From a virus (lineage: Duplodnaviria; Caudoviricetes): a DNA stretch of 62,182 nucleotides. The position numbers and the translations under genes were made by a program. Positions 1 to 62,182 of this stretch are shown one piece after another; the first letter of the stretch is position 1; each line of letters begins with the position of its first letter. Below the pieces are notes generated by a model that was given only the letters and a program-made list of their open reading frames with translations, searched no databases and was not told where the DNA came from. Location: positions 1 to 62,182 of the IMG/VR virus record IMGVR_UViG_3300043464_000452. One strand, given 5' to 3'.

Positions 1-2577
1 AGCCATAGGAACATGACCATTTGGAAGCTTACCTTCTGCCCATAACTTTTCAAATAAATCTTTATTGTTATTATAAGTGTCTAAAGCCTCTTGATATTGT
101 GTCGTTGCTCCGTTCTCAGTTACACCAGCCCAAGCAGCATTCTTATTCTTACCAAGAACATTATATAGCAATCCACCTTCAGTCTCCATAGGATTACCTA
201 AGGCATCAGTAACTGTGCCTGCTGACAATATATCTGACATACCAACGATCATTGGTATACCATCAAATGATTCTATCGTTCTTGACTCAGCTATGCCCTG
301 CTTAGTAGATGATTTACTTTCTTCTAGTGGGTTTACCTGAATGTCCTGTGATACAGTAGGCGTTGTAAATTTAGCCTCGTAAACAGGTAGCCTATCAAGA
401 TTAGACTCTATTGTTTCAAGGTTAATATCCTCCTCTGCTGGTATATCAATACCCTCTACCCTTAGCCTTGGCTGAGTTGTACCCTTAATAGTTTTTAAGT
501 CTTCAGCTAACTGAGTCTCTAAATCTATTTCCTCCTGTGGTATTACTTCTTCTTGACCTTCTTGGGCAACGCCTTGAGGTTCTGCTTTGGGTTCTCCTTG
601 CGCCACTTCTTGGCTAACTGTGGCTCTTGGCTGTACAGGTACTTGACCTGCTGCTTGCTCTTGAATGGCATCTTGTTCGACTGGTTTAGTTTCTAATACG
701 GATTGAAGTCTTTCTGTTAATCCTGTTTGATCATTATTTATTTCAATGTTCATAGCAAGAAGTTCTTCCTTGCTCTTAGTTTTTATTAACTCATCGATAG
801 CATCTACAGATACATCCTTTCCATCAACCTTGTAGGTAGATTTTGGCTTAGATATAATTGACTGAATCTGGTTATTAATCTCCTCAATCTGTCGCTTCTC
901 TTGAACTACTAATACATCATCCTTATTCTGAATCTTAGTTCTAAGATCATCACGCTGTCTAAGTAGACTAGCTACCTTAGCCTTATCATCTATGCTTACG
1001 TCTAAGTCTTTAACAGCATTAGATACCTGCTGTACTTTATCGAATACAAACAAAGATTGCTTGGCATCCTCTTCAGTTATCTGTCCATCAGATACACTCT
1101 TCTTTAAATTATTTATTAATAAGTTTCTTGAGTTTGGAAGATTAGCAATCTCCAACTGAGGAACATTTATCTCAGATGAAACAGGTACATTATATACCTG
1201 AGCCATGTTGTCTGCCTTATCCTTAAGTATTTCTGTAACCTTACTCTTGGTGTCGTAAGAAGTAATCTTATTTTCAATATATCTCTTAGCATTAACAGCA
1301 GATATTGGTGCCCCAAAAACAACACCACTTCCTCCACCTGTAATAAAAGCATCAGCAACTCCATCCATGATTGGCCGTCCTGATATTACATTTTGACTAA
1401 CTCTTACAGCACCTTCTTCAAGACTATTTCCTGCAACAGCTACAGGTAATCCTCCTTTTTTTAATGCTGTTTCATAAGCAGTTATAAGTCCATTTGTAAA
1501 TATATCTTTAGCAGCATCAGTCCCTTCTCTCTTAGCAATATCTTTATAAACCTTACCTAGTGTACCAGTACCTATAGATGAAAATACAGACTCCATACCA
1601 GCCATTCCAGCTGCCTTAAGAGTCTTTTCTGCTTCAGACATTGTTGGGTCCATATCGGCCAACTCTTCTCTCTGATCCTCAGTGAAACCAAGAGTAGCTA
1701 CAGTAGCTAGTCTAGAAGGTGCAGTGTATGCACCGCCAATCATTAGGCCAACGCTTATTGGCAATGATTGAGTGATAGCTGATCCTAAAAGTTCAAAGCC
1801 ATCTTGATAATTCCCCTTCTCAAAATTTCCTACAATACTAGGGTCCTCATACCTTTCGGCCATGAACTTAGATACTTCACCACTAAGTATCTTTTGGTCT
1901 TCCTTAACGTAGTCTAGGAGTGGGTTAGTAATACCCCATGATTCCTTTATACCCTCAGCTGTAACACCAATAGGTAGTCCTGTCTTTTCAGCAATGTAGT
2001 TTTGTGGGATAGCTAAAATATTTATTACACTCTCAGGTATTGATGCCACTGCCTCATTAGCATATGATGCACCAAGACCCAGGTTAATAGCTATGTTTTC
2101 AAGATAACTCTTTGCGCCTTTCTTTTCAGGCTGAGTAGGTTGAACGGATGGTATTTGCTCAGGCAAAGGCTTACCTGGCTGGTATTGGAACTCAGTACGT
2201 GCAGGTAGCTTCTGCTCAGGTACCTTTACCTCAGGCTTAGCTGTGGCAAAATCAGGAGTCTCTTGTACAACTTTTCCAGTAGTTGGGTCAAACTTTGTAA
2301 GCTCCGAACCACCATCCACAAATGGTGATGCCGTACCTTTTTTTTTTACTGGCTCAGCAGAAGGTTCTCCTGCTGGGAATAGCTCAGGGAACTTTGAATT
2401 CACCACATTCCAATCCCCATTATACTTAGGATTAGTATATGTGGCAACATAATCTTTTAAAGTCTGCTTATCAACTCCAGATAATTCAGGAAACTTTGAG
2501 TTAACTAAATCCCAATCACCATTATACTTAGGATTTAGGTATGTTGCTACGTAATCTTTTAGTAATTGTTCTTCCAT
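1..2577 (-). CDS. N-terminal part of giant (~2904 aa) polyvalent virion/ejection protein; continues across the junction into 55918-62061
   Basis: ATG at 2577 (MEEQLLKDYVATYLNPKY...) just after the stop of 2587..4053. The frame stays open to the window edge, and the ATG at 4-6 equals the ATG at 62059-62061. Missed by the ORF track because it has no stop in the window. Confidence 0.88.
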   Translation of the reverse strand, partial: MEEQLLKDYVATYLNPKYNGDWDLVNSKFPELSGVDKQTLKDYVATYTNPKYNGDWNVVNSKFPELFPAGEPSAEPVKKKGTASPFVDGGSELTKFDPTTGKVVQETPDFATAKPEVKVPEQKLPARTEFQYQPGKPLPEQIPSVQPTQPEKKGAKSYLENIAINLGLGASYANEAVASIPESVINILAIPQNYIAEKTGLPIGVTAEGIKESWGITNPLLDYVKEDQKILSGEVSKFMAERYEDPSIVGNFEKGNYQDGFELLGSAITQSLPISVGLMIGGAYTAPSRLATVATLGFTEDQREELADMDPTMSEAEKTLKAAGMAGMESVFSSIGTGTLGKVYKDIAKREGTDAAKDIFTNGLITAYETALKKGGLPVAVAGNSLEEGAVRVSQNVISGRPIMDGVADAFITGGGSGVVFGAPISAVNAKRYIENKITSYDTKSKVTEILKDKADNMAQVYNVPVSSEINVPQLEIANLPNSRNLLINNLKKSVSDGQITEEDAKQSLFVFDKVQQVSNAVKDLDVSIDDKAKVASLLRQRDDLRTKIQNKDDVLVVQEKRQIEEINNQIQSIISKPKSTYKVDGKDVSVDAIDELIKTKSKEELLAMNIEINNDQTGLTERLQSVLETKPVEQDAIQEQAAGQVPVQPRATVSQEVAQGEPKAEPQGVAQEGQEEVIPQEEIDLETQLAEDLKTIKGTTQPRLRVEGIDIPAEEDINLETIESNLDRLPVYEAKFTTPTVSQDIQVNPLEESKSSTKQGIAESRTIESFDGIPMIVGMSDILSAGTVTDALGNPMETEGGLLYNVLGKNKNAAWAGVTENGATTQYQEALDTYNNNKDLFEKLWAEGKLPNGHVPMA
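2..127. repeat. Terminal overlap, left copy (circular assembly)
   Basis: 126 nt identical to 62057-62182. The preceding base differs (A1 vs G62056), a synonymous Ala codon change in the spanning ORF. Confidence 0.95.
543..671 (-). CDS. Nested out-of-frame 42-aa basic protein (MPFKSKQQVKYLYSQEPQLAKKWRKENPKQNLKALPKKVKKK)
   Basis: ATG 671 to TAA 543 in a different frame on the same strand as the giant gene. Resembles small stand-alone phage proteins starting MPFKS..Q; A-rich upstream context. Confidence 0.6.
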   Translation of the reverse strand: MPFKSKQQVKYLYSQEPQLAKKWRKENPKQNLKALPKKVKKK

Positions 2578-2586
2578 TTTTTCTTA

Positions 2587-4053
2587 TTATCTAGATGTTC
2601 CTCCTCCTCCTGATTCTTGTCCTGTCATCAAAGATACACCAATAATTGTTGGGTCCTTAGAGATTGAGTAATTTGTAACTTTATTAATTAAGTCATCTAG
2701 ATATGTTTCTCTTTGCTTAAAAAAATCAGTTCCTTTATTTCGTGCATCTGTTTTCGACAAATCGTAAGAACCAATTAAAACATCATCATTATCAGTAACT
2801 GTTACCACATTATCTACTGAAGATACTTTAAACTTACCTATTAATGCTGGATCAGAACTGAAAAGATTTTCAAGATTTTCAACTGTTATGTCTTCAGTGC
2901 CAGTAAATACATACTTATCTCTTTTTGGTGGAACTGCTTTTAATTTAGTCTTAAACTTATTAACGCTTTCTGCATAGTTACCACCACTAGATGGTGCTTC
3001 AGACTTAACTTCTTTAGGAGTTGGTCTATTATATGGGTTGTCCTTAATGCTTGAACCAAGTCTCATCTCAATAAGAGTCTTCATCCTATCAGTAGCAGCA
3101 GCCATTTGCTGATCTGTAAGCTGTGGCTTGTAGAAGTTAGTCTCAGGATCAAACACATATTTAATTACGTTACCCTGCTTACCCGATATGCTTGACACAT
3201 AAGGATTCCCATTCTCATCCTCAACAAGATCCTCAGTAAGAATAGATGTGACATTAAAAGGATTAGAAAAGAAACTTTTTAAAGACTGATTAAGATACTT
3301 CTGATACTCAGGATTTTTCCTAACATCATCTATTGTTACAACCTTCCCCTCCAGACCACTAATTCTTTCAATAGTGGCTCTAACAAATGGAGCAAAGTTT
3401 TTAGATGCCTGATCAGCAGCAGCCTCAGAATCAAAGTAGTCTACCTTGGTATTCTGGATGTTCCTAAGAAAACTAGATGTAGCAATCTGCTTTCCTACCT
3501 TCATTACCCCCTGGTTATTAGGGTCAGGCTCCATAAGACCAACATTAACTGTAAAATTTCTTGGGTCAATAATAGCAGCAGACTTAGAGAAGTCAGCAAA
3601 CTTCTCAGTGTATGCCATCAAATCCATCTCAAGTTGTTGAGACTTATTATTTGGATCATTACTGATTAGTCTATCTCTCTTCTCCTTAAATGTATTCTGA
3701 AAGTTCTTAATGACACCAAACAATTCATCAGTGCCATCGTTTAAGTTCTGTCTCATGACAGTGTAGTCCTTTAGTTTTAGACCACCAGACTTAAGTAATC
3801 TATCTTGTAATAGGATGGCCTCTCTTGCACTATCTGCATAATTCAGGGTCCATGTATTCAATCCCTCATGAGACCCAACAGGTGCCTCTGCTACCTTCTT
3901 TAGATTCTCTCTAGTAGCCTGGTCTATAGCTGCCTTCTTCTGCTCACGGATTGAAACCTCCGTTTGGATCATGTCGGTAATACCCTTACCAATCTCTGCC
4001 CAGTTTACAAAGCTGTCAGCCTGCCTCTCAGCAAATTTGTAGTAGCTTGCCAT
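2587..4053 (-). CDS. Putative internal virion/ejection protein
   Basis: 488 aa, helical, lies between tail genes and the giant protein; positional inference. Confidence 0.5.
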   Translation of the reverse strand: MASYYKFAERQADSFVNWAEIGKGITDMIQTEVSIREQKKAAIDQATRENLKKVAEAPVGSHEGLNTWTLNYADSAREAILLQDRLLKSGGLKLKDYTVMRQNLNDGTDELFGVIKNFQNTFKEKRDRLISNDPNNKSQQLEMDLMAYTEKFADFSKSAAIIDPRNFTVNVGLMEPDPNNQGVMKVGKQIATSSFLRNIQNTKVDYFDSEAAADQASKNFAPFVRATIERISGLEGKVVTIDDVRKNPEYQKYLNQSLKSFFSNPFNVTSILTEDLVEDENGNPYVSSISGKQGNVIKYVFDPETNFYKPQLTDQQMAAATDRMKTLIEMRLGSSIKDNPYNRPTPKEVKSEAPSSGGNYAESVNKFKTKLKAVPPKRDKYVFTGTEDITVENLENLFSSDPALIGKFKVSSVDNVVTVTDNDDVLIGSYDLSKTDARNKGTDFFKQRETYLDDLINKVTNYSISKDPTIIGVSLMTGQESGGGGTSR

Positions 4054-4056
4054 ACT

Positions 4057-4938
4057 TTATCTAGTGGTTACGATTGGTTTAACTAATGGAGATTGTGTCT
4101 GCGGTAATCCTATTCTGGGAGCAGCTCCAACATAGTCCTGAGTAAAGAAGTTTTCACTTAAATCTTTTATGTACTGAGGATTTTTGATAAGGAAGTCTTG
4201 TCTCTGAAGAGGAGTCATATTTTCTAAAGGTGCAAACGTCTTATCATAAAGTGCAAGTTTCTTAGTTGCCTCTTCAAAAGATAATGTATTACCACTAGCA
4301 TCTTTAAATGTAGAAGAAACATTTCCTTCTTTAACAGCTTTATCGTAATCCTTATTCAATCTATCAAGCTCTCTCTGACCCTCATTCTTCTTATATAACT
4401 CAGATGATTGTAGATACTGCTGTCCTGCACTTGCTAGTGATGAGAACGCTCCAGTTAAAGCAGCATCACTCTGAGCACCAAACTGAGCAGCAGCAGTCTG
4501 TGCCCCTTCTGCCTGAGCCAACTCAAGGTTTGCTCTAGCTCCAGAAAGTCTTGCCTCCTCCTGTGCAGTAAGACCCTCAAGCTTCATAAGATCTTCACCC
4601 ATAGCACCAGCTATTTGTCTTTGACCTTCTTGCTGAGCCATCTGAACACGACCAGCAGCAGCAGCTACACCACGCCCTTCTCCTTCAGCAGCCTGACTAA
4701 TCGCCTGTGCTCCTGCGGATAACATAGCCTCACGCTCACGCTCATATGCTTCTTTTGGAATACTAAGTCCTGCAAACTTATTTGCAGTTAACTCATTCAT
4801 AGCTCTTTTAAATGCGTCCTCTGAATCTTTTTTTGCTCTTTTAGCAGATTCTGAAGCAATTGCTGCTTGAGCACCTGAAGCACCTGCGCTTGCTATTGAT
4901 GTAGATATTGCTACTATTCCTGCGGTTCCGATTGCCAT
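4057..4938 (-). CDS. Putative DNA ejection/pilot protein
   Basis: Ala/Gly-rich hydrophobic N-terminus and Gln/Ala coiled coil, typical of podovirus ejection proteins. Confidence 0.55.
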   Translation of the reverse strand: MAIGTAGIVAISTSIASAGASGAQAAIASESAKRAKKDSEDAFKRAMNELTANKFAGLSIPKEAYEREREAMLSAGAQAISQAAEGEGRGVAAAAGRVQMAQQEGQRQIAGAMGEDLMKLEGLTAQEEARLSGARANLELAQAEGAQTAAAQFGAQSDAALTGAFSSLASAGQQYLQSSELYKKNEGQRELDRLNKDYDKAVKEGNVSSTFKDASGNTLSFEEATKKLALYDKTFAPLENMTPLQRQDFLIKNPQYIKDLSENFFTQDYVGAAPRIGLPQTQSPLVKPIVTTR

Positions 4939-4939
4939 A

Positions 4940-5350
4940 TTATAATACCTTTATTAGTTCTGTAGAATTAGTAGATCCCTTTAGGAATCCAAAGCCCACA
5001 AAGAGATCAATCAAATATTTATTATTATTGTTTGAGAAAATATACTTAGCCCCCTTATTCTCACAAATTTTAGTTAATGTAAAGATAAGAAGATTTAATG
5101 CCTCTTTTCTTGTTGGCTTCTTTCTGTACTCCTTGTTGGATACTATCCACTCAACCCAAGCAACCTTTGCATTCATGGTGTAAATAAACCCAGCACATAC
5201 TGGCTCATCACCATCGAATACAATTAGACCACCAGTTCCATCATCAGGTAAGAAGTCCCTGCTAGGGGCATTCCAGCCCCATCCTTGCCACCACTTTACC
5301 AAGATGTCATCGTAGTCATTTGCATTTAGTTGCCTTACTAAGATTCCCAT
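4940..5350 (-). CDS. GNAT-family acetyltransferase-like protein
   Basis: 136 aa with GNAT-like pattern (VCAGFIY...WIVSNKEYRKK...GF); sits between tail and ejection genes. Confidence 0.6.
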   Translation of the reverse strand: MGILVRQLNANDYDDILVKWWQGWGWNAPSRDFLPDDGTGGLIVFDGDEPVCAGFIYTMNAKVAWVEWIVSNKEYRKKPTRKEALNLLIFTLTKICENKGAKYIFSNNNNKYLIDLFVGFGFLKGSTNSTELIKVL

Positions 5351-5355
5351 GAATG

Positions 5356-5363
5356 CAAATTTA
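5356..5363 (-). promoter_or_regulatory. Bacteroidota -7 promoter box TAAATTTG, 5 nt before the GNAT ATG
   Basis: Matches TAnnTTTG consensus. Confidence 0.55.
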
Positions 5364-6167
5364 AGGATAACTTTTCAATACTTCAGACTCAACTGCAAAT
5401 AGCTCAACCTTAGTAGTGCTGTTATTCTCTAGTGTAAATATACAATAATGTCCTAGTACACCATGAGACTCCGCTACGGACCCCTTAATATACATAAAGA
5501 ACGGGTTAGTTATTGGAGGGATACCACCCCCAGCAATTGAAGCATTCACAACTATCCTGTTATTGTTAGTAGGATAGTCCACCACAATGCTAGTAATCTG
5601 ACCGCACAACACTGGAGTGCTATAGCTAGCAGGAAGGCTGTAGTATAGATAGTCCCCTACACTTACAATGCTACCAATCTCAGTCAAGTCAGGAGCTATA
5701 GGAAAGGATACATTCAATGTTGCAGCAGGGCCTGTTACGTTCTGACTTAATCCAATCCCATTCACTGATCTAAGTGCATACTCAGATGGCTGGGCTGGTA
5801 CCGTACCTGCGTTCCGTACAAATGCAAACCATGATGCCTCCTTCTTCTCGTACCAAGCAGCCTCAATAAATCCTGAAGTCTGAATGTCTGTCTCCATTAG
5901 TGTTGCCCAGCTTTGATTGCCCTCTAAATTAAGAGTCTTGAATATCTTATTTTCAAGAGGAGACACGTTGAATACGCTTTGAAGTCTAGACGTGTACTGA
6001 GTACCATAGAAGTTGTTCCTGGTTTCATTTACGTTGTGACGAAATAAGTTACCTCCCTTGAATGTATAGAAGTAGTTGTTCATCCCGATCATGTAATCAG
6101 GAATGAAGGAGTAGAATGATGGCCACCCCTGTGCCGATTCGCTATATGATAGTGTATAGTTTGCCAT
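5361..6167 (-). CDS. Tail/stabilization-protein C-terminal-like structural protein
   Basis: TLSYSE..GWPSFYSF.PD.M.GMNN.FYTF motif; beta-rich; tail module. Confidence 0.55.
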   Translation of the reverse strand: MANYTLSYSESAQGWPSFYSFIPDYMIGMNNYFYTFKGGNLFRHNVNETRNNFYGTQYTSRLQSVFNVSPLENKIFKTLNLEGNQSWATLMETDIQTSGFIEAAWYEKKEASWFAFVRNAGTVPAQPSEYALRSVNGIGLSQNVTGPAATLNVSFPIAPDLTEIGSIVSVGDYLYYSLPASYSTPVLCGQITSIVVDYPTNNNRIVVNASIAGGGIPPITNPFFMYIKGSVAESHGVLGHYCIFTLENNSTTKVELFAVESEVLKSYP

Positions 6168-6170
6168 AGT

Positions 6171-7379
6171 TTAACAAGGTCCTCCCCAAGTTGAAATTAC
6201 TCCAACTCCATCGATTAATAATGTCTCTCCTGAAGCAGGAGCTGATACAGTCTTATAGTGTGTATTGTTGCCATTCAATGGTGTAGTAAGCCCTACGTTT
6301 GTGTATAGAACTTTACCTGCAAGAAACACATCATATAGTGATGGTTCTGTTCCAGTAATGTACACTGTTAAAGGTGTACCAGTCCCGGCACAAGCAGCTA
6401 CAGAGCTACCCCATCCGTAAGTATTAGGATTTGTAGTCACGTCAAAGTATACCGTGAATGTATTAGATGAACAATTACCAAATGCAATAATGACACCATT
6501 GGCATCTACTTGAAACCAATTGTTTGCTCCAGCAGCTGTGGTCTTATAGTACCCTGCACTAAGCTTAGATTGGCCATTAGCATCACTGAATACTAGGTCA
6601 TATAACCCAAGTACACCAGCCCCTCCATTGACATAGGCCACATAATACGTTTGGTCAATAGTATCAGCACATGCTGTAGCACTCCCTGCATTTACTGTAC
6701 TAGAAGCGAATGATGGTAGAGCTGCTGGACAAGATATTGAAACACTAAATATTGTTCCAGTACATGGCCCAATAAATGTAAGATTTAAAACAGATGGAGA
6801 TGCCGCGGTCTTTGGTATTACCATAACACAATTACCAGGTGCTGTGGCAGTCAACTTCATTTGCCCTGAAATTACAGACACGCTAGTCGTAGTTCCTAAA
6901 GCATCAAATGTTGTACCATTATATTGAAACTGATTAAGTGTATAAGGAGACCCAGCAACTATACCACAATCAGATCCAGTAGCTCCAATGTAAGTAGAAA
7001 GTCCTGCACTACCCTGAAGCCAGCCAAATGATGGGGATGATAGTCCATTATAAACAATACTATTATAAACAGCCTTAATTCCATCTGGAACAGATGCAGG
7101 ATTAAACCTAATAATTACCGCTCCAGTAGCACTACCAAGATTTGTATTTAAATAATACACACCCTGTGTACCATTGGCACTTATTGTACTACCACATGGA
7201 ACGGAACATGCTGGACAAGTAACCTGAGGCAACAATGCCCCTGATACTTGCTGTCTAACAATAGATCCATCAGAGTAAAACCCATTTGCAGCAACTACAG
7301 TTAGAGCAGCATTTGAATATACCACCGTAGCACTGCTAAGTGATGGGGCGTCTAAATAGTATGTCGATGATGTTGCCAT
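6171..7379 (-). CDS. Virion structural/tail accessory protein with repeated Cys-containing beta modules
   Basis: 402 aa, Gly/Ser/Thr-rich, repeated G(F/Y)Y...G...C modules. Confidence 0.5.
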   Translation of the reverse strand: MATSSTYYLDAPSLSSATVVYSNAALTVVAANGFYSDGSIVRQQVSGALLPQVTCPACSVPCGSTISANGTQGVYYLNTNLGSATGAVIIRFNPASVPDGIKAVYNSIVYNGLSSPSFGWLQGSAGLSTYIGATGSDCGIVAGSPYTLNQFQYNGTTFDALGTTTSVSVISGQMKLTATAPGNCVMVIPKTAASPSVLNLTFIGPCTGTIFSVSISCPAALPSFASSTVNAGSATACADTIDQTYYVAYVNGGAGVLGLYDLVFSDANGQSKLSAGYYKTTAAGANNWFQVDANGVIIAFGNCSSNTFTVYFDVTTNPNTYGWGSSVAACAGTGTPLTVYITGTEPSLYDVFLAGKVLYTNVGLTTPLNGNNTHYKTVSAPASGETLLIDGVGVISTWGGPC

Positions 7380-7389
7380 ATTAAATTAT

Positions 7390-10300
7390 TTATGCGCAGC
7401 CGCAGCATGCATCAAGAGTAGTTGAATTAGAGTAGCAAAGATTTAGAGGTAATGAGTTTCTATAATCCCAAATCAAGTAAAGGTACTGACCACTGCTAGG
7501 TACAACAAATGATCCTGAATATAATCCAGCTGCTCCTGTTATTGGTGATACTAATGTAGATGCTGCTAATAAGTTTGAAATTCCTACAGAAGTATTTGGA
7601 TATAATGTATTACTACGCAAATATCTAAACTTATCTTGACCTAGTACAAAATCAAATGTATCAAAGTTTATCTTATTCGATATAATCTGTAAGCTAGATC
7701 CTCCGGTTGGTATACCAGAACTACCCTCTGGACCATTTAGTGTATCGTATTGAGACACCACAGGACTTGAATCATCTGTAGCAAATGTAACAAGAGTTGA
7801 CTGCAATGGTGATACAAAAGTTCCAGCAGTATATCTGTACTGATTATGTATGAACTTGCCTGCATCAACAACACTAGTCAATGTTACATTCACTATAGTA
7901 AGTGTCTGTTCTACAGGACAACCAGGTGTTACAGTAATCTCAAGAGGCCCTGCTGCTGTTATTGTAACGGTAGCTTCATTAACATTATTCTTATTCTTAT
8001 TAAACTGCAATGATCCTGACACATTTACAAGACCAGAAGTCTGAGTTGAACCATCGTAAGTTACCGATATAGTAAAGTTAGATAATGATCCAGCAGGTAC
8101 AGTATATGGTATATTAACAGTGCCAACAGGCTGATTTAAGTCAACGCAATAAGTTAATGTATTACCAGTTGGTATAGTAAATGTCTGAGCAATTCCACAT
8201 GCCAAACAATCGAGTGGTCTAGGTAACTCCTGAGAGTTAGTACTTAAAACGTATTCATTTAGATACGGATCAAATCCACCTAGTTTCTGAGTATTGAATG
8301 ACTCAATGAACTCATCTCTGAACCAAGTTCTCATACCCATCTCAGATATTACAGCAAGGTCATTTCCTCTCAACTGAAGTACAGCACCACGCTTTACATC
8401 TGTAAAGAATCTATCGTATCCCCACTGCACATAACTCTCTGGATGAAAGCTAATACCAAACTCTTCTGTTCTAGCAATCTGAGTACCAAGTATCTCAGGT
8501 ACTGATGAGATAGCTCCACCACCTGCTGAGTCAGAAATCAAATTCTTACTAGCAAGTACGTAGGATATCTTATCCTCCTGTAGCACAAGCACGTCTGTCT
8601 CACGACCATCTAGTATGAAGATAGGACCAAATGCTACCTCAAGGTACTTAAAGTTAAGAAGACCAAGATTAAACTCGTTCAGCTTATTTACATTAGATTC
8701 AAAGTTATAGACACCACTATAGGTCATATCTGCAAATCTTCTGATTCTTCTGTAGTCCTGAGCAGCCACAGCAGTTACTCTGTTACCAAAGGTAAGTGTC
8801 CTACCAATAATTGAGTCAAGAATCTTATAACTCTCCGCTCCGTTACCAAATGCATAGCAGTTAAAGAACTGAGTATCAATGATTGCTGGCAGTGAATTCG
8901 TCTGAGTCTGGACATTACCTACGTGGTATCCATTTACAATTGGAAGAGACAAGTTATTCTCAAAGAATACATCAGGCAAAGCCTCAGATGGCTCAGTCTC
9001 AAATATAATTATGCTGTCAGCTCTGAAGACTTCAAAGGTAGCAATAATAGTAGATCTTCTCCTCTCTCTTGCAAGAGTACCTGGGCAACGAACAGTACCA
9101 GATATAACTAGTGACAGCTCATTAGTTACTGTATTCCTAGCGAATCTATACTTATTGGTACATGTTTCAGGACTAGTAATAGCTGCTGTTGCTGAGCCTG
9201 TACTATAATTATACACCCCTAATAAACTGGGATCACCTATGTATTCATTCTCAATCTCGCATCCATCTCCACCCACATCTTGAACACCCTCATTGAGAAC
9301 TACTTGAACATTGTCTCCATTGAACCAGTCGAACATGTTGTCATAGTCCGCTGATGCAATCATGGTTTTCTCTAGGGTATAGATTCTTGTCTCGCAATCA
9401 CCATTACCCTTACCAACACCAAGTCTTTGGAACTTAAGGTTTATCTTTATTCTACTACCAGCAGGTACAGTATAGTCCTCATATACCCATGTAGGATTAG
9501 CAGGAGAATCATATCCAGCAACCCTCTTAGAGTTCATTGGATAAATTAGGATTGGATAATCCCCACCATTATTCTCATCTACTTGAATAGTACCTGGAGC
9601 AATAATATCGTCCTGACTATTTACTACAGAGAAATTGTTTGGAAGAATCTTTATGTATACACCAGCTGGTACAGGGATGTTTACGTTTGGATCTAAATCA
9701 CTTGGTATCTCAATGAATCCTTCTACCTGAGATTCTTTCTCAAGCACAGTAGTGTACACACAATTCTGTGTAGGGCCATTAGTATCAGCCTTCACAATCA
9801 ATCTATCTCCCTGCTCAACCTTCCTAGCATTCTCACCCTCAAGTAAGAAGAACACGTTATTAGTCAGTGGATCATTGAAGAATATGCTGCTGTATATTGT
9901 ATCGTAGTTCTCCTGATCAGGCTTAATTACAAACTTGTATCGTGTTGCCCAATAAGGTGCCTTCTGTGTGTTTGGTATAGTAACTTGAATAGAGTTCTTA
10001 GTATCAGATGCAGAGCATGGTACATGAATCGTATTGTTTGGACTAACTAAAGCAGTGGTTGATCTGTTAAAATCATCCATGTAAACAATGCCAATCTCAT
10101 ATCCTCTATTGCTATGCAAACTCTGTGGAGAATTTATCTTCTGATAGAAGGCATTAACAGCATTGTACTCATAGTACTCATACACGCTAAATGTAGGTGT
10201 AGTAGTATTATTTACATACCGCATCGTAAGCAACTGAAGACCAATTAATTGACTAGCTGGTGATGTTATAATCCCAATCCCCTGACCAGCAGCACTAATA

Positions 10301-11829
10301 CCACTTTGGTATTTAATTAACGCATCTAAGTTCTGTAGCAGTGAGCAATTAAACTGATCCGTAAACGTAGTGCCATTACAAGAGTTAGCTATAGTCTCTA
10401 TGTTTGATACTGTTCCTATTGCATCTTGAAACTCAACACTCGTTGCCAACTCATACACCGAAGCATACGATCTAGGCAATACAAATGAAAAGTTAAGAGA
10501 CGTACTATCTGTTGTATCAGTAGGGAACGGAGTATCTCCAGCAAACCCTTGATGCTCAAATGAAATATCGACTGAAATAGAGGCCCCTGTAACGAGTTCA
10601 AATGGTGAAAGGTCTAAGTATGCCACCGCTCCTGGGATCGTTTGAGGAGAGCCAAAATTATAGGTACCTGAGCCAAGCGTGTCCACTATATCAGTAGTGC
10701 CAATCTCCTCTGATATCAAATCAACAGAGTACTGAAGATTAATAGGATTGCCATTGATGTCAACCATGTCATATCCCTCAACATAGTTACCATACATGAG
10801 TCTGTTACCCATAATGGTCTGTGCCTTAGCAAGCAATGGTACGTTGTCATACAGCCTTAGCAGTTCACTTTCAGGAAGGACAGTAAATATCTTACTATTA
10901 GTAAACGTGTATGTACGTACAGTATTATTTGTAAACCCAAGGTCAGCCTTATTAAGCTTCTCAATAACCTTAATGACATTACTAGTGGTATCCTTAAATA
11001 GCAAGTCAATGCCAACTACAAGCGGACCGCCTGTATTATATGTTACTCTGGCTGCATTAAACTGATTCTGCATCCCCTCATTTAGGTAACTGTTAATGCT
11101 AAAGTCAAAAGGCTTAGGCTGAAACGCAGGAGCAGACCACTGAGATGTAGCTGAGTACTCTCCATCCTCATATAGGTATCGATACGCAAAGCAAATGAAT
11201 CTATTCTCTAGGAAGTCATTTTGATTCCCTGTGTTGATTAATGTAACACCAGGAGATTCTACCGGTGGCTTCTTAATAACAAGAATAGACTCAGCACTAA
11301 ACTGGTCTATGTTACCCACAGGATCAGCATAGTTCTTTAATCTGTTTATGAACCTTGGTGGATTGTAATCATCCGTAAAAAATATTAAATCATCAATAAT
11401 ATTTATCCCTGTGATAAGATACCCTGGGTTAAAGTTTAGCGTGGTGTTAGTTCCTCCACCATTGTTGATACTAATCAAGTGGTATGTCAATATGTTGTTG
11501 TACACATTGAATGACACAATCATATCAAGCTTTCCTGTAGCACCTACTGGGAAGTTTGAGTCATGAATAAACCAATAGATAGTCTCGTTCGTGTTGTCCG
11601 CTATAGTGCCTATGCATCTAGCTGAGGAGCTAAGTGGCGTACCATTAACATACTTAATTGTAGTCAGCTTGCTGTTACCCTTAGTATTTTCAATGACACC
11701 AATCTCAGAGTTCTCTGTAGATCCCATGCGAACATTAAGCGCATCGATATACTCTCCATCAGGAATTAGTCGTTCATCAACGACTTTATTCATTCTCCCA
11801 GCTATGAAGTTTCTTGTGATATTCGCCAT
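7390..11829 (-). CDS. Tail tubular/stabilization (nozzle-like) protein
   Basis: 1479 aa; N-terminal RNFIAGRMNKVVDERLIPDGEYIDALN and beta-propeller-like segments as in short-tailed Bacteroidota phages. Confidence 0.7.
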   Translation of the reverse strand: MANITRNFIAGRMNKVVDERLIPDGEYIDALNVRMGSTENSEIGVIENTKGNSKLTTIKYVNGTPLSSSARCIGTIADNTNETIYWFIHDSNFPVGATGKLDMIVSFNVYNNILTYHLISINNGGGTNTTLNFNPGYLITGINIIDDLIFFTDDYNPPRFINRLKNYADPVGNIDQFSAESILVIKKPPVESPGVTLINTGNQNDFLENRFICFAYRYLYEDGEYSATSQWSAPAFQPKPFDFSINSYLNEGMQNQFNAARVTYNTGGPLVVGIDLLFKDTTSNVIKVIEKLNKADLGFTNNTVRTYTFTNSKIFTVLPESELLRLYDNVPLLAKAQTIMGNRLMYGNYVEGYDMVDINGNPINLQYSVDLISEEIGTTDIVDTLGSGTYNFGSPQTIPGAVAYLDLSPFELVTGASISVDISFEHQGFAGDTPFPTDTTDSTSLNFSFVLPRSYASVYELATSVEFQDAIGTVSNIETIANSCNGTTFTDQFNCSLLQNLDALIKYQSGISAAGQGIGIITSPASQLIGLQLLTMRYVNNTTTPTFSVYEYYEYNAVNAFYQKINSPQSLHSNRGYEIGIVYMDDFNRSTTALVSPNNTIHVPCSASDTKNSIQVTIPNTQKAPYWATRYKFVIKPDQENYDTIYSSIFFNDPLTNNVFFLLEGENARKVEQGDRLIVKADTNGPTQNCVYTTVLEKESQVEGFIEIPSDLDPNVNIPVPAGVYIKILPNNFSVVNSQDDIIAPGTIQVDENNGGDYPILIYPMNSKRVAGYDSPANPTWVYEDYTVPAGSRIKINLKFQRLGVGKGNGDCETRIYTLEKTMIASADYDNMFDWFNGDNVQVVLNEGVQDVGGDGCEIENEYIGDPSLLGVYNYSTGSATAAITSPETCTNKYRFARNTVTNELSLVISGTVRCPGTLARERRRSTIIATFEVFRADSIIIFETEPSEALPDVFFENNLSLPIVNGYHVGNVQTQTNSLPAIIDTQFFNCYAFGNGAESYKILDSIIGRTLTFGNRVTAVAAQDYRRIRRFADMTYSGVYNFESNVNKLNEFNLGLLNFKYLEVAFGPIFILDGRETDVLVLQEDKISYVLASKNLISDSAGGGAISSVPEILGTQIARTEEFGISFHPESYVQWGYDRFFTDVKRGAVLQLRGNDLAVISEMGMRTWFRDEFIESFNTQKLGGFDPYLNEYVLSTNSQELPRPLDCLACGIAQTFTIPTGNTLTYCVDLNQPVGTVNIPYTVPAGSLSNFTISVTYDGSTQTSGLVNVSGSLQFNKNKNNVNEATVTITAAGPLEITVTPGCPVEQTLTIVNVTLTSVVDAGKFIHNQYRYTAGTFVSPLQSTLVTFATDDSSPVVSQYDTLNGPEGSSGIPTGGSSLQIISNKINFDTFDFVLGQDKFRYLRSNTLYPNTSVGISNLLAASTLVSPITGAAGLYSGSFVVPSSGQYLYLIWDYRNSLPLNLCYSNSTTLDACCGCA

Positions 11830-11830
11830 A

Positions 11831-12757
11831 TTATTTCAACCACTTGTCCATGCCACGTAGGTTCATCAATAATCTACCTGGGTGAATGTTACTCAATCTT
11901 ATTTTAGAATTTCTTAGAAGAGCAGTCTTCTCTTTTCTTGCACGGCTCACAATGTACTCCTGTACACCAAGCTTAGAGTTTAATATTTCATATGTAATGT
12001 ACGCATAAATAAATTTTTCAAACAATTTATTTACACTAATACTTGCATCATTCCCATTCTCCATGCCATCAGATACGTACTCTAATATCACAGACTGACC
12101 ATACATGTCTGAGTTGAAGTTAATCACACCACTCTTGGCATCTATATTAAATGTAGGATTGAAGTTAGCAGTCTCATTATTAAGGCCATATCTAGCACCA
12201 ATGCCATACTCGAAGTACCATTCTCCTCCTCCTAAATCCCATCCCTCCTGACCATCGAATCTGCTCTGAGGATTCAAGTAGATACTCTTCTTAATACCCT
12301 CCAATCGCTGTAAGTCAATCTCAGAAAACTCAGGGGACAATGCATTACCTTGTTGATCAAATAATATCTTACCAGTGTTGTCCTGAAGATAAGCCAATGA
12401 AGAAAGAACTTGGATGTTCTCAGTCAATGGCCTTAGGTACCCATCCTTGTATAGGTTTACCCTAACCCAGTTCACATAGTCTGATGGTAGGATATATCTA
12501 AGTGTATCGTCAACAGTTAACTCAAGAACTTTTATTTGCTTAAACGCATCATAGTTTAGTTCTTGTATTGCTCTCTTGGCATGAAACAAAATTTTATACC
12601 GCTCCTCATTATTTATCAATGAGTGGTTGCCAGAGTACATCAACAAGAAGTTATTGACAATGTCCTGTAAGCTAACATACTGGTACGATCCCCAGTTTGC
12701 ATCTACAGGAGCTACTCCATTATTTTCGTAGTACTTTTCTTGAGTGATGTATGCCAT
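11831..12757 (-). CDS. Head-tail adaptor/tail ring protein
   Basis: 308 aa, LPSDYVNWVRV motif, position between capsid and tail genes. Confidence 0.55.
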   Translation of the reverse strand: MAYITQEKYYENNGVAPVDANWGSYQYVSLQDIVNNFLLMYSGNHSLINNEERYKILFHAKRAIQELNYDAFKQIKVLELTVDDTLRYILPSDYVNWVRVNLYKDGYLRPLTENIQVLSSLAYLQDNTGKILFDQQGNALSPEFSEIDLQRLEGIKKSIYLNPQSRFDGQEGWDLGGGEWYFEYGIGARYGLNNETANFNPTFNIDAKSGVINFNSDMYGQSVILEYVSDGMENGNDASISVNKLFEKFIYAYITYEILNSKLGVQEYIVSRARKEKTALLRNSKIRLSNIHPGRLLMNLRGMDKWLK

Positions 12758-12759
12758 GA

Positions 12760-13503
12760 TTATTGTGATTGTTTTTGTTCTTCATTGCCTCCAAACTGAA
12801 CTGCCTCAATCTCACGAATAGACATGCCGGCATACTGAAGAATTTTTGATACTACTTTTATTTCATCCTCTATAGGTATCTCAAAGTCTTGGTATCCTAA
12901 ACCAGGAGATTGATTGAATACTGGCTCACCATTAGTTAGTGTAGTGAATGTCCACTTAGGATCTTTAGGGTATCTGAAGTAGTTGGCATCCACCTCGTTA
13001 GGAAGATTAATTGTTGATGGGTATACAGTAAGTATGCTACCCTCCTGAGTATAGGCAGGAAAGTTTTCAGTTGGAGCAGTCAAGTTAGAGTTGACCAACA
13101 GAGTAATCTTACCATGAGTTACCTTCTCTGCCTCACCCTTGAATAATCTAGTAGCACCAGAAGCATCATAGCAAAGAATCTTATTAATCATAAAGTAATC
13201 AAATCCAGTCGTTGTTACCGATGGCAGATAATATCTATTTGAAGCCGCAGTAACCTGAGTAAGAGTAGATGTTGTAGCAAATATTTCTATCGCTTCCTCT
13301 ATAGCCTTCCTAATATCCGCATAGTCAGTACCTGAAACACGAGCATTCTGCTTGTTGGTAACATCGTTATACTCAGAGAAGTACTCCTCAAATATTTCTA
13401 GCTGAGCCTGCTTGGCAAACAGGTTAAAGTCAGAGGGTGAGATATATCCGTAATTATTCTTGTTCAGAATTGCCAATACGGTATTTCGAACTGAGTTGAT
13501 CAT
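12760..13503 (-). CDS. Head-tail connector/ring protein
   Basis: 247 aa, GYISPSDFNLFAKQAQLEIF...YFRYPKDPKW pattern, position. Confidence 0.55.
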   Translation of the reverse strand: MINSVRNTVLAILNKNNYGYISPSDFNLFAKQAQLEIFEEYFSEYNDVTNKQNARVSGTDYADIRKAIEEAIEIFATTSTLTQVTAASNRYYLPSVTTTGFDYFMINKILCYDASGATRLFKGEAEKVTHGKITLLVNSNLTAPTENFPAYTQEGSILTVYPSTINLPNEVDANYFRYPKDPKWTFTTLTNGEPVFNQSPGLGYQDFEIPIEDEIKVVSKILQYAGMSIREIEAVQFGGNEEQKQSQ

Positions 13504-13516
13504 TCTAGTCTTTTTA

Positions 13517-13524
13517 CAAATATA
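13517..13524 (-). promoter_or_regulatory. -7 promoter box TATATTTG for tail operon
   Basis: TAnnTTTG consensus just upstream of ATG 13503. Confidence 0.6.
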
Positions 13525-13526
13525 AA

Positions 13527-13558
13527 CAAAAAAAAAGAGGGTGTTATTACACCCCCAT
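13527..13558 (-). terminator. Rho-independent terminator
   Basis: GGGGTGT/ACACCCC stem followed by long T-run on the minus strand. Confidence 0.7.
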
Positions 13559-13586
13559 TTTTAAACTTAAGCCCAAAAAAACTATG

Positions 13587-14336
13587 TTACAAATCTAAAT
13601 TATTTTCTAGCATTTTCAAAGCATCGATGCCATCATCTGTCTTTAGGAACTGAGCCACAGCAAAGTATGGGTCCTCTCCATAAGATACAGTAAGCATCTT
13701 CTTCTTCACTGATGGTGTATTAAACCATACCTCCTTGTTGTTGTTTCTGAATGACAATAGCTTGTTCTCAAAGAATACGTGGATATTTGCCTGAAGCTTT
13801 AGCATTGGATCACGTAGAATATTCAAAAATCCCTTTGGATCTCTCTTTGCGTAAATCAAGATGTCACGCTTAAGCTCAGATGTTGTGAACTTATTTGGGT
13901 CCTTACTAAATAATACTCTAGCGATTGTCTCAAGCTGATCAACACTAAGTTGACGTGCTTCAATCAAGGCATCTACCTCAGATGTAAGTTGTTCTACTTC
14001 CTTAGCTGCATCTCTCTCATAATCAACCTGCATAAATGAGATACCATTTAGTGGGTGATAGTGAAGGAACTGCTGTAAAACTGGGTTATTTCTTGGAACT
14101 GATAGGAAGCCATTCTCGAATACGATTGGCTCTAAGATTGCGTTGCCATCCTGCTCATCCTCAAATGGAGACTTCTGATTGATGGCATATCTTAGTGGTC
14201 TGTTTACATTATTGTCTTCATCAAAGTAAAGTAGAGGATATCTCCTAGTATTTCTTGATGGTAGAGTAAAAGATAAAGGAGCAGAATCTCCCTTAAGTTT
14301 ATAGACTTTGTCAGAACTTGTTGCTTGCTTTTTCAT
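13587..14336 (-). CDS. Conserved head-module protein, function unknown
   Basis: 249 aa ORF downstream of capsid gene. Confidence 0.6.
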   Translation of the reverse strand: MKKQATSSDKVYKLKGDSAPLSFTLPSRNTRRYPLLYFDEDNNVNRPLRYAINQKSPFEDEQDGNAILEPIVFENGFLSVPRNNPVLQQFLHYHPLNGISFMQVDYERDAAKEVEQLTSEVDALIEARQLSVDQLETIARVLFSKDPNKFTTSELKRDILIYAKRDPKGFLNILRDPMLKLQANIHVFFENKLLSFRNNNKEVWFNTPSVKKKMLTVSYGEDPYFAVAQFLKTDDGIDALKMLENNLDL

Positions 14337-14397
14337 TAGATATAATTTGATTAAAATTTAAAATAGAGGGAGTCACAGCGACCCCCTCAGTTAATTA

Positions 14398-14661
14398 TTA
14401 CTTCTTCTTCTTAATAACTGGCTTCTTTACAGATGCTTTAACTGTAACCTTACCGCTCATCAACTCAGGAAGCACTCTAGTTTTTGTTGGAACTCCATAC
14501 TTACCAAATTTCTCAGCTTCAGATGCCATTCTTTTTTGAGCAGCTGTACTATAAGCTGATCCTCTTTCCTTGCTTTTTCCTGTAAAAGGATTTCCGCTTC
14601 CTACTGAAGGACCTTTAGACGTTTGTTTCTTAGGACCGGGGCCCATCATTTTCTTTGCCAT
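14398..14661 (-). CDS. Small Lys-rich basic protein
   Basis: Likely start MAKKMMGPGPKK at 14661; ends KKPVIKKKK. Confidence 0.6.
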   Translation of the reverse strand: MAKKMMGPGPKKQTSKGPSVGSGNPFTGKSKERGSAYSTAAQKRMASEAEKFGKYGVPTKTRVLPELMSGKVTVKASVKKPVIKKKK

Positions 14662-14719
14662 TGTCTTGTTGGTTTTAAAGATTAAAGGAGGAGCCAATCG
14701 GCCCCTCCATTATTTACAA

Positions 14720-16141
14720 TTAGGCTCCGTATCTGAACAATACAAAGTTGTTTGCACCTAGGGTACATACACAACGCTCAGACAAGAAGTTAACCTCCAT
14801 TGCATCGAGATCGCTAGTCTGTGCACCACCGGCAGAACCAGTAATCCAAGTCTTGTATCTACGATCTTCAGTCTCAGAAGCTCTGTAACGAACGTGCAAG
14901 AATGGTCTCTTAGCGTTCTTACCAAGAATCTGATCGTACACAGTGGTAGAACCAGCAGGTACCAATAGACCAGTTACAGTACCAGTTGCAGATGCACCAG
15001 TAGGCAGGCCACCACGCAAAGTAGGATCGTTCAAGTACTTCCAGTCAGACTTATAGAAGTCATAACCTCTACGGAATCCAGTAAATCCAAGATTCAAAGC
15101 CATCTTCTCATCGTTGTCGAATAGACCATAAGAAGTACCTCCAGCACCGTAGCTGTTCTGAGCTGCCAACATATCGTCAATGTCAAAGCTGAATGCTCTG
15201 TTCAAGAAGATTACGTTCTCCTCGATAGATCCCTGCTTGTCAAGACGAGAGATGATGCTATCAAAGTCAGATAGAGTAGTTGGGTTACCACCACCCCATA
15301 CGTTACCACGGTTGTTAACCACGTAGAAGATACCCTCAGAACCTTTGTTACCATAGGTAGGGTTCAAAGAAGCGTTAGCTACACCAGAACCAGTCTCAGC
15401 AGGAACTGCTTCAATCATTGCGGTCTCAAGATAGTCTTCGAAACGTAGACGAGTCTCGTGCTCAGACTTCAAATACCAAAGGTATCCAGTAGCACCATTC
15501 TCGGTAGTTACTTCTACCCATCCAATCTGAGCCATGTCAGAACCAGATACTGCGTACTTGTCCTTGATGATGATTGGAGAGTTGTCGAAGAACTCATCTT
15601 CAGCCTCCAAAGAACCGATCATTCCTACAGTTCCTTTCTTAAATTCAGAACCATAAATCCATACAGAAAGTACAGCAGTTCCAGAGAAAGTCTGTCCACC
15701 ACCTTCGTAGTAAGCAACTTCGAAAGTATCATTAGAAGTGTTAACAGCAGTAACGATACCCTTGTTAGAAAGACCTGTAGCATTATCAGAGATAAATACA
15801 GTCTGTCCAGCACGGATTGCAATAGCAGTTACGTTAGCATCATTAACAGTAATAGTTGCAGAATCTGCTGCTGCATTAGCAGAAGAATCACAGTTCACAT
15901 ACTTAGTATGCAAACGACCTTGCTCAGCCCACTTGATCATATCAGAGTTGGAAGGCATTTCAGCTCCTACCATTCTTAGGAAGGAAGCTACGGTACGATT
16001 ACCATAACGCTCGAATTCTTTCTCGTAAGTATCAGGTAGATACTGGTTCAAGAAATCAAAGTTGGTAATGTAGTTAGTTGATAAAGGGACCTGCTCAGCA
16101 CTTGGCTGCAACTGGAACCCAGGGGATGATAAAACTGGCAT
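14720..16141 (-). CDS. Major capsid protein
   Basis: 473 aa, follows portal and scaffold, strongly biased codon usage, followed by a hairpin; resembles capsids of Bacteroidota podoviruses. Confidence 0.85.
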   Translation of the reverse strand: MPVLSSPGFQLQPSAEQVPLSTNYITNFDFLNQYLPDTYEKEFERYGNRTVASFLRMVGAEMPSNSDMIKWAEQGRLHTKYVNCDSSANAAADSATITVNDANVTAIAIRAGQTVFISDNATGLSNKGIVTAVNTSNDTFEVAYYEGGGQTFSGTAVLSVWIYGSEFKKGTVGMIGSLEAEDEFFDNSPIIIKDKYAVSGSDMAQIGWVEVTTENGATGYLWYLKSEHETRLRFEDYLETAMIEAVPAETGSGVANASLNPTYGNKGSEGIFYVVNNRGNVWGGGNPTTLSDFDSIISRLDKQGSIEENVIFLNRAFSFDIDDMLAAQNSYGAGGTSYGLFDNDEKMALNLGFTGFRRGYDFYKSDWKYLNDPTLRGGLPTGASATGTVTGLLVPAGSTTVYDQILGKNAKRPFLHVRYRASETEDRRYKTWITGSAGGAQTSDLDAMEVNFLSERCVCTLGANNFVLFRYGA

Positions 16142-16162
16142 TTTTTTGTTTGTTTTTAGTTT

Positions 16163-17266
16163 TTAGATTTTTTTAATACTGCGGATTTTTAGACCCCTAC
16201 CAGAGTCTGGAGCAACCGCCTTCACCTGCATTCCACCTTTATTAACAACCTCAGGAGCTCTACGCTCAGACATATTTATATTTTTGGTCTTACGTAAAAC
16301 TTCATCGGTAGCATCCGATTGCCCTTGCTCATAAAAGAACTTGGCAAACTTTTCAGGATTCATTGCGATAGACAAAGACCTGTGGTATCCAGCTGCATCC
16401 TTAATTAGTCCACTCTCATCCAAGAACTTATTAACAAAGTTCAATGGACTTGACTGAGCACTCTTTAATTCAGAACTAGATGCCGGAGCAAATAAAATCT
16501 TCTTATCGTTAACATCGAACTCAAATCCTTTGAAGTCTTTACTAAAGACCTCCTCTGTCTTTTGGTCGAACCATCTACGCTTTCGATTACTTTCCTCCTC
16601 TATAGTCTTTGACTGTTTTGTATACTGACGATAAGCCTCGAATTCTTCCTTCTCTGCTGGAGATAAGCCAATACCACTTGACTCAAGTGGAAACTTATAT
16701 TTCTCTTTCTGAGAATTGAAGTAATTCTTCGCCTCGGCAATAGCTTTCTTTCTTGCAATCTTTGTACGCTTAATCTTTGATTCCTCATCTAAGTCCTCAT
16801 CGTAGGTATACTCCTCCATTAAGACATCGATATCCTCAGAGTCAAGATTCTGCTGCGTATCTGCAAGGTACTCTCTAAGAAGACTATCTGGGTCCATTGC
16901 ATCGTAATCTTTCCTAAGCTTTAGGAAGTCATCGAAGCCACGCCCAGTATCCTTCTTGTAATTCAAATAAGCTGAAACATCCTCAGGCAATTCTTCATTA
17001 GCCTGCCTCTGGTCCATCAACTCATCGAACGAATTGATTTGCTTATTATATCTTTTTCCAATATATGAAAGAACTTTTTCTTCAGATAGTTCCTCTTCTT
17101 GTGAAGTAGTATCCTGAGCTCCATTGTCAATACTAGTAGTATCAATAACAAGCTCGTTTTGTAATTCCCCATTGAGTTCTTTTTCATGTTTCTCAAGTAG
17201 TTCTCTTTCTACTTCTTGTACACTCTTGGGCTCAACTCCATCTAGCGATCTTACTTTGATTTCCAT
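16163..17266 (-). CDS. Capsid scaffolding protein
   Basis: Highly acidic coiled-coil, between portal and capsid. Confidence 0.7.
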   Translation of the reverse strand: MEIKVRSLDGVEPKSVQEVERELLEKHEKELNGELQNELVIDTTSIDNGAQDTTSQEEELSEEKVLSYIGKRYNKQINSFDELMDQRQANEELPEDVSAYLNYKKDTGRGFDDFLKLRKDYDAMDPDSLLREYLADTQQNLDSEDIDVLMEEYTYDEDLDEESKIKRTKIARKKAIAEAKNYFNSQKEKYKFPLESSGIGLSPAEKEEFEAYRQYTKQSKTIEEESNRKRRWFDQKTEEVFSKDFKGFEFDVNDKKILFAPASSSELKSAQSSPLNFVNKFLDESGLIKDAAGYHRSLSIAMNPEKFAKFFYEQGQSDATDEVLRKTKNINMSERRAPEVVNKGGMQVKAVAPDSGRGLKIRSIKKI

Positions 17267-17285
17267 TTAATTAGATTTTATGTTA

Positions 17286-17293
17286 CAAATATA
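17286..17293 (-). promoter_or_regulatory. -7 promoter box TATATTTG for scaffold-capsid operon
   Basis: TAnnTTTG consensus. Confidence 0.6.
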
Positions 17294-17302
17294 TATTTTT
17301 TT

Positions 17303-19738
17303 TTAACGTGGCTCAAACTGTGCCATGTCGAACCCATCGAGCGTATCCTCATTGGATTCAAAGCTCAATGGAGGTAAGTTATTCTTCCTCTGATTAATCA
17401 ACTTAGACTGCTCACTGTTCTGCTGACTAATTCGCTTAGCCTTAGAGTCCTCCTTCATCATATCTCTATCTGCAAGTGCGGTCTCCTTGACACCAGCAAT
17501 CTGCATCTGATAGTTAAACTCTTCAGCCATCAACATTCTCTTCAGCTCTGCCTCTGCCTTTAGCTTCTCAATATCGAACGCCACCTCTGCCTGCTTAATC
17601 TGCATCTTAGATTGGGTGTCCAACTGAAGCTGTTGCATGGCTACCTGAGCAGCAAACTCCTGAGACTGCAACTGCTGCTGAGCCATCATGTCCTGCTTCT
17701 GCATCATCATCTTCTCTTCTCTCTCCTGCTTCTTAACTCTCTTCATCTTAAGTAGCTGGTTAGCAAGTTTAAGATTCTTAATCTCTCTGATGTCAATAGC
17801 GTCCTCAAGATTGATATCACCCTTGGACAATGCCATCTGTACGTTCGCCTCTAGCTGTGCCTTCTGCTCTTCGTCTGGAGAAATCTCAATGAAGATACCA
17901 AAGTCGTAGATGTACAGATCCTTGATGTCATTCAATATAGATACATTGTACTTGCCAATCTTATTAGCGAAGTCATCCTTGAAGTCAGCGTACTGCAAAA
18001 TATCAGCCACACGATACGTAAGTGCCTCAGCAAGTGTTCGGTAAATAAATAGACCACTCTCAAGAATATGTCTAGTAGCTGTGTTTGAGTTAAGAGCTGC
18101 AAGCTTCTGCACACCAACCAATGCGTTAGGGTCAGGGTTAGACCCATCTCTAGCCTCATTGAGACCAGTCACAGAACGGATCATGTCTAGATAGTGATTG
18201 TAGTTAGCAATCAACATCTGAGTCTTAGCCGAACCTGAGTTAGATGTAAGCTGCTGGATAGGAACTCGTGCATTGTTGAACTCACCATCCTGGGTGTAGC
18301 TTCGACCAATAACACTACCTGTCTGGAAGTATAATCTCAACGCATCCTCCGGGTTGTAAGCCGCACCTGTTCCCAAGTCAACCTCATTCAATCCATCCGC
18401 ATCAATGAACACACCATCAGGCACCGTACGTGCAATGACCTGCTGTAGCTTCAAGTGAGTCAACTGAATCAAGTCAGCGAAAGGTATCATCCTTCTCACC
18501 AACGACTCAATAGCTCCCTTGTACATGCGTGGCGCACATGCCACATAGTTAGGTATAGCATGCTGAGATGCAGACTTTGGTCTTACCATGTTCTCGGATA
18601 GCTCCCACTTCAACAAGAAGTTAGTACCCATCACCATCACACCATCATACCAAACGTCAATTGTCTTCTCCAACTTCTCAAATTTCCCATCCTCCATCAT
18701 CTCTACAGGAGGATTGAACTTGTCATCCTTCTCTATAATGCGACTGCCTCCACCCTCAAGGATCTTCTTCTTGTAGACCATCTTCTTGGTGGTCTTGTAG
18801 TTAAAGTAAAGTAGGGTACAGGTATCACGATAGAACATACTGTTCTCGTAGAATCGAGCAACATTGTAATAGTCGTACCAGCTCTGAGAGTATTTGGATA
18901 TCTCCTCCATCTGCTCACGTGTAAGAGTCGGGTCAATCTTTAATAGCTCTGTCATAGGAAGAGTCTTTATCTCTCCCCAATAGAAGCAGTCCTTAAAGAA
19001 TGGGTCTTCAGTGTAGCTGTACACAACATTGGCTGGGTCAACATAGGACACCTCAACACCAGAGCCTAGTAGGAACTCATGCTTAGCAATACCAATCCCA
19101 ATAACAGCAAGGTCATAGTCAATACGCTTGCGTGTATCCTGGTAGTGGTTCTCATCAAAAATTGTATTGATAGCCTCCTCTTCAGCTATCTCAATCGCAG
19201 GCTTATACTTAAGCTGCATGTATAGTGATAGCTCCTCGTCAGTCTGAGGTAGCTCCTCTGGGTTTGTTACAAATGGGTCAACGCCAGTTTCATTCTGTAT
19301 CTTAGAGAGTAGATCCTTAGCAAGCATCTGGCTCTCAATCATGTCCTGATACTTACTTCTCTTGGCTTGAGACATCGCATCCTGTGCGTACGCCTTAACC
19401 TTAAATAGTCTGTCATTCATGCCGTTAACGACAATGTCTACAAACTTAGGTAAGATAGGCACAGGAGTCCAGTCAAGGTTTAGGTAAGACAAGTCACCAT
19501 CAATTGCTAACTCATTTTTATATTTCTGAATGGACTGCTCACCACGTGCGTATAAACGCAAGCGATTAAACTCAGCCCACTGATTGTAATATCTGCATTG
19601 ACTTCCATCTTTTCTAAACCACTCGTACTGAATGGCTTGACCAACCTGAAGACCAAACTCAGGCGTAGCTTTCTCCGAATCAGAAACAAACTGGCTTGGA
19701 AATGCTGTTGAAGATATATTAACTACGACATCTTTCAT
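17303..19738 (-). CDS. Portal protein
   Basis: 811 aa directly after TerL; C-terminal Gln-rich coiled-coil barrel as in P22-type portals. Confidence 0.85.
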   Translation of the reverse strand: MKDVVVNISSTAFPSQFVSDSEKATPEFGLQVGQAIQYEWFRKDGSQCRYYNQWAEFNRLRLYARGEQSIQKYKNELAIDGDLSYLNLDWTPVPILPKFVDIVVNGMNDRLFKVKAYAQDAMSQAKRSKYQDMIESQMLAKDLLSKIQNETGVDPFVTNPEELPQTDEELSLYMQLKYKPAIEIAEEEAINTIFDENHYQDTRKRIDYDLAVIGIGIAKHEFLLGSGVEVSYVDPANVVYSYTEDPFFKDCFYWGEIKTLPMTELLKIDPTLTREQMEEISKYSQSWYDYYNVARFYENSMFYRDTCTLLYFNYKTTKKMVYKKKILEGGGSRIIEKDDKFNPPVEMMEDGKFEKLEKTIDVWYDGVMVMGTNFLLKWELSENMVRPKSASQHAIPNYVACAPRMYKGAIESLVRRMIPFADLIQLTHLKLQQVIARTVPDGVFIDADGLNEVDLGTGAAYNPEDALRLYFQTGSVIGRSYTQDGEFNNARVPIQQLTSNSGSAKTQMLIANYNHYLDMIRSVTGLNEARDGSNPDPNALVGVQKLAALNSNTATRHILESGLFIYRTLAEALTYRVADILQYADFKDDFANKIGKYNVSILNDIKDLYIYDFGIFIEISPDEEQKAQLEANVQMALSKGDINLEDAIDIREIKNLKLANQLLKMKRVKKQEREEKMMMQKQDMMAQQQLQSQEFAAQVAMQQLQLDTQSKMQIKQAEVAFDIEKLKAEAELKRMLMAEEFNYQMQIAGVKETALADRDMMKEDSKAKRISQQNSEQSKLINQRKNNLPPLSFESNEDTLDGFDMAQFEPR

Positions 19739-21972
19739 CTAATAATTTGACTTTGATTTCCAGTGTTAGCGTACTTTGCGAAATTAACACTAATTTTCGA
19801 CTCTTTTTTATCTGGTAAATATACATGTTTTTGATTTGCCATTATAGCTAATCCAGAACTGATTGATGCATCGTGCTTTGTTCGGTCATTAATATCAAAC
19901 TTAGCCCAGTCCTCAAGCGTCCTAATGAATGGCATTGTGCCTATCTCATCAGCAGGTCTATAGGTAGATGTCATATCAAACCCGATGAACTTCTCAATGT
20001 AAGACTCAATAGCAGAGGCGTGTGCCTGCTTCACTTCTTCACTTGAGTTAGGTATACCACCAAGCTCACGCTCTGTCTTGCTAAGCTTGTTCAGCACCCT
20101 GTCAGGTCTGTTCAATGAGAACGCTCTGTAGCCCCTGTTCTTAAAGTGGTACAGTATACGTGCCTTGTTATTCTCTGCAAGCACCGGCATGCCATAGAAC
20201 ACACAGGCCATCAGCACATCCTCGAAGAATATCTCAGCAGTCTGTGGTCTAGCAATGTACTCTAAAAAGAACTGGTTCGCAGGGGCATCGTCCATGTGGT
20301 ACTTAGTCATGCCATGCAACGCACCATTAGATCCTCTCCCCCCTACAACCGCAGAGATATCGTACGGGTCACATCCAAATGAGCCAAGGTGCTCGTTGCC
20401 AGGGTACTTCATTCCATTCCTAGTCACCACATTGTTCTGCATGTTAGTAGGAGGGACCCAGCTAATTAAGAACCTGCCACGTTGGTCAGGTGTCCATATA
20501 ACCTTGCTGTCCTTCTCCCCATCCTTCCAGTGAAACAAACCACGTGTAACCATCTGTCCCTCAATCATTGAGTCGTTGTAGTCTATCTGCTGATAAATTT
20601 TGGTTAAGTTAAAGATAGATGACTTGCTCTCGTCCCTGAACGCATGACTCTCCGTGCGAGGGAACTGGCGATAGAACTCGTTAAGTGCATCGGCATCATT
20701 CTTCAATGAGTCCACCTCAGCCTCCCAATAGTCTATAGCACCATTACGTATCATCTGGTTGTCAACACCAAGGATAGGAGCGTTAGGCTTTCTAAGTACA
20801 GGCATACCGTACCTATCAATGAATCCCTCCATGTTCCACTCCATTGGTATAAACAATGAGTATAGGCCACTCTTAGTCTGTCCATTCGCATTCCTAGTTA
20901 ATACATTTGAGTCCTCGTATAGCTTCTTATAATTGTCCCCACCCTTGCTCAACGCATTCGATGTAGATCCCATCATGCACTTGCCAATAATCTTGCTGCC
21001 CACCCTTAGACAGGTCTTGGTCACTCGCCAGTTGTTGAGAATGTTATTTGGCTTAGTCCACTTAGCACTCTCATCATGTGCCAAGAATAGTAGCTTCTCA
21101 CCATCGTAAGAGTTCTCCTCAGTGTTCTTCCAGTCAATGGTGGTATCTAGACCAAGCACATCGTTGTCTCCGACAGTGGACATGTTCTTTTTAGTAATCT
21201 TAGATGCAGGTACCCGGTATGCAAGCTCAGTCTTTGGCTTGTCCATACCATCCATGATAGGTCTGAAGAAGAATGGTAGCCTGCTATTTATTGGGACCAC
21301 CTTGTCAGTAAACATCTTCTTAGCATCGGCACCTGTCTTAGATAGGATACCAACACGAGAGTCACGAGCAAGAGTAGCTATGTTAACGCACTCAGATGAT
21401 GACATGAACGAGAACCCTGAGCGTCTAATCTTTAGGTATATCATACCAAATGACCTATGGTCTGCTCTGCATGCCTCCCAGAATATAAAGAATATGCGGT
21501 TAGCCTCACGATAGTCTGCGTATCCAACGTCAATGCTGGACCACTGCAAGTACATGTAGTGAGATCCTGTGATGTATGTTGGCTCACCATTGTTCATAAA
21601 CCACATGCCATCCTCACGCCTGTTAAACTCAGCCTCAATGTAGTCTACCCAGCTGTCCTTAAACTCAGCAGGCATCTCATTCCAGTGGAAGATTGACTGT
21701 ATCTTCAACAGCTCCTTTGGTAGCTCCTGCCTCTCCCAGTATTGATCCCTGATGTTATTGCTCCTTGAGAAACAATCTTTAGGTGCCTTAGGTAAGGCCA
21801 CATGCAGCCCTGAGATATTTATGATATCACCTATCTCTCCGGTCCTAGATATAACGACCATGTCGTACTGCTCATTGTAGCCGTACATCCATGTCCTTCC
21901 GCTGTTCTTTTTACTTAAAGCGTTCTGAGGGACGTAGTCCTTAACGATTCGATATAGACCTTCGCTCTGCAA
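19735..21972 (-). CDS. terL: Terminase large subunit
   Basis: Walker A KIRRSGFS, Walker B FLAHDE, RNase H-like GCDPYD...HDASISS. Confidence 0.9.
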   Translation of the reverse strand: MQSEGLYRIVKDYVPQNALSKKNSGRTWMYGYNEQYDMVVISRTGEIGDIINISGLHVALPKAPKDCFSRSNNIRDQYWERQELPKELLKIQSIFHWNEMPAEFKDSWVDYIEAEFNRREDGMWFMNNGEPTYITGSHYMYLQWSSIDVGYADYREANRIFFIFWEACRADHRSFGMIYLKIRRSGFSFMSSSECVNIATLARDSRVGILSKTGADAKKMFTDKVVPINSRLPFFFRPIMDGMDKPKTELAYRVPASKITKKNMSTVGDNDVLGLDTTIDWKNTEENSYDGEKLLFLAHDESAKWTKPNNILNNWRVTKTCLRVGSKIIGKCMMGSTSNALSKGGDNYKKLYEDSNVLTRNANGQTKSGLYSLFIPMEWNMEGFIDRYGMPVLRKPNAPILGVDNQMIRNGAIDYWEAEVDSLKNDADALNEFYRQFPRTESHAFRDESKSSIFNLTKIYQQIDYNDSMIEGQMVTRGLFHWKDGEKDSKVIWTPDQRGRFLISWVPPTNMQNNVVTRNGMKYPGNEHLGSFGCDPYDISAVVGGRGSNGALHGMTKYHMDDAPANQFFLEYIARPQTAEIFFEDVLMACVFYGMPVLAENNKARILYHFKNRGYRAFSLNRPDRVLNKLSKTERELGGIPNSSEEVKQAHASAIESYIEKFIGFDMTSTYRPADEIGTMPFIRTLEDWAKFDINDRTKHDASISSGLAIMANQKHVYLPDKKESKISVNFAKYANTGNQSQIIR

Positions 21973-22225
21973 ATCCCTGTTTGGTTTCTGTTCTGTTCAC
22001 TCCCTTATCCAACATATCAAGAGCTTCACGCTCAGCCTCTATCCTATTTAAAATCTCAAACGCATCAAAGATGGCTAACTTCTTTGTCGCTGCGGCATTC
22101 TTTAACCTATCAGCAGACAACTCATCCTCATCATCATGCTTGATGATAGCCTCCTTAGCCACCATAATAAGCTGCTCTACAGCCTGGTGTCCTGCCTCAA
22201 TTATCTTCAGCTTAATTTCTCTCAT
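21941..22225 (-). CDS. Putative terminase small subunit
   Basis: 94 aa helical protein overlapping terL start. Confidence 0.55.
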   Translation of the reverse strand: MREIKLKIIEAGHQAVEQLIMVAKEAIIKHDDEDELSADRLKNAAATKKLAIFDAFEILNRIEAEREALDMLDKGVNRTETKQGFAERRSISNR

Positions 22226-22785
22226 AGCTTGATAGTTATCTGGTGGTCATACATCCTGTACAGCTTCTCTCCATCCACATCAAACTCATACTCACTGTCA
22301 GGCTTGAAGCATACTAGGTCACCTGAACAAATGCCTTGCGTTGAGAGGTAATCGTTTGGGAAACGCATAATTCCCATGAGGGGTTCATGGGAGAATGGCT
22401 TCTTAATATACGACTCAATTACAGGAATAGGTTTAACAAAGCAGTACCTGTCATAAGTGTTCCATGTGCCGTTTCTACGGTACATGAAAAACTGATCAGG
22501 CTCAATGAAGAACTTATCGTCTCTAAAAAATGCACGACCGCTCTTACGTCTACCTTTGATATCATTGTAGAACTTAAATGCATTGTGGTGTACTAATAGT
22601 GTATCACCCTGCTGAACAGGACCATCGTATCCATAGGGCACCTCAATCACCTCAGCATATCTGTTGGAGAACTTGTGGTCCTCCTCTGATGTGTTGACAA
22701 TGAACTCAATGCCACCAATATCCTTGGTGTTGTTGTATCGCTCACCATTAATTGGCCTCACGATAAAATCAAATGGGGACTGCAT
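22222..22785 (-). CDS. Tandem GroES-like (co-chaperonin fold) protein
   Basis: Two repeats of FIVRP/FVKP...GD.(L/V)(L/C)...(F/Y)..DG..(F/Y) Cpn10-like pattern. Confidence 0.55.
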   Translation of the reverse strand: MQSPFDFIVRPINGERYNNTKDIGGIEFIVNTSEEDHKFSNRYAEVIEVPYGYDGPVQQGDTLLVHHNAFKFYNDIKGRRKSGRAFFRDDKFFIEPDQFFMYRRNGTWNTYDRYCFVKPIPVIESYIKKPFSHEPLMGIMRFPNDYLSTQGICSGDLVCFKPDSEYEFDVDGEKLYRMYDHQITIKL

Positions 22786-23012
22786 TAGTAGTTTATATTG
22801 TATTCAATTGCAACAGGCATAGTGTAGTTGAACTCCTTCCAGAGTACTATCTCCTGCTTCTCGTTTATAATATAGATCCTAATGGCTCCTGTGTCTATGG
22901 TGAACTTAATGAGATGAATCTCATGGCTATCACCAAGCACCTTCTGACCCACGATGTAATGCATTGATCCACCCTTGTAATCTGGGCCTATTGATATTTT
23001 TCTTATGTCCAT
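22785..23012 (-). CDS. Hypothetical protein
   Basis: 75 aa ORF coupled to the next gene. Confidence 0.6.
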   Translation of the reverse strand: MDIRKISIGPDYKGGSMHYIVGQKVLGDSHEIHLIKFTIDTGAIRIYIINEKQEIVLWKEFNYTMPVAIEYNINY

Positions 23013-23039
23013 TAGATTAAATTTTAGTTGGGGAGGTGT

Positions 23040-23276
23040 TTAAAACACCACCCCTAGTTGACCTGTTCCTGTGATTCGGTACACGTTCCCTACCACAAGA
23101 CCACCAGCAAGTGCCGCTGTATTGTTAGCGTAGACAGGTACATTTGGTAGAGGCATGGATAGAATGCTGCCGATAGTGTAGTTCTTAGTATTGTTGCTGT
23201 CTTGAGCATCAGTACCAATAAGCTTGTCACTATAGGATATGGTATTGTCCGTTGAGTATGAGCTTATTTTTGCCAT
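23040..23276 (-). CDS. Short fibre-anchor protein
   Basis: Likely start MAKISSYS at 23276; N-terminus similar to that of the 2008-aa fibre (MAKIS.Y......D.LIGTD..D.N.TKN.TIG.I). Confidence 0.65.
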   Translation of the reverse strand: MAKISSYSTDNTISYSDKLIGTDAQDSNNTKNYTIGSILSMPLPNVPVYANNTAALAGGLVVGNVYRITGTGQLGVVF

Positions 23277-23277
23277 T

Positions 23278-23604
23278 TTATTCTTCGGTCTCAGGAGTTG
23301 GAGTAGGCTCAGGCGCAGGAGGCACTGGTGGTACATAGTCACCTGTGATGGTTAGGTTCAGTTGTTCTGCCACCCAGTCCCATGCGTAGGAGTCCACTTC
23401 CCATTGTGCGTAAGCCTCGCCTGTCATGTTTAGGTTTCCTTGTGCTACTTGTTGACCTACATTCCCCTCTGTTGTTTGAGAAAGTAGTTGATAATAGAAT
23501 GTTGCACTTGTTCCTAGTGTAACATTTACAGCGTAAGCGTTTAAGATAGTTGCCTCTACTGTTTGTCCGTTGTCCCAAATGGATACTGGTTCGATTGTTT
23601 TCAT
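23278..23604 (-). CDS. Putative tail fibre assembly/chaperone-like protein
   Basis: 108 aa, directly after fibre gene, Pro-rich C-terminus. Confidence 0.45.
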   Translation of the reverse strand: MKTIEPVSIWDNGQTVEATILNAYAVNVTLGTSATFYYQLLSQTTEGNVGQQVAQGNLNMTGEAYAQWEVDSYAWDWVAEQLNLTITGDYVPPVPPAPEPTPTPETEE

Positions 23605-23623
23605 TTGTTTATTTGTTTAAAGT

Positions 23624-25936
23624 TTATACTTCCATTGCTCCAATGTAATATTCAATTCCACCAACGTTTACTCTTAATCTACGATTTGGAGTTACTGATG
23701 CAATACTTGCTTCACCAAATCTCCAAGCAATACCTGACCTATTATCATTTTGAGGATTCCAGGTCATAATTTCATTGGAAAAAGTAGTGCCATTTACTCT
23801 AAGTTTATCACCAGGATTATCAGTTGTTCCAATTAAAACATTTCCATTTGACGCAATAATCATTCTAATATTAGAAGTTGAGTCAGTTAGGAAACGTATG
23901 TCTTGACCAGAATTGTGTGCTGAAATAGTAATTCCACCCCCCAAAGCATTAGTACCAAAAACAGAACGCCCCGCCCAGTTTGCGGTTGCGTGTGTGCTAG
24001 AGAAGGCACCATAAAATCCGCTTGAATTATTAGCAGAAATAATAAATTGAGCACTTGCTGCATTACCTGTATTTGGGTTAATCATAGCAACAGACGAAAC
24101 GCCACTTTGACTTCTTTCTACGCTCAACACTCTATTTACACCTCCATCCGTTGTCGTTCCAATCAGCACGTTGCCGCCTGTTACCGCTTGTAAAGCCAAA
24201 GAAGAAGCTTCAATGCTCATTGGTTGATAACTTCCATAAAATGAACTATCAACACCAAAAATAGTAGACCTTCCTGAACTAAAGGTTCCATCATTATCAA
24301 TTCTTATCCCTCTAGCGGTTCCACCAAAAGCAGCAGTAGTTCCATTACTTGCATTGTAAACGGTTATTGGATAAGTAGCAGCAGCACCAGCAACACCAAC
24401 TCTACCACTAAAGGTAGCTGCGCCTGTGGAGGCTAAGTTTAACGATGTACTGCCTGCATTTACAAATTGTGTAGTATTTGGAACGGTAGCATGACTTGAA
24501 CCAAATACCCTAACGTAAGTTTGTCCACCGATATTAGATAAACCAACACTACCTGCTGCTGTTCCACCATAAATAAACGGATTAGCTGCTGATAAAGTTA
24601 AATCTGCTCCTGTTGTTAAGCTACCACTAAACCTACCTGTTCCGTTTACATCTAAAGCAAAGGTTGATTCAGCAGGCGGAGGAGTTCCGATAAGTACTCT
24701 TCCTGCTGCGGTTATACGCAATCTTTCCGTTGTAGCCCCATTCCCACCGCCACTATTGGTATAAAATCTCATGTGAGATGCGGTAGAAGCGGATGGATTA
24801 TCTTGAATAACTGCTATTCTACCCAAATAAGCATTAGCAACCGTATTATCACCAAATATGATACCTCCAGTAGTAGTAGGAGATGTTGATGTTCCACCGC
24901 TTGGTGTAGTACTAATACAAATGTTGCCGTCTTCCGCATTACCGAAAGTAGCTAAAGGAGCAACTTGAAGTCTATGATTTATTGTTGCCGTGCCAATCCC
25001 AACATCTCCGCCTGAGGTGATGCGCATTCGTTCGGCTGTACTATTTCTAAAAATAGTAACACCACTAGACCCAGCAGTTATGTAATTATCATAAGTTCCA
25101 CCCAAGCCAAAATGGGTATCATTTCCACCAGCATCTCTCAAAGAAAAACGACCCCCACTTGTTAAACCAACTAAAACATCTCCACCTGAGGTGATAGTTA
25201 AAGCATCATTTGCAGATGCTGTACCCATTCTTATTTGGCTAATATCTGAATCTCTACCAATCTCAATTTGATTGCCTGAGTTTAAAATAATAAGATTTCT
25301 GAATGCTGTATTTGCTGCATTTCTACCTGCTAATCCAAAACTATTTGGAGCATTAAACCAACTCCCAACTGTCACGCTACTTGAAAAAGTAGCTGCACCT
25401 GTGGAGGCTATGGTTAAAACAGGTGTAGTATAGGTGGTCCCACCATTAGTAGTTGATGGTGTAAGTTGAAAAGCATTCCCAACTGTATTATCTTTTTCAA
25501 TTTTCCAATTGACTGCTGTTCCGCCCGTACCACCTCTTAACTCTATTCCGTTAGAATTTTGCGTTCCTGTATTTTGGAATATAGCAGAAGTCCCACCTGC
25601 TGTTGTGGATGCGGTTAACTGCCCACTAAACCTACCTGTTCCGTTTACATCTAGGGTAAAAGCAGGAGTAGCAGTACCAATCCCCAGCCTATCATTTGTC
25701 GCATCCCAAAATAAGTTTGACTCTCCTGTTATAGCTGAAGCTGATGACCAATAAGCTACTTGACCTGCTGCTCCTGTTCCTGTTACAATATTTGCAGGAG
25801 CACCGGTAATCTTGGTCCAAGCTAATGAAGTTATCCACGCAGGGTTAGCATACGAGCCTGTACTGACAATCACATTGATGTCATCAATCCCACTGTCTGC
25901 TAATATGTTGTTTACTATCGTTGCTAAATTCGACAT
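23624..25936 (-). CDS. Tail fibre protein
   Basis: Repeated ERMRITSGG.VGIGT / LDVNGTGRFSG beta-strand modules. Confidence 0.8.
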   Translation of the reverse strand: MSNLATIVNNILADSGIDDINVIVSTGSYANPAWITSLAWTKITGAPANIVTGTGAAGQVAYWSSASAITGESNLFWDATNDRLGIGTATPAFTLDVNGTGRFSGQLTASTTAGGTSAIFQNTGTQNSNGIELRGGTGGTAVNWKIEKDNTVGNAFQLTPSTTNGGTTYTTPVLTIASTGAATFSSSVTVGSWFNAPNSFGLAGRNAANTAFRNLIILNSGNQIEIGRDSDISQIRMGTASANDALTITSGGDVLVGLTSGGRFSLRDAGGNDTHFGLGGTYDNYITAGSSGVTIFRNSTAERMRITSGGDVGIGTATINHRLQVAPLATFGNAEDGNICISTTPSGGTSTSPTTTGGIIFGDNTVANAYLGRIAVIQDNPSASTASHMRFYTNSGGGNGATTERLRITAAGRVLIGTPPPAESTFALDVNGTGRFSGSLTTGADLTLSAANPFIYGGTAAGSVGLSNIGGQTYVRVFGSSHATVPNTTQFVNAGSTSLNLASTGAATFSGRVGVAGAAATYPITVYNASNGTTAAFGGTARGIRIDNDGTFSSGRSTIFGVDSSFYGSYQPMSIEASSLALQAVTGGNVLIGTTTDGGVNRVLSVERSQSGVSSVAMINPNTGNAASAQFIISANNSSGFYGAFSSTHATANWAGRSVFGTNALGGGITISAHNSGQDIRFLTDSTSNIRMIIASNGNVLIGTTDNPGDKLRVNGTTFSNEIMTWNPQNDNRSGIAWRFGEASIASVTPNRRLRVNVGGIEYYIGAMEV

Positions 25937-25939
25937 ATC

Positions 25940-28900
25940 TTAAATCATTCCAAGTGTGCGCCAAGTTGCGTTAGCGTAAATATACAAACCAATTACTGAA
26001 TCTGTCTGATAAACTATTAACCCCTCAGCAGGAGATGCAATCGCTGTCCGCTGTGCAGCAGTCATCCGTGGAGGCAAAAACCCTTGCGTAGTTGACTCCA
26101 TCGTAAGGATTGAACTCGCTGCGTTGGTAGTTGTTCCTAGCAATAGTGAGCCGTACCATCTGCCGAAGGTTGTAGATGAGTTGCCTAGCACAGTAGTGTT
26201 AGAGCCTAAGCCTACTACATCGTAGCCTATTACTACCTCGTTAGTTGAGCCTGTAGCGTTAAGTCCTCTAGTTTGAAAACCTAAGTAAATAGAGTTGTTT
26301 ACAGAGGTCATTGCAGTAGTTCCTGAACCTGCGTATCTGCCTGAGTTACGACCAAACGCTATATTGTTAGCACCTGTTGTGTTAGCCAATCCTGCATTTT
26401 CACCAAAGAAAGAGTTTGAACTTGCCGTTGTATTAGATAATCCAGCACTTACTCCAAAGAAAGAGTTAGATGCTCCTGTTGTATTTCCTTGACCTGAACT
26501 TGTTCCAAAGAAAGAGTTATTACTTCCTGTTGTATTTGCAAATCCTGAAACCTGACCAAAGAAACTATTAGTTCCACCTGTTGTGTTTGCTGCCCCTGCA
26601 CTTGCACCAAAAAAAGCATTAGAGCCTCCTGTTGTATTGCCTGCCCCTGCACTTGCACCAAAGAAAGAATTGCTTGCCCCCGTTGTGTTTGCTATACCTG
26701 ATGACCTTCCAAAAAATGAATTATCATTTCCTGTTGTATTTGATGCCCCTGCACTTGAACCAAAGAAAGAGTTAAATATACCTATTGTGTTTGCTTGTCC
26801 TGATAACCTTCCAAAAAAAGAATTACTTGCTCCTGTTGTGTTTGATACTCCACAAGATTGACCAACAAAAGTATTATTTCCACCAGTTGTGTTATCCTGA
26901 CCAGCACTCTGTCCAATGAAGGTGTTATTTGTTCCAGTTGTATTTCTCCTTCCAGAAAGAAACCCTATAAAAGTGTTAGTGTTGGAAATATTATTTCTAA
27001 TTTCATTATTTATATTTCCTGAACTATTAGTAAATGTAACACTAGCACTCGAAGCAGAAATTACTCTAATCGATAAAACAATCGTTCCGTTAAAGTCAGT
27101 AGTTGGCACAATCTCAAGAGTTGCCGTTGATGTAGCCCTTGGACCTACTGCTCCTGTTGCAGTTAAAGAACTGAAAGTTATGCCTCCGTAGTTTATTACA
27201 AAAGACCCCGTTGTTCTTCCAGTTACTGTAAAGGTAATCTGATAATAAGTACCTACCACCGCTGCAAGCGTAGTAGTCAAAGCAGCCGTTGAGCCGATTG
27301 TATGCGTGTATCCTGTGGCAAAGTCCGTACCTGCCCAGTTCGTTCCTGTGCCTGTGGTAGCTAACTCAGAACCCAAAGGTGCGGTATCGGAAGCCGTAGT
27401 GCCTTGAATGGTTGATAAGCCGTTAAGTAAAGATGTGCCTGTAACTTGCAACATCTGACCTGAGTTGGTTGATGTGCCTACAAGTAGGTTACCGAACCAT
27501 CTTCCAAAGGTTGTAGATGTGTTGCCAAGCACAGTTGTGTTTGAACCTAAGCCTATGGCAGTGATACCGATTACGATTTGGTTTGTCTGATTGTTAGCAT
27601 TCGCTCTTGTGTTTGCACCTATAAATACAGAGTCGTTTGCAATTGTTAAATCAGTTGTTACATAAGCAAGAAATCTGCCTGCATTTATTCCAAAAAAACA
27701 GTTAGATACACCTGTTGTGTTAGAAAATCCTGAATTTATTCCAAAGAAAGAGTTGTTCCCTCCTGTTGTATTTGAAAATCCTGCAAATACACCAAAGAAA
27801 GAGTTGCTTCCTCCTGTGCTGTTTAATTCTCCAGACCTTGTGCCAAAGAAAGAATTGCTTGCCCCTGTGCTATTACTAATTCCTGAACCTTGACCAAAGA
27901 AAGAGTTACTTCCTCCTGTTGTGTTTGCTTGTCCTGAACTTGCTCCAAAGAAAGAATTGCTTGCCCCCGTTGTGTTTGAATTTCCTGCAAATATACCAAA
28001 GAAAGAGTTGTTATTGCCTGTTGTATTACTTGCTCCTGCACTTGAACCAAATAAAGAATTGTTTACTCCAGTTGTATTATTTCTTCCAGAGCCAAATCCA
28101 ATAAATGTATTTGTATTAGAATTACTAATTCTAATTTGATTACTTATTGCTGCTGAACTATTGTTAAATGTTACAACTGCACTTGAAAATGAAATAACCC
28201 GAATCGACAAAACAATCGTTCCGTTAAAGTCAGAGGTAGGAGTAATAACAAGCGTTCCTGTTGTGGTTGCTCTTGGCCCTACCGCTCCTGTTGCTGTAAT
28301 ACCTGCTGTAGTTGCTCCACCAAAGTCAATTGCAAAGCTACCTGCCGTTCTGCCCGTTACTGTGTATGTAATTTGATATAATGTACTTACCACCCCTGCA
28401 AGCGTACTTGTCAAGGTAGTAGTAGACCCTGCCACGTGGGTGTAGCCTGTGGCAAAGCTAGTCCCTGTCCAAGAAGCATCTCCTGTGCCTGTGGTTAGCA
28501 GTTCAGCACCTAGCTGCCCTGAGTCGGAAGCCGTAGTCCCTTGAATAGTTGATAAGCCGTTTAGCAAGGATGTGCCTGTAACTTGTAAGCGTTGACCTGA
28601 GTTTGTAAGACTTCCTAAAAGAAGGTTTCCGCCTGTTGTTAAGTTAAATAATGTACTTCCTCCTAGTGCAGCATCTGTACCTATTCCAAATGTGCCTGCA
28701 TCTGTTTGACCTGCATACCAAGAGTTAGTTACATTTTGATAACGAATATATATGTTACTAGTAGCTGTTGTTCTTTCAACAGTCAAAGCGTTTGCAACTG
28801 CTCCCTGCACCCTTGCAGTGCCGTTGACATCTAAAGCAAAGGTCGAGTTCGTAGATGTGCCAATCAGCAAGTTACCGAACCACCGCCCGAAGGTAGTAGA

Positions 28901-31900
28901 GGAGTTGCCGATTACTGTGGTATTGCTGCCAAGACCTATGGCTGTGTGACCGATTGCAATTTGGTTAGTTTCACTATTTGCATTTGCTCTGCTATTAAAT
29001 CCTATAAAAACAGAGTTAGTAGCGGTTGTTAAGGTAGTTGCTCCATCTGCTATAAATCTGCCTGCACTTCTGCCAATTGCCGTATTTCCTCCTCCTGTGG
29101 CATTATTTTGCAAAGCACCTGTACCTAATCCTGTGTTATTATTTCCTGTAGTATTTGAAAATAATGCATTAGTACCAAAAGCAGAATTTTCGGAACCTAT
29201 TGTATTAGCATTTAATGCACTAGCACCAACCCTTAGGTTTGTGCTTACTGCTCCACCACCTAGTCCAATGTTCACCCCATTCACCACCGCATCAGCAGTA
29301 GTGGTAAGCACCCCCTGCACCCTTGCAGTGCCGTTGACATCTAATACGAAAGCACCTGGACTTCCACCAACACCCAAACGCTTATTTGTATTATCCCAAA
29401 ACAATCCGTTATCCCCTGTCTGCGAAGTAGTCCCATTCCAAAAGGCTACTTGACCTGATGTTCCTGTGCCTCCTATCTTAGAATTAAAGGTTGTCCAATC
29501 AGCACTACTCAAAGCACCCCTATTCACAGCTGATGCTGTAGGCAGATTAAAGGTATGCGTATCAACTGCACTTAAAATATTAAAGTTAGTACCTGCTGTG
29601 CCTGTAGCAAAGTATTGAACCTGAGAAGTCAACCCATTCAATGCAGTTAGCCCAGTTGTAAACGTGGTTATAACTTGGCAAAGGTGGCCATTCTCAGTGT
29701 GTAAAGTAATTGTTCGTCCTGATGTATTGACATAAATACGTATAGCCAATCTATCCGTTAAAGTCAAAGTAGTCTGTGGAACTGCTAAAGCACTAAAGTA
29801 AGCCTCGATGTTTGTACCATCATTAATTAACTTAGGCGAACCACTATTGGATGCAATAAGTGTAAATGTAGTGCCATCATACTTATACAACTCAAGATAA
29901 AAGGTTGGACTTCCTCCACCGCTAGATGCACTAAAATATGTCTCAAAGTTCCAGTTACCAGCAGGGATTGCAAGTAAAGCAGGGTCACCAGCATCAGTTA
30001 AAAACGATGAAATATATCCGTTTGTATTTCTAGTAAAGTCAGTGCCTGCTCCAATAATTGGAGTCCTATTCATTTCGTAATAAGTCACTCCACCAATCGT
30101 TCCTTGATTAACAGAACCATTCAAGTAGTAACTTACAGATGCACCACCCCCAGTCCCACTAGTAGGTAATGTAGCCAACGCGCCATCACCACGAACATAT
30201 TGAGTAGCATTTCCTGCTCCGACAACGGTTAGTGTGCCAGCACTTGTTACAGGGCTGTTCGATACAGTAAAAGCAGGAGGCATAGATAGTCCAACTGAAG
30301 TAACTGTACCTACAAATTGGTCAGTGTACTGAGGGATATTTAGCACGTTAGATATTAACGTAGCTGCACCACTTGTACCTGTTGTAGTTAGAGTCAAAGC
30401 ACCTTGAGCTCCAATATCACTCAATATCTCAGCACCTGTTCTATACTTGATTACTCCACCATCTGATACAATGAACCTGTCGGTATCTGTAATAGCATTA
30501 GCAATTGTATTCACATACAAGTTACCAGTTATCTCAAGCTTGTATCCATTGTCTACTACACCAGTGCCAAGTATAAAGTTGCCATTAGCAAATACTCTAG
30601 ACACCTGAGTGCCACCAATAAATTGAACTACTACACCATCAGTATAGCTGTGTACAGTTGACCTCGGAGAACCGAAGTTGTTCATCTGTATAGCGTACGT
30701 GTATGGAGTCAGTCCAATGTTTGTAAAGTTTACCGTACCCCCGGTTGCGCTATTGTATTGAAAGTTAAATGCATCAGGGCCATAAGACAATGGGCTATCA
30801 GCTAATGATGTAGCACCACTCCACATCGGCAAAGTGAAAATCGTTCCTGTTCCTGTTACTGGATTAGTTAACGCATTCTGCTTATTGTTGAATGTGTTCC
30901 AGTCAGTACTCGACAGGTATCCATCTGAGCTTGCTCCCGACTGCGTGATTCCAATTGTGCCGGAACCAGTAATTGTCCCCCCTGTAAGCGGTCCAGTTGT
31001 GGAAATTGACGTAACTGTACCTACGCTCCAACTCCTGTTGGCAGACAAGTCAAATGTCGTACCATTAATTGTCAGCTCTCTTGTTAATGGAACACCTCCA
31101 AGCCCTGCTAATGTGTAGTTAGGGACATTTAATATTCCAGTTAGATTGCTATAAGTAGAAGCACCGCTGTTGCCTGTAGTCGTTAAACTAATTGCACTTC
31201 TAGCTCGTAGGTCGGTGTAGTATAAATTAGTTCCCTCAGCAATGTTAGTGGTTGTAAGCACAACTGCACCAACTTGTCCGTTAACAGAAATTACTGCGTC
31301 AGTGTTATCGACCTTCTCCCAAGCTGAGCCATTAAAGATGGCCCAATCACCAAGATTCCAATCGGTAATGCCGTTAAGGTTTGTATTACCAGCTACATTT
31401 ACTACATAGTAGTTACCCTGTACGCCTACTGAGCTCACTAAGGTTGGTGTATTAGTTGCTGCGTTCCATGTACCTTTGTACTGAACGCCACCAACAAGCG
31501 TGTTGATTTGATTCTGCACCTTACCAAACGCAGTAAGAATGCTATCAGTAGCAACAATTGCAGCCCCTGTAATATTAAGCCCTGTTAGGACTTTATTTAT
31601 TACAGCAGAGTTACTAAGCGTAACTGTTGCATTGCCGGGCCCTGAAGCAGTTGCTTCACCCGATAATTGGGTGATGTAGTTGCCAGCAGGCTGATATATT
31701 GTTGCGTCAAGGCTACCATCTGCTTTTAAAAACTGAGTAGCTAGTCCACCCCCAACAATAAATGCGGAAGAGGTAATATCAAAGGCACCTAAGTCTACAT
31801 TTTCAGTAGCCCCAATGTAAGGGACATAACTGCCCCCGATAATTAGACTAGCAATATCACCAATCGTAAAATTTTTGGTGATGTTCAAGTCCTCTACGTC

Positions 31901-31966
31901 CGTACCAATGAGCAAGTCATTTAGGGTAGGTTCAGAAATTATGGGGTATGTACTTATCTTTGCCAT
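25940..31966 (-). CDS. Long tail fibre/adhesin protein
   Basis: 2008 aa; YKGTWNAATNTP module, LSS.DW.TFN.K repeats, 14-aa NSFFG..(S/A)G..NTTG beta-roll repeats. Confidence 0.85.
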   Translation of the reverse strand: MAKISTYPIISEPTLNDLLIGTDVEDLNITKNFTIGDIASLIIGGSYVPYIGATENVDLGAFDITSSAFIVGGGLATQFLKADGSLDATIYQPAGNYITQLSGEATASGPGNATVTLSNSAVINKVLTGLNITGAAIVATDSILTAFGKVQNQINTLVGGVQYKGTWNAATNTPTLVSSVGVQGNYYVVNVAGNTNLNGITDWNLGDWAIFNGSAWEKVDNTDAVISVNGQVGAVVLTTTNIAEGTNLYYTDLRARSAISLTTTGNSGASTYSNLTGILNVPNYTLAGLGGVPLTRELTINGTTFDLSANRSWSVGTVTSISTTGPLTGGTITGSGTIGITQSGASSDGYLSSTDWNTFNNKQNALTNPVTGTGTIFTLPMWSGATSLADSPLSYGPDAFNFQYNSATGGTVNFTNIGLTPYTYAIQMNNFGSPRSTVHSYTDGVVVQFIGGTQVSRVFANGNFILGTGVVDNGYKLEITGNLYVNTIANAITDTDRFIVSDGGVIKYRTGAEILSDIGAQGALTLTTTGTSGAATLISNVLNIPQYTDQFVGTVTSVGLSMPPAFTVSNSPVTSAGTLTVVGAGNATQYVRGDGALATLPTSGTGGGASVSYYLNGSVNQGTIGGVTYYEMNRTPIIGAGTDFTRNTNGYISSFLTDAGDPALLAIPAGNWNFETYFSASSGGGSPTFYLELYKYDGTTFTLIASNSGSPKLINDGTNIEAYFSALAVPQTTLTLTDRLAIRIYVNTSGRTITLHTENGHLCQVITTFTTGLTALNGLTSQVQYFATGTAGTNFNILSAVDTHTFNLPTASAVNRGALSSADWTTFNSKIGGTGTSGQVAFWNGTTSQTGDNGLFWDNTNKRLGVGGSPGAFVLDVNGTARVQGVLTTTADAVVNGVNIGLGGGAVSTNLRVGASALNANTIGSENSAFGTNALFSNTTGNNNTGLGTGALQNNATGGGNTAIGRSAGRFIADGATTLTTATNSVFIGFNSRANANSETNQIAIGHTAIGLGSNTTVIGNSSTTFGRWFGNLLIGTSTNSTFALDVNGTARVQGAVANALTVERTTATSNIYIRYQNVTNSWYAGQTDAGTFGIGTDAALGGSTLFNLTTGGNLLLGSLTNSGQRLQVTGTSLLNGLSTIQGTTASDSGQLGAELLTTGTGDASWTGTSFATGYTHVAGSTTTLTSTLAGVVSTLYQITYTVTGRTAGSFAIDFGGATTAGITATGAVGPRATTTGTLVITPTSDFNGTIVLSIRVISFSSAVVTFNNSSAAISNQIRISNSNTNTFIGFGSGRNNTTGVNNSLFGSSAGASNTTGNNNSFFGIFAGNSNTTGASNSFFGASSGQANTTGGSNSFFGQGSGISNSTGASNSFFGTRSGELNSTGGSNSFFGVFAGFSNTTGGNNSFFGINSGFSNTTGVSNCFFGINAGRFLAYVTTDLTIANDSVFIGANTRANANNQTNQIVIGITAIGLGSNTTVLGNTSTTFGRWFGNLLVGTSTNSGQMLQVTGTSLLNGLSTIQGTTASDTAPLGSELATTGTGTNWAGTDFATGYTHTIGSTAALTTTLAAVVGTYYQITFTVTGRTTGSFVINYGGITFSSLTATGAVGPRATSTATLEIVPTTDFNGTIVLSIRVISASSASVTFTNSSGNINNEIRNNISNTNTFIGFLSGRRNTTGTNNTFIGQSAGQDNTTGGNNTFVGQSCGVSNTTGASNSFFGRLSGQANTIGIFNSFFGSSAGASNTTGNDNSFFGRSSGIANTTGASNSFFGASAGAGNTTGGSNAFFGASAGAANTTGGTNSFFGQVSGFANTTGSNNSFFGTSSGQGNTTGASNSFFGVSAGLSNTTASSNSFFGENAGLANTTGANNIAFGRNSGRYAGSGTTAMTSVNNSIYLGFQTRGLNATGSTNEVVIGYDVVGLGSNTTVLGNSSTTFGRWYGSLLLGTTTNAASSILTMESTTQGFLPPRMTAAQRTAIASPAEGLIVYQTDSVIGLYIYANATWRTLGMI
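26130..28598 (-). repeat. Tandem duplicated ~1.14-1.3 kb fibre module with internal 42-nt repeat arrays
   Basis: GQ.LQVTGTSLLNGLSTIQGTTASD starts at ~28598 and ~27461; GLGSNTTV.GN.STTFGRW occurs three times. Confidence 0.85.
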
Positions 31967-31985
31967 TAGCTCTCAGGTAATTGAA

Positions 31986-31993
31986 CAAATATA
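31986..31993 (-). promoter_or_regulatory. -7 promoter box TATATTTG for fibre genes
   Basis: TAnnTTTG consensus. Confidence 0.55.
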
Positions 31994-32455
31994 CTAAAGA
32001 TTAACGTAAGAAGTCTTGCCATTTGCACGAACAGCTTTCAACTTCTGCTTTCTGTTTTTTCCTTTAGTGTAAGATACGTGTACCCAATCTGGGTTCTTGT
32101 CAGTTCCAAACTCCCAAATCAATTGGTCGAAATTAAGATTGTCCTTAATGAAATTGTAAACGTCAGCATTAGTAACACCACTGCTGCTACCATCCATGTC
32201 GATGTCAATCGCTTCACCCTTACAATGCTGAGAGGATGAACTTCCCTTAATGAATTTATTAAGAGCCTCTGATCTGTAGCCAGAGCTGATGTGAATAGGA
32301 ACTCCAAAGTGCAAACGAATAGGTTCGAATACTTTCTCCGCTAGTAATTTAAAATTCTCTAAATGCTCAGCAGTAGGACTATTGTCAATGCCATTGCGTT
32401 TTGCAGAGTCACTTCTAGTAAGCTCTGATAGATTTAAATGTTGACTGATTTTCAT
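31994..32455 (-). CDS. Endolysin, peptidase M15 family
   Basis: SSGYRS...SQHCKGEAIDI...WVHVSY zinc-peptidase motifs. Confidence 0.88.
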   Translation of the reverse strand: MKISQHLNLSELTRSDSAKRNGIDNSPTAEHLENFKLLAEKVFEPIRLHFGVPIHISSGYRSEALNKFIKGSSSSQHCKGEAIDIDMDGSSSGVTNADVYNFIKDNLNFDQLIWEFGTDKNPDWVHVSYTKGKNRKQKLKAVRANGKTSYVNL

Positions 32456-33210
32456 TCTTTATTTAATTTTTTTTCACCTTCTTGAGTAGCATACTTAATT
32501 CCCATGATAGTACCAACTATTGAAAAGGCATTGGTTAATAGTACACTGAACATATTGCTCCATGTTGATCCAATAATTTGCGTGTCTTTACCTGTAATTA
32601 TTGCCATCCAATAGAGTATTGTCGTAACAACACCAACTCCAACTATCACAGACAGAGCAACCTTAACAATTACTTTTATTAATTCGCTCTGACCTTTTTT
32701 TATTATGATATCTAAATCATTCAACGCAGCATTTTTTTCTATCTCTATAGAATTTTTAAGCTGCTGTGATTTTTCTAACTCAATCTGTAAATCCTTTGAA
32801 AGAGCGTTTATTTTGTTTTTGCTATTGATAGTCTCTGTAATGTCAGTAGCAATCTTCATCACTTTTGTAATTACATTGCTCTCATTTAGGATAGGATTGT
32901 ATGTTGCCTGCAAATAAATTGGGCTCCCATCAATTTTTTTTCTCTCAAACTCTCCCTCAAAAAATTTACCTTCCCTTAGCTTCTCCCAAAATTTTTTGTA
33001 TTCATCAGACTTTGAGTACTCGTAACTAACAAAAATGCTATGGTGCTTTCCAATGAGTTGTTTATGGTCCTCTTCTTGATAGCCCATAGCTGTCAAAAAA
33101 ATGGAGTTCATCCCCAATATGTAGCCATCAAGGTCAAAATAAATAATAGCATTGCTTCTATTTATAGCCTCAAGCCTGCTGAGTAACTCTTCTTTGGAAA
33201 GGTTTTTCAT
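32452..33210 (-). CDS. PAS-domain, coiled-coil, two-TM membrane protein
   Basis: Residues ~10-128 match chemoreceptor-type PAS/PAC (AINRSNAIIYFDLDG.IL..N..FL..MGY....LIGKHHSIF...FWEKLR.G...GEF.R...DG..IYL.ATYNPI......KVMKIATDIT); two hydrophobic helices near the C-terminus. Confidence 0.85.
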   Translation of the reverse strand: MKNLSKEELLSRLEAINRSNAIIYFDLDGYILGMNSIFLTAMGYQEEDHKQLIGKHHSIFVSYEYSKSDEYKKFWEKLREGKFFEGEFERKKIDGSPIYLQATYNPILNESNVITKVMKIATDITETINSKNKINALSKDLQIELEKSQQLKNSIEIEKNAALNDLDIIIKKGQSELIKVIVKVALSVIVGVGVVTTILYWMAIITGKDTQIIGSTWSNMFSVLLTNAFSIVGTIMGIKYATQEGEKKLNKE

Positions 33211-33443
33211 TCTCCACTATTAGGCTTCTTGAATATTTTTTCAGCAGCAGTGATGCCTAAAGCAGCAGCAGACAAAGCCGCTACTGAATATACTAAAGCC
33301 TCAGATGGATCATTAACTGCATCGTGATTTGCGTATAAAGTATAGCACAAGGCTATCGCACTGAATACTCCAACAAATCTTTTGCTAGAAGCTTCACCAT
33401 TCTCGGACACGAATCCTTTTAACCATGTGAAAAACTGTTTCAT
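33207..33443 (-). CDS. Holin-like two-TM protein
   Basis: 78 aa, SSKRF motif, two TM helices, basic C-terminus, in lysis cassette. Confidence 0.65.
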   Translation of the reverse strand: MKQFFTWLKGFVSENGEASSKRFVGVFSAIALCYTLYANHDAVNDPSEALVYSVAALSAAALGITAAEKIFKKPNSGE

Positions 33444-33577
33444 CTTCCTTGACCCTTATATGACTTCTTGTAAAGCTTACTTGACTTATTGTTGCTAGTC
33501 TTGGTCTTAGCAGCTACGCCTTTACTGTTAGACTTCTTGACGTATGTGTTTGCGATTGAAATCTTAGCCTTTGCCAT
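33440..33577 (-). CDS. 45-aa basic protein (ends KKSYKGQGR)
   Basis: Read directly; TAATG overlap upstream and ATGA overlap with holin; below ORF-track cutoff. Confidence 0.7.
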   Translation of the reverse strand: MAKAKISIANTYVKKSNSKGVAAKTKTSNNKSSKLYKKSYKGQGR

Positions 33578-34035
33578 TACTTTATAAGAGCTAGAGTTTT
33601 AAGTTTTTTTATAATTTTATTAGCCTCATCTTCAGCAAAAGTTATTGCCTCTTCTTCTTTATCTTTTATGTCCCAGTTGTTAAGCAAAATAGCTAGATGC
33701 ATAGTCTCATGCATAATAGCTGTCTTCTGCTCATCAGCACTGTATCTCTTAAACGCACCCATATTCAAGAAAATAAAAGGCTTGTATGGATTTTTTGCTG
33801 TAAGTTTTTTATCATTTGGATTATAGTTTGTAAGACCATAGATGTAGACTCCGTTACCTTTTGTCTTGTCAACCTCTTCTGCTTGAGCATCTTTTAAATT
33901 TAGCCCATGCATTTCTTCTACATTGTAAAACTTAAATATATCAGTAGCATCCTTGCCTATTACAAGGATGTAATCTCCCATGTCAATTTTTTTAAAACTT
34001 GGAGACTTACTTATTATCTTTAAGCCTTGGTTCAT
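33577..34035 (-). CDS. HExxH zincin-like metallopeptidase
   Basis: IMHETMH followed by downstream EE; AT-rich. Confidence 0.55.
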   Translation of the reverse strand: MNQGLKIISKSPSFKKIDMGDYILVIGKDATDIFKFYNVEEMHGLNLKDAQAEEVDKTKGNGVYIYGLTNYNPNDKKLTAKNPYKPFIFLNMGAFKRYSADEQKTAIMHETMHLAILLNNWDIKDKEEEAITFAEDEANKIIKKLKTLALIK

Positions 34036-34037
34036 TA

Positions 34038-34322
34038 CTACTTTAATATTTCAACAATAACTTTTAACGCCCCCAATCCAACAAGTGTGACTAGTGCGTA
34101 AAAATAATTCTTGTATTTCTTTAATTCAGACTTCAATTCATATACCTCTTTCTTCATTGTCCTCAAGTCTCCAATCATTCCATTAGAGTCTTTGTCAATA
34201 GGATTGCCTGAAAGTAAAGTATGCATATCTTTAACAATAGCTTTAACCTCAGCTACGTCATTCTTTAACGCATCCAATTCAGCTGCCATATAATCAAGCC
34301 TATTGTTTTCCTGAGGATTCAT
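34038..34322 (-). CDS. Coiled-coil protein with C-terminal TM (lysis-associated, XhlA-like architecture)
   Basis: Heptad pattern then YFYALVTLVGLGALKVIV. Confidence 0.5.
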   Translation of the reverse strand: MNPQENNRLDYMAAELDALKNDVAEVKAIVKDMHTLLSGNPIDKDSNGMIGDLRTMKKEVYELKSELKKYKNYFYALVTLVGLGALKVIVEILK

Positions 34323-34580
34323 TTACCAAAGAGCTACAATATTGTTAGCTGTTGTGTCACTAGCGAATACTCTAATTACCTGGAAGGTAGTAAGGAATCC
34401 GTTTGGTATGTTTGTAAACGTAATGTCATCTCCTCCTGCTGTTAGCACTCGAAGGATTCCTCCGGTACCTACATACAATACACAGCCTTCTACTGCTCCA
34501 TTGCCAGGATTAGGGATATTTACAGTATCACTTTTAGTGACAACAGCTGCTCTTGATTGTTGTAATTTCTGATATGCCAT
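34323..34580 (-). CDS. Small virion protein (spike-base-like)
   Basis: LYVGTGG.LRV...GG.DITF..IP.G....QV.RV...T.A..IVALW pattern. Confidence 0.55.
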   Translation of the reverse strand: MAYQKLQQSRAAVVTKSDTVNIPNPGNGAVEGCVLYVGTGGILRVLTAGGDDITFTNIPNGFLTTFQVIRVFASDTTANNIVALW

Positions 34581-34591
34581 GATGTTATTAA

Positions 34592-34750
34592 TTAATCTTC
34601 TTTATATGGAAACGCACGGTTAAGTGCATCTTTTCTTTTTCCGCATCCACAATCTTTTCCTGCGGCCTTAGCAACAGTTTCAACTACCTTCTTAATTCCG
34701 GTAGCTTCAGTTATTTTTTCGATAGTATCTCCTAGTCCTTTACTTTTCAT
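34592..34750 (-). CDS. Small conserved phage protein (GLGDTIEKIT..TGIK, CGC motif)
   Basis: Likely ATG at 34750. Confidence 0.6.
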   Translation of the reverse strand: MKSKGLGDTIEKITEATGIKKVVETVAKAAGKDCGCGKRKDALNRAFPYKED

Positions 34751-34821
34751 ATTCGTTATAAGAAAGAATGGCACCAACCAATTAAGACTGATGCCGTTCT
34801 TATTCTGTTTAGATGAATAAT

Positions 34822-35217
34822 TTATTCAGCCTCAGATTGCTCAGCCTCAATACTTTCTACCCATCCTGCTAAGAACTTAAAGTTCTCAATACCTTCACTT
34901 GAGAAAGTAAACTGATAGAACTCAAAGGTATCATCAAGCAATGCCTTCATGTCCTTAGACATAGCCTTGATTCCTTCTTTAGTGAACTTGTATTCACCCT
35001 TCTCATTCAAGTCCAACACTCCACTTGATTCAGTATGAGCATGGTCAAGACGAATGTCTTCACGCTTCTCGTTGTACTCTTCAAATAGAGGCTTAATCTT
35101 TTCAGCAATTTTCTTAAGCTTAGCCTCTGCCTTGCTGCCTTTTTCAGTAGGAGTCATGTTCAATGATCGAACTAGCTCCAATAACTCTGAATTTGTTTTT
35201 GTTACTTTCTGTGCCAT
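34822..35217 (-). CDS. Hypothetical protein
   Basis: 131 aa with own -7 box at 35241-35248. Confidence 0.6.
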   Translation of the reverse strand: MAQKVTKTNSELLELVRSLNMTPTEKGSKAEAKLKKIAEKIKPLFEEYNEKREDIRLDHAHTESSGVLDLNEKGEYKFTKEGIKAMSKDMKALLDDTFEFYQFTFSSEGIENFKFLAGWVESIEAEQSEAE

Positions 35218-35249
35218 TTGATTTGATTTTTAATGATGAACAAATATAG

Positions 35250-35585
35250 TTAAACTTTAGAAATTCTTTTACCCATTCCAACTCTACTTTTCTCTGCCTT
35301 CTTTGCAGCAAGCTTTGCTGGACTTATTTCACTCTTAGTCTTTGGTGTTTCTGAAGACACTCGCTTAGTAGGTCGGCAGTACTCATTACGTCCACCTGCC
35401 CCACAGGATTTACCAGTCTTGGTATCCTGCCACTTCTCTGCTTCCCATCTTTTCAAACTAGAACCCTTCTCAGACTTAGTAACACTGCCCGATGCCTTAC
35501 GGCACTTAGCAATAGCCTGAGATGCTCTTGCAGAAGGGAATACATCGTAAGATGCCTTTACCTTTTTGTAGCAAGCGTCTTTCAT
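35250..35585 (-). CDS. Basic Cys-containing hypothetical protein
   Basis: DACYKKVK..Y.VFPSA...LKRW..EKW...CRPTKRVS..TPKT pattern. Confidence 0.65.
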   Translation of the reverse strand: MKDACYKKVKASYDVFPSARASQAIAKCRKASGSVTKSEKGSSLKRWEAEKWQDTKTGKSCGAGGRNEYCRPTKRVSSETPKTKSEISPAKLAAKKAEKSRVGMGKRISKV

Positions 35586-35875
35586 CAGTACTTACCTCTC
35601 TTACTCTTAGGGGATGATTGAGTAGATCCTCCAGGACCTGCCCATAAGTTCTTACATGCCCAGTACCTAGCAGATAATTTATCTGAAGCACTGTCGCATT
35701 TATGACGAGCCTTAAATGAAGACCGTGCCGCTGCTGAATAGTTATGACCATAACCCTCTGCACCAAAGTGAATTAGCTTTTCTTGTCCGTTAGAACAAGC
35801 TTTAACCATCCTCTTCTTGCCGGGCCTGTCAGAGGCAACGACACGATTACATTTCATCTTTGACTTCTCAGCCAT
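35585..35875 (-). CDS. Basic hypothetical protein
   Basis: IHFGAEG...SFKARHKC...SARYWAC pattern. Confidence 0.65.
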   Translation of the reverse strand: MAEKSKMKCNRVVASDRPGKKRMVKACSNGQEKLIHFGAEGYGHNYSAAARSSFKARHKCDSASDKLSARYWACKNLWAGPGGSTQSSPKSKRGKY

Positions 35876-35877
35876 AA

Positions 35878-36015
35878 TTACTTCTTCTTGCCTAGTTTTT
35901 TGGCTACAGCCTTTTTAACTACAGCTTTAACAGCCTTCTTAGCAATTGCTTTTTTTGGTCCACCTAGGACAGCAGCTTTGGGCATACCCATAGCCATCAT
36001 TTGATCTCCTTTCAT
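35878..36015 (-). CDS. 45-aa histone H1-like Lys/Ala protein
   Basis: MKGDQMMAMGMPKAAVLGGPKKAIAKKAVKAVVKKAVAKKLGKKK, read directly. Confidence 0.7.
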   Translation of the reverse strand: MKGDQMMAMGMPKAAVLGGPKKAIAKKAVKAVVKKAVAKKLGKKK

Positions 36016-36036
36016 TTCTTCTTTGGTTAAATATGG

Positions 36037-36056
36037 TACCTTTGTTTACAAATGTA
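36037..36056. promoter_or_regulatory. Face-to-face -7 boxes: TACCTTTG (+, 36037-36044) and TACATTTG (-, 36049-36056)
   Basis: Two TAnnTTTG matches on opposite strands, 4 bp apart, in a 50-bp divergent intergenic gap. Confidence 0.6.
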
Positions 36057-36065
36057 ATAATAAAA

Positions 36066-36542
36066 ATGAAATCAAATAAAAGAGACTACCTGAAATTCTG
36101 GAAAGTAATTCGTGAATATTTTAAAGTAAGGCACAATCTAAGCCAAGCAGATCTAGACATGCTGCTATACCTATACTCAGAACGCTACTTTAATATCACC
36201 ACCTTTAGGGAATACGAAAAAATATTTAGCTGGAATAAAGAAAGGTTCTACAGATTAATAAAAGAAGGATGGATTGAGCTCTTTGCAAGTAGACAGAAGG
36301 GTAGACCTGCCATGAGATCTAAGGCATTGTACTGCCTGTCCTATAAGGCAAAGCGAATGATTAACTCAATCTACAAAAAGTTAGAAGGAGAAGAAATTCC
36401 TGAGACAATGTGCAACAACCCCATGTTCAAGAAGAACGTGAGGTTCTCAGACAAGGTCTACAAGAATATGATTATTACTATGAATCAGGAACTAAAGGAG
36501 AATAGACTTACAGGACAAGAACTACGTCACGTTCCTGAATAA
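36066..36542 (+). CDS. Winged-helix (MarR-like) DNA-binding protein
   Basis: LSQADLDMLLYL...RLIKEGWIE...LYCLS.KAK wHTH pattern; likely start 36066. Confidence 0.55.
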   Translation: MKSNKRDYLKFWKVIREYFKVRHNLSQADLDMLLYLYSERYFNITTFREYEKIFSWNKERFYRLIKEGWIELFASRQKGRPAMRSKALYCLSYKAKRMINSIYKKLEGEEIPETMCNNPMFKKNVRFSDKVYKNMIITMNQELKENRLTGQELRHVPE

Positions 36543-36765
36543 TTACGCAGTGCTCATCATTGATGATCATCACGTAGCTATTCGCCTTGTCGTAATACAC
36601 CTCATCACCAGGCTTAATGTTGTAAACCTCTGTGCCTGAGTTGATTACAACTCCACGCTTGTAGCGTAATTGGTTGGTATCCTCACCGGATAGAATTAGT
36701 CCTGAAGAAGTCTTCACTTCCTTGTCAATAGATTTGATTACAATGTTTTTTCCTATAGCTTTCAT
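36508..36765 (-). CDS. groES: Co-chaperonin GroES
   Basis: KTSSGLIL mobile loop, GVVI..G......IKPGDEVYY, IIQERDVV. Confidence 0.85.
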   Translation of the reverse strand: MKAIGKNIVIKSIDKEVKTSSGLILSGEDTNQLRYKRGVVINSGTEVYNIKPGDEVYYDKANSYVMIINDEHCVIIQERDVVLVL

Positions 36766-36778
36766 ACTACAAAGATAC

Positions 36779-36883
36779 TTATGTAAAGACTAAAAACAAG
36801 ATACTGGAAATAACTACTCCGAATACAACCCCTATCAGAAGTCCATCTATGAAGTTCCGATAATCTCTTTGATTTAATGTCAT
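36779..36883 (-). CDS. 34-aa single-TM protein
   Basis: MTLNQRDYRNFIDGLLIGVVFGVVISSILFLVFT read directly. Confidence 0.45.
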   Translation of the reverse strand: MTLNQRDYRNFIDGLLIGVVFGVVISSILFLVFT

Positions 36884-36970
36884 AAGATTATTTTTATGTT
36901 TCCAATATAACAAAGGAATTTGAAAAATAAAAAAAAAATAGTAACTTTATGGACAACAAATAAGCTTCTG

Positions 36971-37852
36971 ATGAATCTAAGAAAGGTTAGCAGGAATGTT
37001 CACGTCATTGATCTAGAAAAATCAGAGACAAAAATAGCTTTACTATCGGACATCCACTGGGATAATCCAAAGTGTGATAGAGAAAAACTAAAGGATCACC
37101 TAGAGTACTGCAAAAAAAATAATATCCCAATCTTAATCAATGGTGATTTCTTCTGCTTGATGCAAGGGAAGTATGATCCAAGAAGAAACAAGAAGGATAT
37201 TCTGCCTGAGCACAATAAAGCAAATTATATAGATGCTGTTATTGAAGATGCGGTAGATTATTGGTCTCCATACGCAAATCTACTTACAGTAATTGGATAT
37301 GGTAACCACGAGACCGCAATCATTAAGAACTTAGAGACTGATCCTCTACAAAGATTCGTTGACTTGCTCAATTACACCAACAAGACAGAGGTTTATACTG
37401 GTGGATATGGGGGATGGCTAGTCATTAAACATAATCTAGGTAGCAATACCTACATGTCAAAAAATTTAAAGTACTTCCACGGTTCAGGAGGTGGAGGAAT
37501 AGTTACAAAGGGAGCTATAAACTTGACAAGAGCACTAGAAATGTACGAAAACATGGACATATTTATCATGGGTCACATACATGAGAATTCTAGCCGTAAC
37601 GATGTGCGTGATACTATATCTTACAACCCAGGAAAGCATGTGCATGAGATTGTTCATAAGCAAATTCACCTAGCTATTACTGGGTCATACAAGGAAGAGT
37701 ATGAAGATGGAGCATTTGGATGGCATGTTGAGCGAGGAGCCCCTATTAAACCTACTGGTGGAAGGATACTTACATTAGCAGGAAAGGAAATAAGCAGAAA
37801 AGAAAATAAATCTTTTGAATTATTAGTAGACAGTTGCAAGTTCCCACTATGA
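36971..37852 (+). CDS. Calcineurin-like metallophosphoesterase
   Basis: SDIH, GDFF, GNHE, HG, GHIH motifs; likely ATG 36971. Confidence 0.85.
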   Translation: MNLRKVSRNVHVIDLEKSETKIALLSDIHWDNPKCDREKLKDHLEYCKKNNIPILINGDFFCLMQGKYDPRRNKKDILPEHNKANYIDAVIEDAVDYWSPYANLLTVIGYGNHETAIIKNLETDPLQRFVDLLNYTNKTEVYTGGYGGWLVIKHNLGSNTYMSKNLKYFHGSGGGGIVTKGAINLTRALEMYENMDIFIMGHIHENSSRNDVRDTISYNPGKHVHEIVHKQIHLAITGSYKEEYEDGAFGWHVERGAPIKPTGGRILTLAGKEISRKENKSFELLVDSCKFPL

Positions 37853-38070
37853 AAGCAATACTAGAATTTGATTTGCCTGAAGATAACACAGATTTCCAGG
37901 CAGCTATAAACGGAAGCAACTATAAAAGTGCTATCTGGGACTTTGACCAGTTGCTCAGATCTGAAATGAAATACAAAGAGTTATCTGATGATACCTATCA
38001 GGCTTATAAATGGTGCCGTGAGGAGTTAAGAAAAATATTAGAACAAGACAATTTATTTATCGAACAATAA
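37849..38070 (+). CDS. Hypothetical protein (MKAILEFDLPED family)
   Basis: ATGA-coupled to the previous gene. Confidence 0.6.
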   Translation: MKAILEFDLPEDNTDFQAAINGSNYKSAIWDFDQLLRSEMKYKELSDDTYQAYKWCREELRKILEQDNLFIEQ

Positions 38071-38606
38071 TGGAGGATAAAAAAATACAAATCGCAATCA
38101 TTTCATTCTTAGTAGGCGCTATACTTACGTTACTTGTTTATCCAAAACCTGAAGCAGAAGAGATTTATAGGTTTACAACTGTAACAGAAACTGATACTTT
38201 GTTTGTCGACAAAGTGTCGACAGTTTATATCCCTAAAAAAGAAATTAAAACTCAAGTTCTTAGGGATACAATCTTAGTTGACCATACGCCTACTATAAAT
38301 GCCTTCAGTTCAACGACACCTTTCGAGTATGGTAACACCTATGTAAGCGGAGAAGTCCTCGGAGAGGTACTTAAAATGAGCGTTACGAACGATTTTAAAA
38401 TACCTGTTGTAACCAATACGGTTACTAACACAGAAACTAGGACAATTATCCAGAAACCTAAGGGAATATATTTAGGAGCAGGAGTCAACTCCTTGTTAAA
38501 ACCTAGCGCATCGGTTGCTTACTTAGATAACAAGTACTTATTTCAGTACCAATACCAACCCGTGACGAACATTCACACCTTAGGCGTTAGTAAAAAGTTA
38601 TTCTAA
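38070..38606 (+). CDS. Membrane-anchored protein, possibly spanin/Rz-like
   Basis: N-terminal TM, DT-rich linker, C-terminal amphipathic beta strands ending in F. Confidence 0.4.
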   Translation: MEDKKIQIAIISFLVGAILTLLVYPKPEAEEIYRFTTVTETDTLFVDKVSTVYIPKKEIKTQVLRDTILVDHTPTINAFSSTTPFEYGNTYVSGEVLGEVLKMSVTNDFKIPVVTNTVTNTETRTIIQKPKGIYLGAGVNSLLKPSASVAYLDNKYLFQYQYQPVTNIHTLGVSKKLF

Positions 38607-38610
38607 AAGT

Positions 38611-38652
38611 ACCCAAGCAGCATACCGTAGGATCTGCTCTTGGGTCATTTTT
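38611..38652 (+). terminator. Hairpin terminator between convergent genes
   Basis: ACCCAAG-CAG...CTG-CTTGGGT followed by T-run. Confidence 0.5.
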
Positions 38653-38731
38653 TATTGTACAATTCGGATATTATCCGAAATGTTTCTCTAAAATTTACAA
38701 TATTTGCGACATTTGTAAAATATATTTTACA

Positions 38732-38989
38732 TTATCCACTAATCTTTAGCAGCACTAAGTACCCAATCAGGTCGTTCACCACGTCCTCATCGTCCTTATA
38801 TAGGCTGCCGTTCTTTATTCGCTTGAGCTTATCATCGATTCTAATCAGTAGTCCTTCTTTTGCGGACAACTGACTGAACACACCAAGTGGTTCTAGTGCT
38901 GAGTTGCCATACTTCCGGTTCTTCTCAATGAGCATACGCTCAATCTGCTCAAGGACCTCGCCTACCTTAATTGCAAATGGTGCCTCCAT
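38732..38989 (-). CDS. DUF1599/nucleotide-modification-associated-like protein
   Basis: KNRKYGNS...IRIDDKLKRI...D...DLIGY. Confidence 0.65.
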   Translation of the reverse strand: MEAPFAIKVGEVLEQIERMLIEKNRKYGNSALEPLGVFSQLSAKEGLLIRIDDKLKRIKNGSLYKDDEDVVNDLIGYLVLLKISG

Positions 38990-39072
38990 ATTAATTTATT
39001 TTACTAGTCTCGTACCACCATATTACTAGCAATGCAAACACTATCGCTAGACCCACGGTAATCGCCCAGCTC

Positions 39073-39306
39073 TTAAGCAGTCTCATAGTGCCCTATGAAA
39101 TTTTTGAACCGCTCGCCCTTGATGTATTGGCTTGTACTGAACTTAGACCGACCCTTCTTCACCAGCAGGCCATCCTCGAATAGCACGTAGTACTCATTCT
39201 CATCAAACACTTTTGATGTAGTTAGGTATTCTACCCAACTCTTACGGTTCTCGTCAACGACTTTTGTCACCTGACCGTGCCCAAATGGGTTTAGTATTGT
39301 GTCCAT
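39073..39306 (-). CDS. Hypothetical protein
   Basis: 77 aa directly after groEL. Confidence 0.55.
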   Translation of the reverse strand: MDTILNPFGHGQVTKVVDENRKSWVEYLTTSKVFDENEYYVLFEDGLLVKKGRSKFSTSQYIKGERFKNFIGHYETA

Positions 39307-39308
39307 AG

Positions 39309-40898
39309 TTAATAAGGTCTAGCCATTGTGATGATGGCGTTAGTTGATAGAATAGTTGTCGCTACACTCACAGCGTTCTGCAATGCACTACGTGTCACCT
39401 TTAACGGGTCAATCACACCCATTTTAATCAGGTCACCCATCTCACCGCTCTTTAAGTTATAGCCGTGACCAACTGGCGTGCCATCCTTGTATACGTCACT
39501 TGGCTTGAGCCCTGCGTTTGCTAGGATTTGCTGGAATGGTGCCATCATCGCATTAGATAGCATCTCAACAGCAGCATTGCGCTCCTTACTTAACTTAAAT
39601 AATAGCTCCCTTCTAATCACAGCACTCTCATCTAGCAACGCCTTGCCTGCCCCCGGTAGGATGCCCTCCTCTAGTGCGCTTCTCACTGCGCACACCGCAT
39701 CGTCAACACGATCGTACAGCTCCTTCTGCTCCAGGTCAGTCTGCCCACCTACGTATATGACCCCTATCCCTCCCGTAAGGGAGGCGATTCGCTCCAACAG
39801 ATGGTCCCGGTCAGCCTTCTTCTTAGCAATCTTATGCGCCTGCCATAGCTGCGCAACTCGCTCCTCAATCTTCACAGTGTCGAGCTTGATGTCTGACTTG
39901 AGGATGATGGTATTGTCCTTGCTCACCACTACTCTGGCTGCATGCCCCAGGTCCTCAACAGTAATTTGACTCAGGTCATCCCCTGTCTTCTCGCTGAAGT
40001 ATGTCGCTCCAATGCTCACCGCCAGGTCCTGCATCAGCTCATGCTGCTTGTACCCAAAGCTTGGTGGCTGGACCACACACATCTTTAAGTTGTTCTTCAT
40101 CACGTTTGCCGCCAGCGTGTTCACCACGTTCACATGACACGGTGCCACCAACAGTAGCTTCTTCCCATCAGTAATGATTGGCTTGAGCACGTTCTCAATC
40201 TGCAAGATGTTGCCTATCTCAATGTCAGCCACCAGCACATGCACGTCCTCAAATACGCACTCGTCCCTGCTCTGATCGTTGATGAACAGTGGGCTTGTGT
40301 ACCCCCGGTCAATCTTTAAGCCCTTAGTGGTCTCAGCATAGGTGTCAGTTGTCTGGCTCCGCTCCACCGTTACTATACCAGTCTTGCCGACCTCCTTGTA
40401 TACGTCAGCTATAATCTTGCCTATCTCACGGTCATTGTTCGCAGAGATAGTAGCCACGTCAACCAGCATTGAGTTGGTCACCCTCTTGCTCTTCTTCTTT
40501 AAGCTCTCAGTCACCTTATCACTCAAGTCACTAAGATGTCTAAGCACCTCAGTTCGACTCATGTCCTCAGTGATGAACTCTAGCCCTCCTAACACCAACC
40601 CCTCAGTCAACACAATGGCAGTAGTCGTGCCATCACCAGCAGAGGTAGCCGTCCTATCAGCAGCCTCCTTCATCATCCTCACCGCAAGGTTCTCAACAGG
40701 ATCAATCAAGTCAACCGCCTTAGCGACAGTCACCCCATCCTTCGTTACAGTAATACCATGCGTGTGATTAGGACTCTCAATTAACACCGTGTTGCCATAA
40801 GGCCCCAGCGTACTCTTAACAGCTCCAGCCATCTTCTTGATGCCAGAGATTAACTTAAGTCTGCCCTCCTGGGCGAAGAATAAATCTTTAGGTTCCAT
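39309..40898 (-). CDS. groEL: Chaperonin GroEL
   Basis: TLGP.G, TKDGVTVA, AGDGTTTA, GVIDPLKV; lacks GGM tail. Confidence 0.95.
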   Translation of the reverse strand: MEPKDLFFAQEGRLKLISGIKKMAGAVKSTLGPYGNTVLIESPNHTHGITVTKDGVTVAKAVDLIDPVENLAVRMMKEAADRTATSAGDGTTTAIVLTEGLVLGGLEFITEDMSRTEVLRHLSDLSDKVTESLKKKSKRVTNSMLVDVATISANNDREIGKIIADVYKEVGKTGIVTVERSQTTDTYAETTKGLKIDRGYTSPLFINDQSRDECVFEDVHVLVADIEIGNILQIENVLKPIITDGKKLLLVAPCHVNVVNTLAANVMKNNLKMCVVQPPSFGYKQHELMQDLAVSIGATYFSEKTGDDLSQITVEDLGHAARVVVSKDNTIILKSDIKLDTVKIEERVAQLWQAHKIAKKKADRDHLLERIASLTGGIGVIYVGGQTDLEQKELYDRVDDAVCAVRSALEEGILPGAGKALLDESAVIRRELLFKLSKERNAAVEMLSNAMMAPFQQILANAGLKPSDVYKDGTPVGHGYNLKSGEMGDLIKMGVIDPLKVTRSALQNAVSVATTILSTNAIITMARPY

Positions 40899-40941
40899 TT
40901 GATTTAAATTTTACCAAATCTAAAGAATTTTTATGTAAAAC

Positions 40942-40968
40942 AAAAAAAGCCATCCCGAAGAATGGCTC
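40942..40968 (-). terminator. Rho-independent terminator
   Basis: AGCCAT/ATGGCT stem then T-run on minus strand. Confidence 0.6.
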
Positions 40969-40987
40969 TCTAAATAAATCAGGAATC

Positions 40988-41278
40988 TTAAGCAATTGTA
41001 ATACCTGATACTGCATACGGTAGGTTCTCAACCTGAAACGCTACATACGTCCATGATGTAGTCAATGCACTGACAACAGCAGCCTGAATAGCATCACGCA
41101 TAGTCTCATCACCAGCTCCAGCTGTTGCGTGAGTAATTGTCACAACATCAGTTCCTGTGCTTGACTTGTAGTGTACAGTCACAGTCGTTGTTGATGCCTG
41201 TACAATTAATACGATACCTGTTGCAGAAAGCAATTGTCTCTGCTCGTTCGTTACTGGGATACTTAAAAATTTCTCCAT
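40988..41278 (-). CDS. Small beta-rich protein, possibly virion decoration
   Basis: 96 aa, own promoter box (41304-41311) and terminator. Confidence 0.5.
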   Translation of the reverse strand: MEKFLSIPVTNEQRQLLSATGIVLIVQASTTTVTVHYKSSTGTDVVTITHATAGAGDETMRDAIQAAVVSALTTSWTYVAFQVENLPYAVSGITIA

Positions 41279-41333
41279 TTTTTTGTTTTGGTTTTAGTGT
41301 ACACAAATATAGGAAAAAATTGAATATCGATTT

Positions 41334-41500
41334 CCATGACAAAGTTCTTCTTCCCTATATATATATATATATATTTATATATATTATTTTTTTTTCTGAC
41401 TTAGAATCATTTTAAAAATCGACATAATCTATCAGTAGATTGAATATCAGTTAGTTACACGACATATTTTCGTACATGCTATGACAGATATTCTAACATG
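41334..41500. repeat. Origin-like element copy A
   Basis: CCATG..TTCCCTA(TA)n..TGACT.(A/G)GAAT..GACATAATC..TATCAGT.AGTTA; homologous to 50376-50540. Confidence 0.7.
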
Positions 41501-41558
41501 TTGGGTATAAAAAAAGAGGGACCATAAAATCCCTCTTCTCAAATAACCCAAAAAGCTA

Positions 41559-41756
41559 TTACTTCAAGAACATCTCCTTGATGTCTTCGACATACTCAGC
41601 TTTCTGGACACCTAGTGATACAGCCTCAGAATACATCTGAAGTTTCTCCGCTCGCTTCAAGGCTTTCTTAATATTAACAGCCTCCTGAATACCACTGATT
41701 CCGTTAGGACGGTCATTTATCAAGCGACCATTCTTAATTGTTAGTCCATCGTACAT
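41559..41756 (-). CDS. Hypothetical protein
   Basis: Likely ATG 41756 with TATATTTG box at 41760-41767; terminator hairpin ~41509-41537. Confidence 0.55.
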   Translation of the reverse strand: MYDGLTIKNGRLINDRPNGISGIQEAVNIKKALKRAEKLQMYSEAVSLGVQKAEYVEDIKEMFLK

Positions 41757-42230
41757 GCACAAATATAATCATTTAGATGATAGTAGTAGTTGGGTAATAC
41801 CACCAAATTACGACAGCCGGCCCCAACCGGAAACGACTTTTTTTTCGGCATGGGGGGTAGGCATGCTTTCGGCTTGCCCTAGATTTTTTGGCTTTTCTGC
41901 CTATGCTCCATAGGTAGCACATCCCCAGACATTGCGAACGCCTATGCTCTACCTTCTGCGTCCTTTCCCATCTTTCGCTCCACTCATTTCTTCTGGGGAA
42001 CTCCTTCCGGATGACAGAGAAGACAAGGAGATTCTTTGCTTTATCCCTCCGTCCCAGATTGTACAGATAAATTATTCATGCGATTCACATGAAATTTTTC
42101 TCGCTGATTATCAAGCAGTTACATAAAAGTTTAAGAAATATTGAAAAATAATTTGACCTAACTCTTGCTTTTGAACTAGAAATGAACTTACTTTACATCA
42201 TCAAACAACAACAAATAAACAAAACGCACT

Positions 42231-42515
42231 ATGGCACTATTTGACCAATCTTACTATGACGAGCAGTACAATGTAACTCGATGGTTACCTACATTTACCG
42301 AATTGGTAGAGTACTACAATGAAAGAAAGGGTAAGGCATCTAAGACTAGATTCATTAATGAATTACTGAGTGGAACATACGATACGATGGCAGACTTAAT
42401 TAAGGCATTGGAAAGAAGACCTGATGGTATGCTACATGGAGCAAGACATACCTACAGAGATTTGAAAAAACTAGAAAATCACATTCAAGATATCCTAAAA
42501 CTTAAAAATCTATAA
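42231..42515 (+). CDS. Early hypothetical protein
   Basis: First gene after strand switch and putative promoter ~42165-42196. Confidence 0.6.
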   Translation: MALFDQSYYDEQYNVTRWLPTFTELVEYYNERKGKASKTRFINELLSGTYDTMADLIKALERRPDGMLHGARHTYRDLKKLENHIQDILKLKNL

Positions 42516-42517
42516 TT

Positions 42518-42721
42518 ATGCTAAAGAACTACAAAGGGGAAAAAATAACTCCAAACCAAGCATCAAAATTAATGATTGCAGACAGAATAGATTCCATTAT
42601 TGCAGAAGAAATGTGGGTATTAATGCATTATTCAAATCCAACAGATAAAGAAATTGAAGAAATATATAGGCATCTAGATAAGCATAGATGGGCAATTCTT
42701 AAAAAGCTAGGCATAGTATAG
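42518..42721 (+). CDS. Early hypothetical protein
   Basis: ORF track, tight packing. Confidence 0.6.
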   Translation: MLKNYKGEKITPNQASKLMIADRIDSIIAEEMWVLMHYSNPTDKEIEEIYRHLDKHRWAILKKLGIV

Positions 42722-42791
42722 TAATTACATTCCATGCATCTAGGATGTGGCATTCGATTGCGACATGGAACAAACTTTAACCCAAAAAAAA

Positions 42792-42995
42792 ATGGAAACA
42801 CCTAATATCAAAATTGTAAACGAACTAGAATTAGTTCAAGGTATTCAAGTAGTGGTGGTTGAATCCACAAATGGAGAAGTAGTGTACGGAGGATTTGTAG
42901 TTCGTGATGAATTCAAAAGATTTATCCCATGTGGAGCGAACAAATCAATAGATGAAGTGATAAATAGAGCATTACAAATTTGGAACAAACTTTAA
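42792..42995 (+). CDS. Early hypothetical protein
   Basis: Likely start METPNIK after A-run. Confidence 0.55.
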   Translation: METPNIKIVNELELVQGIQVVVVESTNGEVVYGGFVVRDEFKRFIPCGANKSIDEVINRALQIWNKL

Positions 42996-43285
42996 CCCTA
43001 AAAAAAACAAAATGAGTAGTAACACAAAAGCAAACTTACTAGCCATTGGGATAATGGCAGTAATAATTGGGATAGGCATTTACTATGGCTATCTACTAGA
43101 AAAATCATTTTACTTACCACAAACTTATTGACATGACAACTATCAAAACGCATGGATTCATTAGCCTAGTTAGATTCCAGAATGGGCAGTTTGGTGTAGC
43201 AAATGGCGATAAAATAACTACAAACTTATCCTTAGATGTCGCAAAAAACTTATTCAATATCCTTAAACAATTATCAAAATAAACT

Positions 43286-43498
43286 ATGGGACGATTTATC
43301 ACATCAAGATTCAAAAGCAATTGTGCTGAGACAGGCAAGGTAATAGGCAAAGGTGAATCCATCTACTATGATGGCAAAGCCTATTGCGAATCCTCAAAAC
43401 TATACAGAGATAGAAAGGAATCAAGCCAGACATTTGCCCACATCAAAGCAAACGAGGATGCATACTATGATAACTTTTGCCAACAAAATAATATATAA
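43286..43498 (+). CDS. Small early protein with Cys residues
   Basis: CAETGK.I.KG.....D.KAYC pattern. Confidence 0.6.
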   Translation: MGRFITSRFKSNCAETGKVIGKGESIYYDGKAYCESSKLYRDRKESSQTFAHIKANEDAYYDNFCQQNNI

Positions 43499-43501
43499 AC
43501 T

Positions 43502-44248
43502 ATGGGACTATTAGCAGTAAACTCAGATGCAAAAACTAGTAAGGGACAAAAGCTAGGTTACTTTACGGGAATCATGTACCTATCCCCTCATAAGATGGCG
43601 AATGGACAAACAAATGTATGCGGACATGCAACACCAAACTGCATCTATGCATGTCTAAATTCTTCTGGAAGAGGAGCATTTTCTAATGTGCAAGATGCAA
43701 GGATAAAAAAGACATTGGAGTACTTGGAAGATCCTAAGAATTTCATGGTCAATATCTATAAAGAGATTGTAAAACTGCAAAAAAAGTATGGCAATTCTCT
43801 GGCGATTCGATTGAATGGTACATCTGATTTGCCATTCGAGAATATCAAGGTAGTACTAGAAGATAGGTACTATTCAAACATCTTCGAGGCGTTTCCAAAT
43901 GTGCAGTTCTATGACTACACAAAGAATCCTCGTAGAGTTTTGACCAATAACATTGGTAACTACTACCTAACTTTTTCTAGGGCAGAGACCAAATTAAATA
44001 TTGAATACTCTCGCAATGTATTAAACGAGGGTAAGAATGTAGCAATGGTATTCTCTAAGGAGTTACACGAACAATTGGTAAAGATGGGCAAGATAGTGTA
44101 CAACAACAGAGAAGTGAATGTTATCGATGGAGATGAGACAGACCTACGATTTCTGGATATGCCGAATAGTATTGTGGCATTGAAAGCTAAGGGTAAAGCA
44201 ATCAAAGACAATAGTGGATTTGTAATCAGAACAATAGAAGAAATATGA
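43502..44248 (+). CDS. Gp88-like protein (Cys-cluster, radical-SAM-related fold)
   Basis: C..A...C...CL..SGRG, IRLNGTSD, FYDYTK, DGD..DLRF.D motifs. Confidence 0.7.
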   Translation: MGLLAVNSDAKTSKGQKLGYFTGIMYLSPHKMANGQTNVCGHATPNCIYACLNSSGRGAFSNVQDARIKKTLEYLEDPKNFMVNIYKEIVKLQKKYGNSLAIRLNGTSDLPFENIKVVLEDRYYSNIFEAFPNVQFYDYTKNPRRVLTNNIGNYYLTFSRAETKLNIEYSRNVLNEGKNVAMVFSKELHEQLVKMGKIVYNNREVNVIDGDETDLRFLDMPNSIVALKAKGKAIKDNSGFVIRTIEEI

Positions 44249-44535
44249 AAGCAGTAATCTACATGCGAGGGATCTATGGTGGATCTTTCGCACAAACTAA
44301 GGAATTCAAAAACGAATCACATCTAGACAATTGGCTGTCATGGATGGACAAGAATCAAGACAGGGTAAAAGTAATTGGAACTAAAATAATATAACTATGA
44401 AGACAATTGAATTAAACATCGACCTAATCAGTGAAGAATTATATCTCTTAATTCTTGAAGAATTTAAAAATCAGCATCCAAATGTGGGTGATTTAGACAA
44501 CTGGGTAATCAAAGCAGATATAGAAGAATAAAACT

Positions 44536-44784
44536 ATGAAAGCATACGAAGATTGGAATGAGTTTGATGTCTTAGAAATGCCAATAGAAAAGTTGATAGG
44601 TTTTCTTTATTGGAATGACAGAAACGGATGTTGGGAAGGAGAAGATGACTTTCCTCCACTGACATTGGATGAAGCAAGGGAGTTTGCCATCAGATACATA
44701 CTAGGAGTTGATACACAAGATGATGTGATTGGATATCCTACAGAAAATCAATATTACTTAAACCAAACATTGGAAAAACTATGA
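44536..44784 (+). CDS. Acidic early protein
   Basis: WNDRNG motif, ORF track. Confidence 0.55.
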   Translation: MKAYEDWNEFDVLEMPIEKLIGFLYWNDRNGCWEGEDDFPPLTLDEAREFAIRYILGVDTQDDVIGYPTENQYYLNQTLEKL

Positions 44785-44999
44785 AGAATTACACATTTAA
44801 AATGACAAGAGTATACGAAACAATCATTGAGATTGAGGCGGAGAATGAGCGGGATGCATCACTAAAACTATTTGAAAAAGACCTATATCAAATAGAATTG
44901 GAGCAGTGCTGTGTAGTCAATGAGACTATTGAACTCGAAGATGATTATACCTTGGAAGACAAGGTGACTGGAATGTTTATCAATCAATTAAACAAATAA
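44781..44999 (+). CDS. Acidic early protein
   Basis: IEIEAENE.DA pattern. Confidence 0.55.
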   Translation: MKNYTFKMTRVYETIIEIEAENERDASLKLFEKDLYQIELEQCCVVNETIELEDDYTLEDKVTGMFINQLNK

Positions 45000-45003
45000 A
45001 GCT

Positions 45004-45564
45004 ATGCCTAATTGGTGTTCAAATGAAATCACAATTTCTGGGGATGTTACAAAGATTGTACAGGCTCTGGAGTCAATTGAGAATAAGCAAGAGAATAATG
45101 TATTCAAAACTTTAATCGATGTACCACAGAATGATGATTGGTACAATACTAATCTAGAATACTTTGGTACAAAGTGGGATGTATCCTATGAAGAATGTGA
45201 TCCCCAAGAATTTGATGGTGTGATAGTACTAATGCCCAATACTGCATGGTCACCACCAATTGAGTTCTGTGTAAACCTAGCCAAGAAGTATGGTGTGGAA
45301 GTGGAGATGTACTACCATGAACAAGGGAACGATTTCTGTGGCAAGACATACATCAACTCAGATGGCACATATTCAGAGGAGGACTACAAGTACATGGAGG
45401 GACTATATCATTTTGATGCTGACTATTTCTGGATGGAGATTGAATGGTATGTTGAGAATGCAAAAGAGGATGGTCAATCTGTGGAGGAATTCCTAGAAGA
45501 TTATGACTACTTACCTACTTATGACAAGAAAGAACTAACTAAAATATACAATGAGACCATTTGA
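45004..45564 (+). CDS. YubB/DUF1281 ferredoxin-like-domain protein
   Basis: MPNWCSN, W....GTKWD, TAWSPP motifs. Confidence 0.75.
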   Translation: MPNWCSNEITISGDVTKIVQALESIENKQENNVFKTLIDVPQNDDWYNTNLEYFGTKWDVSYEECDPQEFDGVIVLMPNTAWSPPIEFCVNLAKKYGVEVEMYYHEQGNDFCGKTYINSDGTYSEEDYKYMEGLYHFDADYFWMEIEWYVENAKEDGQSVEEFLEDYDYLPTYDKKELTKIYNETI

Positions 45565-45775
45565 AATTAACACAACTGCATGGGATGAGGAGAACTTTGT
45601 AATCCTCACAGACTTGAACGAGATTCAAATCAAGAAAGTGATTGAGCCCATAGTTAATCGGGAGCGAGAGTATGGTGAGGAGTACACGAACGATACGCTC
45701 ATCGATGCCCTATTGGATGCCTATCCAGAGAATCAATTTTACGCATACACAACACCTAAACTAATCAGCATATGA
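45551..45775 (+). CDS. Early hypothetical protein (paralog of 46837..47058)
   Basis: Shared WD...Q..KV.EP...AL.DAYP. Confidence 0.6.
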   Translation: MRPFEINTTAWDEENFVILTDLNEIQIKKVIEPIVNREREYGEEYTNDTLIDALLDAYPENQFYAYTTPKLISI

Positions 45776-46056
45776 CATTTAACCCGACAAGCGAGACTGC
45801 CAGACAAGAGGTATTGGAGTACGCAAAAACACAATTGAGCATTGAGGATGCTAAACAAATCTTAGAGAGCAATGGCTATTTTGTGGCTAACCTATGGCAT
45901 GTTTATGATGTGACTAGCACATACAAATGTACGGATGAACAAGCCTACGGAGTACTAAATGATGCATTGACAAACGAGTATCTCATGGAGCAGATTTGGG
46001 ATACAATTTATTTAGTAGCAGAAGACTTAAACTTAGAAAAAAATGAAGACAATTGA
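45772..46056 (+). CDS. Early hypothetical protein
   Basis: ATGA coupling. Confidence 0.55.
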   Translation: MTFNPTSETARQEVLEYAKTQLSIEDAKQILESNGYFVANLWHVYDVTSTYKCTDEQAYGVLNDALTNEYLMEQIWDTIYLVAEDLNLEKNEDN

Positions 46057-46249
46057 AGGATTAGAGAATGACTTTCTCAGAAGCGAAATCAAGAGACTCA
46101 AGGAGATCCGTGAGGAGCATGAGCAGATGTTGGTGGAGGATATCTACCAGTGGATAATGTCCAACGAGGACATGGGCATGGGTGAATGTGCCGATGCACT
46201 ATACGAGGCAACTAAAATTGTAGCAGAATGGAAAAGAAAAATCAAATGA
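46043..46249 (+). CDS. Early hypothetical protein
   Basis: ORF track. Confidence 0.5.
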   Translation: MKTIEGLENDFLRSEIKRLKEIREEHEQMLVEDIYQWIMSNEDMGMGECADALYEATKIVAEWKRKIK

Positions 46250-46488
46250 CATTCAACCACGAAGCAAACTCCCTAGTGGAGTCACTAGGAGTGGAGCAAC
46301 ACAAGTATGCTGCCCAATTGGCCACAATCCTAACCCTACTATCTGGTGGGGAGATGGATAGGGTGAGTAAAGTAAGCGAGATGATGCACAAATGTGTGGA
46401 CTACAACATCTTACTCCTACTAGCAACCAATCATCTGCTTCAAATTGCAGAAGGCTTTACCCAATTCACAGAATTATCAGACAATTAA
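46246..46488 (+). CDS. Early hypothetical protein
   Basis: Likely start MTFNHE by ATGA overlap. Confidence 0.5.
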   Translation: MTFNHEANSLVESLGVEQHKYAAQLATILTLLSGGEMDRVSKVSEMMHKCVDYNILLLLATNHLLQIAEGFTQFTELSDN

Positions 46489-46489
46489 G

Positions 46490-46840
46490 ATGAAAGAAAA
46501 AAACGGAACTGAAAACCTAGTATTCACATCTATTGATATCGATACATTGGTTGATAGAATAGCTGATAGGGTAATACATATTATGCTATTCAATGGGAAT
46601 ACTAAAATGAGAAAGGATTTTTTTGAAAGGAATGACTTGCTTAAAACTCCTATAGGTGAACTTAATTTATCTGTAAGAACATATAATTGTTTTTATTTGG
46701 CAAGGATAAAAACACTAGAGGACTTAACTATGTACACAGAAAAAGAACTAATGAAATTAAGAAATTTTGGGAAGATTGGATTGATTGAAATAAAAAATCT
46801 TCTTGAACAATATAACTTAAGCCTTAAAGTAGAACTATGA
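46490..46840 (+). CDS. RNA polymerase alpha-subunit C-terminal-domain-like protein
   Basis: LLKTPIGELNLSVRTYNC....I.TL.DL....EKELMKLRNFGK..L.EIK..L....L is the alpha-CTD signature. Confidence 0.8.
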   Translation: MKEKNGTENLVFTSIDIDTLVDRIADRVIHIMLFNGNTKMRKDFFERNDLLKTPIGELNLSVRTYNCFYLARIKTLEDLTMYTEKELMKLRNFGKIGLIEIKNLLEQYNLSLKVEL

Positions 46841-47058
46841 ATGTATTCAAATTAAAAATCGGCAACTGGGATGGTGACCAGTGTACACTATACACCACTA
46901 TAACTGAGGAGCAACTCAGAAAGGTATTAGAGCCAATGGCTAAGCAACATGAGGAGATGAACTATTTCATCGAGGACTACATCGTAGCATTGGAGGATGC
47001 ATATCCAAAGAGAATTACCTTATCAAATTTCAGCGACACTATAACAATTCAACTATGA
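46837..47058 (+). CDS. Early hypothetical protein (paralog of 45551..45775)
   Basis: Shared motifs. Confidence 0.6.
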   Translation: MNVFKLKIGNWDGDQCTLYTTITEEQLRKVLEPMAKQHEEMNYFIEDYIVALEDAYPKRITLSNFSDTITIQL

Positions 47059-47456
47059 AAATCGAAGTAAATGTACCGGAGGGATTGGATCTTGACCATA
47101 CCTACCAAGCAGTAATGGATGCCATGTACAATGCAGACAATGTAAGCAAGCAAGAAGTTTTACTTGTATCAAGTTTACTGAATCAGTTGGCATCAAAGAA
47201 GGACAAGCAGTCATTACCCAATGGCTTCAGAGACTGGGCAGAGACTCATCATGAGATTGTCTGTACCATACATGCATTTATTGACAACGATACAATACCC
47301 AATAGGATACAAAAGATTCTAGATACTGAAGGATTTGCTGGTCTGTATGACTTGGGCATTGAATTGACCACAGATTTCTGCAACACCTACAAGGATAGGG
47401 AATGGGATGGTGATTGGATTGATACTATTATTGATTTTGTAAACAAAAAACTATAA
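47055..47456 (+). CDS. Early hypothetical protein
   Basis: LPNGF..W.ETHHE motif. Confidence 0.6.
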   Translation: MKIEVNVPEGLDLDHTYQAVMDAMYNADNVSKQEVLLVSSLLNQLASKKDKQSLPNGFRDWAETHHEIVCTIHAFIDNDTIPNRIQKILDTEGFAGLYDLGIELTTDFCNTYKDREWDGDWIDTIIDFVNKKL

Positions 47457-47650
47457 TGACACTAGAAGGAAGACTACAGATGTACGAGCTTGTACATGCA
47501 ATGAATGACAGACTGCTTTACTTGGATGACAAGAGCAAGGAGAAGTTTGTAAAGTCAATTGAGAACTTATTTCAAACCTATCCATGCCCCAGAGAAGTTA
47601 GGTATGGATCAGAAGCTAGACTAAAGGATGGAAGCGAAGCGAATGTTTAA
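47456..47650 (+). CDS. Hypothetical protein
   Basis: TAATG coupling. Confidence 0.5.
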   Translation: MTLEGRLQMYELVHAMNDRLLYLDDKSKEKFVKSIENLFQTYPCPREVRYGSEARLKDGSEANV

Positions 47651-47822
47651 TGTGTACTACTGCGGTAGTCTATACGCAAGGTTGGTATGTACCACCAAGT
47701 GGGAAGCGATCGATAGGATATGCAATGAGCATTACTGGTTGAACAGGAGCAAAATTTCTGCAAAAAAAGATTGACTTTGTTTATTTATTGTCTTATATTG
47801 TATCAAAATTAAATCAAATCTA

Positions 47823-48080
47823 ATGGAAGAAAGCGAAGTATTTATCAATGAGGAAGTTGAGTTCAGCATTGATGACAAGGACTACCTATGGGTAGGAAGC
47901 TACGAGGTTCACCAGTTTGGTGAGGAATCCACTTGGGAATCGATGGGCATGTGGGAGACAGAGATTAATATCCTGTCTACCATTCGCCTGTGCGAGCATG
48001 ATGGCGATGATTGGAATAATGTCACGCCTACACAAGACCATATGCATGGTCTTATAGAGCAGATAATCAGAGGCTTATGA
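47823..48080 (+). CDS. Acidic hypothetical protein
   Basis: Downstream of promoter-like TTGACT...TATATTG (47771-47800). Confidence 0.55.
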   Translation: MEESEVFINEEVEFSIDDKDYLWVGSYEVHQFGEESTWESMGMWETEINILSTIRLCEHDGDDWNNVTPTQDHMHGLIEQIIRGL

Positions 48081-48252
48081 GTGAGTTAGATGTTGTGCTA
48101 GTATCTGGGGTACTAGTTGTATTGGCAAACTTTATTGTCTCAAGGAGGATCAAAAGTAATGATGACTCGACTAAGGGTGGTAAGCTTCTGATTGAGGTGG
48201 CAAGTCTTGGACTGCTTATAGTATCATTTATTATTTATATAATTATAATATC

Positions 48253-48543
48253 ATGAAAATTGAAATCTTTAATAACTATTTAGACAACATCATCAAGCTT
48301 TACTCAATACCCAAGGACTGGATTTTCTCTAAGAATAAAAAGATGGAGGTGGTAGATGCAAGACACATGCTATACTACCTGTGTTCCAATCGTAAGATAC
48401 CTGTCAGCTACATACAGAGGTACATGGACATGAATGGGTATGTGATAGGTCACTCATCCATTATCCACGGGATCAAATCAATTGAGAGTAAAGTACAGGC
48501 AGACACAGACTACAAACAACTAATTAAAAATCTAGAGAAATGA
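48253..48543 (+). CDS. DnaA C-terminal-like HTH protein
   Basis: IFSK.K..EVVDARHMLYYL...HSSIIHG pattern. Confidence 0.65.
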   Translation: MKIEIFNNYLDNIIKLYSIPKDWIFSKNKKMEVVDARHMLYYLCSNRKIPVSYIQRYMDMNGYVIGHSSIIHGIKSIESKVQADTDYKQLIKNLEK

Positions 48544-49160
48544 AATCAGAAAAATCAGTATTCGACAGGCTATCAGCCATCAATGTGAACGAACATGTTG
48601 AGAAGAAGGACAACCTTACCTACCTATCGTGGGCATGGGCATGGTCAGTGACTAAGAAGGAGTGCCCAGATGCATCGTACACCATCCTAACTACGGACTA
48701 CGATGATGACCTTGGGTTCATGTGCCACACATCAGTAACAATTGAGGGTCAGACCCTAGAGATGTGGTTGCCTGTCATGGATGGGAAGAACAAGAGCATG
48801 AAGAAGAAGGCTTACTCATATGCTACCAAGTATGGAGACAAGCAGGTGGATGCAGCGACTACATTTGATATCAACAAGACCTTGATGCGTTGCTTGGTTA
48901 AGAACCTAGCGATGTTTGGATTGGGTATCTACATCTATGCCGGTGAGGATCTGCCTGATAGTGAGCCAAGGGTAGTGGAGCAGAGCACACCTACTAGGTT
49001 GGTGACATTGGTGAAGGACAGCGATGATTGGAAGAAGGTACTAAAGTATGTGGCTGACAACAAGAGCAAGGGACTATCCTTCATTGGCAAGCAGTTGACT
49101 ACCAAATATGACATCTCTGTGGAACTTAAGAAAGAAATAGCTGAACTATGCAATCAATAA
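48540..49160 (+). CDS. Sak/DUF1071-type single-strand annealing protein
   Basis: LTYLSWAWAW, WLPVMD, INK..MRCLVK.LAMFGLG.YIYAGEDLP. Confidence 0.8.
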   Translation: MKSEKSVFDRLSAINVNEHVEKKDNLTYLSWAWAWSVTKKECPDASYTILTTDYDDDLGFMCHTSVTIEGQTLEMWLPVMDGKNKSMKKKAYSYATKYGDKQVDAATTFDINKTLMRCLVKNLAMFGLGIYIYAGEDLPDSEPRVVEQSTPTRLVTLVKDSDDWKKVLKYVADNKSKGLSFIGKQLTTKYDISVELKKEIAELCNQ

Positions 49161-49879
49161 TCGATGAACTAAGGAATGATGATGAGTACTACAATGGGAA
49201 GGGTAGGTACTACCTATCCAACTCAGACATCTACTCATTGCTTACCAATCCTAAGCTATTTAGAGTGCCCTCTGGGGACTCCAAACACTTCCATGAGGGT
49301 AGACTATTCCATCAGCTAATTCTTGAGCCTGAGAAGGCTGTAATCGTGCCACAGGTGGATGTCAGTACACGGAATACAAAGGAGTACAAGACCTTTTGTG
49401 CTGACAACAACCTTGAGTTCGCCATGCTGACCAAGGAGTACGAGGATATCGTTCGGTTATCTGGTGTAATGAAGTCAAACTTCCAGTTCTACAATGACAT
49501 CTACAGGGAGGGCAACCTATACGAGGAGCCAATCATTGGTGAGATCAAGGGACTGCAATGGAAGGCGAAGGCTGACATAGTTACTAGCGATTCAATCATT
49601 GACTTGAAGACCACATCAGACATAAACAAGTTCAGATGGTCTGCAAAAAGCTACAACTACGACTCTCAGTGCTACATTTACCAGAAATTATTTGGAAAAC
49701 CGCTGTACTTTTACGTTATTGACAAGGAATCTGAGCAACTAGGTTTGTTCAGGCCATCCGAAGAGTTCGTAAGGGGTGGAGAAGCTAAGGTCGAGCGAGC
49801 AATGGAGGTATACTACAGGTACTACGGAGCAAATCCAACAGATGATATTGAGAATTACTTTATAAACGAAACACTTTAA
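49148..49879 (+). CDS. PD-(D/E)XK exonuclease (RecE/DUF3799-like)
   Basis: KAKADI....IIDLKTT, Y.YD.Q..IY. Confidence 0.8.
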   Translation: MQSIIDELRNDDEYYNGKGRYYLSNSDIYSLLTNPKLFRVPSGDSKHFHEGRLFHQLILEPEKAVIVPQVDVSTRNTKEYKTFCADNNLEFAMLTKEYEDIVRLSGVMKSNFQFYNDIYREGNLYEEPIIGEIKGLQWKAKADIVTSDSIIDLKTTSDINKFRWSAKSYNYDSQCYIYQKLFGKPLYFYVIDKESEQLGLFRPSEEFVRGGEAKVERAMEVYYRYYGANPTDDIENYFINETL

Positions 49880-50064
49880 TCAAATGGAAACACAAATAGA
49901 ATTTATAAGAGAGGGTCATTATTGGAAGGCTGGAGACACGGGACACATTCATGGATTTATTAATGAAAAATTATTAGTCCTTGCAATAATTGTATTGGAT
50001 AATGATGGGACATTTGTAACATCTTTATTGCAAAATTTCAAACGAGTATAAACGAAACAATCAA

Positions 50065-50331
50065 ATGGAAAAGAAAGACAAAATTTACGGAGGGAGTTCT
50101 AGAGTTATTCAGACTGAGTATGGAGCTCTTACAACAGTAAGCCAAAGCAAGAGGGAATTGCAGAATCTTTTAGCTTACGCTAACGATAACAACGTTGAGT
50201 ATGTTAACCTAAATATCGTTAAGAATAAAGATCAGGTTCCAAATAAACCTACCCACCACCTAGTGGTGAATACTTGGAAGCCAGATGGAAATAAGAAGGT
50301 GGCTGAGCCAACCAACCAGATGCCTTTCTAA
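50065..50331 (+). CDS. Putative ssDNA-binding protein
   Basis: Small, ends ...QMPF; follows SSAP-exonuclease pair. Confidence 0.4.
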   Translation: MEKKDKIYGGSSRVIQTEYGALTTVSQSKRELQNLLAYANDNNVEYVNLNIVKNKDQVPNKPTHHLVVNTWKPDGNKKVAEPTNQMPF

Positions 50332-50338
50332 TAAGAAT

Positions 50339-50368
50339 GGAGGGGGTAAAAGTCCCCCTCTTTTTTTT
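50339..50368 (+). terminator. Rho-independent terminator
   Basis: GAGGGG/CCCCTC stem plus T-run. Confidence 0.7.
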
Positions 50369-50375
50369 ATCCAGA

Positions 50376-50540
50376 CCATGTCGTTTTTATTTTTCCCTAT
50401 ATATATATATATACTACTTGTTTATTTATTGTTTCTTTGACTAGGAATAGGGGTTTAAATTGACATAATCGACATCAGTCTAAGTATCAGTAAGTTAACC
50501 TGACAAATCAAATACATTCATTAGACATTTATGACATATC
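50376..50540. repeat. Origin-like element copy B, abutting primase start
   Basis: Homologous to 41334-41500; (TA)n tract, repeated GACA motifs, IHF-like site. Confidence 0.7.
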
Positions 50541-52921
50541 AAGTAACGATATTCTCAAGCATCAAGGACACAGATACTCCATTCCACAGGAATATTAGCC
50601 TTATCCTTGACAGAATTAGATCTGGGTCATCAAAAGATCTGGTAAAAAGAATCAGAGCAGAGAAGAATAAGCAGGAGAGGAATGACTTGAAGAAGTTACT
50701 TCCTGCCATATGCTTCAGCGGTACATTCAACAAGAGAACAGACGCATCCCTGATGCAGCACTCAGGTTTGATTTGCCTAGACTTTGATGGCTACCAAAAG
50801 ACTAAGGACTTAACCGATGACAAGGAGAGGCTGTCCAAGAACAAGTACGTGTACTCCGTATTCATCTCTCCATCTGGCAATGGCCTTAAGGTACTGGTAA
50901 AGATACCAGCAGACCAAGACAACCACATCAACTACTTCAACAGCCTAGAGAAGCACTTCAATAGCCCATACTTTGACAAGACTAGCAAGAACGTATCACG
51001 TGTATGCTACGAGTCATATGATGCATTGATTTATGTGAACGAGAATTCATCTGTCTGGGACAAGATTGAGGATCTTGAGTACAAGGAGGTTAGTAAGATT
51101 AAGGACAAGCTAACCATACCCATCACTGATGAGAACAAGGTGGTTGACATCTTGGTGAAGTGGTGGATGAAGAAGTACCCAATGGTTGAGGGGCAGCGGA
51201 ACCATAACGTGTACATCCTAGCGATGGCGTTCAATGACTTCGGAATAAACAAGAGTCTTGCATCCTATGTGCTGAACCAGTACGCTACTGAAGACTTCCC
51301 TGTAAGTGAGATAGGTGCTGCAATTGACTCAGCCTATCGGCACACTGCCAACTTTGGTACTAAGTACTACGAGGATGAGGAGCAGGTAAACTCCATCAAG
51401 GCCAAGCTAAGAAGGGGTGTATCAAAAAAAGAAATACGTATTCAGCTACAGGACTCTCAACTGGATACGGATACTATTGAAGCAGTCTTGACCAAGGTGG
51501 AGGAGGAGAACGCAAAGAAAACATTCTGGGAAAAGAGCGAGAAGGGAGTCGTTAGAATAGTACACATTCTACTCAAGCAGTTCCTTGAGGATCATGGGTT
51601 CTATAAGTTCTGCCCTGAGGGAGGAAAGAACTACGTGTTCGTCAAAGTAACCGACAACCTGATAGACCACACCTCTGAGAAGGAGATGAAGGACTACGTT
51701 CTGACCCACCTGATGGAGCTGGATGACATTGGGGTATACAACTACTTCGCTGACAACACTAGGTTCTTCAAGGAGGAGTTCTTATCCATGCTGTCAACCA
51801 TAGACATCTTATTCATTGAGGATACCAAGGATACGGCCTACCTGTACTACAAGAACTGTGCTGTGCAGGTTACCAAGACTGGTGTGAAGGCTATCGACTA
51901 CCTTGACTTGGGTGGATACGTGTGGAATGACCACGTGATTGACCGCAACTTCATCATGTGCGATGTAACAGATGCTTGCGACTACAAGAAGTTCATACGC
52001 AACATCTGTGGGGATGATGATGGCAGGGTACAGGCGATGGAGAGTAACATAGGGTTCCTAATGCATGGCTACAAGAACCTAAGCTTCTGTCCGGCAGTTA
52101 TCCTTAACGATGAGGTGATTAGCGACAACCCTGAGGGTGGCACAGGCAAGGGTCTGTTCATGAACGCACTAGCAAAGATGAAGAAGGTGGTAACGATTGA
52201 TGGTAAGTCATTCACATTTGAGCGGAGCTTCGCCTACCAGCTGGTGTCTGCTGATACCCAGATCCTAGTGTTCGATGATGTGAAGAAGTACTTTGAATTT
52301 GAGCGGTTGTTTAGCGTGGTAACTGAAGGGTTAACTCTGGAGAAGAAGAACAAGGATGCAATAAAGATCCCATTCAGCAAGTCACCAAAGATTGCCATCA
52401 CTACTAACTATGCCATCAAGGGATCGGGAAACAGCTTTGCAAGACGTAAGTCTGAGCTGGAGCTACACCAGTACTACTCCAAGTCATTCACTCCATTGGA
52501 TGAGTTTGGTAAGCTAATGTTCGGGGACTGGAACGATGATGACTGGTGTGAGTTTGACAACTACATGATTGGTTGCCTATCCAGATACCTGCATACAGGT
52601 ATAGTGAAGAGTAATTTCGTGAACCTAAAGATTAGACAGCTATCTGCTGAGACCTCTCATGACTTCATTGAGTGGTGTGGTCTGGTGGAGGGTCAGCCCA
52701 AGAACAACACGCTTGAGCCAGAGACAAGGCTGTACAAGAACGATTTGTACAATGACTTCGTGAACGAGTACCCTGACTACGGACCAAAGTCTAAGATGAC
52801 CATCAGCAGGACTAAGTTCTACAAGTGGTTGGTTGCCTATGGTCTGTTCAAGTATGGAGTTGCACCTGAGGAGGGGCGTGACATGATGGGCAGGTGGATC
52901 ATAATTCATTCAAATGATTGA
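50531..52921 (+). CDS. Primase-helicase (BT4734/VirE-N-like primase domain, PriCT, SF3-type helicase)
   Basis: LICLDFD, FISPSGNGLK, G.RN, Walker A GGTGKG, Walker B LVFDD, ITTN. Confidence 0.85.
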   Translation: MTYQVTIFSSIKDTDTPFHRNISLILDRIRSGSSKDLVKRIRAEKNKQERNDLKKLLPAICFSGTFNKRTDASLMQHSGLICLDFDGYQKTKDLTDDKERLSKNKYVYSVFISPSGNGLKVLVKIPADQDNHINYFNSLEKHFNSPYFDKTSKNVSRVCYESYDALIYVNENSSVWDKIEDLEYKEVSKIKDKLTIPITDENKVVDILVKWWMKKYPMVEGQRNHNVYILAMAFNDFGINKSLASYVLNQYATEDFPVSEIGAAIDSAYRHTANFGTKYYEDEEQVNSIKAKLRRGVSKKEIRIQLQDSQLDTDTIEAVLTKVEEENAKKTFWEKSEKGVVRIVHILLKQFLEDHGFYKFCPEGGKNYVFVKVTDNLIDHTSEKEMKDYVLTHLMELDDIGVYNYFADNTRFFKEEFLSMLSTIDILFIEDTKDTAYLYYKNCAVQVTKTGVKAIDYLDLGGYVWNDHVIDRNFIMCDVTDACDYKKFIRNICGDDDGRVQAMESNIGFLMHGYKNLSFCPAVILNDEVISDNPEGGTGKGLFMNALAKMKKVVTIDGKSFTFERSFAYQLVSADTQILVFDDVKKYFEFERLFSVVTEGLTLEKKNKDAIKIPFSKSPKIAITTNYAIKGSGNSFARRKSELELHQYYSKSFTPLDEFGKLMFGDWNDDDWCEFDNYMIGCLSRYLHTGIVKSNFVNLKIRQLSAETSHDFIEWCGLVEGQPKNNTLEPETRLYKNDLYNDFVNEYPDYGPKSKMTISRTKFYKWLVAYGLFKYGVAPEEGRDMMGRWIIIHSND

Positions 52922-54281
52922 GAGAGTACCCGGCTATTCGGATGAGCAGATGCTACGCTACTGCGGTACACTTTACAATGTTGTATCAAAGGACAAGTCT
53001 GCTGACCCAGATGTACTAACTAATATAAAGAATTGCCTATCTCATTACGGAACAAGAAGCATGGAGTTTAGACCATACCAGAGGGACATAATATCGCAGG
53101 GGGCACGAGCCATAGAGGAACATGGCTTTGTGTACCTAGCGATGGAGGTACGTACAGGCAAGACCTTGACCAGCCTTGGCATAGCCAGTGAGTGCGGAGC
53201 AAAGTCTGTGCTGTTCGTGACCAAGAAGAAGGCCATCGGCAGCATCGAGAAGGACTATGATCTGCTACAGCCTAGCTACCAGATAAAGGTGGTCAACTAC
53301 GAGAGCCTCCACAACGTGGTAGATAGCTTCAAATTTGATCTAATAGTCATCGATGAGGCACATAGTATAGGTGCGTTCCCAAAGCCCAGCAATCGGGCTG
53401 TAATGATGCGACACGCCATCTCTAAGTATATACCTAAGGTGATACTCATGTCGGGAACACCGACACCGGAGAGTTACTCACAGATGTACCACCAGGTGTA
53501 CGGAATACCTGGCAATCCATTCAAGCGGTTCGTTAACTTCTATAAGTTTGCTGAGGTGCATGTGAGAGTGAAGCAGAAGAACATTAATGGCCTGTTCATC
53601 AATGACTACAGCACTGGGTTGGACAGCATCATCGAGGAGATGCAGCCACACATGATAAGTTTCTCACAGAAGGAGGCAGGGTTCGTGTCATCAGTTACTG
53701 AGGAAATCCTAGAGGTGGAGATGAAGGAGTCTACCATGCAGCTTATCAAGAAGCTAAAGAGGGACCTCGTGATTGAGGGCAAGACTGAGGTGATACTGGC
53801 AGACACGGCAGTGAAGTTAATGATGAAGGTACACCAGCTATGCAGTGGCACGATTAAGTTTGAGAGCGGTAACAGCATGGTGCTTGACACCACCAAGGCT
53901 GAGTTCATTAAACAAAAATTTCAAGGAAGTAAGATAGGCATCTTCTATAAATTTAAGGAAGAGCTGTCTGCCCTAAAGGATGTGTTTGGTGATGAGTTAA
54001 CAACTGATCTTAGTATATTTGAGAGCACAGATAAAAGCATTGCTCTTCAGATAGTTAGTGGCAGGGAGGGGATAAGCCTAAGGCAAGCCAAGTACTTGGT
54101 GTACTACAACATTGACTTCAGTGCTACTAGTTACTGGCAGAGCAGGGACAGGATGACAACTAAGGATCGTTCGTTCAACCATGTCTACTGGGTATTCAGT
54201 AAGGGAGGCATTGAGCATGACGTGTACAAGACAGTGATAAAGAAAAAGGACTACACAGTTAATCATTTTAAGAATACATAA
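52914..54281 (+). CDS. SF2 (SNF2-like) helicase
   Basis: RTGKT, DEAH, SGTP, Q..DR motifs. Confidence 0.85.
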   Translation: MIERVPGYSDEQMLRYCGTLYNVVSKDKSADPDVLTNIKNCLSHYGTRSMEFRPYQRDIISQGARAIEEHGFVYLAMEVRTGKTLTSLGIASECGAKSVLFVTKKKAIGSIEKDYDLLQPSYQIKVVNYESLHNVVDSFKFDLIVIDEAHSIGAFPKPSNRAVMMRHAISKYIPKVILMSGTPTPESYSQMYHQVYGIPGNPFKRFVNFYKFAEVHVRVKQKNINGLFINDYSTGLDSIIEEMQPHMISFSQKEAGFVSSVTEEILEVEMKESTMQLIKKLKRDLVIEGKTEVILADTAVKLMMKVHQLCSGTIKFESGNSMVLDTTKAEFIKQKFQGSKIGIFYKFKEELSALKDVFGDELTTDLSIFESTDKSIALQIVSGREGISLRQAKYLVYYNIDFSATSYWQSRDRMTTKDRSFNHVYWVFSKGGIEHDVYKTVIKKKDYTVNHFKNT

Positions 54282-54607
54282 TGGAAAAGATTTGGAACTA
54301 CGTATTTCATTGGAATGAATACACACAGAAGTGGTACGCTGTACACAGGGACAGGTACCTAGAGTATTGGAATACTGACAAGGAGAACTTCCTATCAGAT
54401 GAGAACATAAACAATTTAATTATTAAACTAACAAACACATGAAAAAATTACTAACAGAAAGATTCTACAATGCCTTAATCTATGATCAGGTATCAAGCAC
54501 AAAGTGGCAGTCTCCATTTTCTGACAACTCAGATTATCATAACAGAGTTAGAAAAGATGCGGAGAGATTAGCAGAGATTGCTATCAATGAATTGAAGAAA
54601 TGAAGTA

Positions 54608-54799
54608 ATGAGTCCGGACATAACAATGTGCGTGGGGACAAATTGTCCCTACAAAGAAAGCTGCTACCGCTTTACGGCAAAGCCTAGTGACTATCAATCC
54701 TACTTCACAAATCCACCTATTAAGGATGGTAAATGTGATTATTATTGGGGAGATTTAAGCGAAGCTATTTGGGGTCAACTAAAAGATATAATGAAATGA
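54608..54799 (+). CDS. Small Cys-rich hypothetical protein
   Basis: DITMC...CP....CYR...QSYF...C pattern. Confidence 0.6.
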   Translation: MSPDITMCVGTNCPYKESCYRFTAKPSDYQSYFTNPPIKDGKCDYYWGDLSEAIWGQLKDIMK

Positions 54800-54999
54800 C
54801 AATCTATCTAGGTGACCAAGCAAAGAAGTTATTCTACATGAGAGAGGTTCCTGTAGGATCAATAGGTGTGTTCCAATCACACGTAGGTGAGTGGCTGTAT
54901 TGGTACAGCGATGGGTTCACTTATGATACAGGGTTTGCTGATACTGAGGCAGAGGCATTGATGATTTCTAAGAGGAACTTTAGGCCATACAAAAAGTAA
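54796..54999 (+). CDS. Hypothetical protein
   Basis: Likely ATGA-coupled start at 54796. Confidence 0.5.
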   Translation: MTIYLGDQAKKLFYMREVPVGSIGVFQSHVGEWLYWYSDGFTYDTGFADTEAEALMISKRNFRPYKK

Positions 55000-55076
55000 T
55001 GGCGGTAATGTTGGCGGTAATGGCGGTAATAAATATGGTACGTTTAGGGTATAAATAGGGTATAAAAGGGGTATAA
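55000..55076 (+). repeat. Two short direct-repeat triplets (TGGCGGTAAT x3, GGGTATAA x3)
   Basis: Copies at 55000/55012/55021 and 55047/55058/55069. Confidence 0.85.
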
Positions 55077-55330
55077 TGACAGAGCAGCAGGTACAGACTA
55101 AGTTAATGAAGGACCTGGAGGATCAGGGGTACTATGTAATCAAGTTGATTAAGACCAACAAGAATGGTATCCCTGACCTTATAGCCATACCTAAGGATAG
55201 TGATGTTGAGTTCTACGAGGTGAAGCGAGCCACTGGAAAGCCAAGTAAACTACAGGAATATAGAATCAAAGAACTACAGAAACATGGAATTAAAGCGGAA
55301 CTCTTTTATGGAGGATCAGAAAAAAATTAA
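55076..55330 (+). CDS. VRR-NUC nuclease/Holliday junction resolvase-like
   Basis: E..Q, GIPDL, EVK, S.LQ motifs. Confidence 0.8.
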   Translation: MTEQQVQTKLMKDLEDQGYYVIKLIKTNKNGIPDLIAIPKDSDVEFYEVKRATGKPSKLQEYRIKELQKHGIKAELFYGGSEKN

Positions 55331-55769
55331 GGCACTGAAGGACATAATAGAACTAGTCACTGGTGTAAGGGTAATCTCTGACTCAAGACACAGATCACAG
55401 GTTGAAGCTAGAATTATATTTGCCTCAATGCTAAAGGATATGGACATGCATGTAGAGAGCATAGCATACAACCTAAAGAAGAGCAAGTATGCTGCTCAAT
55501 ATTATTTAAACAAGTGCGATGACCTTGCAGAGGTGGATAAAGAATTCAGATTAAAGTATCTTAAATGTAAGGAGATGGCTGTCATGAATAAATTTAAGGA
55601 CGAACCTGTAAATTCATACAATATTGTTGGTAGATTAGTGCAAGAGAATGAGGCACTTAAGCAGGAGATTAGATTACTCAAAGAAAGAATGAGACCTATT
55701 TACAATTTTATAACTGAGAAAGAATGGATGCAAGCCTCCAACAAGAAAGAGACAGAGCTGAAAGGATAG
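55308..55769 (+). CDS. Second DnaA-CTD-like HTH protein with coiled coil
   Basis: SDSRHRSQVEARIIF pattern; start uncertain. Confidence 0.45.
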   Translation: MEDQKKIKALKDIIELVTGVRVISDSRHRSQVEARIIFASMLKDMDMHVESIAYNLKKSKYAAQYYLNKCDDLAEVDKEFRLKYLKCKEMAVMNKFKDEPVNSYNIVGRLVQENEALKQEIRLLKERMRPIYNFITEKEWMQASNKKETELKG

Positions 55770-55921
55770 CCTTCACTACAGAAGGATTCCATGCCAGCGT
55801 TGCCGAGATTTACGAGAAGCTCGTGGACAGGGAGTACGGGTCAGTTAAGGATGAGGTGAAGTCCTTGATAAAAGACCTGAGAGATATCATCAAGACAATA
55901 GAATATGATGAGGACTTTTAG
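55724..55921 (+). CDS. Hypothetical protein
   Basis: ORF track; converges on the giant gene. Confidence 0.5.
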   Translation: MDASLQQERDRAERIAFTTEGFHASVAEIYEKLVDREYGSVKDEVKSLIKDLRDIIKTIEYDEDF

Positions 55922-58900
55922 TCCCCACCATACAACTGGTCCTTCATCTTCTTTTTAAACTCTCTCTGCTCCTTCTCGAAGGCTTTCACTTCCTGCTCTA
56001 CTTCATACGCAGCAGACCCTGGTCCATACATCTGGTTATATAACTCAGGGTTATACTTTTTCATGTCGGTCTTATTCATCCCTCCACCCCTGCTGCTTCC
56101 TCTGCCTCCAGATGACTTCTTCTTGGCAGGTGCTTCTCCTTTGTAAACTTCAGCTACTCCTGCCTCCTCTTTTAGATTCTTCATCAAAGTTTTAATCCTG
56201 TTATATGCAGGGATTGATGTGCCATAAAATACGTTTAGTACCGCCTGAATTATAGTGAAGGATGTATTCAAAGCCAACACTTGAAGTTCTTCATCTTTGG
56301 TTAAACTTTGTATACCATTCTTTTCTACCTTATCGTATATAGCTTTGATTTCATTTTTAGTACCAATTAAATCATTATATCTATCTGCAATCATAACGAA
56401 CTGAGGTACAAATCTAGCTATAGCAACTAACGCTTTATCTTTTCCAATGAAACTATCTACATCTTCAACTGGAAGAGGATCAACAAATACACTATTCTTC
56501 AAAATCTTTTTAATCTTAGCCTTCTGATCCTCATCATCTGTAGATTCAATTGCTATCGTAGCAGCTAATTGAAGTAAAGCCTTCCCACCAGCAGAGTACT
56601 TACTAGCCACAAGAGATGCGGCATTTGATGCAAATTCCTCTAGTGCTCCTTGTGGTGTAAGTAATGATTCAAGAATTTCATTTCCTCTCTCCTCATCATC
56701 CTCATCTCCAAGCAAAATAAGTTGTCCTGCATAGGCTAGAGTTCCAAGGAATCCATAGGCTGCTAGATTTAGAGATACACCAAGTGGCTTTTGTAGCTTG
56801 CTCAATGAGCCCCTAACATCTCCTTTTCTTATAAGCTCAGCAGACTCTTTAAATCCATTTATGAATTCAGTGGTCTCTCTATATGGATAGTTACTAAAGA
56901 ATCCTAGTATCTTACCGGCAATGCCACTCTTAGACACAGTACCTTCTCTACCAAAAATACCAGCCAAAAACTTTGGTAATATTCTTATCTCACGTCTCTG
57001 CCCAGCCTTAGTTGTTGGACCAATAATCTTCTCAGTCTGAGTATCAGCCACAGCAGACGCTTCTCTAATAGCCTTGCCATACTTCTCTCTGTAGGCTGAG
57101 CTGTCATTGAACTTGTTGATATCAAACTTCTCACCTGTGATATTCTGAAACTCACTAGCGAATGTTGGCATCCATGAGGTAACCATCATCGTTCTTTCTG
57201 GAAGACCAGATAGATACGTAGTCATCTTAGTTAATCTACTCTGAGGCTCTATACTTCCTTCATTGATGTCAATAGCCTTGTTAATATTCTCTCTTAATCT
57301 AAGCGGACTATCAGTGAACTCAAGAAGTTTACTCATTTTTTTCTGCTCACCAAACAAAGCCTTGTAACCTGAGAACATTTTCTCAGCTCTAGTTGGGAAA
57401 GATACAGCAGTGGCTCCTAATTCTACACCTGTACGTACAGGGTCCAGCAATGTCTGAGCCGCTCTAGCAGCAAGCAATGTATCAAATATCAAATTACTTT
57501 CAGCTCTTTCAAACTCATAAGCCAATGCATCTGATAGCGTGTAGGATATGGTATCTAGTAACTCAAGTTTATCTTTGTTTATTTTTTTTCTGACTCCAGA
57601 TAAAGTATTGTTTATATCCTTAAGTGCTTTAGATAAGAAGTAATCTCTACTAGTTTGCTCTAGTCCTTTTATGAATAGAGTTTCAAAGTTAGTCATGATA
57701 GGACCAACAGCCTCACTTACTCTCTCCTTACCTGTACCAGCTTTGACTCTAACTACACCACTCTCATAAGATGATGTTGGTGCAATCTGAGTCTTGCCAC
57801 CATCAAGTCTAACCCTCATCATGTGGAATGGAATCTCTTTGAATGAAGCCCCATTAATCTCGTTAGCAATCTTTTGCTTTGGTGTAATTTCAGATGCCTT
57901 ATATTTCATTACATCATCAAAGAATGCTTTCTCCTTCTTATTGAAGAACTTACCATCATCATCGATGTAACTATCATATACTGCTTTAGGGTCTACATTA
58001 CCATCTTTGTCTTTAGGAAGGCTCTTCCAAATCTTCTCAATTACATCTATGTCTGATGACCCAAGTCCAATCATTTTTTTAAGTGATGGCTTTCCAGTTG
58101 AGTACTTACTTCGCATAGACTTGTCGCTCAATATTTCCTTGAACCAGTCACGCTTTCCGATATTATCAACACCCTTATTCTTAGGATCAAACTGAGCCAT
58201 GTACTCCTGTAGATATGTGGTTAGCATACCTATCTTATTCATTTGCTCATTATCAATATCATACTTCTTCTTAAGCTTTAAGAACTCATCAAAGCTTTTT
58301 CTCATTGAGTTCTCATAGGATGCAATAGCCCTGTTGAATGGAGATACAATAAACTTTTGTAGTGCTCCTGCCTTAGCTCTTCCCATTCCAAGAAGCCCTT
58401 CCCAGAATGAACTTTCATTTTCAGATAGTTCTTTTCTTCCTTCAGTAGAAGTCATGTCGAACTTAGAGTCATCAATTTGCTTAGCAAGTGGATCAATACC
58501 ACTGCTTGTATATGCTCTAGATACAACATCACTGAATCTATATGGGTCAATCTCTCCGTTGCTTATGTTATATAGCAAATCATTTAGAACAAATAAGTCC
58601 TCAGGAGATAGACTCTTAAGGTCAGCATCGCTAAGTTCTAGGTACCTACGAATCAAATCATTCTCCTCATTACTGAATTGAGGATTAGTCTTTGGTCTCT
58701 GGGTCTTTATCTCAGATATTAAATCGCTCTTTATCTTTTTAATTTGTTCTGCATACTTCTCCTCGATTTTGGATTGATCCTTTCCAGCTCCATCAATCAA
58801 GTCATTATATTCTTCTTGAGAAATAGCTTCATTCTTTAGTAGTTGATATGCCTTTCTTTTAAATGAATTGATATCTTTTATAAGTGCTACATAGTCTTCT

Positions 58901-61900
58901 ACATTCTCAACCTTATTAGACATGATGCTCTTATACTTATCTATTAGGTCATCATTTGTCTTTACTGCATCGAACTCTTTAGATACCTGATATGACAATG
59001 TCTTATCATAAATCTCATTCATGCTAGTATAAGAAGGCGTTCTATTATTTAAGAAGTCAAGTGCTTTCTTATAGTCCTGTACTTTATCAAGTGGAATATC
59101 CTCAGGGTTAATAGAAGTAAATTGATTTACTGCATCAGTCATTGAAGTATGGTTCCTAGACCTAGCCTGACGCTGTAACTTTCTTAACTCATCCATGTCA
59201 GCTGCATAGTTGGCATTGTCAAATACCTTCTCGATGTATGCAAGCAATCTATCAACCATGATAGGATTGTTTAGATTAACCTTACTAATTCTGTTTACTA
59301 TGGTCTTAGTTTGAGCAGTCGTTATAACTCCACCATCTTCAAACATACGTATTCCATCAGCTAATGCAGCTCTCTTCTTATTAAGGTCACCAGTAACTTC
59401 TTTAGCCTGCTTTATCTGCTCCTTAATTATTCTATCTCTCTCCTTAGCTAAATCAACGGTGATTGTTACAACGTCTTTCTTCTGGCCCAATACCTTCTTA
59501 GCACTAGGAGCACGCTTCTCACGCTTTTCGAGCTCCTTGTTTACATTTCGGACCATAGCCTCACGCTGTACATCAGTAGCGTTCTCGTATACCTTGGTGC
59601 CCATCAAGTAGTTAATAGCATTATTGATTGTATCTTCCTTAGATACACCACGTATGCGTGATTTAGATACTATACCCTTTTCACCGAACATGTTATTGAG
59701 TACTCGGTCATACCCAGGAGCAAACTCTTCAGTTACCTCAACCTTCTTAGCTGTTGGCACCTCCTTAGCTAACGCTTCATTAATAGCATCAGTATCTACA
59801 CCACTTCTTGTAAGTACATTTTTAATAGCAGCCTCAGAGAATCCTTGTGCTCTAGCCTTACTAATAAAGCTGCTAATATTATCACCTATCCTGAATCTTA
59901 TGTTTGATGTTTCTGCATCAAATGTCCCAATGTTTTCTGTTGCAGATTTAATCTGATTAGGATTCCAAATAGCTACAACAGTTCCTGAAAGATCTTTTAC
60001 CGCTTGCTTTGTATCCTCTTTATTTGTTGTTCCATAGAACATGTCTGCTAAATCATTAGCAATTACACCATCATACTCAGTATTATTATATGCTGAGTTA
60101 TTACCGGTAAGAGCTTCAATCAAATCAGATTTTCCACTAACAGTTTTATAACCAATATCTAAAGATGCATTATCCCATCCTTTCATATCTAAATTATCAC
60201 CATTAAATTCAAACGGAGATTTTACATTTAGGAATACCTCATATATTTTGCCTTCAAAAATGGAATTTAATCTGTCTATTTCTTGTGCATAAAAATCCCA
60301 GGTAACATTGTTTCTTGATTCAGATTGTTTTTCTTTTGCTTCACGTAATAGATTTTCTATTTCATTTCTATACTCTTTGCTTAAAGGTGCTTTTCTATAT
60401 AGATCAGCTAGTTTTTTATTTGATGTAAAATAATTAGCAAACTCTCTTAATCCACTCTTTTGTCTAACAGCTTTATTGATATCAAAAGATTCTATGTCAA
60501 CTGAAGGAGACCCATGATACATAACTAATGGTTCACCATTCTCATCAACAACCTTTGATGCATTCTCTGGATCATTCTCCCAATCACCAAACCATTTCTT
60601 AAACTCAGGAGTCCTTACTTGATTCCATTGAGCTTCATTTAAATTTGATGGCTTCCCATTAGGTGCAAGTCTTTGAGTTCTAGATTCTCTAGCTGTGCCC
60701 TTACCTGCATCCTTGGCTTTGAATTTAGGACTAACGGCTTCTCCTTTAAGCAAGTCAGCAAGACCTATATTGATAAAGTCATCAAGAGTAATTTCTTTAA
60801 GTCTCTGCTCAAAGTCAGTGCCCTTAAAAAATTGTTCGCTCGTAGTAAAGAATTCTTTTACATACTTAAACAATGAGTTCAACCAGTTCGTGAACTGCTT
60901 CTTCTTGGACTTATTAATTATTGTCTCACCCTTTGTAGCCATCAATTCTACAAGAGCTTCTTCTCTAGCTATTGGATTGTCACCATACTTTTCAATTGCT
61001 TTTTTCAAAGCATTAGTACCCTCTACTAACGATAAGCCTTTAGCAAGTAAAGCATCTCCTTTCTTACCTGAAGCTTTGGATCGTAAGAAGTCAATCCATA
61101 CGTGACCGAACTCGTGTATAGGTGTAGCAAGAGAATCTGAGTTAGGATTCAAGTATATCTTACCATCTTTAGTTAAACCAAGGATAGTAACTCCTCCAGA
61201 CTTTTGTGTTCTTACACCTTCTTGATTCAATACATTATCAAACTCTTCTTGAGTTCTAGATACAGTAACGTCAGGGAAAGCAAACCTTAACTTTGCAGCA
61301 AGTATATCAACATCGGTTGGGTTGATTGCAACCCTAGCATTTCTGAATGCCTTATCTATAAAGAACGCTCCCCCAACTTGATCAGCTATAGCACCTTCAG
61401 TTGGAAGTTTTCCCTCTCCTTTCTTTGGTTTTGTTTTCTTAAATACTCTAACTGCCTTTGCTTTCCATTCTGGAAACACATCAAGACCATGCTTAGGATT
61501 ACTAATCAAAGCAATCATTTGTCCCTTAGGGCCAAATCCATAGTTGCCATGCTCTACTGGAATAACTCCTCCGTTTAATACATCAATACCAACTACAGCT
61601 GCAATGTTTCCTCTAGGTATTCTTAACATTGCTGGCTCACCTATCGCATCATATATTGTATCTGCTAGAAAAGCTTTTGATTTTGGATCTTTATTAGAAC
61701 CAAATAATTCTTTCACTGGATTTTTTGATGCTGATTCAATACCCTGAGGTGAAACCATTAAATCAAATAGATTTGATCTATCTGTTAATGACAATGTATT
61801 ATCTAAGTCTCCTTTTGCTCTTGCTTTAGCATCTGCTACAACAGCATCAAATAATTTACCTAATGAATCTATATTATTTTTAGATATAAATTCAATAAGA

Positions 61901-62182
61901 TTTTCTTTATCACTTATTTTTTTAGATTCAATATCAGACTTCAATGCATTTAATGCAGCCTTTTGATTTTCTTCTGGTTGAGACTTAACTAATGGAGATA
62001 GGTATCTGAATACTGCTTCATTTGAATTTACAGCAGTGTCAGACATCCTCATAATGGCCATAGGAACATGACCATTTGGAAGCTTACCTTCTGCCCATAA
62101 CTTTTCAAATAAATCTTTATTGTTATTATAAGTGTCTAAAGCCTCTTGATATTGTGTCGTTGCTCCGTTCTCAGTTACACCA
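55918..62182 (-). CDS. C-terminal part of giant polyvalent virion protein (HExxH peptidase plus ART-PolyVal-like domain)
   Basis: HEFGH at 61102-61116; TPEFKKWFGDW...VVDENGEPLVMYHGS...YFT...YDGVI...NPNQIKSAT at ~59900-60670; frame joins 1..2577. Confidence 0.85.
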   Translation of the reverse strand, partial: GVTENGATTQYQEALDTYNNNKDLFEKLWAEGKLPNGHVPMAIMRMSDTAVNSNEAVFRYLSPLVKSQPEENQKAALNALKSDIESKKISDKENLIEFISKNNIDSLGKLFDAVVADAKARAKGDLDNTLSLTDRSNLFDLMVSPQGIESASKNPVKELFGSNKDPKSKAFLADTIYDAIGEPAMLRIPRGNIAAVVGIDVLNGGVIPVEHGNYGFGPKGQMIALISNPKHGLDVFPEWKAKAVRVFKKTKPKKGEGKLPTEGAIADQVGGAFFIDKAFRNARVAINPTDVDILAAKLRFAFPDVTVSRTQEEFDNVLNQEGVRTQKSGGVTILGLTKDGKIYLNPNSDSLATPIHEFGHVWIDFLRSKASGKKGDALLAKGLSLVEGTNALKKAIEKYGDNPIAREEALVELMATKGETIINKSKKKQFTNWLNSLFKYVKEFFTTSEQFFKGTDFEQRLKEITLDDFINIGLADLLKGEAVSPKFKAKDAGKGTARESRTQRLAPNGKPSNLNEAQWNQVRTPEFKKWFGDWENDPENASKVVDENGEPLVMYHGSPSVDIESFDINKAVRQKSGLREFANYFTSNKKLADLYRKAPLSKEYRNEIENLLREAKEKQSESRNNVTWDFYAQEIDRLNSIFEGKIYEVFLNVKSPFEFNGDNLDMKGWDNASLDIGYKTVSGKSDLIEALTGNNSAYNNTEYDGVIANDLADMFYGTTNKEDTKQAVKDLSGTVVAIWNPNQIKSATENIGTFDAETSNIRFRIGDNISSFISKARAQGFSEAAIKNVLTRSGVDTDAINEALAKEVPTAKKVEVTEEFAPGYDRVLNNMFGEKGIVSKSRIRGVSKEDTINNAINYLMGTKVYENATDVQREAMVRNVNKELEKREKRAPSAKKVLGQKKDVVTITVDLAKERDRIIKEQIKQAKEVTGDLNKKRAALADGIRMFEDGGVITTAQTKTIVNRISKVNLNNPIMVDRLLAYIEKVFDNANYAADMDELRKLQRQARSRNHTSMTDAVNQFTSINPEDIPLDKVQDYKKALDFLNNRTPSYTSMNEIYDKTLSYQVSKEFDAVKTNDDLIDKYKSIMSNKVENVEDYVALIKDINSFKRKAYQLLKNEAISQEEYNDLIDGAGKDQSKIEEKYAEQIKKIKSDLISEIKTQRPKTNPQFSNEENDLIRRYLELSDADLKSLSPEDLFVLNDLLYNISNGEIDPYRFSDVVSRAYTSSGIDPLAKQIDDSKFDMTSTEGRKELSENESSFWEGLLGMGRAKAGALQKFIVSPFNRAIASYENSMRKSFDEFLKLKKKYDIDNEQMNKIGMLTTYLQEYMAQFDPKNKGVDNIGKRDWFKEILSDKSMRSKYSTGKPSLKKMIGLGSSDIDVIEKIWKSLPKDKDGNVDPKAVYDSYIDDDGKFFNKKEKAFFDDVMKYKASEITPKQKIANEINGASFKEIPFHMMRVRLDGGKTQIAPTSSYESGVVRVKAGTGKERVSEAVGPIMTNFETLFIKGLEQTSRDYFLSKALKDINNTLSGVRKKINKDKLELLDTISYTLSDALAYEFERAESNLIFDTLLAARAAQTLLDPVRTGVELGATAVSFPTRAEKMFSGYKALFGEQKKMSKLLEFTDSPLRLRENINKAIDINEGSIEPQSRLTKMTTYLSGLPERTMMVTSWMPTFASEFQNITGEKFDINKFNDSSAYREKYGKAIREASAVADTQTEKIIGPTTKAGQRREIRILPKFLAGIFGREGTVSKSGIAGKILGFFSNYPYRETTEFINGFKESAELIRKGDVRGSLSKLQKPLGVSLNLAAYGFLGTLAYAGQLILLGDEDDEERGNEILESLLTPQGALEEFASNAASLVASKYSAGGKALLQLAATIAIESTDDEDQKAKIKKILKNSVFVDPLPVEDVDSFIGKDKALVAIARFVPQFVMIADRYNDLIGTKNEIKAIYDKVEKNGIQSLTKDEELQVLALNTSFTIIQAVLNVFYGTSIPAYNRIKTLMKNLKEEAGVAEVYKGEAPAKKKSSGGRGSSRGGGMNKTDMKKYNPELYNQMYGPGSAAYEVEQEVKAFEKEQREFKKKMKDQLYGGD
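62057..62182. repeat. Terminal overlap, right copy
   Basis: Identical to 2-127. Confidence 0.95.

Follow-up and report, generated by a model that had tools for sequence, protein, structure and literature searches.

A PAS domain joined to a conserved transmembrane hairpin in phage lysis cassettes: a candidate signal-gated regulator of lysis timing

When to lyse the host is central to the life history of a phage, and several described systems resemble, in one respect or another, the gene analyzed here. Class II holins or pinholins, such as S21 of phage 21, are hairpins of two transmembrane (TM) segments with N-in/C-in topology and a charged cytoplasmic C-terminus, and are encoded beside the endolysin. 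In staphylococci and bacilli, the chromosomally encoded LytSR system controls the holin-like and antiholin-like CidAB and LrgAB proteins, with LytR acting as a DNA-binding transcriptional regulator. A PAS sensor of phage origin, VqmA-Phi of vibriophage VP882, is reportedly a DNA-binding transcription factor of the lysogeny-to-lysis switch. In lysis inhibition of phage T4, the antiholins RI and RIII act on holin T (PMC8385771, PMC11413866). Well-studied environmental control of lysis timing is essentially limited to such T-even lysis inhibition and, more recently, ICP1 (PMC7182436).

The stretch of DNA analyzed here (hereafter the window) comprises 62,182 nucleotides, positions 1-62,182 of IMG/VR record IMGVR_UViG_3300043464_000452, from an uncultured phage (Duplodnaviria; Caudoviricetes). 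Checking of the open reading frames (ORFs) places all lysis ORFs on the minus strand, in the order hol78, the 252-aa gene that is our main subject, and an M15 endolysin. The features are as follows.

34038 to 34322, minus strand: 94-aa protein, coiled coil plus C-terminal TM segment (phrog_937 'hemolysin', 0.0054)
33577 to 34035, minus strand: 152-aa ORF with an HExxH-like motif (weak Peptidase_M56 match, 0.043)
33440 to 33577, minus strand: lysine-rich 45-aa ORF, ATGA-coupled to hol78 (weak phrog_17967 match, 0.0045)
33207 to 33443, minus strand: hol78, a 78-aa putative class-II-like holin with two hydrophobic segments, an acidic loop and basic N- and C-terminal flanks
32452 to 33210, minus strand: 252-aa protein with a PAS domain, a helical stalk and a two-TM hairpin (ORF, Pfam, AlphaFold2)
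32833 to 33153, minus strand: PAS domain of this protein, residues ~20-126, predicted to be cytoplasmic (Pfam PAS_9, 3e-11)
32683 to 32832, minus strand: helical stalk, a putative coiled coil, residues ~127-176, running into TM1 (AlphaFold2 helix 125-206)
32497 to 32682, minus strand: conserved TM hairpin, residues ~177-238, with TM1, a short loop, and TM2 bearing a polar/small face (alignment)
32455 to 32496, minus strand: charged C-terminal tail, residues 239-252 (sequence)
31994 to 32455, minus strand: M15 peptidase endolysin, 153 aa (Peptidase_M15_3, 4.5e-20; phrog_894 endolysin, 7.6e-37)

The junctions of the 252-aa gene with hol78 and with the endolysin are each a 4-base ATGA overlap, so that the arrangement of three genes joined by two consecutive overlaps given in the preliminary description is confirmed. 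Coupling extends upstream, where the 45-aa ORF overlaps hol78 by ATGA and is itself overlapped by the 152-aa ORF by one base (TAATG); relatives of the 45-aa ORF are found again ahead of hol78 at related loci (clusters C4 and C10). Given the translational coupling, the PAS protein would be synthesized along with the putative holin and the endolysin. The 94-aa protein weakly resembles XhlA-type lysis-associated proteins, and a clearer relative is present in locus L016 (2.2e-6). The window contains no tRNA genes, no two-component kinase or receiver gene and, by a simple pattern search, no lipobox protein that would be a spanin candidate. A scan of positions 31500-36200 for promoters and terminators gave nothing above shuffled controls; the scan was based on sigma-70 and may not suit the host. 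Comparison of the DNA between positions 31000 and 35000 with GenBank phages yielded a single irrelevant match of 192 bases.

Pfam searches with the 252-aa protein return PAS models only (PAS_9, 3e-11, at residues 22-126; PAS_3, PAS and PAS_4), with PAS_9 (44 bits, cut-off 27) and PAS_3 (37.5 bits, cut-off 25.6) passing the curated cut-offs. In the AlphaFold2 model (mean pLDDT 71.8), a PAS fold (residues 20-123) is followed by one uninterrupted helix (125-206), which a loop of 4 residues connects to a second helix (211-250); the PAS part, predicted with moderate confidence (block means 61-77), includes five strands (21-25, 30-34, 84-91, 97-108 and 114-123) with helices between them. The layout proposed earlier, a PAS domain followed by a coiled coil and a TM hairpin, agrees with both the Pfam matches and this model. 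The proposed lack of an output domain of the kinase, MCP or cyclase type is also borne out: no kinase, MCP, cyclase or HAMP model of Pfam matches the protein at E<=1. Its basic residues are placed as would be expected for N-in/C-in topology. Spanin features are absent, the N-terminus being a soluble PAS domain with neither a signal sequence nor a lipobox.

In operational terms, the 252-aa protein has some traits of a holin, namely the hairpin, the charged tail and the adjacency to an endolysin, but it is 252 aa long and optional in the cassette (see below). Neither Pfam nor PHROG assigns it to a holin family, and a match to a 'Class III holin' in BFVD is not significant (E 0.039, TM 0.26). The same hairpin topology, charged C-terminus and endolysin neighbor are found in S21-type pinholins, and the polar/small face of TM2 could line a small channel; compared with these pinholins, the protein has 180 extra N-terminal residues, a hairpin far more conserved than is usual for holins, and no holin-family match, and its gene is optional.

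The nearest neighbors of the PAS domain, by sequence and by fold, are flavin-type sensors attached to signaling helices. In particular, PDB sequence matches include MmoS (3ewk, 4e-6) and NifL (2gj3, 7e-4), and Foldseek matches, with E values around 1e-9 to 1e-8, include LOV domains and the PAS domains of NifL, MmoS and Aer, the probability being 1.00 for many PAS and LOV structures. In the alignment with PDB sequences, a histidine of the window motif GKHHSIF aligns with a histidine of MmoS and a glutamate of NifL, at what we take to be the position of the photoactive cysteine of LOV domains. The domain probably binds a cofactor or ligand; redox or oxygen might be the signal, a suggestion based solely on its likeness to flavin-binding PAS domains. 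In short LOV proteins, LOV-histidine kinases, NifL, MmoS and Aer, too, the PAS domain leads directly into a long helix through which the signal reaches the output; in the 252-aa protein, the output is a TM hairpin rather than a kinase, HAMP or MCP module. The PAS subtype may be that of BdlA-like MCPs, as had been proposed at first, but neither MCPsignal nor HAMP matches the protein itself at E<=1, so that it is not recognized as an MCP; some JGI records label homologs as 'methyl-accepting chemotaxis protein', yet the best 120 homologs carry PAS models only. Distant cellular relatives (33-40% identity) are confined to the PAS part.

The hairpin is highly conserved. Across 61 sequences, Y200, W217, T226, F229, I231, T234 and G237 of the hairpin are invariant and N219, N227, S230 and G233 nearly so, the conserved positions of TM2 falling within a 120-degree arc of the helical wheel; conserved positions of the stalk are A162, D165, L166, K171, Q174, E176 and L177. 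The stalk-hairpin part has no match in Pfam, PHROG or PDB, and a Foldseek search of PDB with the model of a 190-aa stalk-hairpin protein gave 0 matches at E<=0.001.

Relatives of the 252-aa protein number 282 in IMG/VR, and intact, full-length relatives at 70-90% identity run to the hundreds. The family is almost confined to viral contigs. A search of 185,579 species genomes gave only 4 close matches, all of them on contigs of metagenome-assembled genomes of discordant taxa in which endolysin genes are also present, and in the ESM Atlas the three top clusters are labeled 'Viruses 100%'. The 50,697 GenBank phage records contain no family match: tblastn with the whole protein produced three PAS-only matches, and with the stalk-hairpin and the 190-aa relative nothing at E<=0.1. 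According to the preliminary description, homologs chiefly in bacterial chromosomes, or in phage contexts with no relation to lysis, would have spoken against its reading; the PAS-fused family is instead phage-specific and, as shown below, linked to endolysins, so that its distribution is of neither kind.

The 252-aa gene is a real member of the lysis cassette. Among 68 unique PAS-fused proteins, the endolysin gene is adjacent in 44 and at most four genes away in 59, a proportion that becomes 42 of 46 when only complete flanks are counted; for comparison, the expectation for a random gene of the window, which has a single endolysin, is about 8 of 90. The nearest endolysins of PAS-fused members are of unrelated families, namely M15 (34), GH19 (17), GH24 (4), PG_binding with GH19 (2) and proteins similar to phrog_33083, an uncharacterized endolysin-like PHROG family (2), whereas the N80 forms have Amidase_2 as their neighbor. 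In the module tree, built with FastTree, a single branch separates the PAS-fused proteins from the rest, their monophyly being supported by local SH-like values only, so their linkage is partly inherited and does not amount to 68 independent events.

The 252-aa gene occupies an optional slot in a cassette that is otherwise conserved. An endolysin is encoded within ~1.1 kb downstream of a hol78 relative in 78 of 80 loci. The PAS gene directly follows the hol78 relative in 32 of the 80 (the window and 31 others) and is absent from 47, in which the cassette keeps holin and endolysin; in these, the endolysin begins 30 bp or less after hol78 (31 loci), or the slot holds an i-/o-spanin-like pair (9) or other small membrane or u-spanin-like genes (the remaining 7). 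We conclude that hol78 is the constant partner of the endolysin, because 47 of 80 loci retain it upstream of the endolysin without a PAS gene, and this natural variation suggests that the PAS gene is dispensable for lysis. The optional presence of the gene in otherwise conserved cassettes favors a regulator over a primary holin. The term 'holin' for hol78 itself rests on its size, two hydrophobic segments, charged C-terminus and conserved position immediately upstream of endolysins, because hol78 and its family match no Pfam or PHROG family; weak TssN matches in 9 of 32 family members were judged to reflect composition only.

Several other architectures contain the same module. The stalk-hairpin is fused to one PAS domain, to two PAS domains or to a GAF domain (GAF, 2.5e-17) and, in an unfused variant of ~190 aa, it carries a small N-terminal cap and is encoded behind a phage PAS/GAF histidine kinase and a receiver protein. 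Among 100 unique cap-type proteins, the receiver gene is located upstream in 92 and the kinase gene in 89. In one two-component relative, the kinase (410 aa) contains HATPase_c (9.5e-15) and PAS_3, and the receiver (148 aa) matches Response_reg marginally (30.3 bits against a cut-off of 30.2); in locus L254, the kinase has a GAF-PAS-HATPase_c architecture. The PAS domain of the 252-aa protein is 40% identical to that of a phage kinase of this kind. Two loci contain a rhodopsin gene inside the operon. No fused form exceeding 441 aa turned up in a dedicated search. Candidate stand-alone hairpins (81-131 aa) that could be independent holins were not established, because the fetched ORFs either continue upstream to a length of ~190 aa, with an N-terminal region that is conserved, or are located at the ends of contigs; partial TsaD, glycosyltransferase and SOUL domains preceding the module were set aside as probable chimeras of gene calling or assembly. 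We regard the 252-aa protein as one wiring variant of a phage-only signaling family. The TM hairpin, which the preliminary description had regarded as holin-sized, is present and is more than that, being a strongly conserved output module common to GAF-fused and two-component-driven forms. Like LytSR, the two-component variant links a histidine kinase and a response regulator to a holin-like membrane protein that would govern lysis; it differs from LytSR in that the receiver has no output domain and the presumed target is a neighboring phage membrane protein, the sensor being fused directly to it in the other variants.

Linkage to lysis genes extends in part to these other clades. An endolysin is found near 2 of 3 GAF-fused forms and near 46 of 100 of the two-component type (29 of 52 with complete flanks); in the other 23 of these 52 loci, no recognized endolysin lies within four genes of the operon. 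In the commonest two-component arrangement (the L090 type), the operon is followed by genes of no known function, with no recognized lysis genes.

On balance, we consider it probable, by a modest measure, that the 252-aa gene is an accessory, signal-gated regulator of host lysis timing. The proposal would have a cytoplasmic PAS domain connected through a long continuous helix to the conserved N-in/C-in hairpin; the state of the PAS domain would be relayed along the stalk, altering the packing or oligomerization of the hairpin in the inner membrane, and the altered hairpins might then advance or delay holin triggering. This could be achieved by either of two routes: the hairpin may act as a small depolarizing channel that fires whichever holin is present, or it may bind the holin as an antiholin. 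The former is slightly favored because the hairpin is nearly invariant, whereas the neighboring holins and endolysins vary. For the holin or antiholin of the preliminary description, gated by PAS and timing lysis, the analysis upholds a phage-specific gene that belongs to the lysis cassette and is linked to endolysins; the picture is weaker for the two-component relatives, of which just the 29 of 52 cited above lie near a recognized endolysin.

The borders of lysis cassettes are hot spots for accessory 'moron' genes, and the protein might be a membrane effector unrelated to lysis whose gene merely resides beside lysis genes. Such an effector could function in superinfection exclusion, in counter-defense, or in the shutdown or modulation of host transport, respiration or motility, with a conserved host membrane component or membrane energetics as the target. 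This explanation, which we consider rather unlikely, accounts for the optional presence of the PAS gene, for the two-component relatives (about half) that are away from recognized lysis genes, and for the lack of similarity to known holins; a rhodopsin inside the operon at two loci hints at membrane energetics in general. A hairpin that is nearly invariant across diverse phages is, moreover, unusual for holins and could reflect a conserved host target unrelated to lysis. An effector of this kind does not readily explain why adjacency to the endolysin survives swaps among unrelated endolysin families and changes of gene order in three module clades, why translation of the gene is coupled to that of both neighbors, or why it occupies the exact slot between putative holin and endolysin in the window and 31 other loci, a slot that elsewhere holds spanin-like genes.

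Alternatively, the primary holin could be the PAS protein, with hol78 being an antiholin or a second holin. The two-TM N-in/C-in hairpin, the charged C-terminal tail and the endolysin neighbor would all suit a holin, and 18 of the 68 unique PAS-fused proteins have no hol78-like or Phage_holin_4_1 gene within four genes; nevertheless, in 47 of the 80 hol78 loci there is no PAS gene and hol78 is still directly upstream of the endolysin, and some occurrences of the module are remote from recognized lysis genes, which makes such a role improbable. That the arrangement is meaningless, the ORF being what is left of a bacterial PAS gene that was captured and is now decaying, is very unlikely: the distant cellular relatives of the PAS part are compatible with capture, but the abundance of intact, closely similar relatives, the invariant positions of the hairpin, the intact ORFs in the 237 loci examined and the retention of the architecture in three wiring variants all argue against decay.

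If the protein is a signal-gated lysis regulator, its closest functional counterparts would be the T4 antiholins, which are likewise accessory phage proteins that tie a signal to the time of holin firing and are dispensable for lysis (PMC8385771, PMC11413866). There is no similarity of sequence or fold between these and the 252-aa protein: RI is a small periplasmic protein that is thought to sense superinfection and has no PAS or GAF domain, two-component input or conserved TM hairpin, whereas the signal here would be cytoplasmic. As with VqmA-Phi, which is said to be a phage PAS sensor as well, a chemical cue would be read in deciding when to kill the host; VqmA-Phi is, however, not a membrane protein of a lysis cassette. 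Among the titles and opening parts of abstracts consulted, we found no description of a PAS-hairpin lysis gene, in keeping with the earlier impression that the architecture is new to phage lysis cassettes.

Extended to the other forms of the module, the signal-gated reading would be without precedent both in a holin or antiholin gated by a sensor domain and in a phage two-component system that acts through a membrane protein rather than transcription. It would also add an output module to those of one- and two-component signaling, and it might provide biotechnology with a compact natural lysis switch controlled by a ligand or by redox state. The idea can be tested directly on phages that differ naturally in whether they carry the gene and in whether the wiring is fused or by phosphorelay. 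In other phages, the same hairpin is wired to GAF sensors or to a phage two-component system, an indication that cell state may set the time of lysis in many aquatic phages. More tentatively, and with a chance that we put a little short of even, aquatic phages possess a modular post-translational control of lysis in which the stalk-hairpin is driven by a fused PAS or GAF domain or by a kinase and a single-domain response regulator, and is tuned to redox, energy, light or metabolite state. If so, many uncultured aquatic phages would read host physiology before bursting the cell, which would affect models of viral mortality and nutrient release.

The 252-aa PAS gene belongs to a translationally coupled set with the genes for a holin-like protein and an endolysin in the window, a complete-looking virus record of 62,182 bases for which greedy ORF calling yields 91 ORFs:

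33207-33443, minus strand: 78-aa ORF with two hydrophobic segments and charged ends
32452-33210, minus strand: 252-aa ORF, matching PAS models only in Pfam (residues 22-126)
31994-32455, minus strand: 153-aa ORF, M15 peptidase endolysin (Peptidase_M15_3, 4.5e-20; phrog_894, 7.6e-37)

Both junctions, 78-aa/252-aa and 252-aa/153-aa, are 4-base ATGA overlaps, and upstream of the 78-aa ORF, which shows no match to any described family in Pfam or PHROG, the coupled chain extends via a 45-aa lysine-rich ORF to a 152-aa ORF. ORF, overlap, domain and model checks agree in every checkable detail with the preliminary description of these three genes, their coupling and the PAS/coiled coil/two-TM layout. 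Heading this chain, the 152-aa ORF (33577-34035, minus strand) contains an HExxH-like motif and weakly matches Peptidase_M56 (0.043); it may encode a small lysis-region metallopeptidase. Two giant ORFs are also present in the window, both on the minus strand, one of 2,047 aa (55918-62061) and one of 2,008 aa (25940-31966) that lies directly downstream of the endolysin, contains internal Gly/Asn/Ser/Thr-rich, tail-fibre-like repeats and has parts that recur in related loci at 30-79% identity.

In the AlphaFold2 model of the 252-aa protein (mean pLDDT 71.8), a PAS fold leads into an unbroken helix (residues 125-206), which a loop of four residues links to another helix (211-250), so that the sensor is joined to the hairpin by a rigid-looking helical connector. 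Because the hydrophobic stretches (approximately 177-205 and 212-238) have lysines at both their N- and C-terminal flanks, the PAS domain, stalk and tail should, judging from the sequence, be cytoplasmic and the loop periplasmic. In TM2, the invariant or nearly invariant residues N219, T226, N227, S230, G233, T234 and G237 share one 120-degree face. Among BFVD fold matches of the model, a phage histidine kinase ranks first (48% identity), and the nearest structural neighbours of the PAS domain are LOV-kinases and NifL, in which a helix emerging from the PAS domain relays the signal, as proposed here for the stalk. FAD or FMN is the cofactor of the nearest PAS relatives, which are sensors of redox state, oxygen or light; the sequence assigns no cofactor to the window PAS. 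The protein is neither an MCP nor a spanin, and it falls outside the described holin families.

A search of a large protein collection retrieved 5,327 proteins at E<=0.001, PAS-only matches included, the best 120 of which are all 359-381 aa long; the two of these that were compared with the window protein (P0001 and P0015) contain two tandem PAS domains followed by the same stalk and hairpin and are approximately 76% identical to it. With the stalk-hairpin module (residues 127-252) as the query, only 97 clusters were found among 1.84 billion representatives, in proteins of 29-371 aa where the module is always C-terminal; the nearest ESM Atlas clusters are unnamed and annotated 'Viruses 100%', and there was no match in 50,697 GenBank phage records. 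Homologues encoded mostly in bacterial chromosomes would have spoken against the lysis reading of the preliminary description, but this is not what the searches show: IMG/VR contains 282 relatives, including both one-PAS and two-PAS forms, compared with only four close matches in 185,579 prokaryote species (one genome each). These four come from MAG contigs of short or medium length that were binned to unrelated phyla or classes (Ignavibacteria, Flavobacteriales, Saprospira and Saccharibacteria) and have phage endolysin genes next to or near the PAS gene; the contigs are probably viral and mis-binned. Four further matches in this set are cellular proteins sharing the PAS domain only (33-40% identity). 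In these collections, the PAS-hairpin proteins look like a phage-only family.

For the analysis of gene neighborhoods (4-6 kb flanks), ORFs were called in the fetched loci by a simple longest-ORF rule, and the neighbors were clustered and named using Pfam, PHROGs and local profiles built from the same loci. The endolysins encoded near PAS-fused genes, in which the module follows one or more PAS domains, include M15, GH19 (some with PG_binding_1), GH24 phage lysozymes and phrog_33083-like proteins; the other lysis-type neighbors are the hol78 family (that of the 78-aa protein), Phage_holin_4_1, XhlA-like and spanin-like proteins. In the raw set of 84 loci, with 65 distinct local arrangements, an endolysin is found within one, two, three or four genes in 52, 59, 69 and 73 loci, respectively, and 7 of the 11 exceptions are cut by a contig end. 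When one locus per unique PAS-fused protein is counted (a set that is not phylogenetically independent), an endolysin is adjacent in 44/68 and within four genes in 59/68, compared with approximately 8 of the 90 other window ORFs that lie this close to its single endolysin; among loci with at least four genes on both sides, the count is 42/46. Endolysins occur upstream or downstream of the PAS gene and hol78 before or after it, and the linkage survives both this change of gene order and the exchange of the endolysin for unrelated enzymes. A single branch of a FastTree tree of the module (local support 100) has the 58 PAS-fused rows on one side; the linkage therefore probably goes back to one ancestor and has been kept since, rather than originating 68 times.

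Among 80 loci retrieved with the 78-aa protein as the query, the PAS gene directly follows hol78 in 32, with an endolysin next in 31 and one cut by the contig end; 47 show no trace of the PAS gene, and one more is too short to judge. In 31 of the 47, no more than 30 bases separate hol78 from the endolysin start, whereas the gap is filled in nine by an i-spanin-like (N-terminal TM and coiled coil) and o-spanin-like (lipobox) pair and in seven by either a pair of small membrane proteins or a u-spanin-like one. The endolysin thus has hol78 as its constant upstream partner, which is the strongest evidence at hand that hol78 is the holin. The PAS gene sits in a position that lysis accessory genes also use, in a cassette that exists without it as well, which favors a regulator over a primary holin. 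Spanin-like genes between hol78 relatives and endolysins, either an i-spanin-like and lipobox o-spanin-like pair or a single lipobox protein with a C-terminal TM, are seen at L189:4236-4887 and L228:4227-4718 and point to diderm hosts; the window itself yielded no spanin-like gene.

Another group of viral contigs, with 317 relatives, encodes the module in a protein of approximately 190 aa whose small N-terminal cap is conserved (AlphaFold2 pLDDT 88.8; helix 38-151, loop, helix 156-189). This gene is the last in an operon, after a membrane-anchored PAS histidine kinase (PAS_3 and HATPase_c, with an added GAF domain in some) and a single-domain response regulator (Response_reg, 30.3 bits; cut-off 30.2); among unique proteins, the receiver is upstream in 92/100 and the kinase in 89/100. 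The window PAS and the kinase PAS are 40% identical. In a third form, seen in three loci (L249:1969-2991, L250 and L251) whose viral contigs measure 182, 160 and 38 kb, GAF (2.5e-17) is fused directly to the stalk-hairpin, and either a GH19 endolysin or a hol78-like gene lies at most three genes away. A search for longer forms found no fusions above 441 aa. The same membrane module takes input from PAS, PAS-PAS, GAF or a phosphorelay, which is the behavior of a signalling output domain.

The two-component operons are often flanked by GH19, PG_binding_1+GH19, M15, GH24, PG_binding_1+Amidase_2, Phage_holin_4_1 or hol78-like genes, with an endolysin within four genes in 46/100 unique cases and in 29/52 with complete flanks, a weaker linkage than that of the PAS-fused forms; in the commonest arrangement among 80 loci examined, genes without assigned function follow. 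A family of 176-187 aa, with no Pfam or PHROG match, directly follows the stalk-hairpin gene in 48/80 loci (L090-L169; e.g., L108:6330-6860) and may be a further component. Some operons (L152:1838-2338 and 12 other loci) have an extra gene between those for the receiver and the stalk-hairpin protein; its product, of 162-167 aa, combines two hydrophobic segments with a C-terminal coiled coil. At L166:5124-5702, and also in L167, a 192-aa bacteriorhodopsin-like gene (Bac_rhodopsin, 3.8e-12) is located inside the operon directly upstream of the stalk-hairpin gene, a possible link to light or membrane energetics. In three cluster representatives (P0254, P0278 and P0267), the stalk-hairpin is preceded by part of a TsaD, family-2 glycosyltransferase or SOUL heme-binding domain; since these domains are incomplete, the fusions are probably assembly or gene-call chimeras, although the SOUL fusion, if real, would be of interest.

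We propose that a PAS-dependent movement of the stalk would alter the packing of the hairpin and so shift the time of holin triggering. The hairpin might bind the holin in antiholin fashion, or hairpins might assemble into a small ion-conducting structure that would collapse the membrane potential; such collapse fires holins prematurely. We lean slightly toward the depolarising assembly because the hairpin is almost invariant while the neighboring holin-like proteins (hol78, Phage_holin_4_1 and others) and endolysins vary, a pattern more easily explained by a holin-agnostic trigger than by specific contact between two partners.

A membrane effector with no part in lysis, whose gene just happens to lie near lysis genes, would also fit the optional presence of the PAS gene, the weaker lysis linkage of the two-component forms and the unusually strong conservation of the hairpin. 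We consider this unlikely, if worth keeping in view, given that adjacency to the endolysin recurs and withstands enzyme replacement and that the PAS gene is placed exactly between holin and endolysin. That the PAS protein is itself the primary holin is quite improbable in view of the 47 cassettes that lack it, and conservation excludes, to near certainty, a meaningless remnant.

Signal-dependent control of lysis by the T4 antiholins is the closest in working to the proposed system, and the kinase-driven form of the system recalls the LytSR-Cid/Lrg circuit, but neither shares sequence, fold or wiring with it. The preliminary description was aware of no such architecture in a phage lysis cassette, and, in the portions of the literature covered by a full-text search, we likewise found no paper on a sensor-domain-coupled holin or antiholin, nor a phage two-component system with a membrane output. 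Regulated lysis is the known part, and there is a real chance that these genes represent a new kind of phage signalling system.
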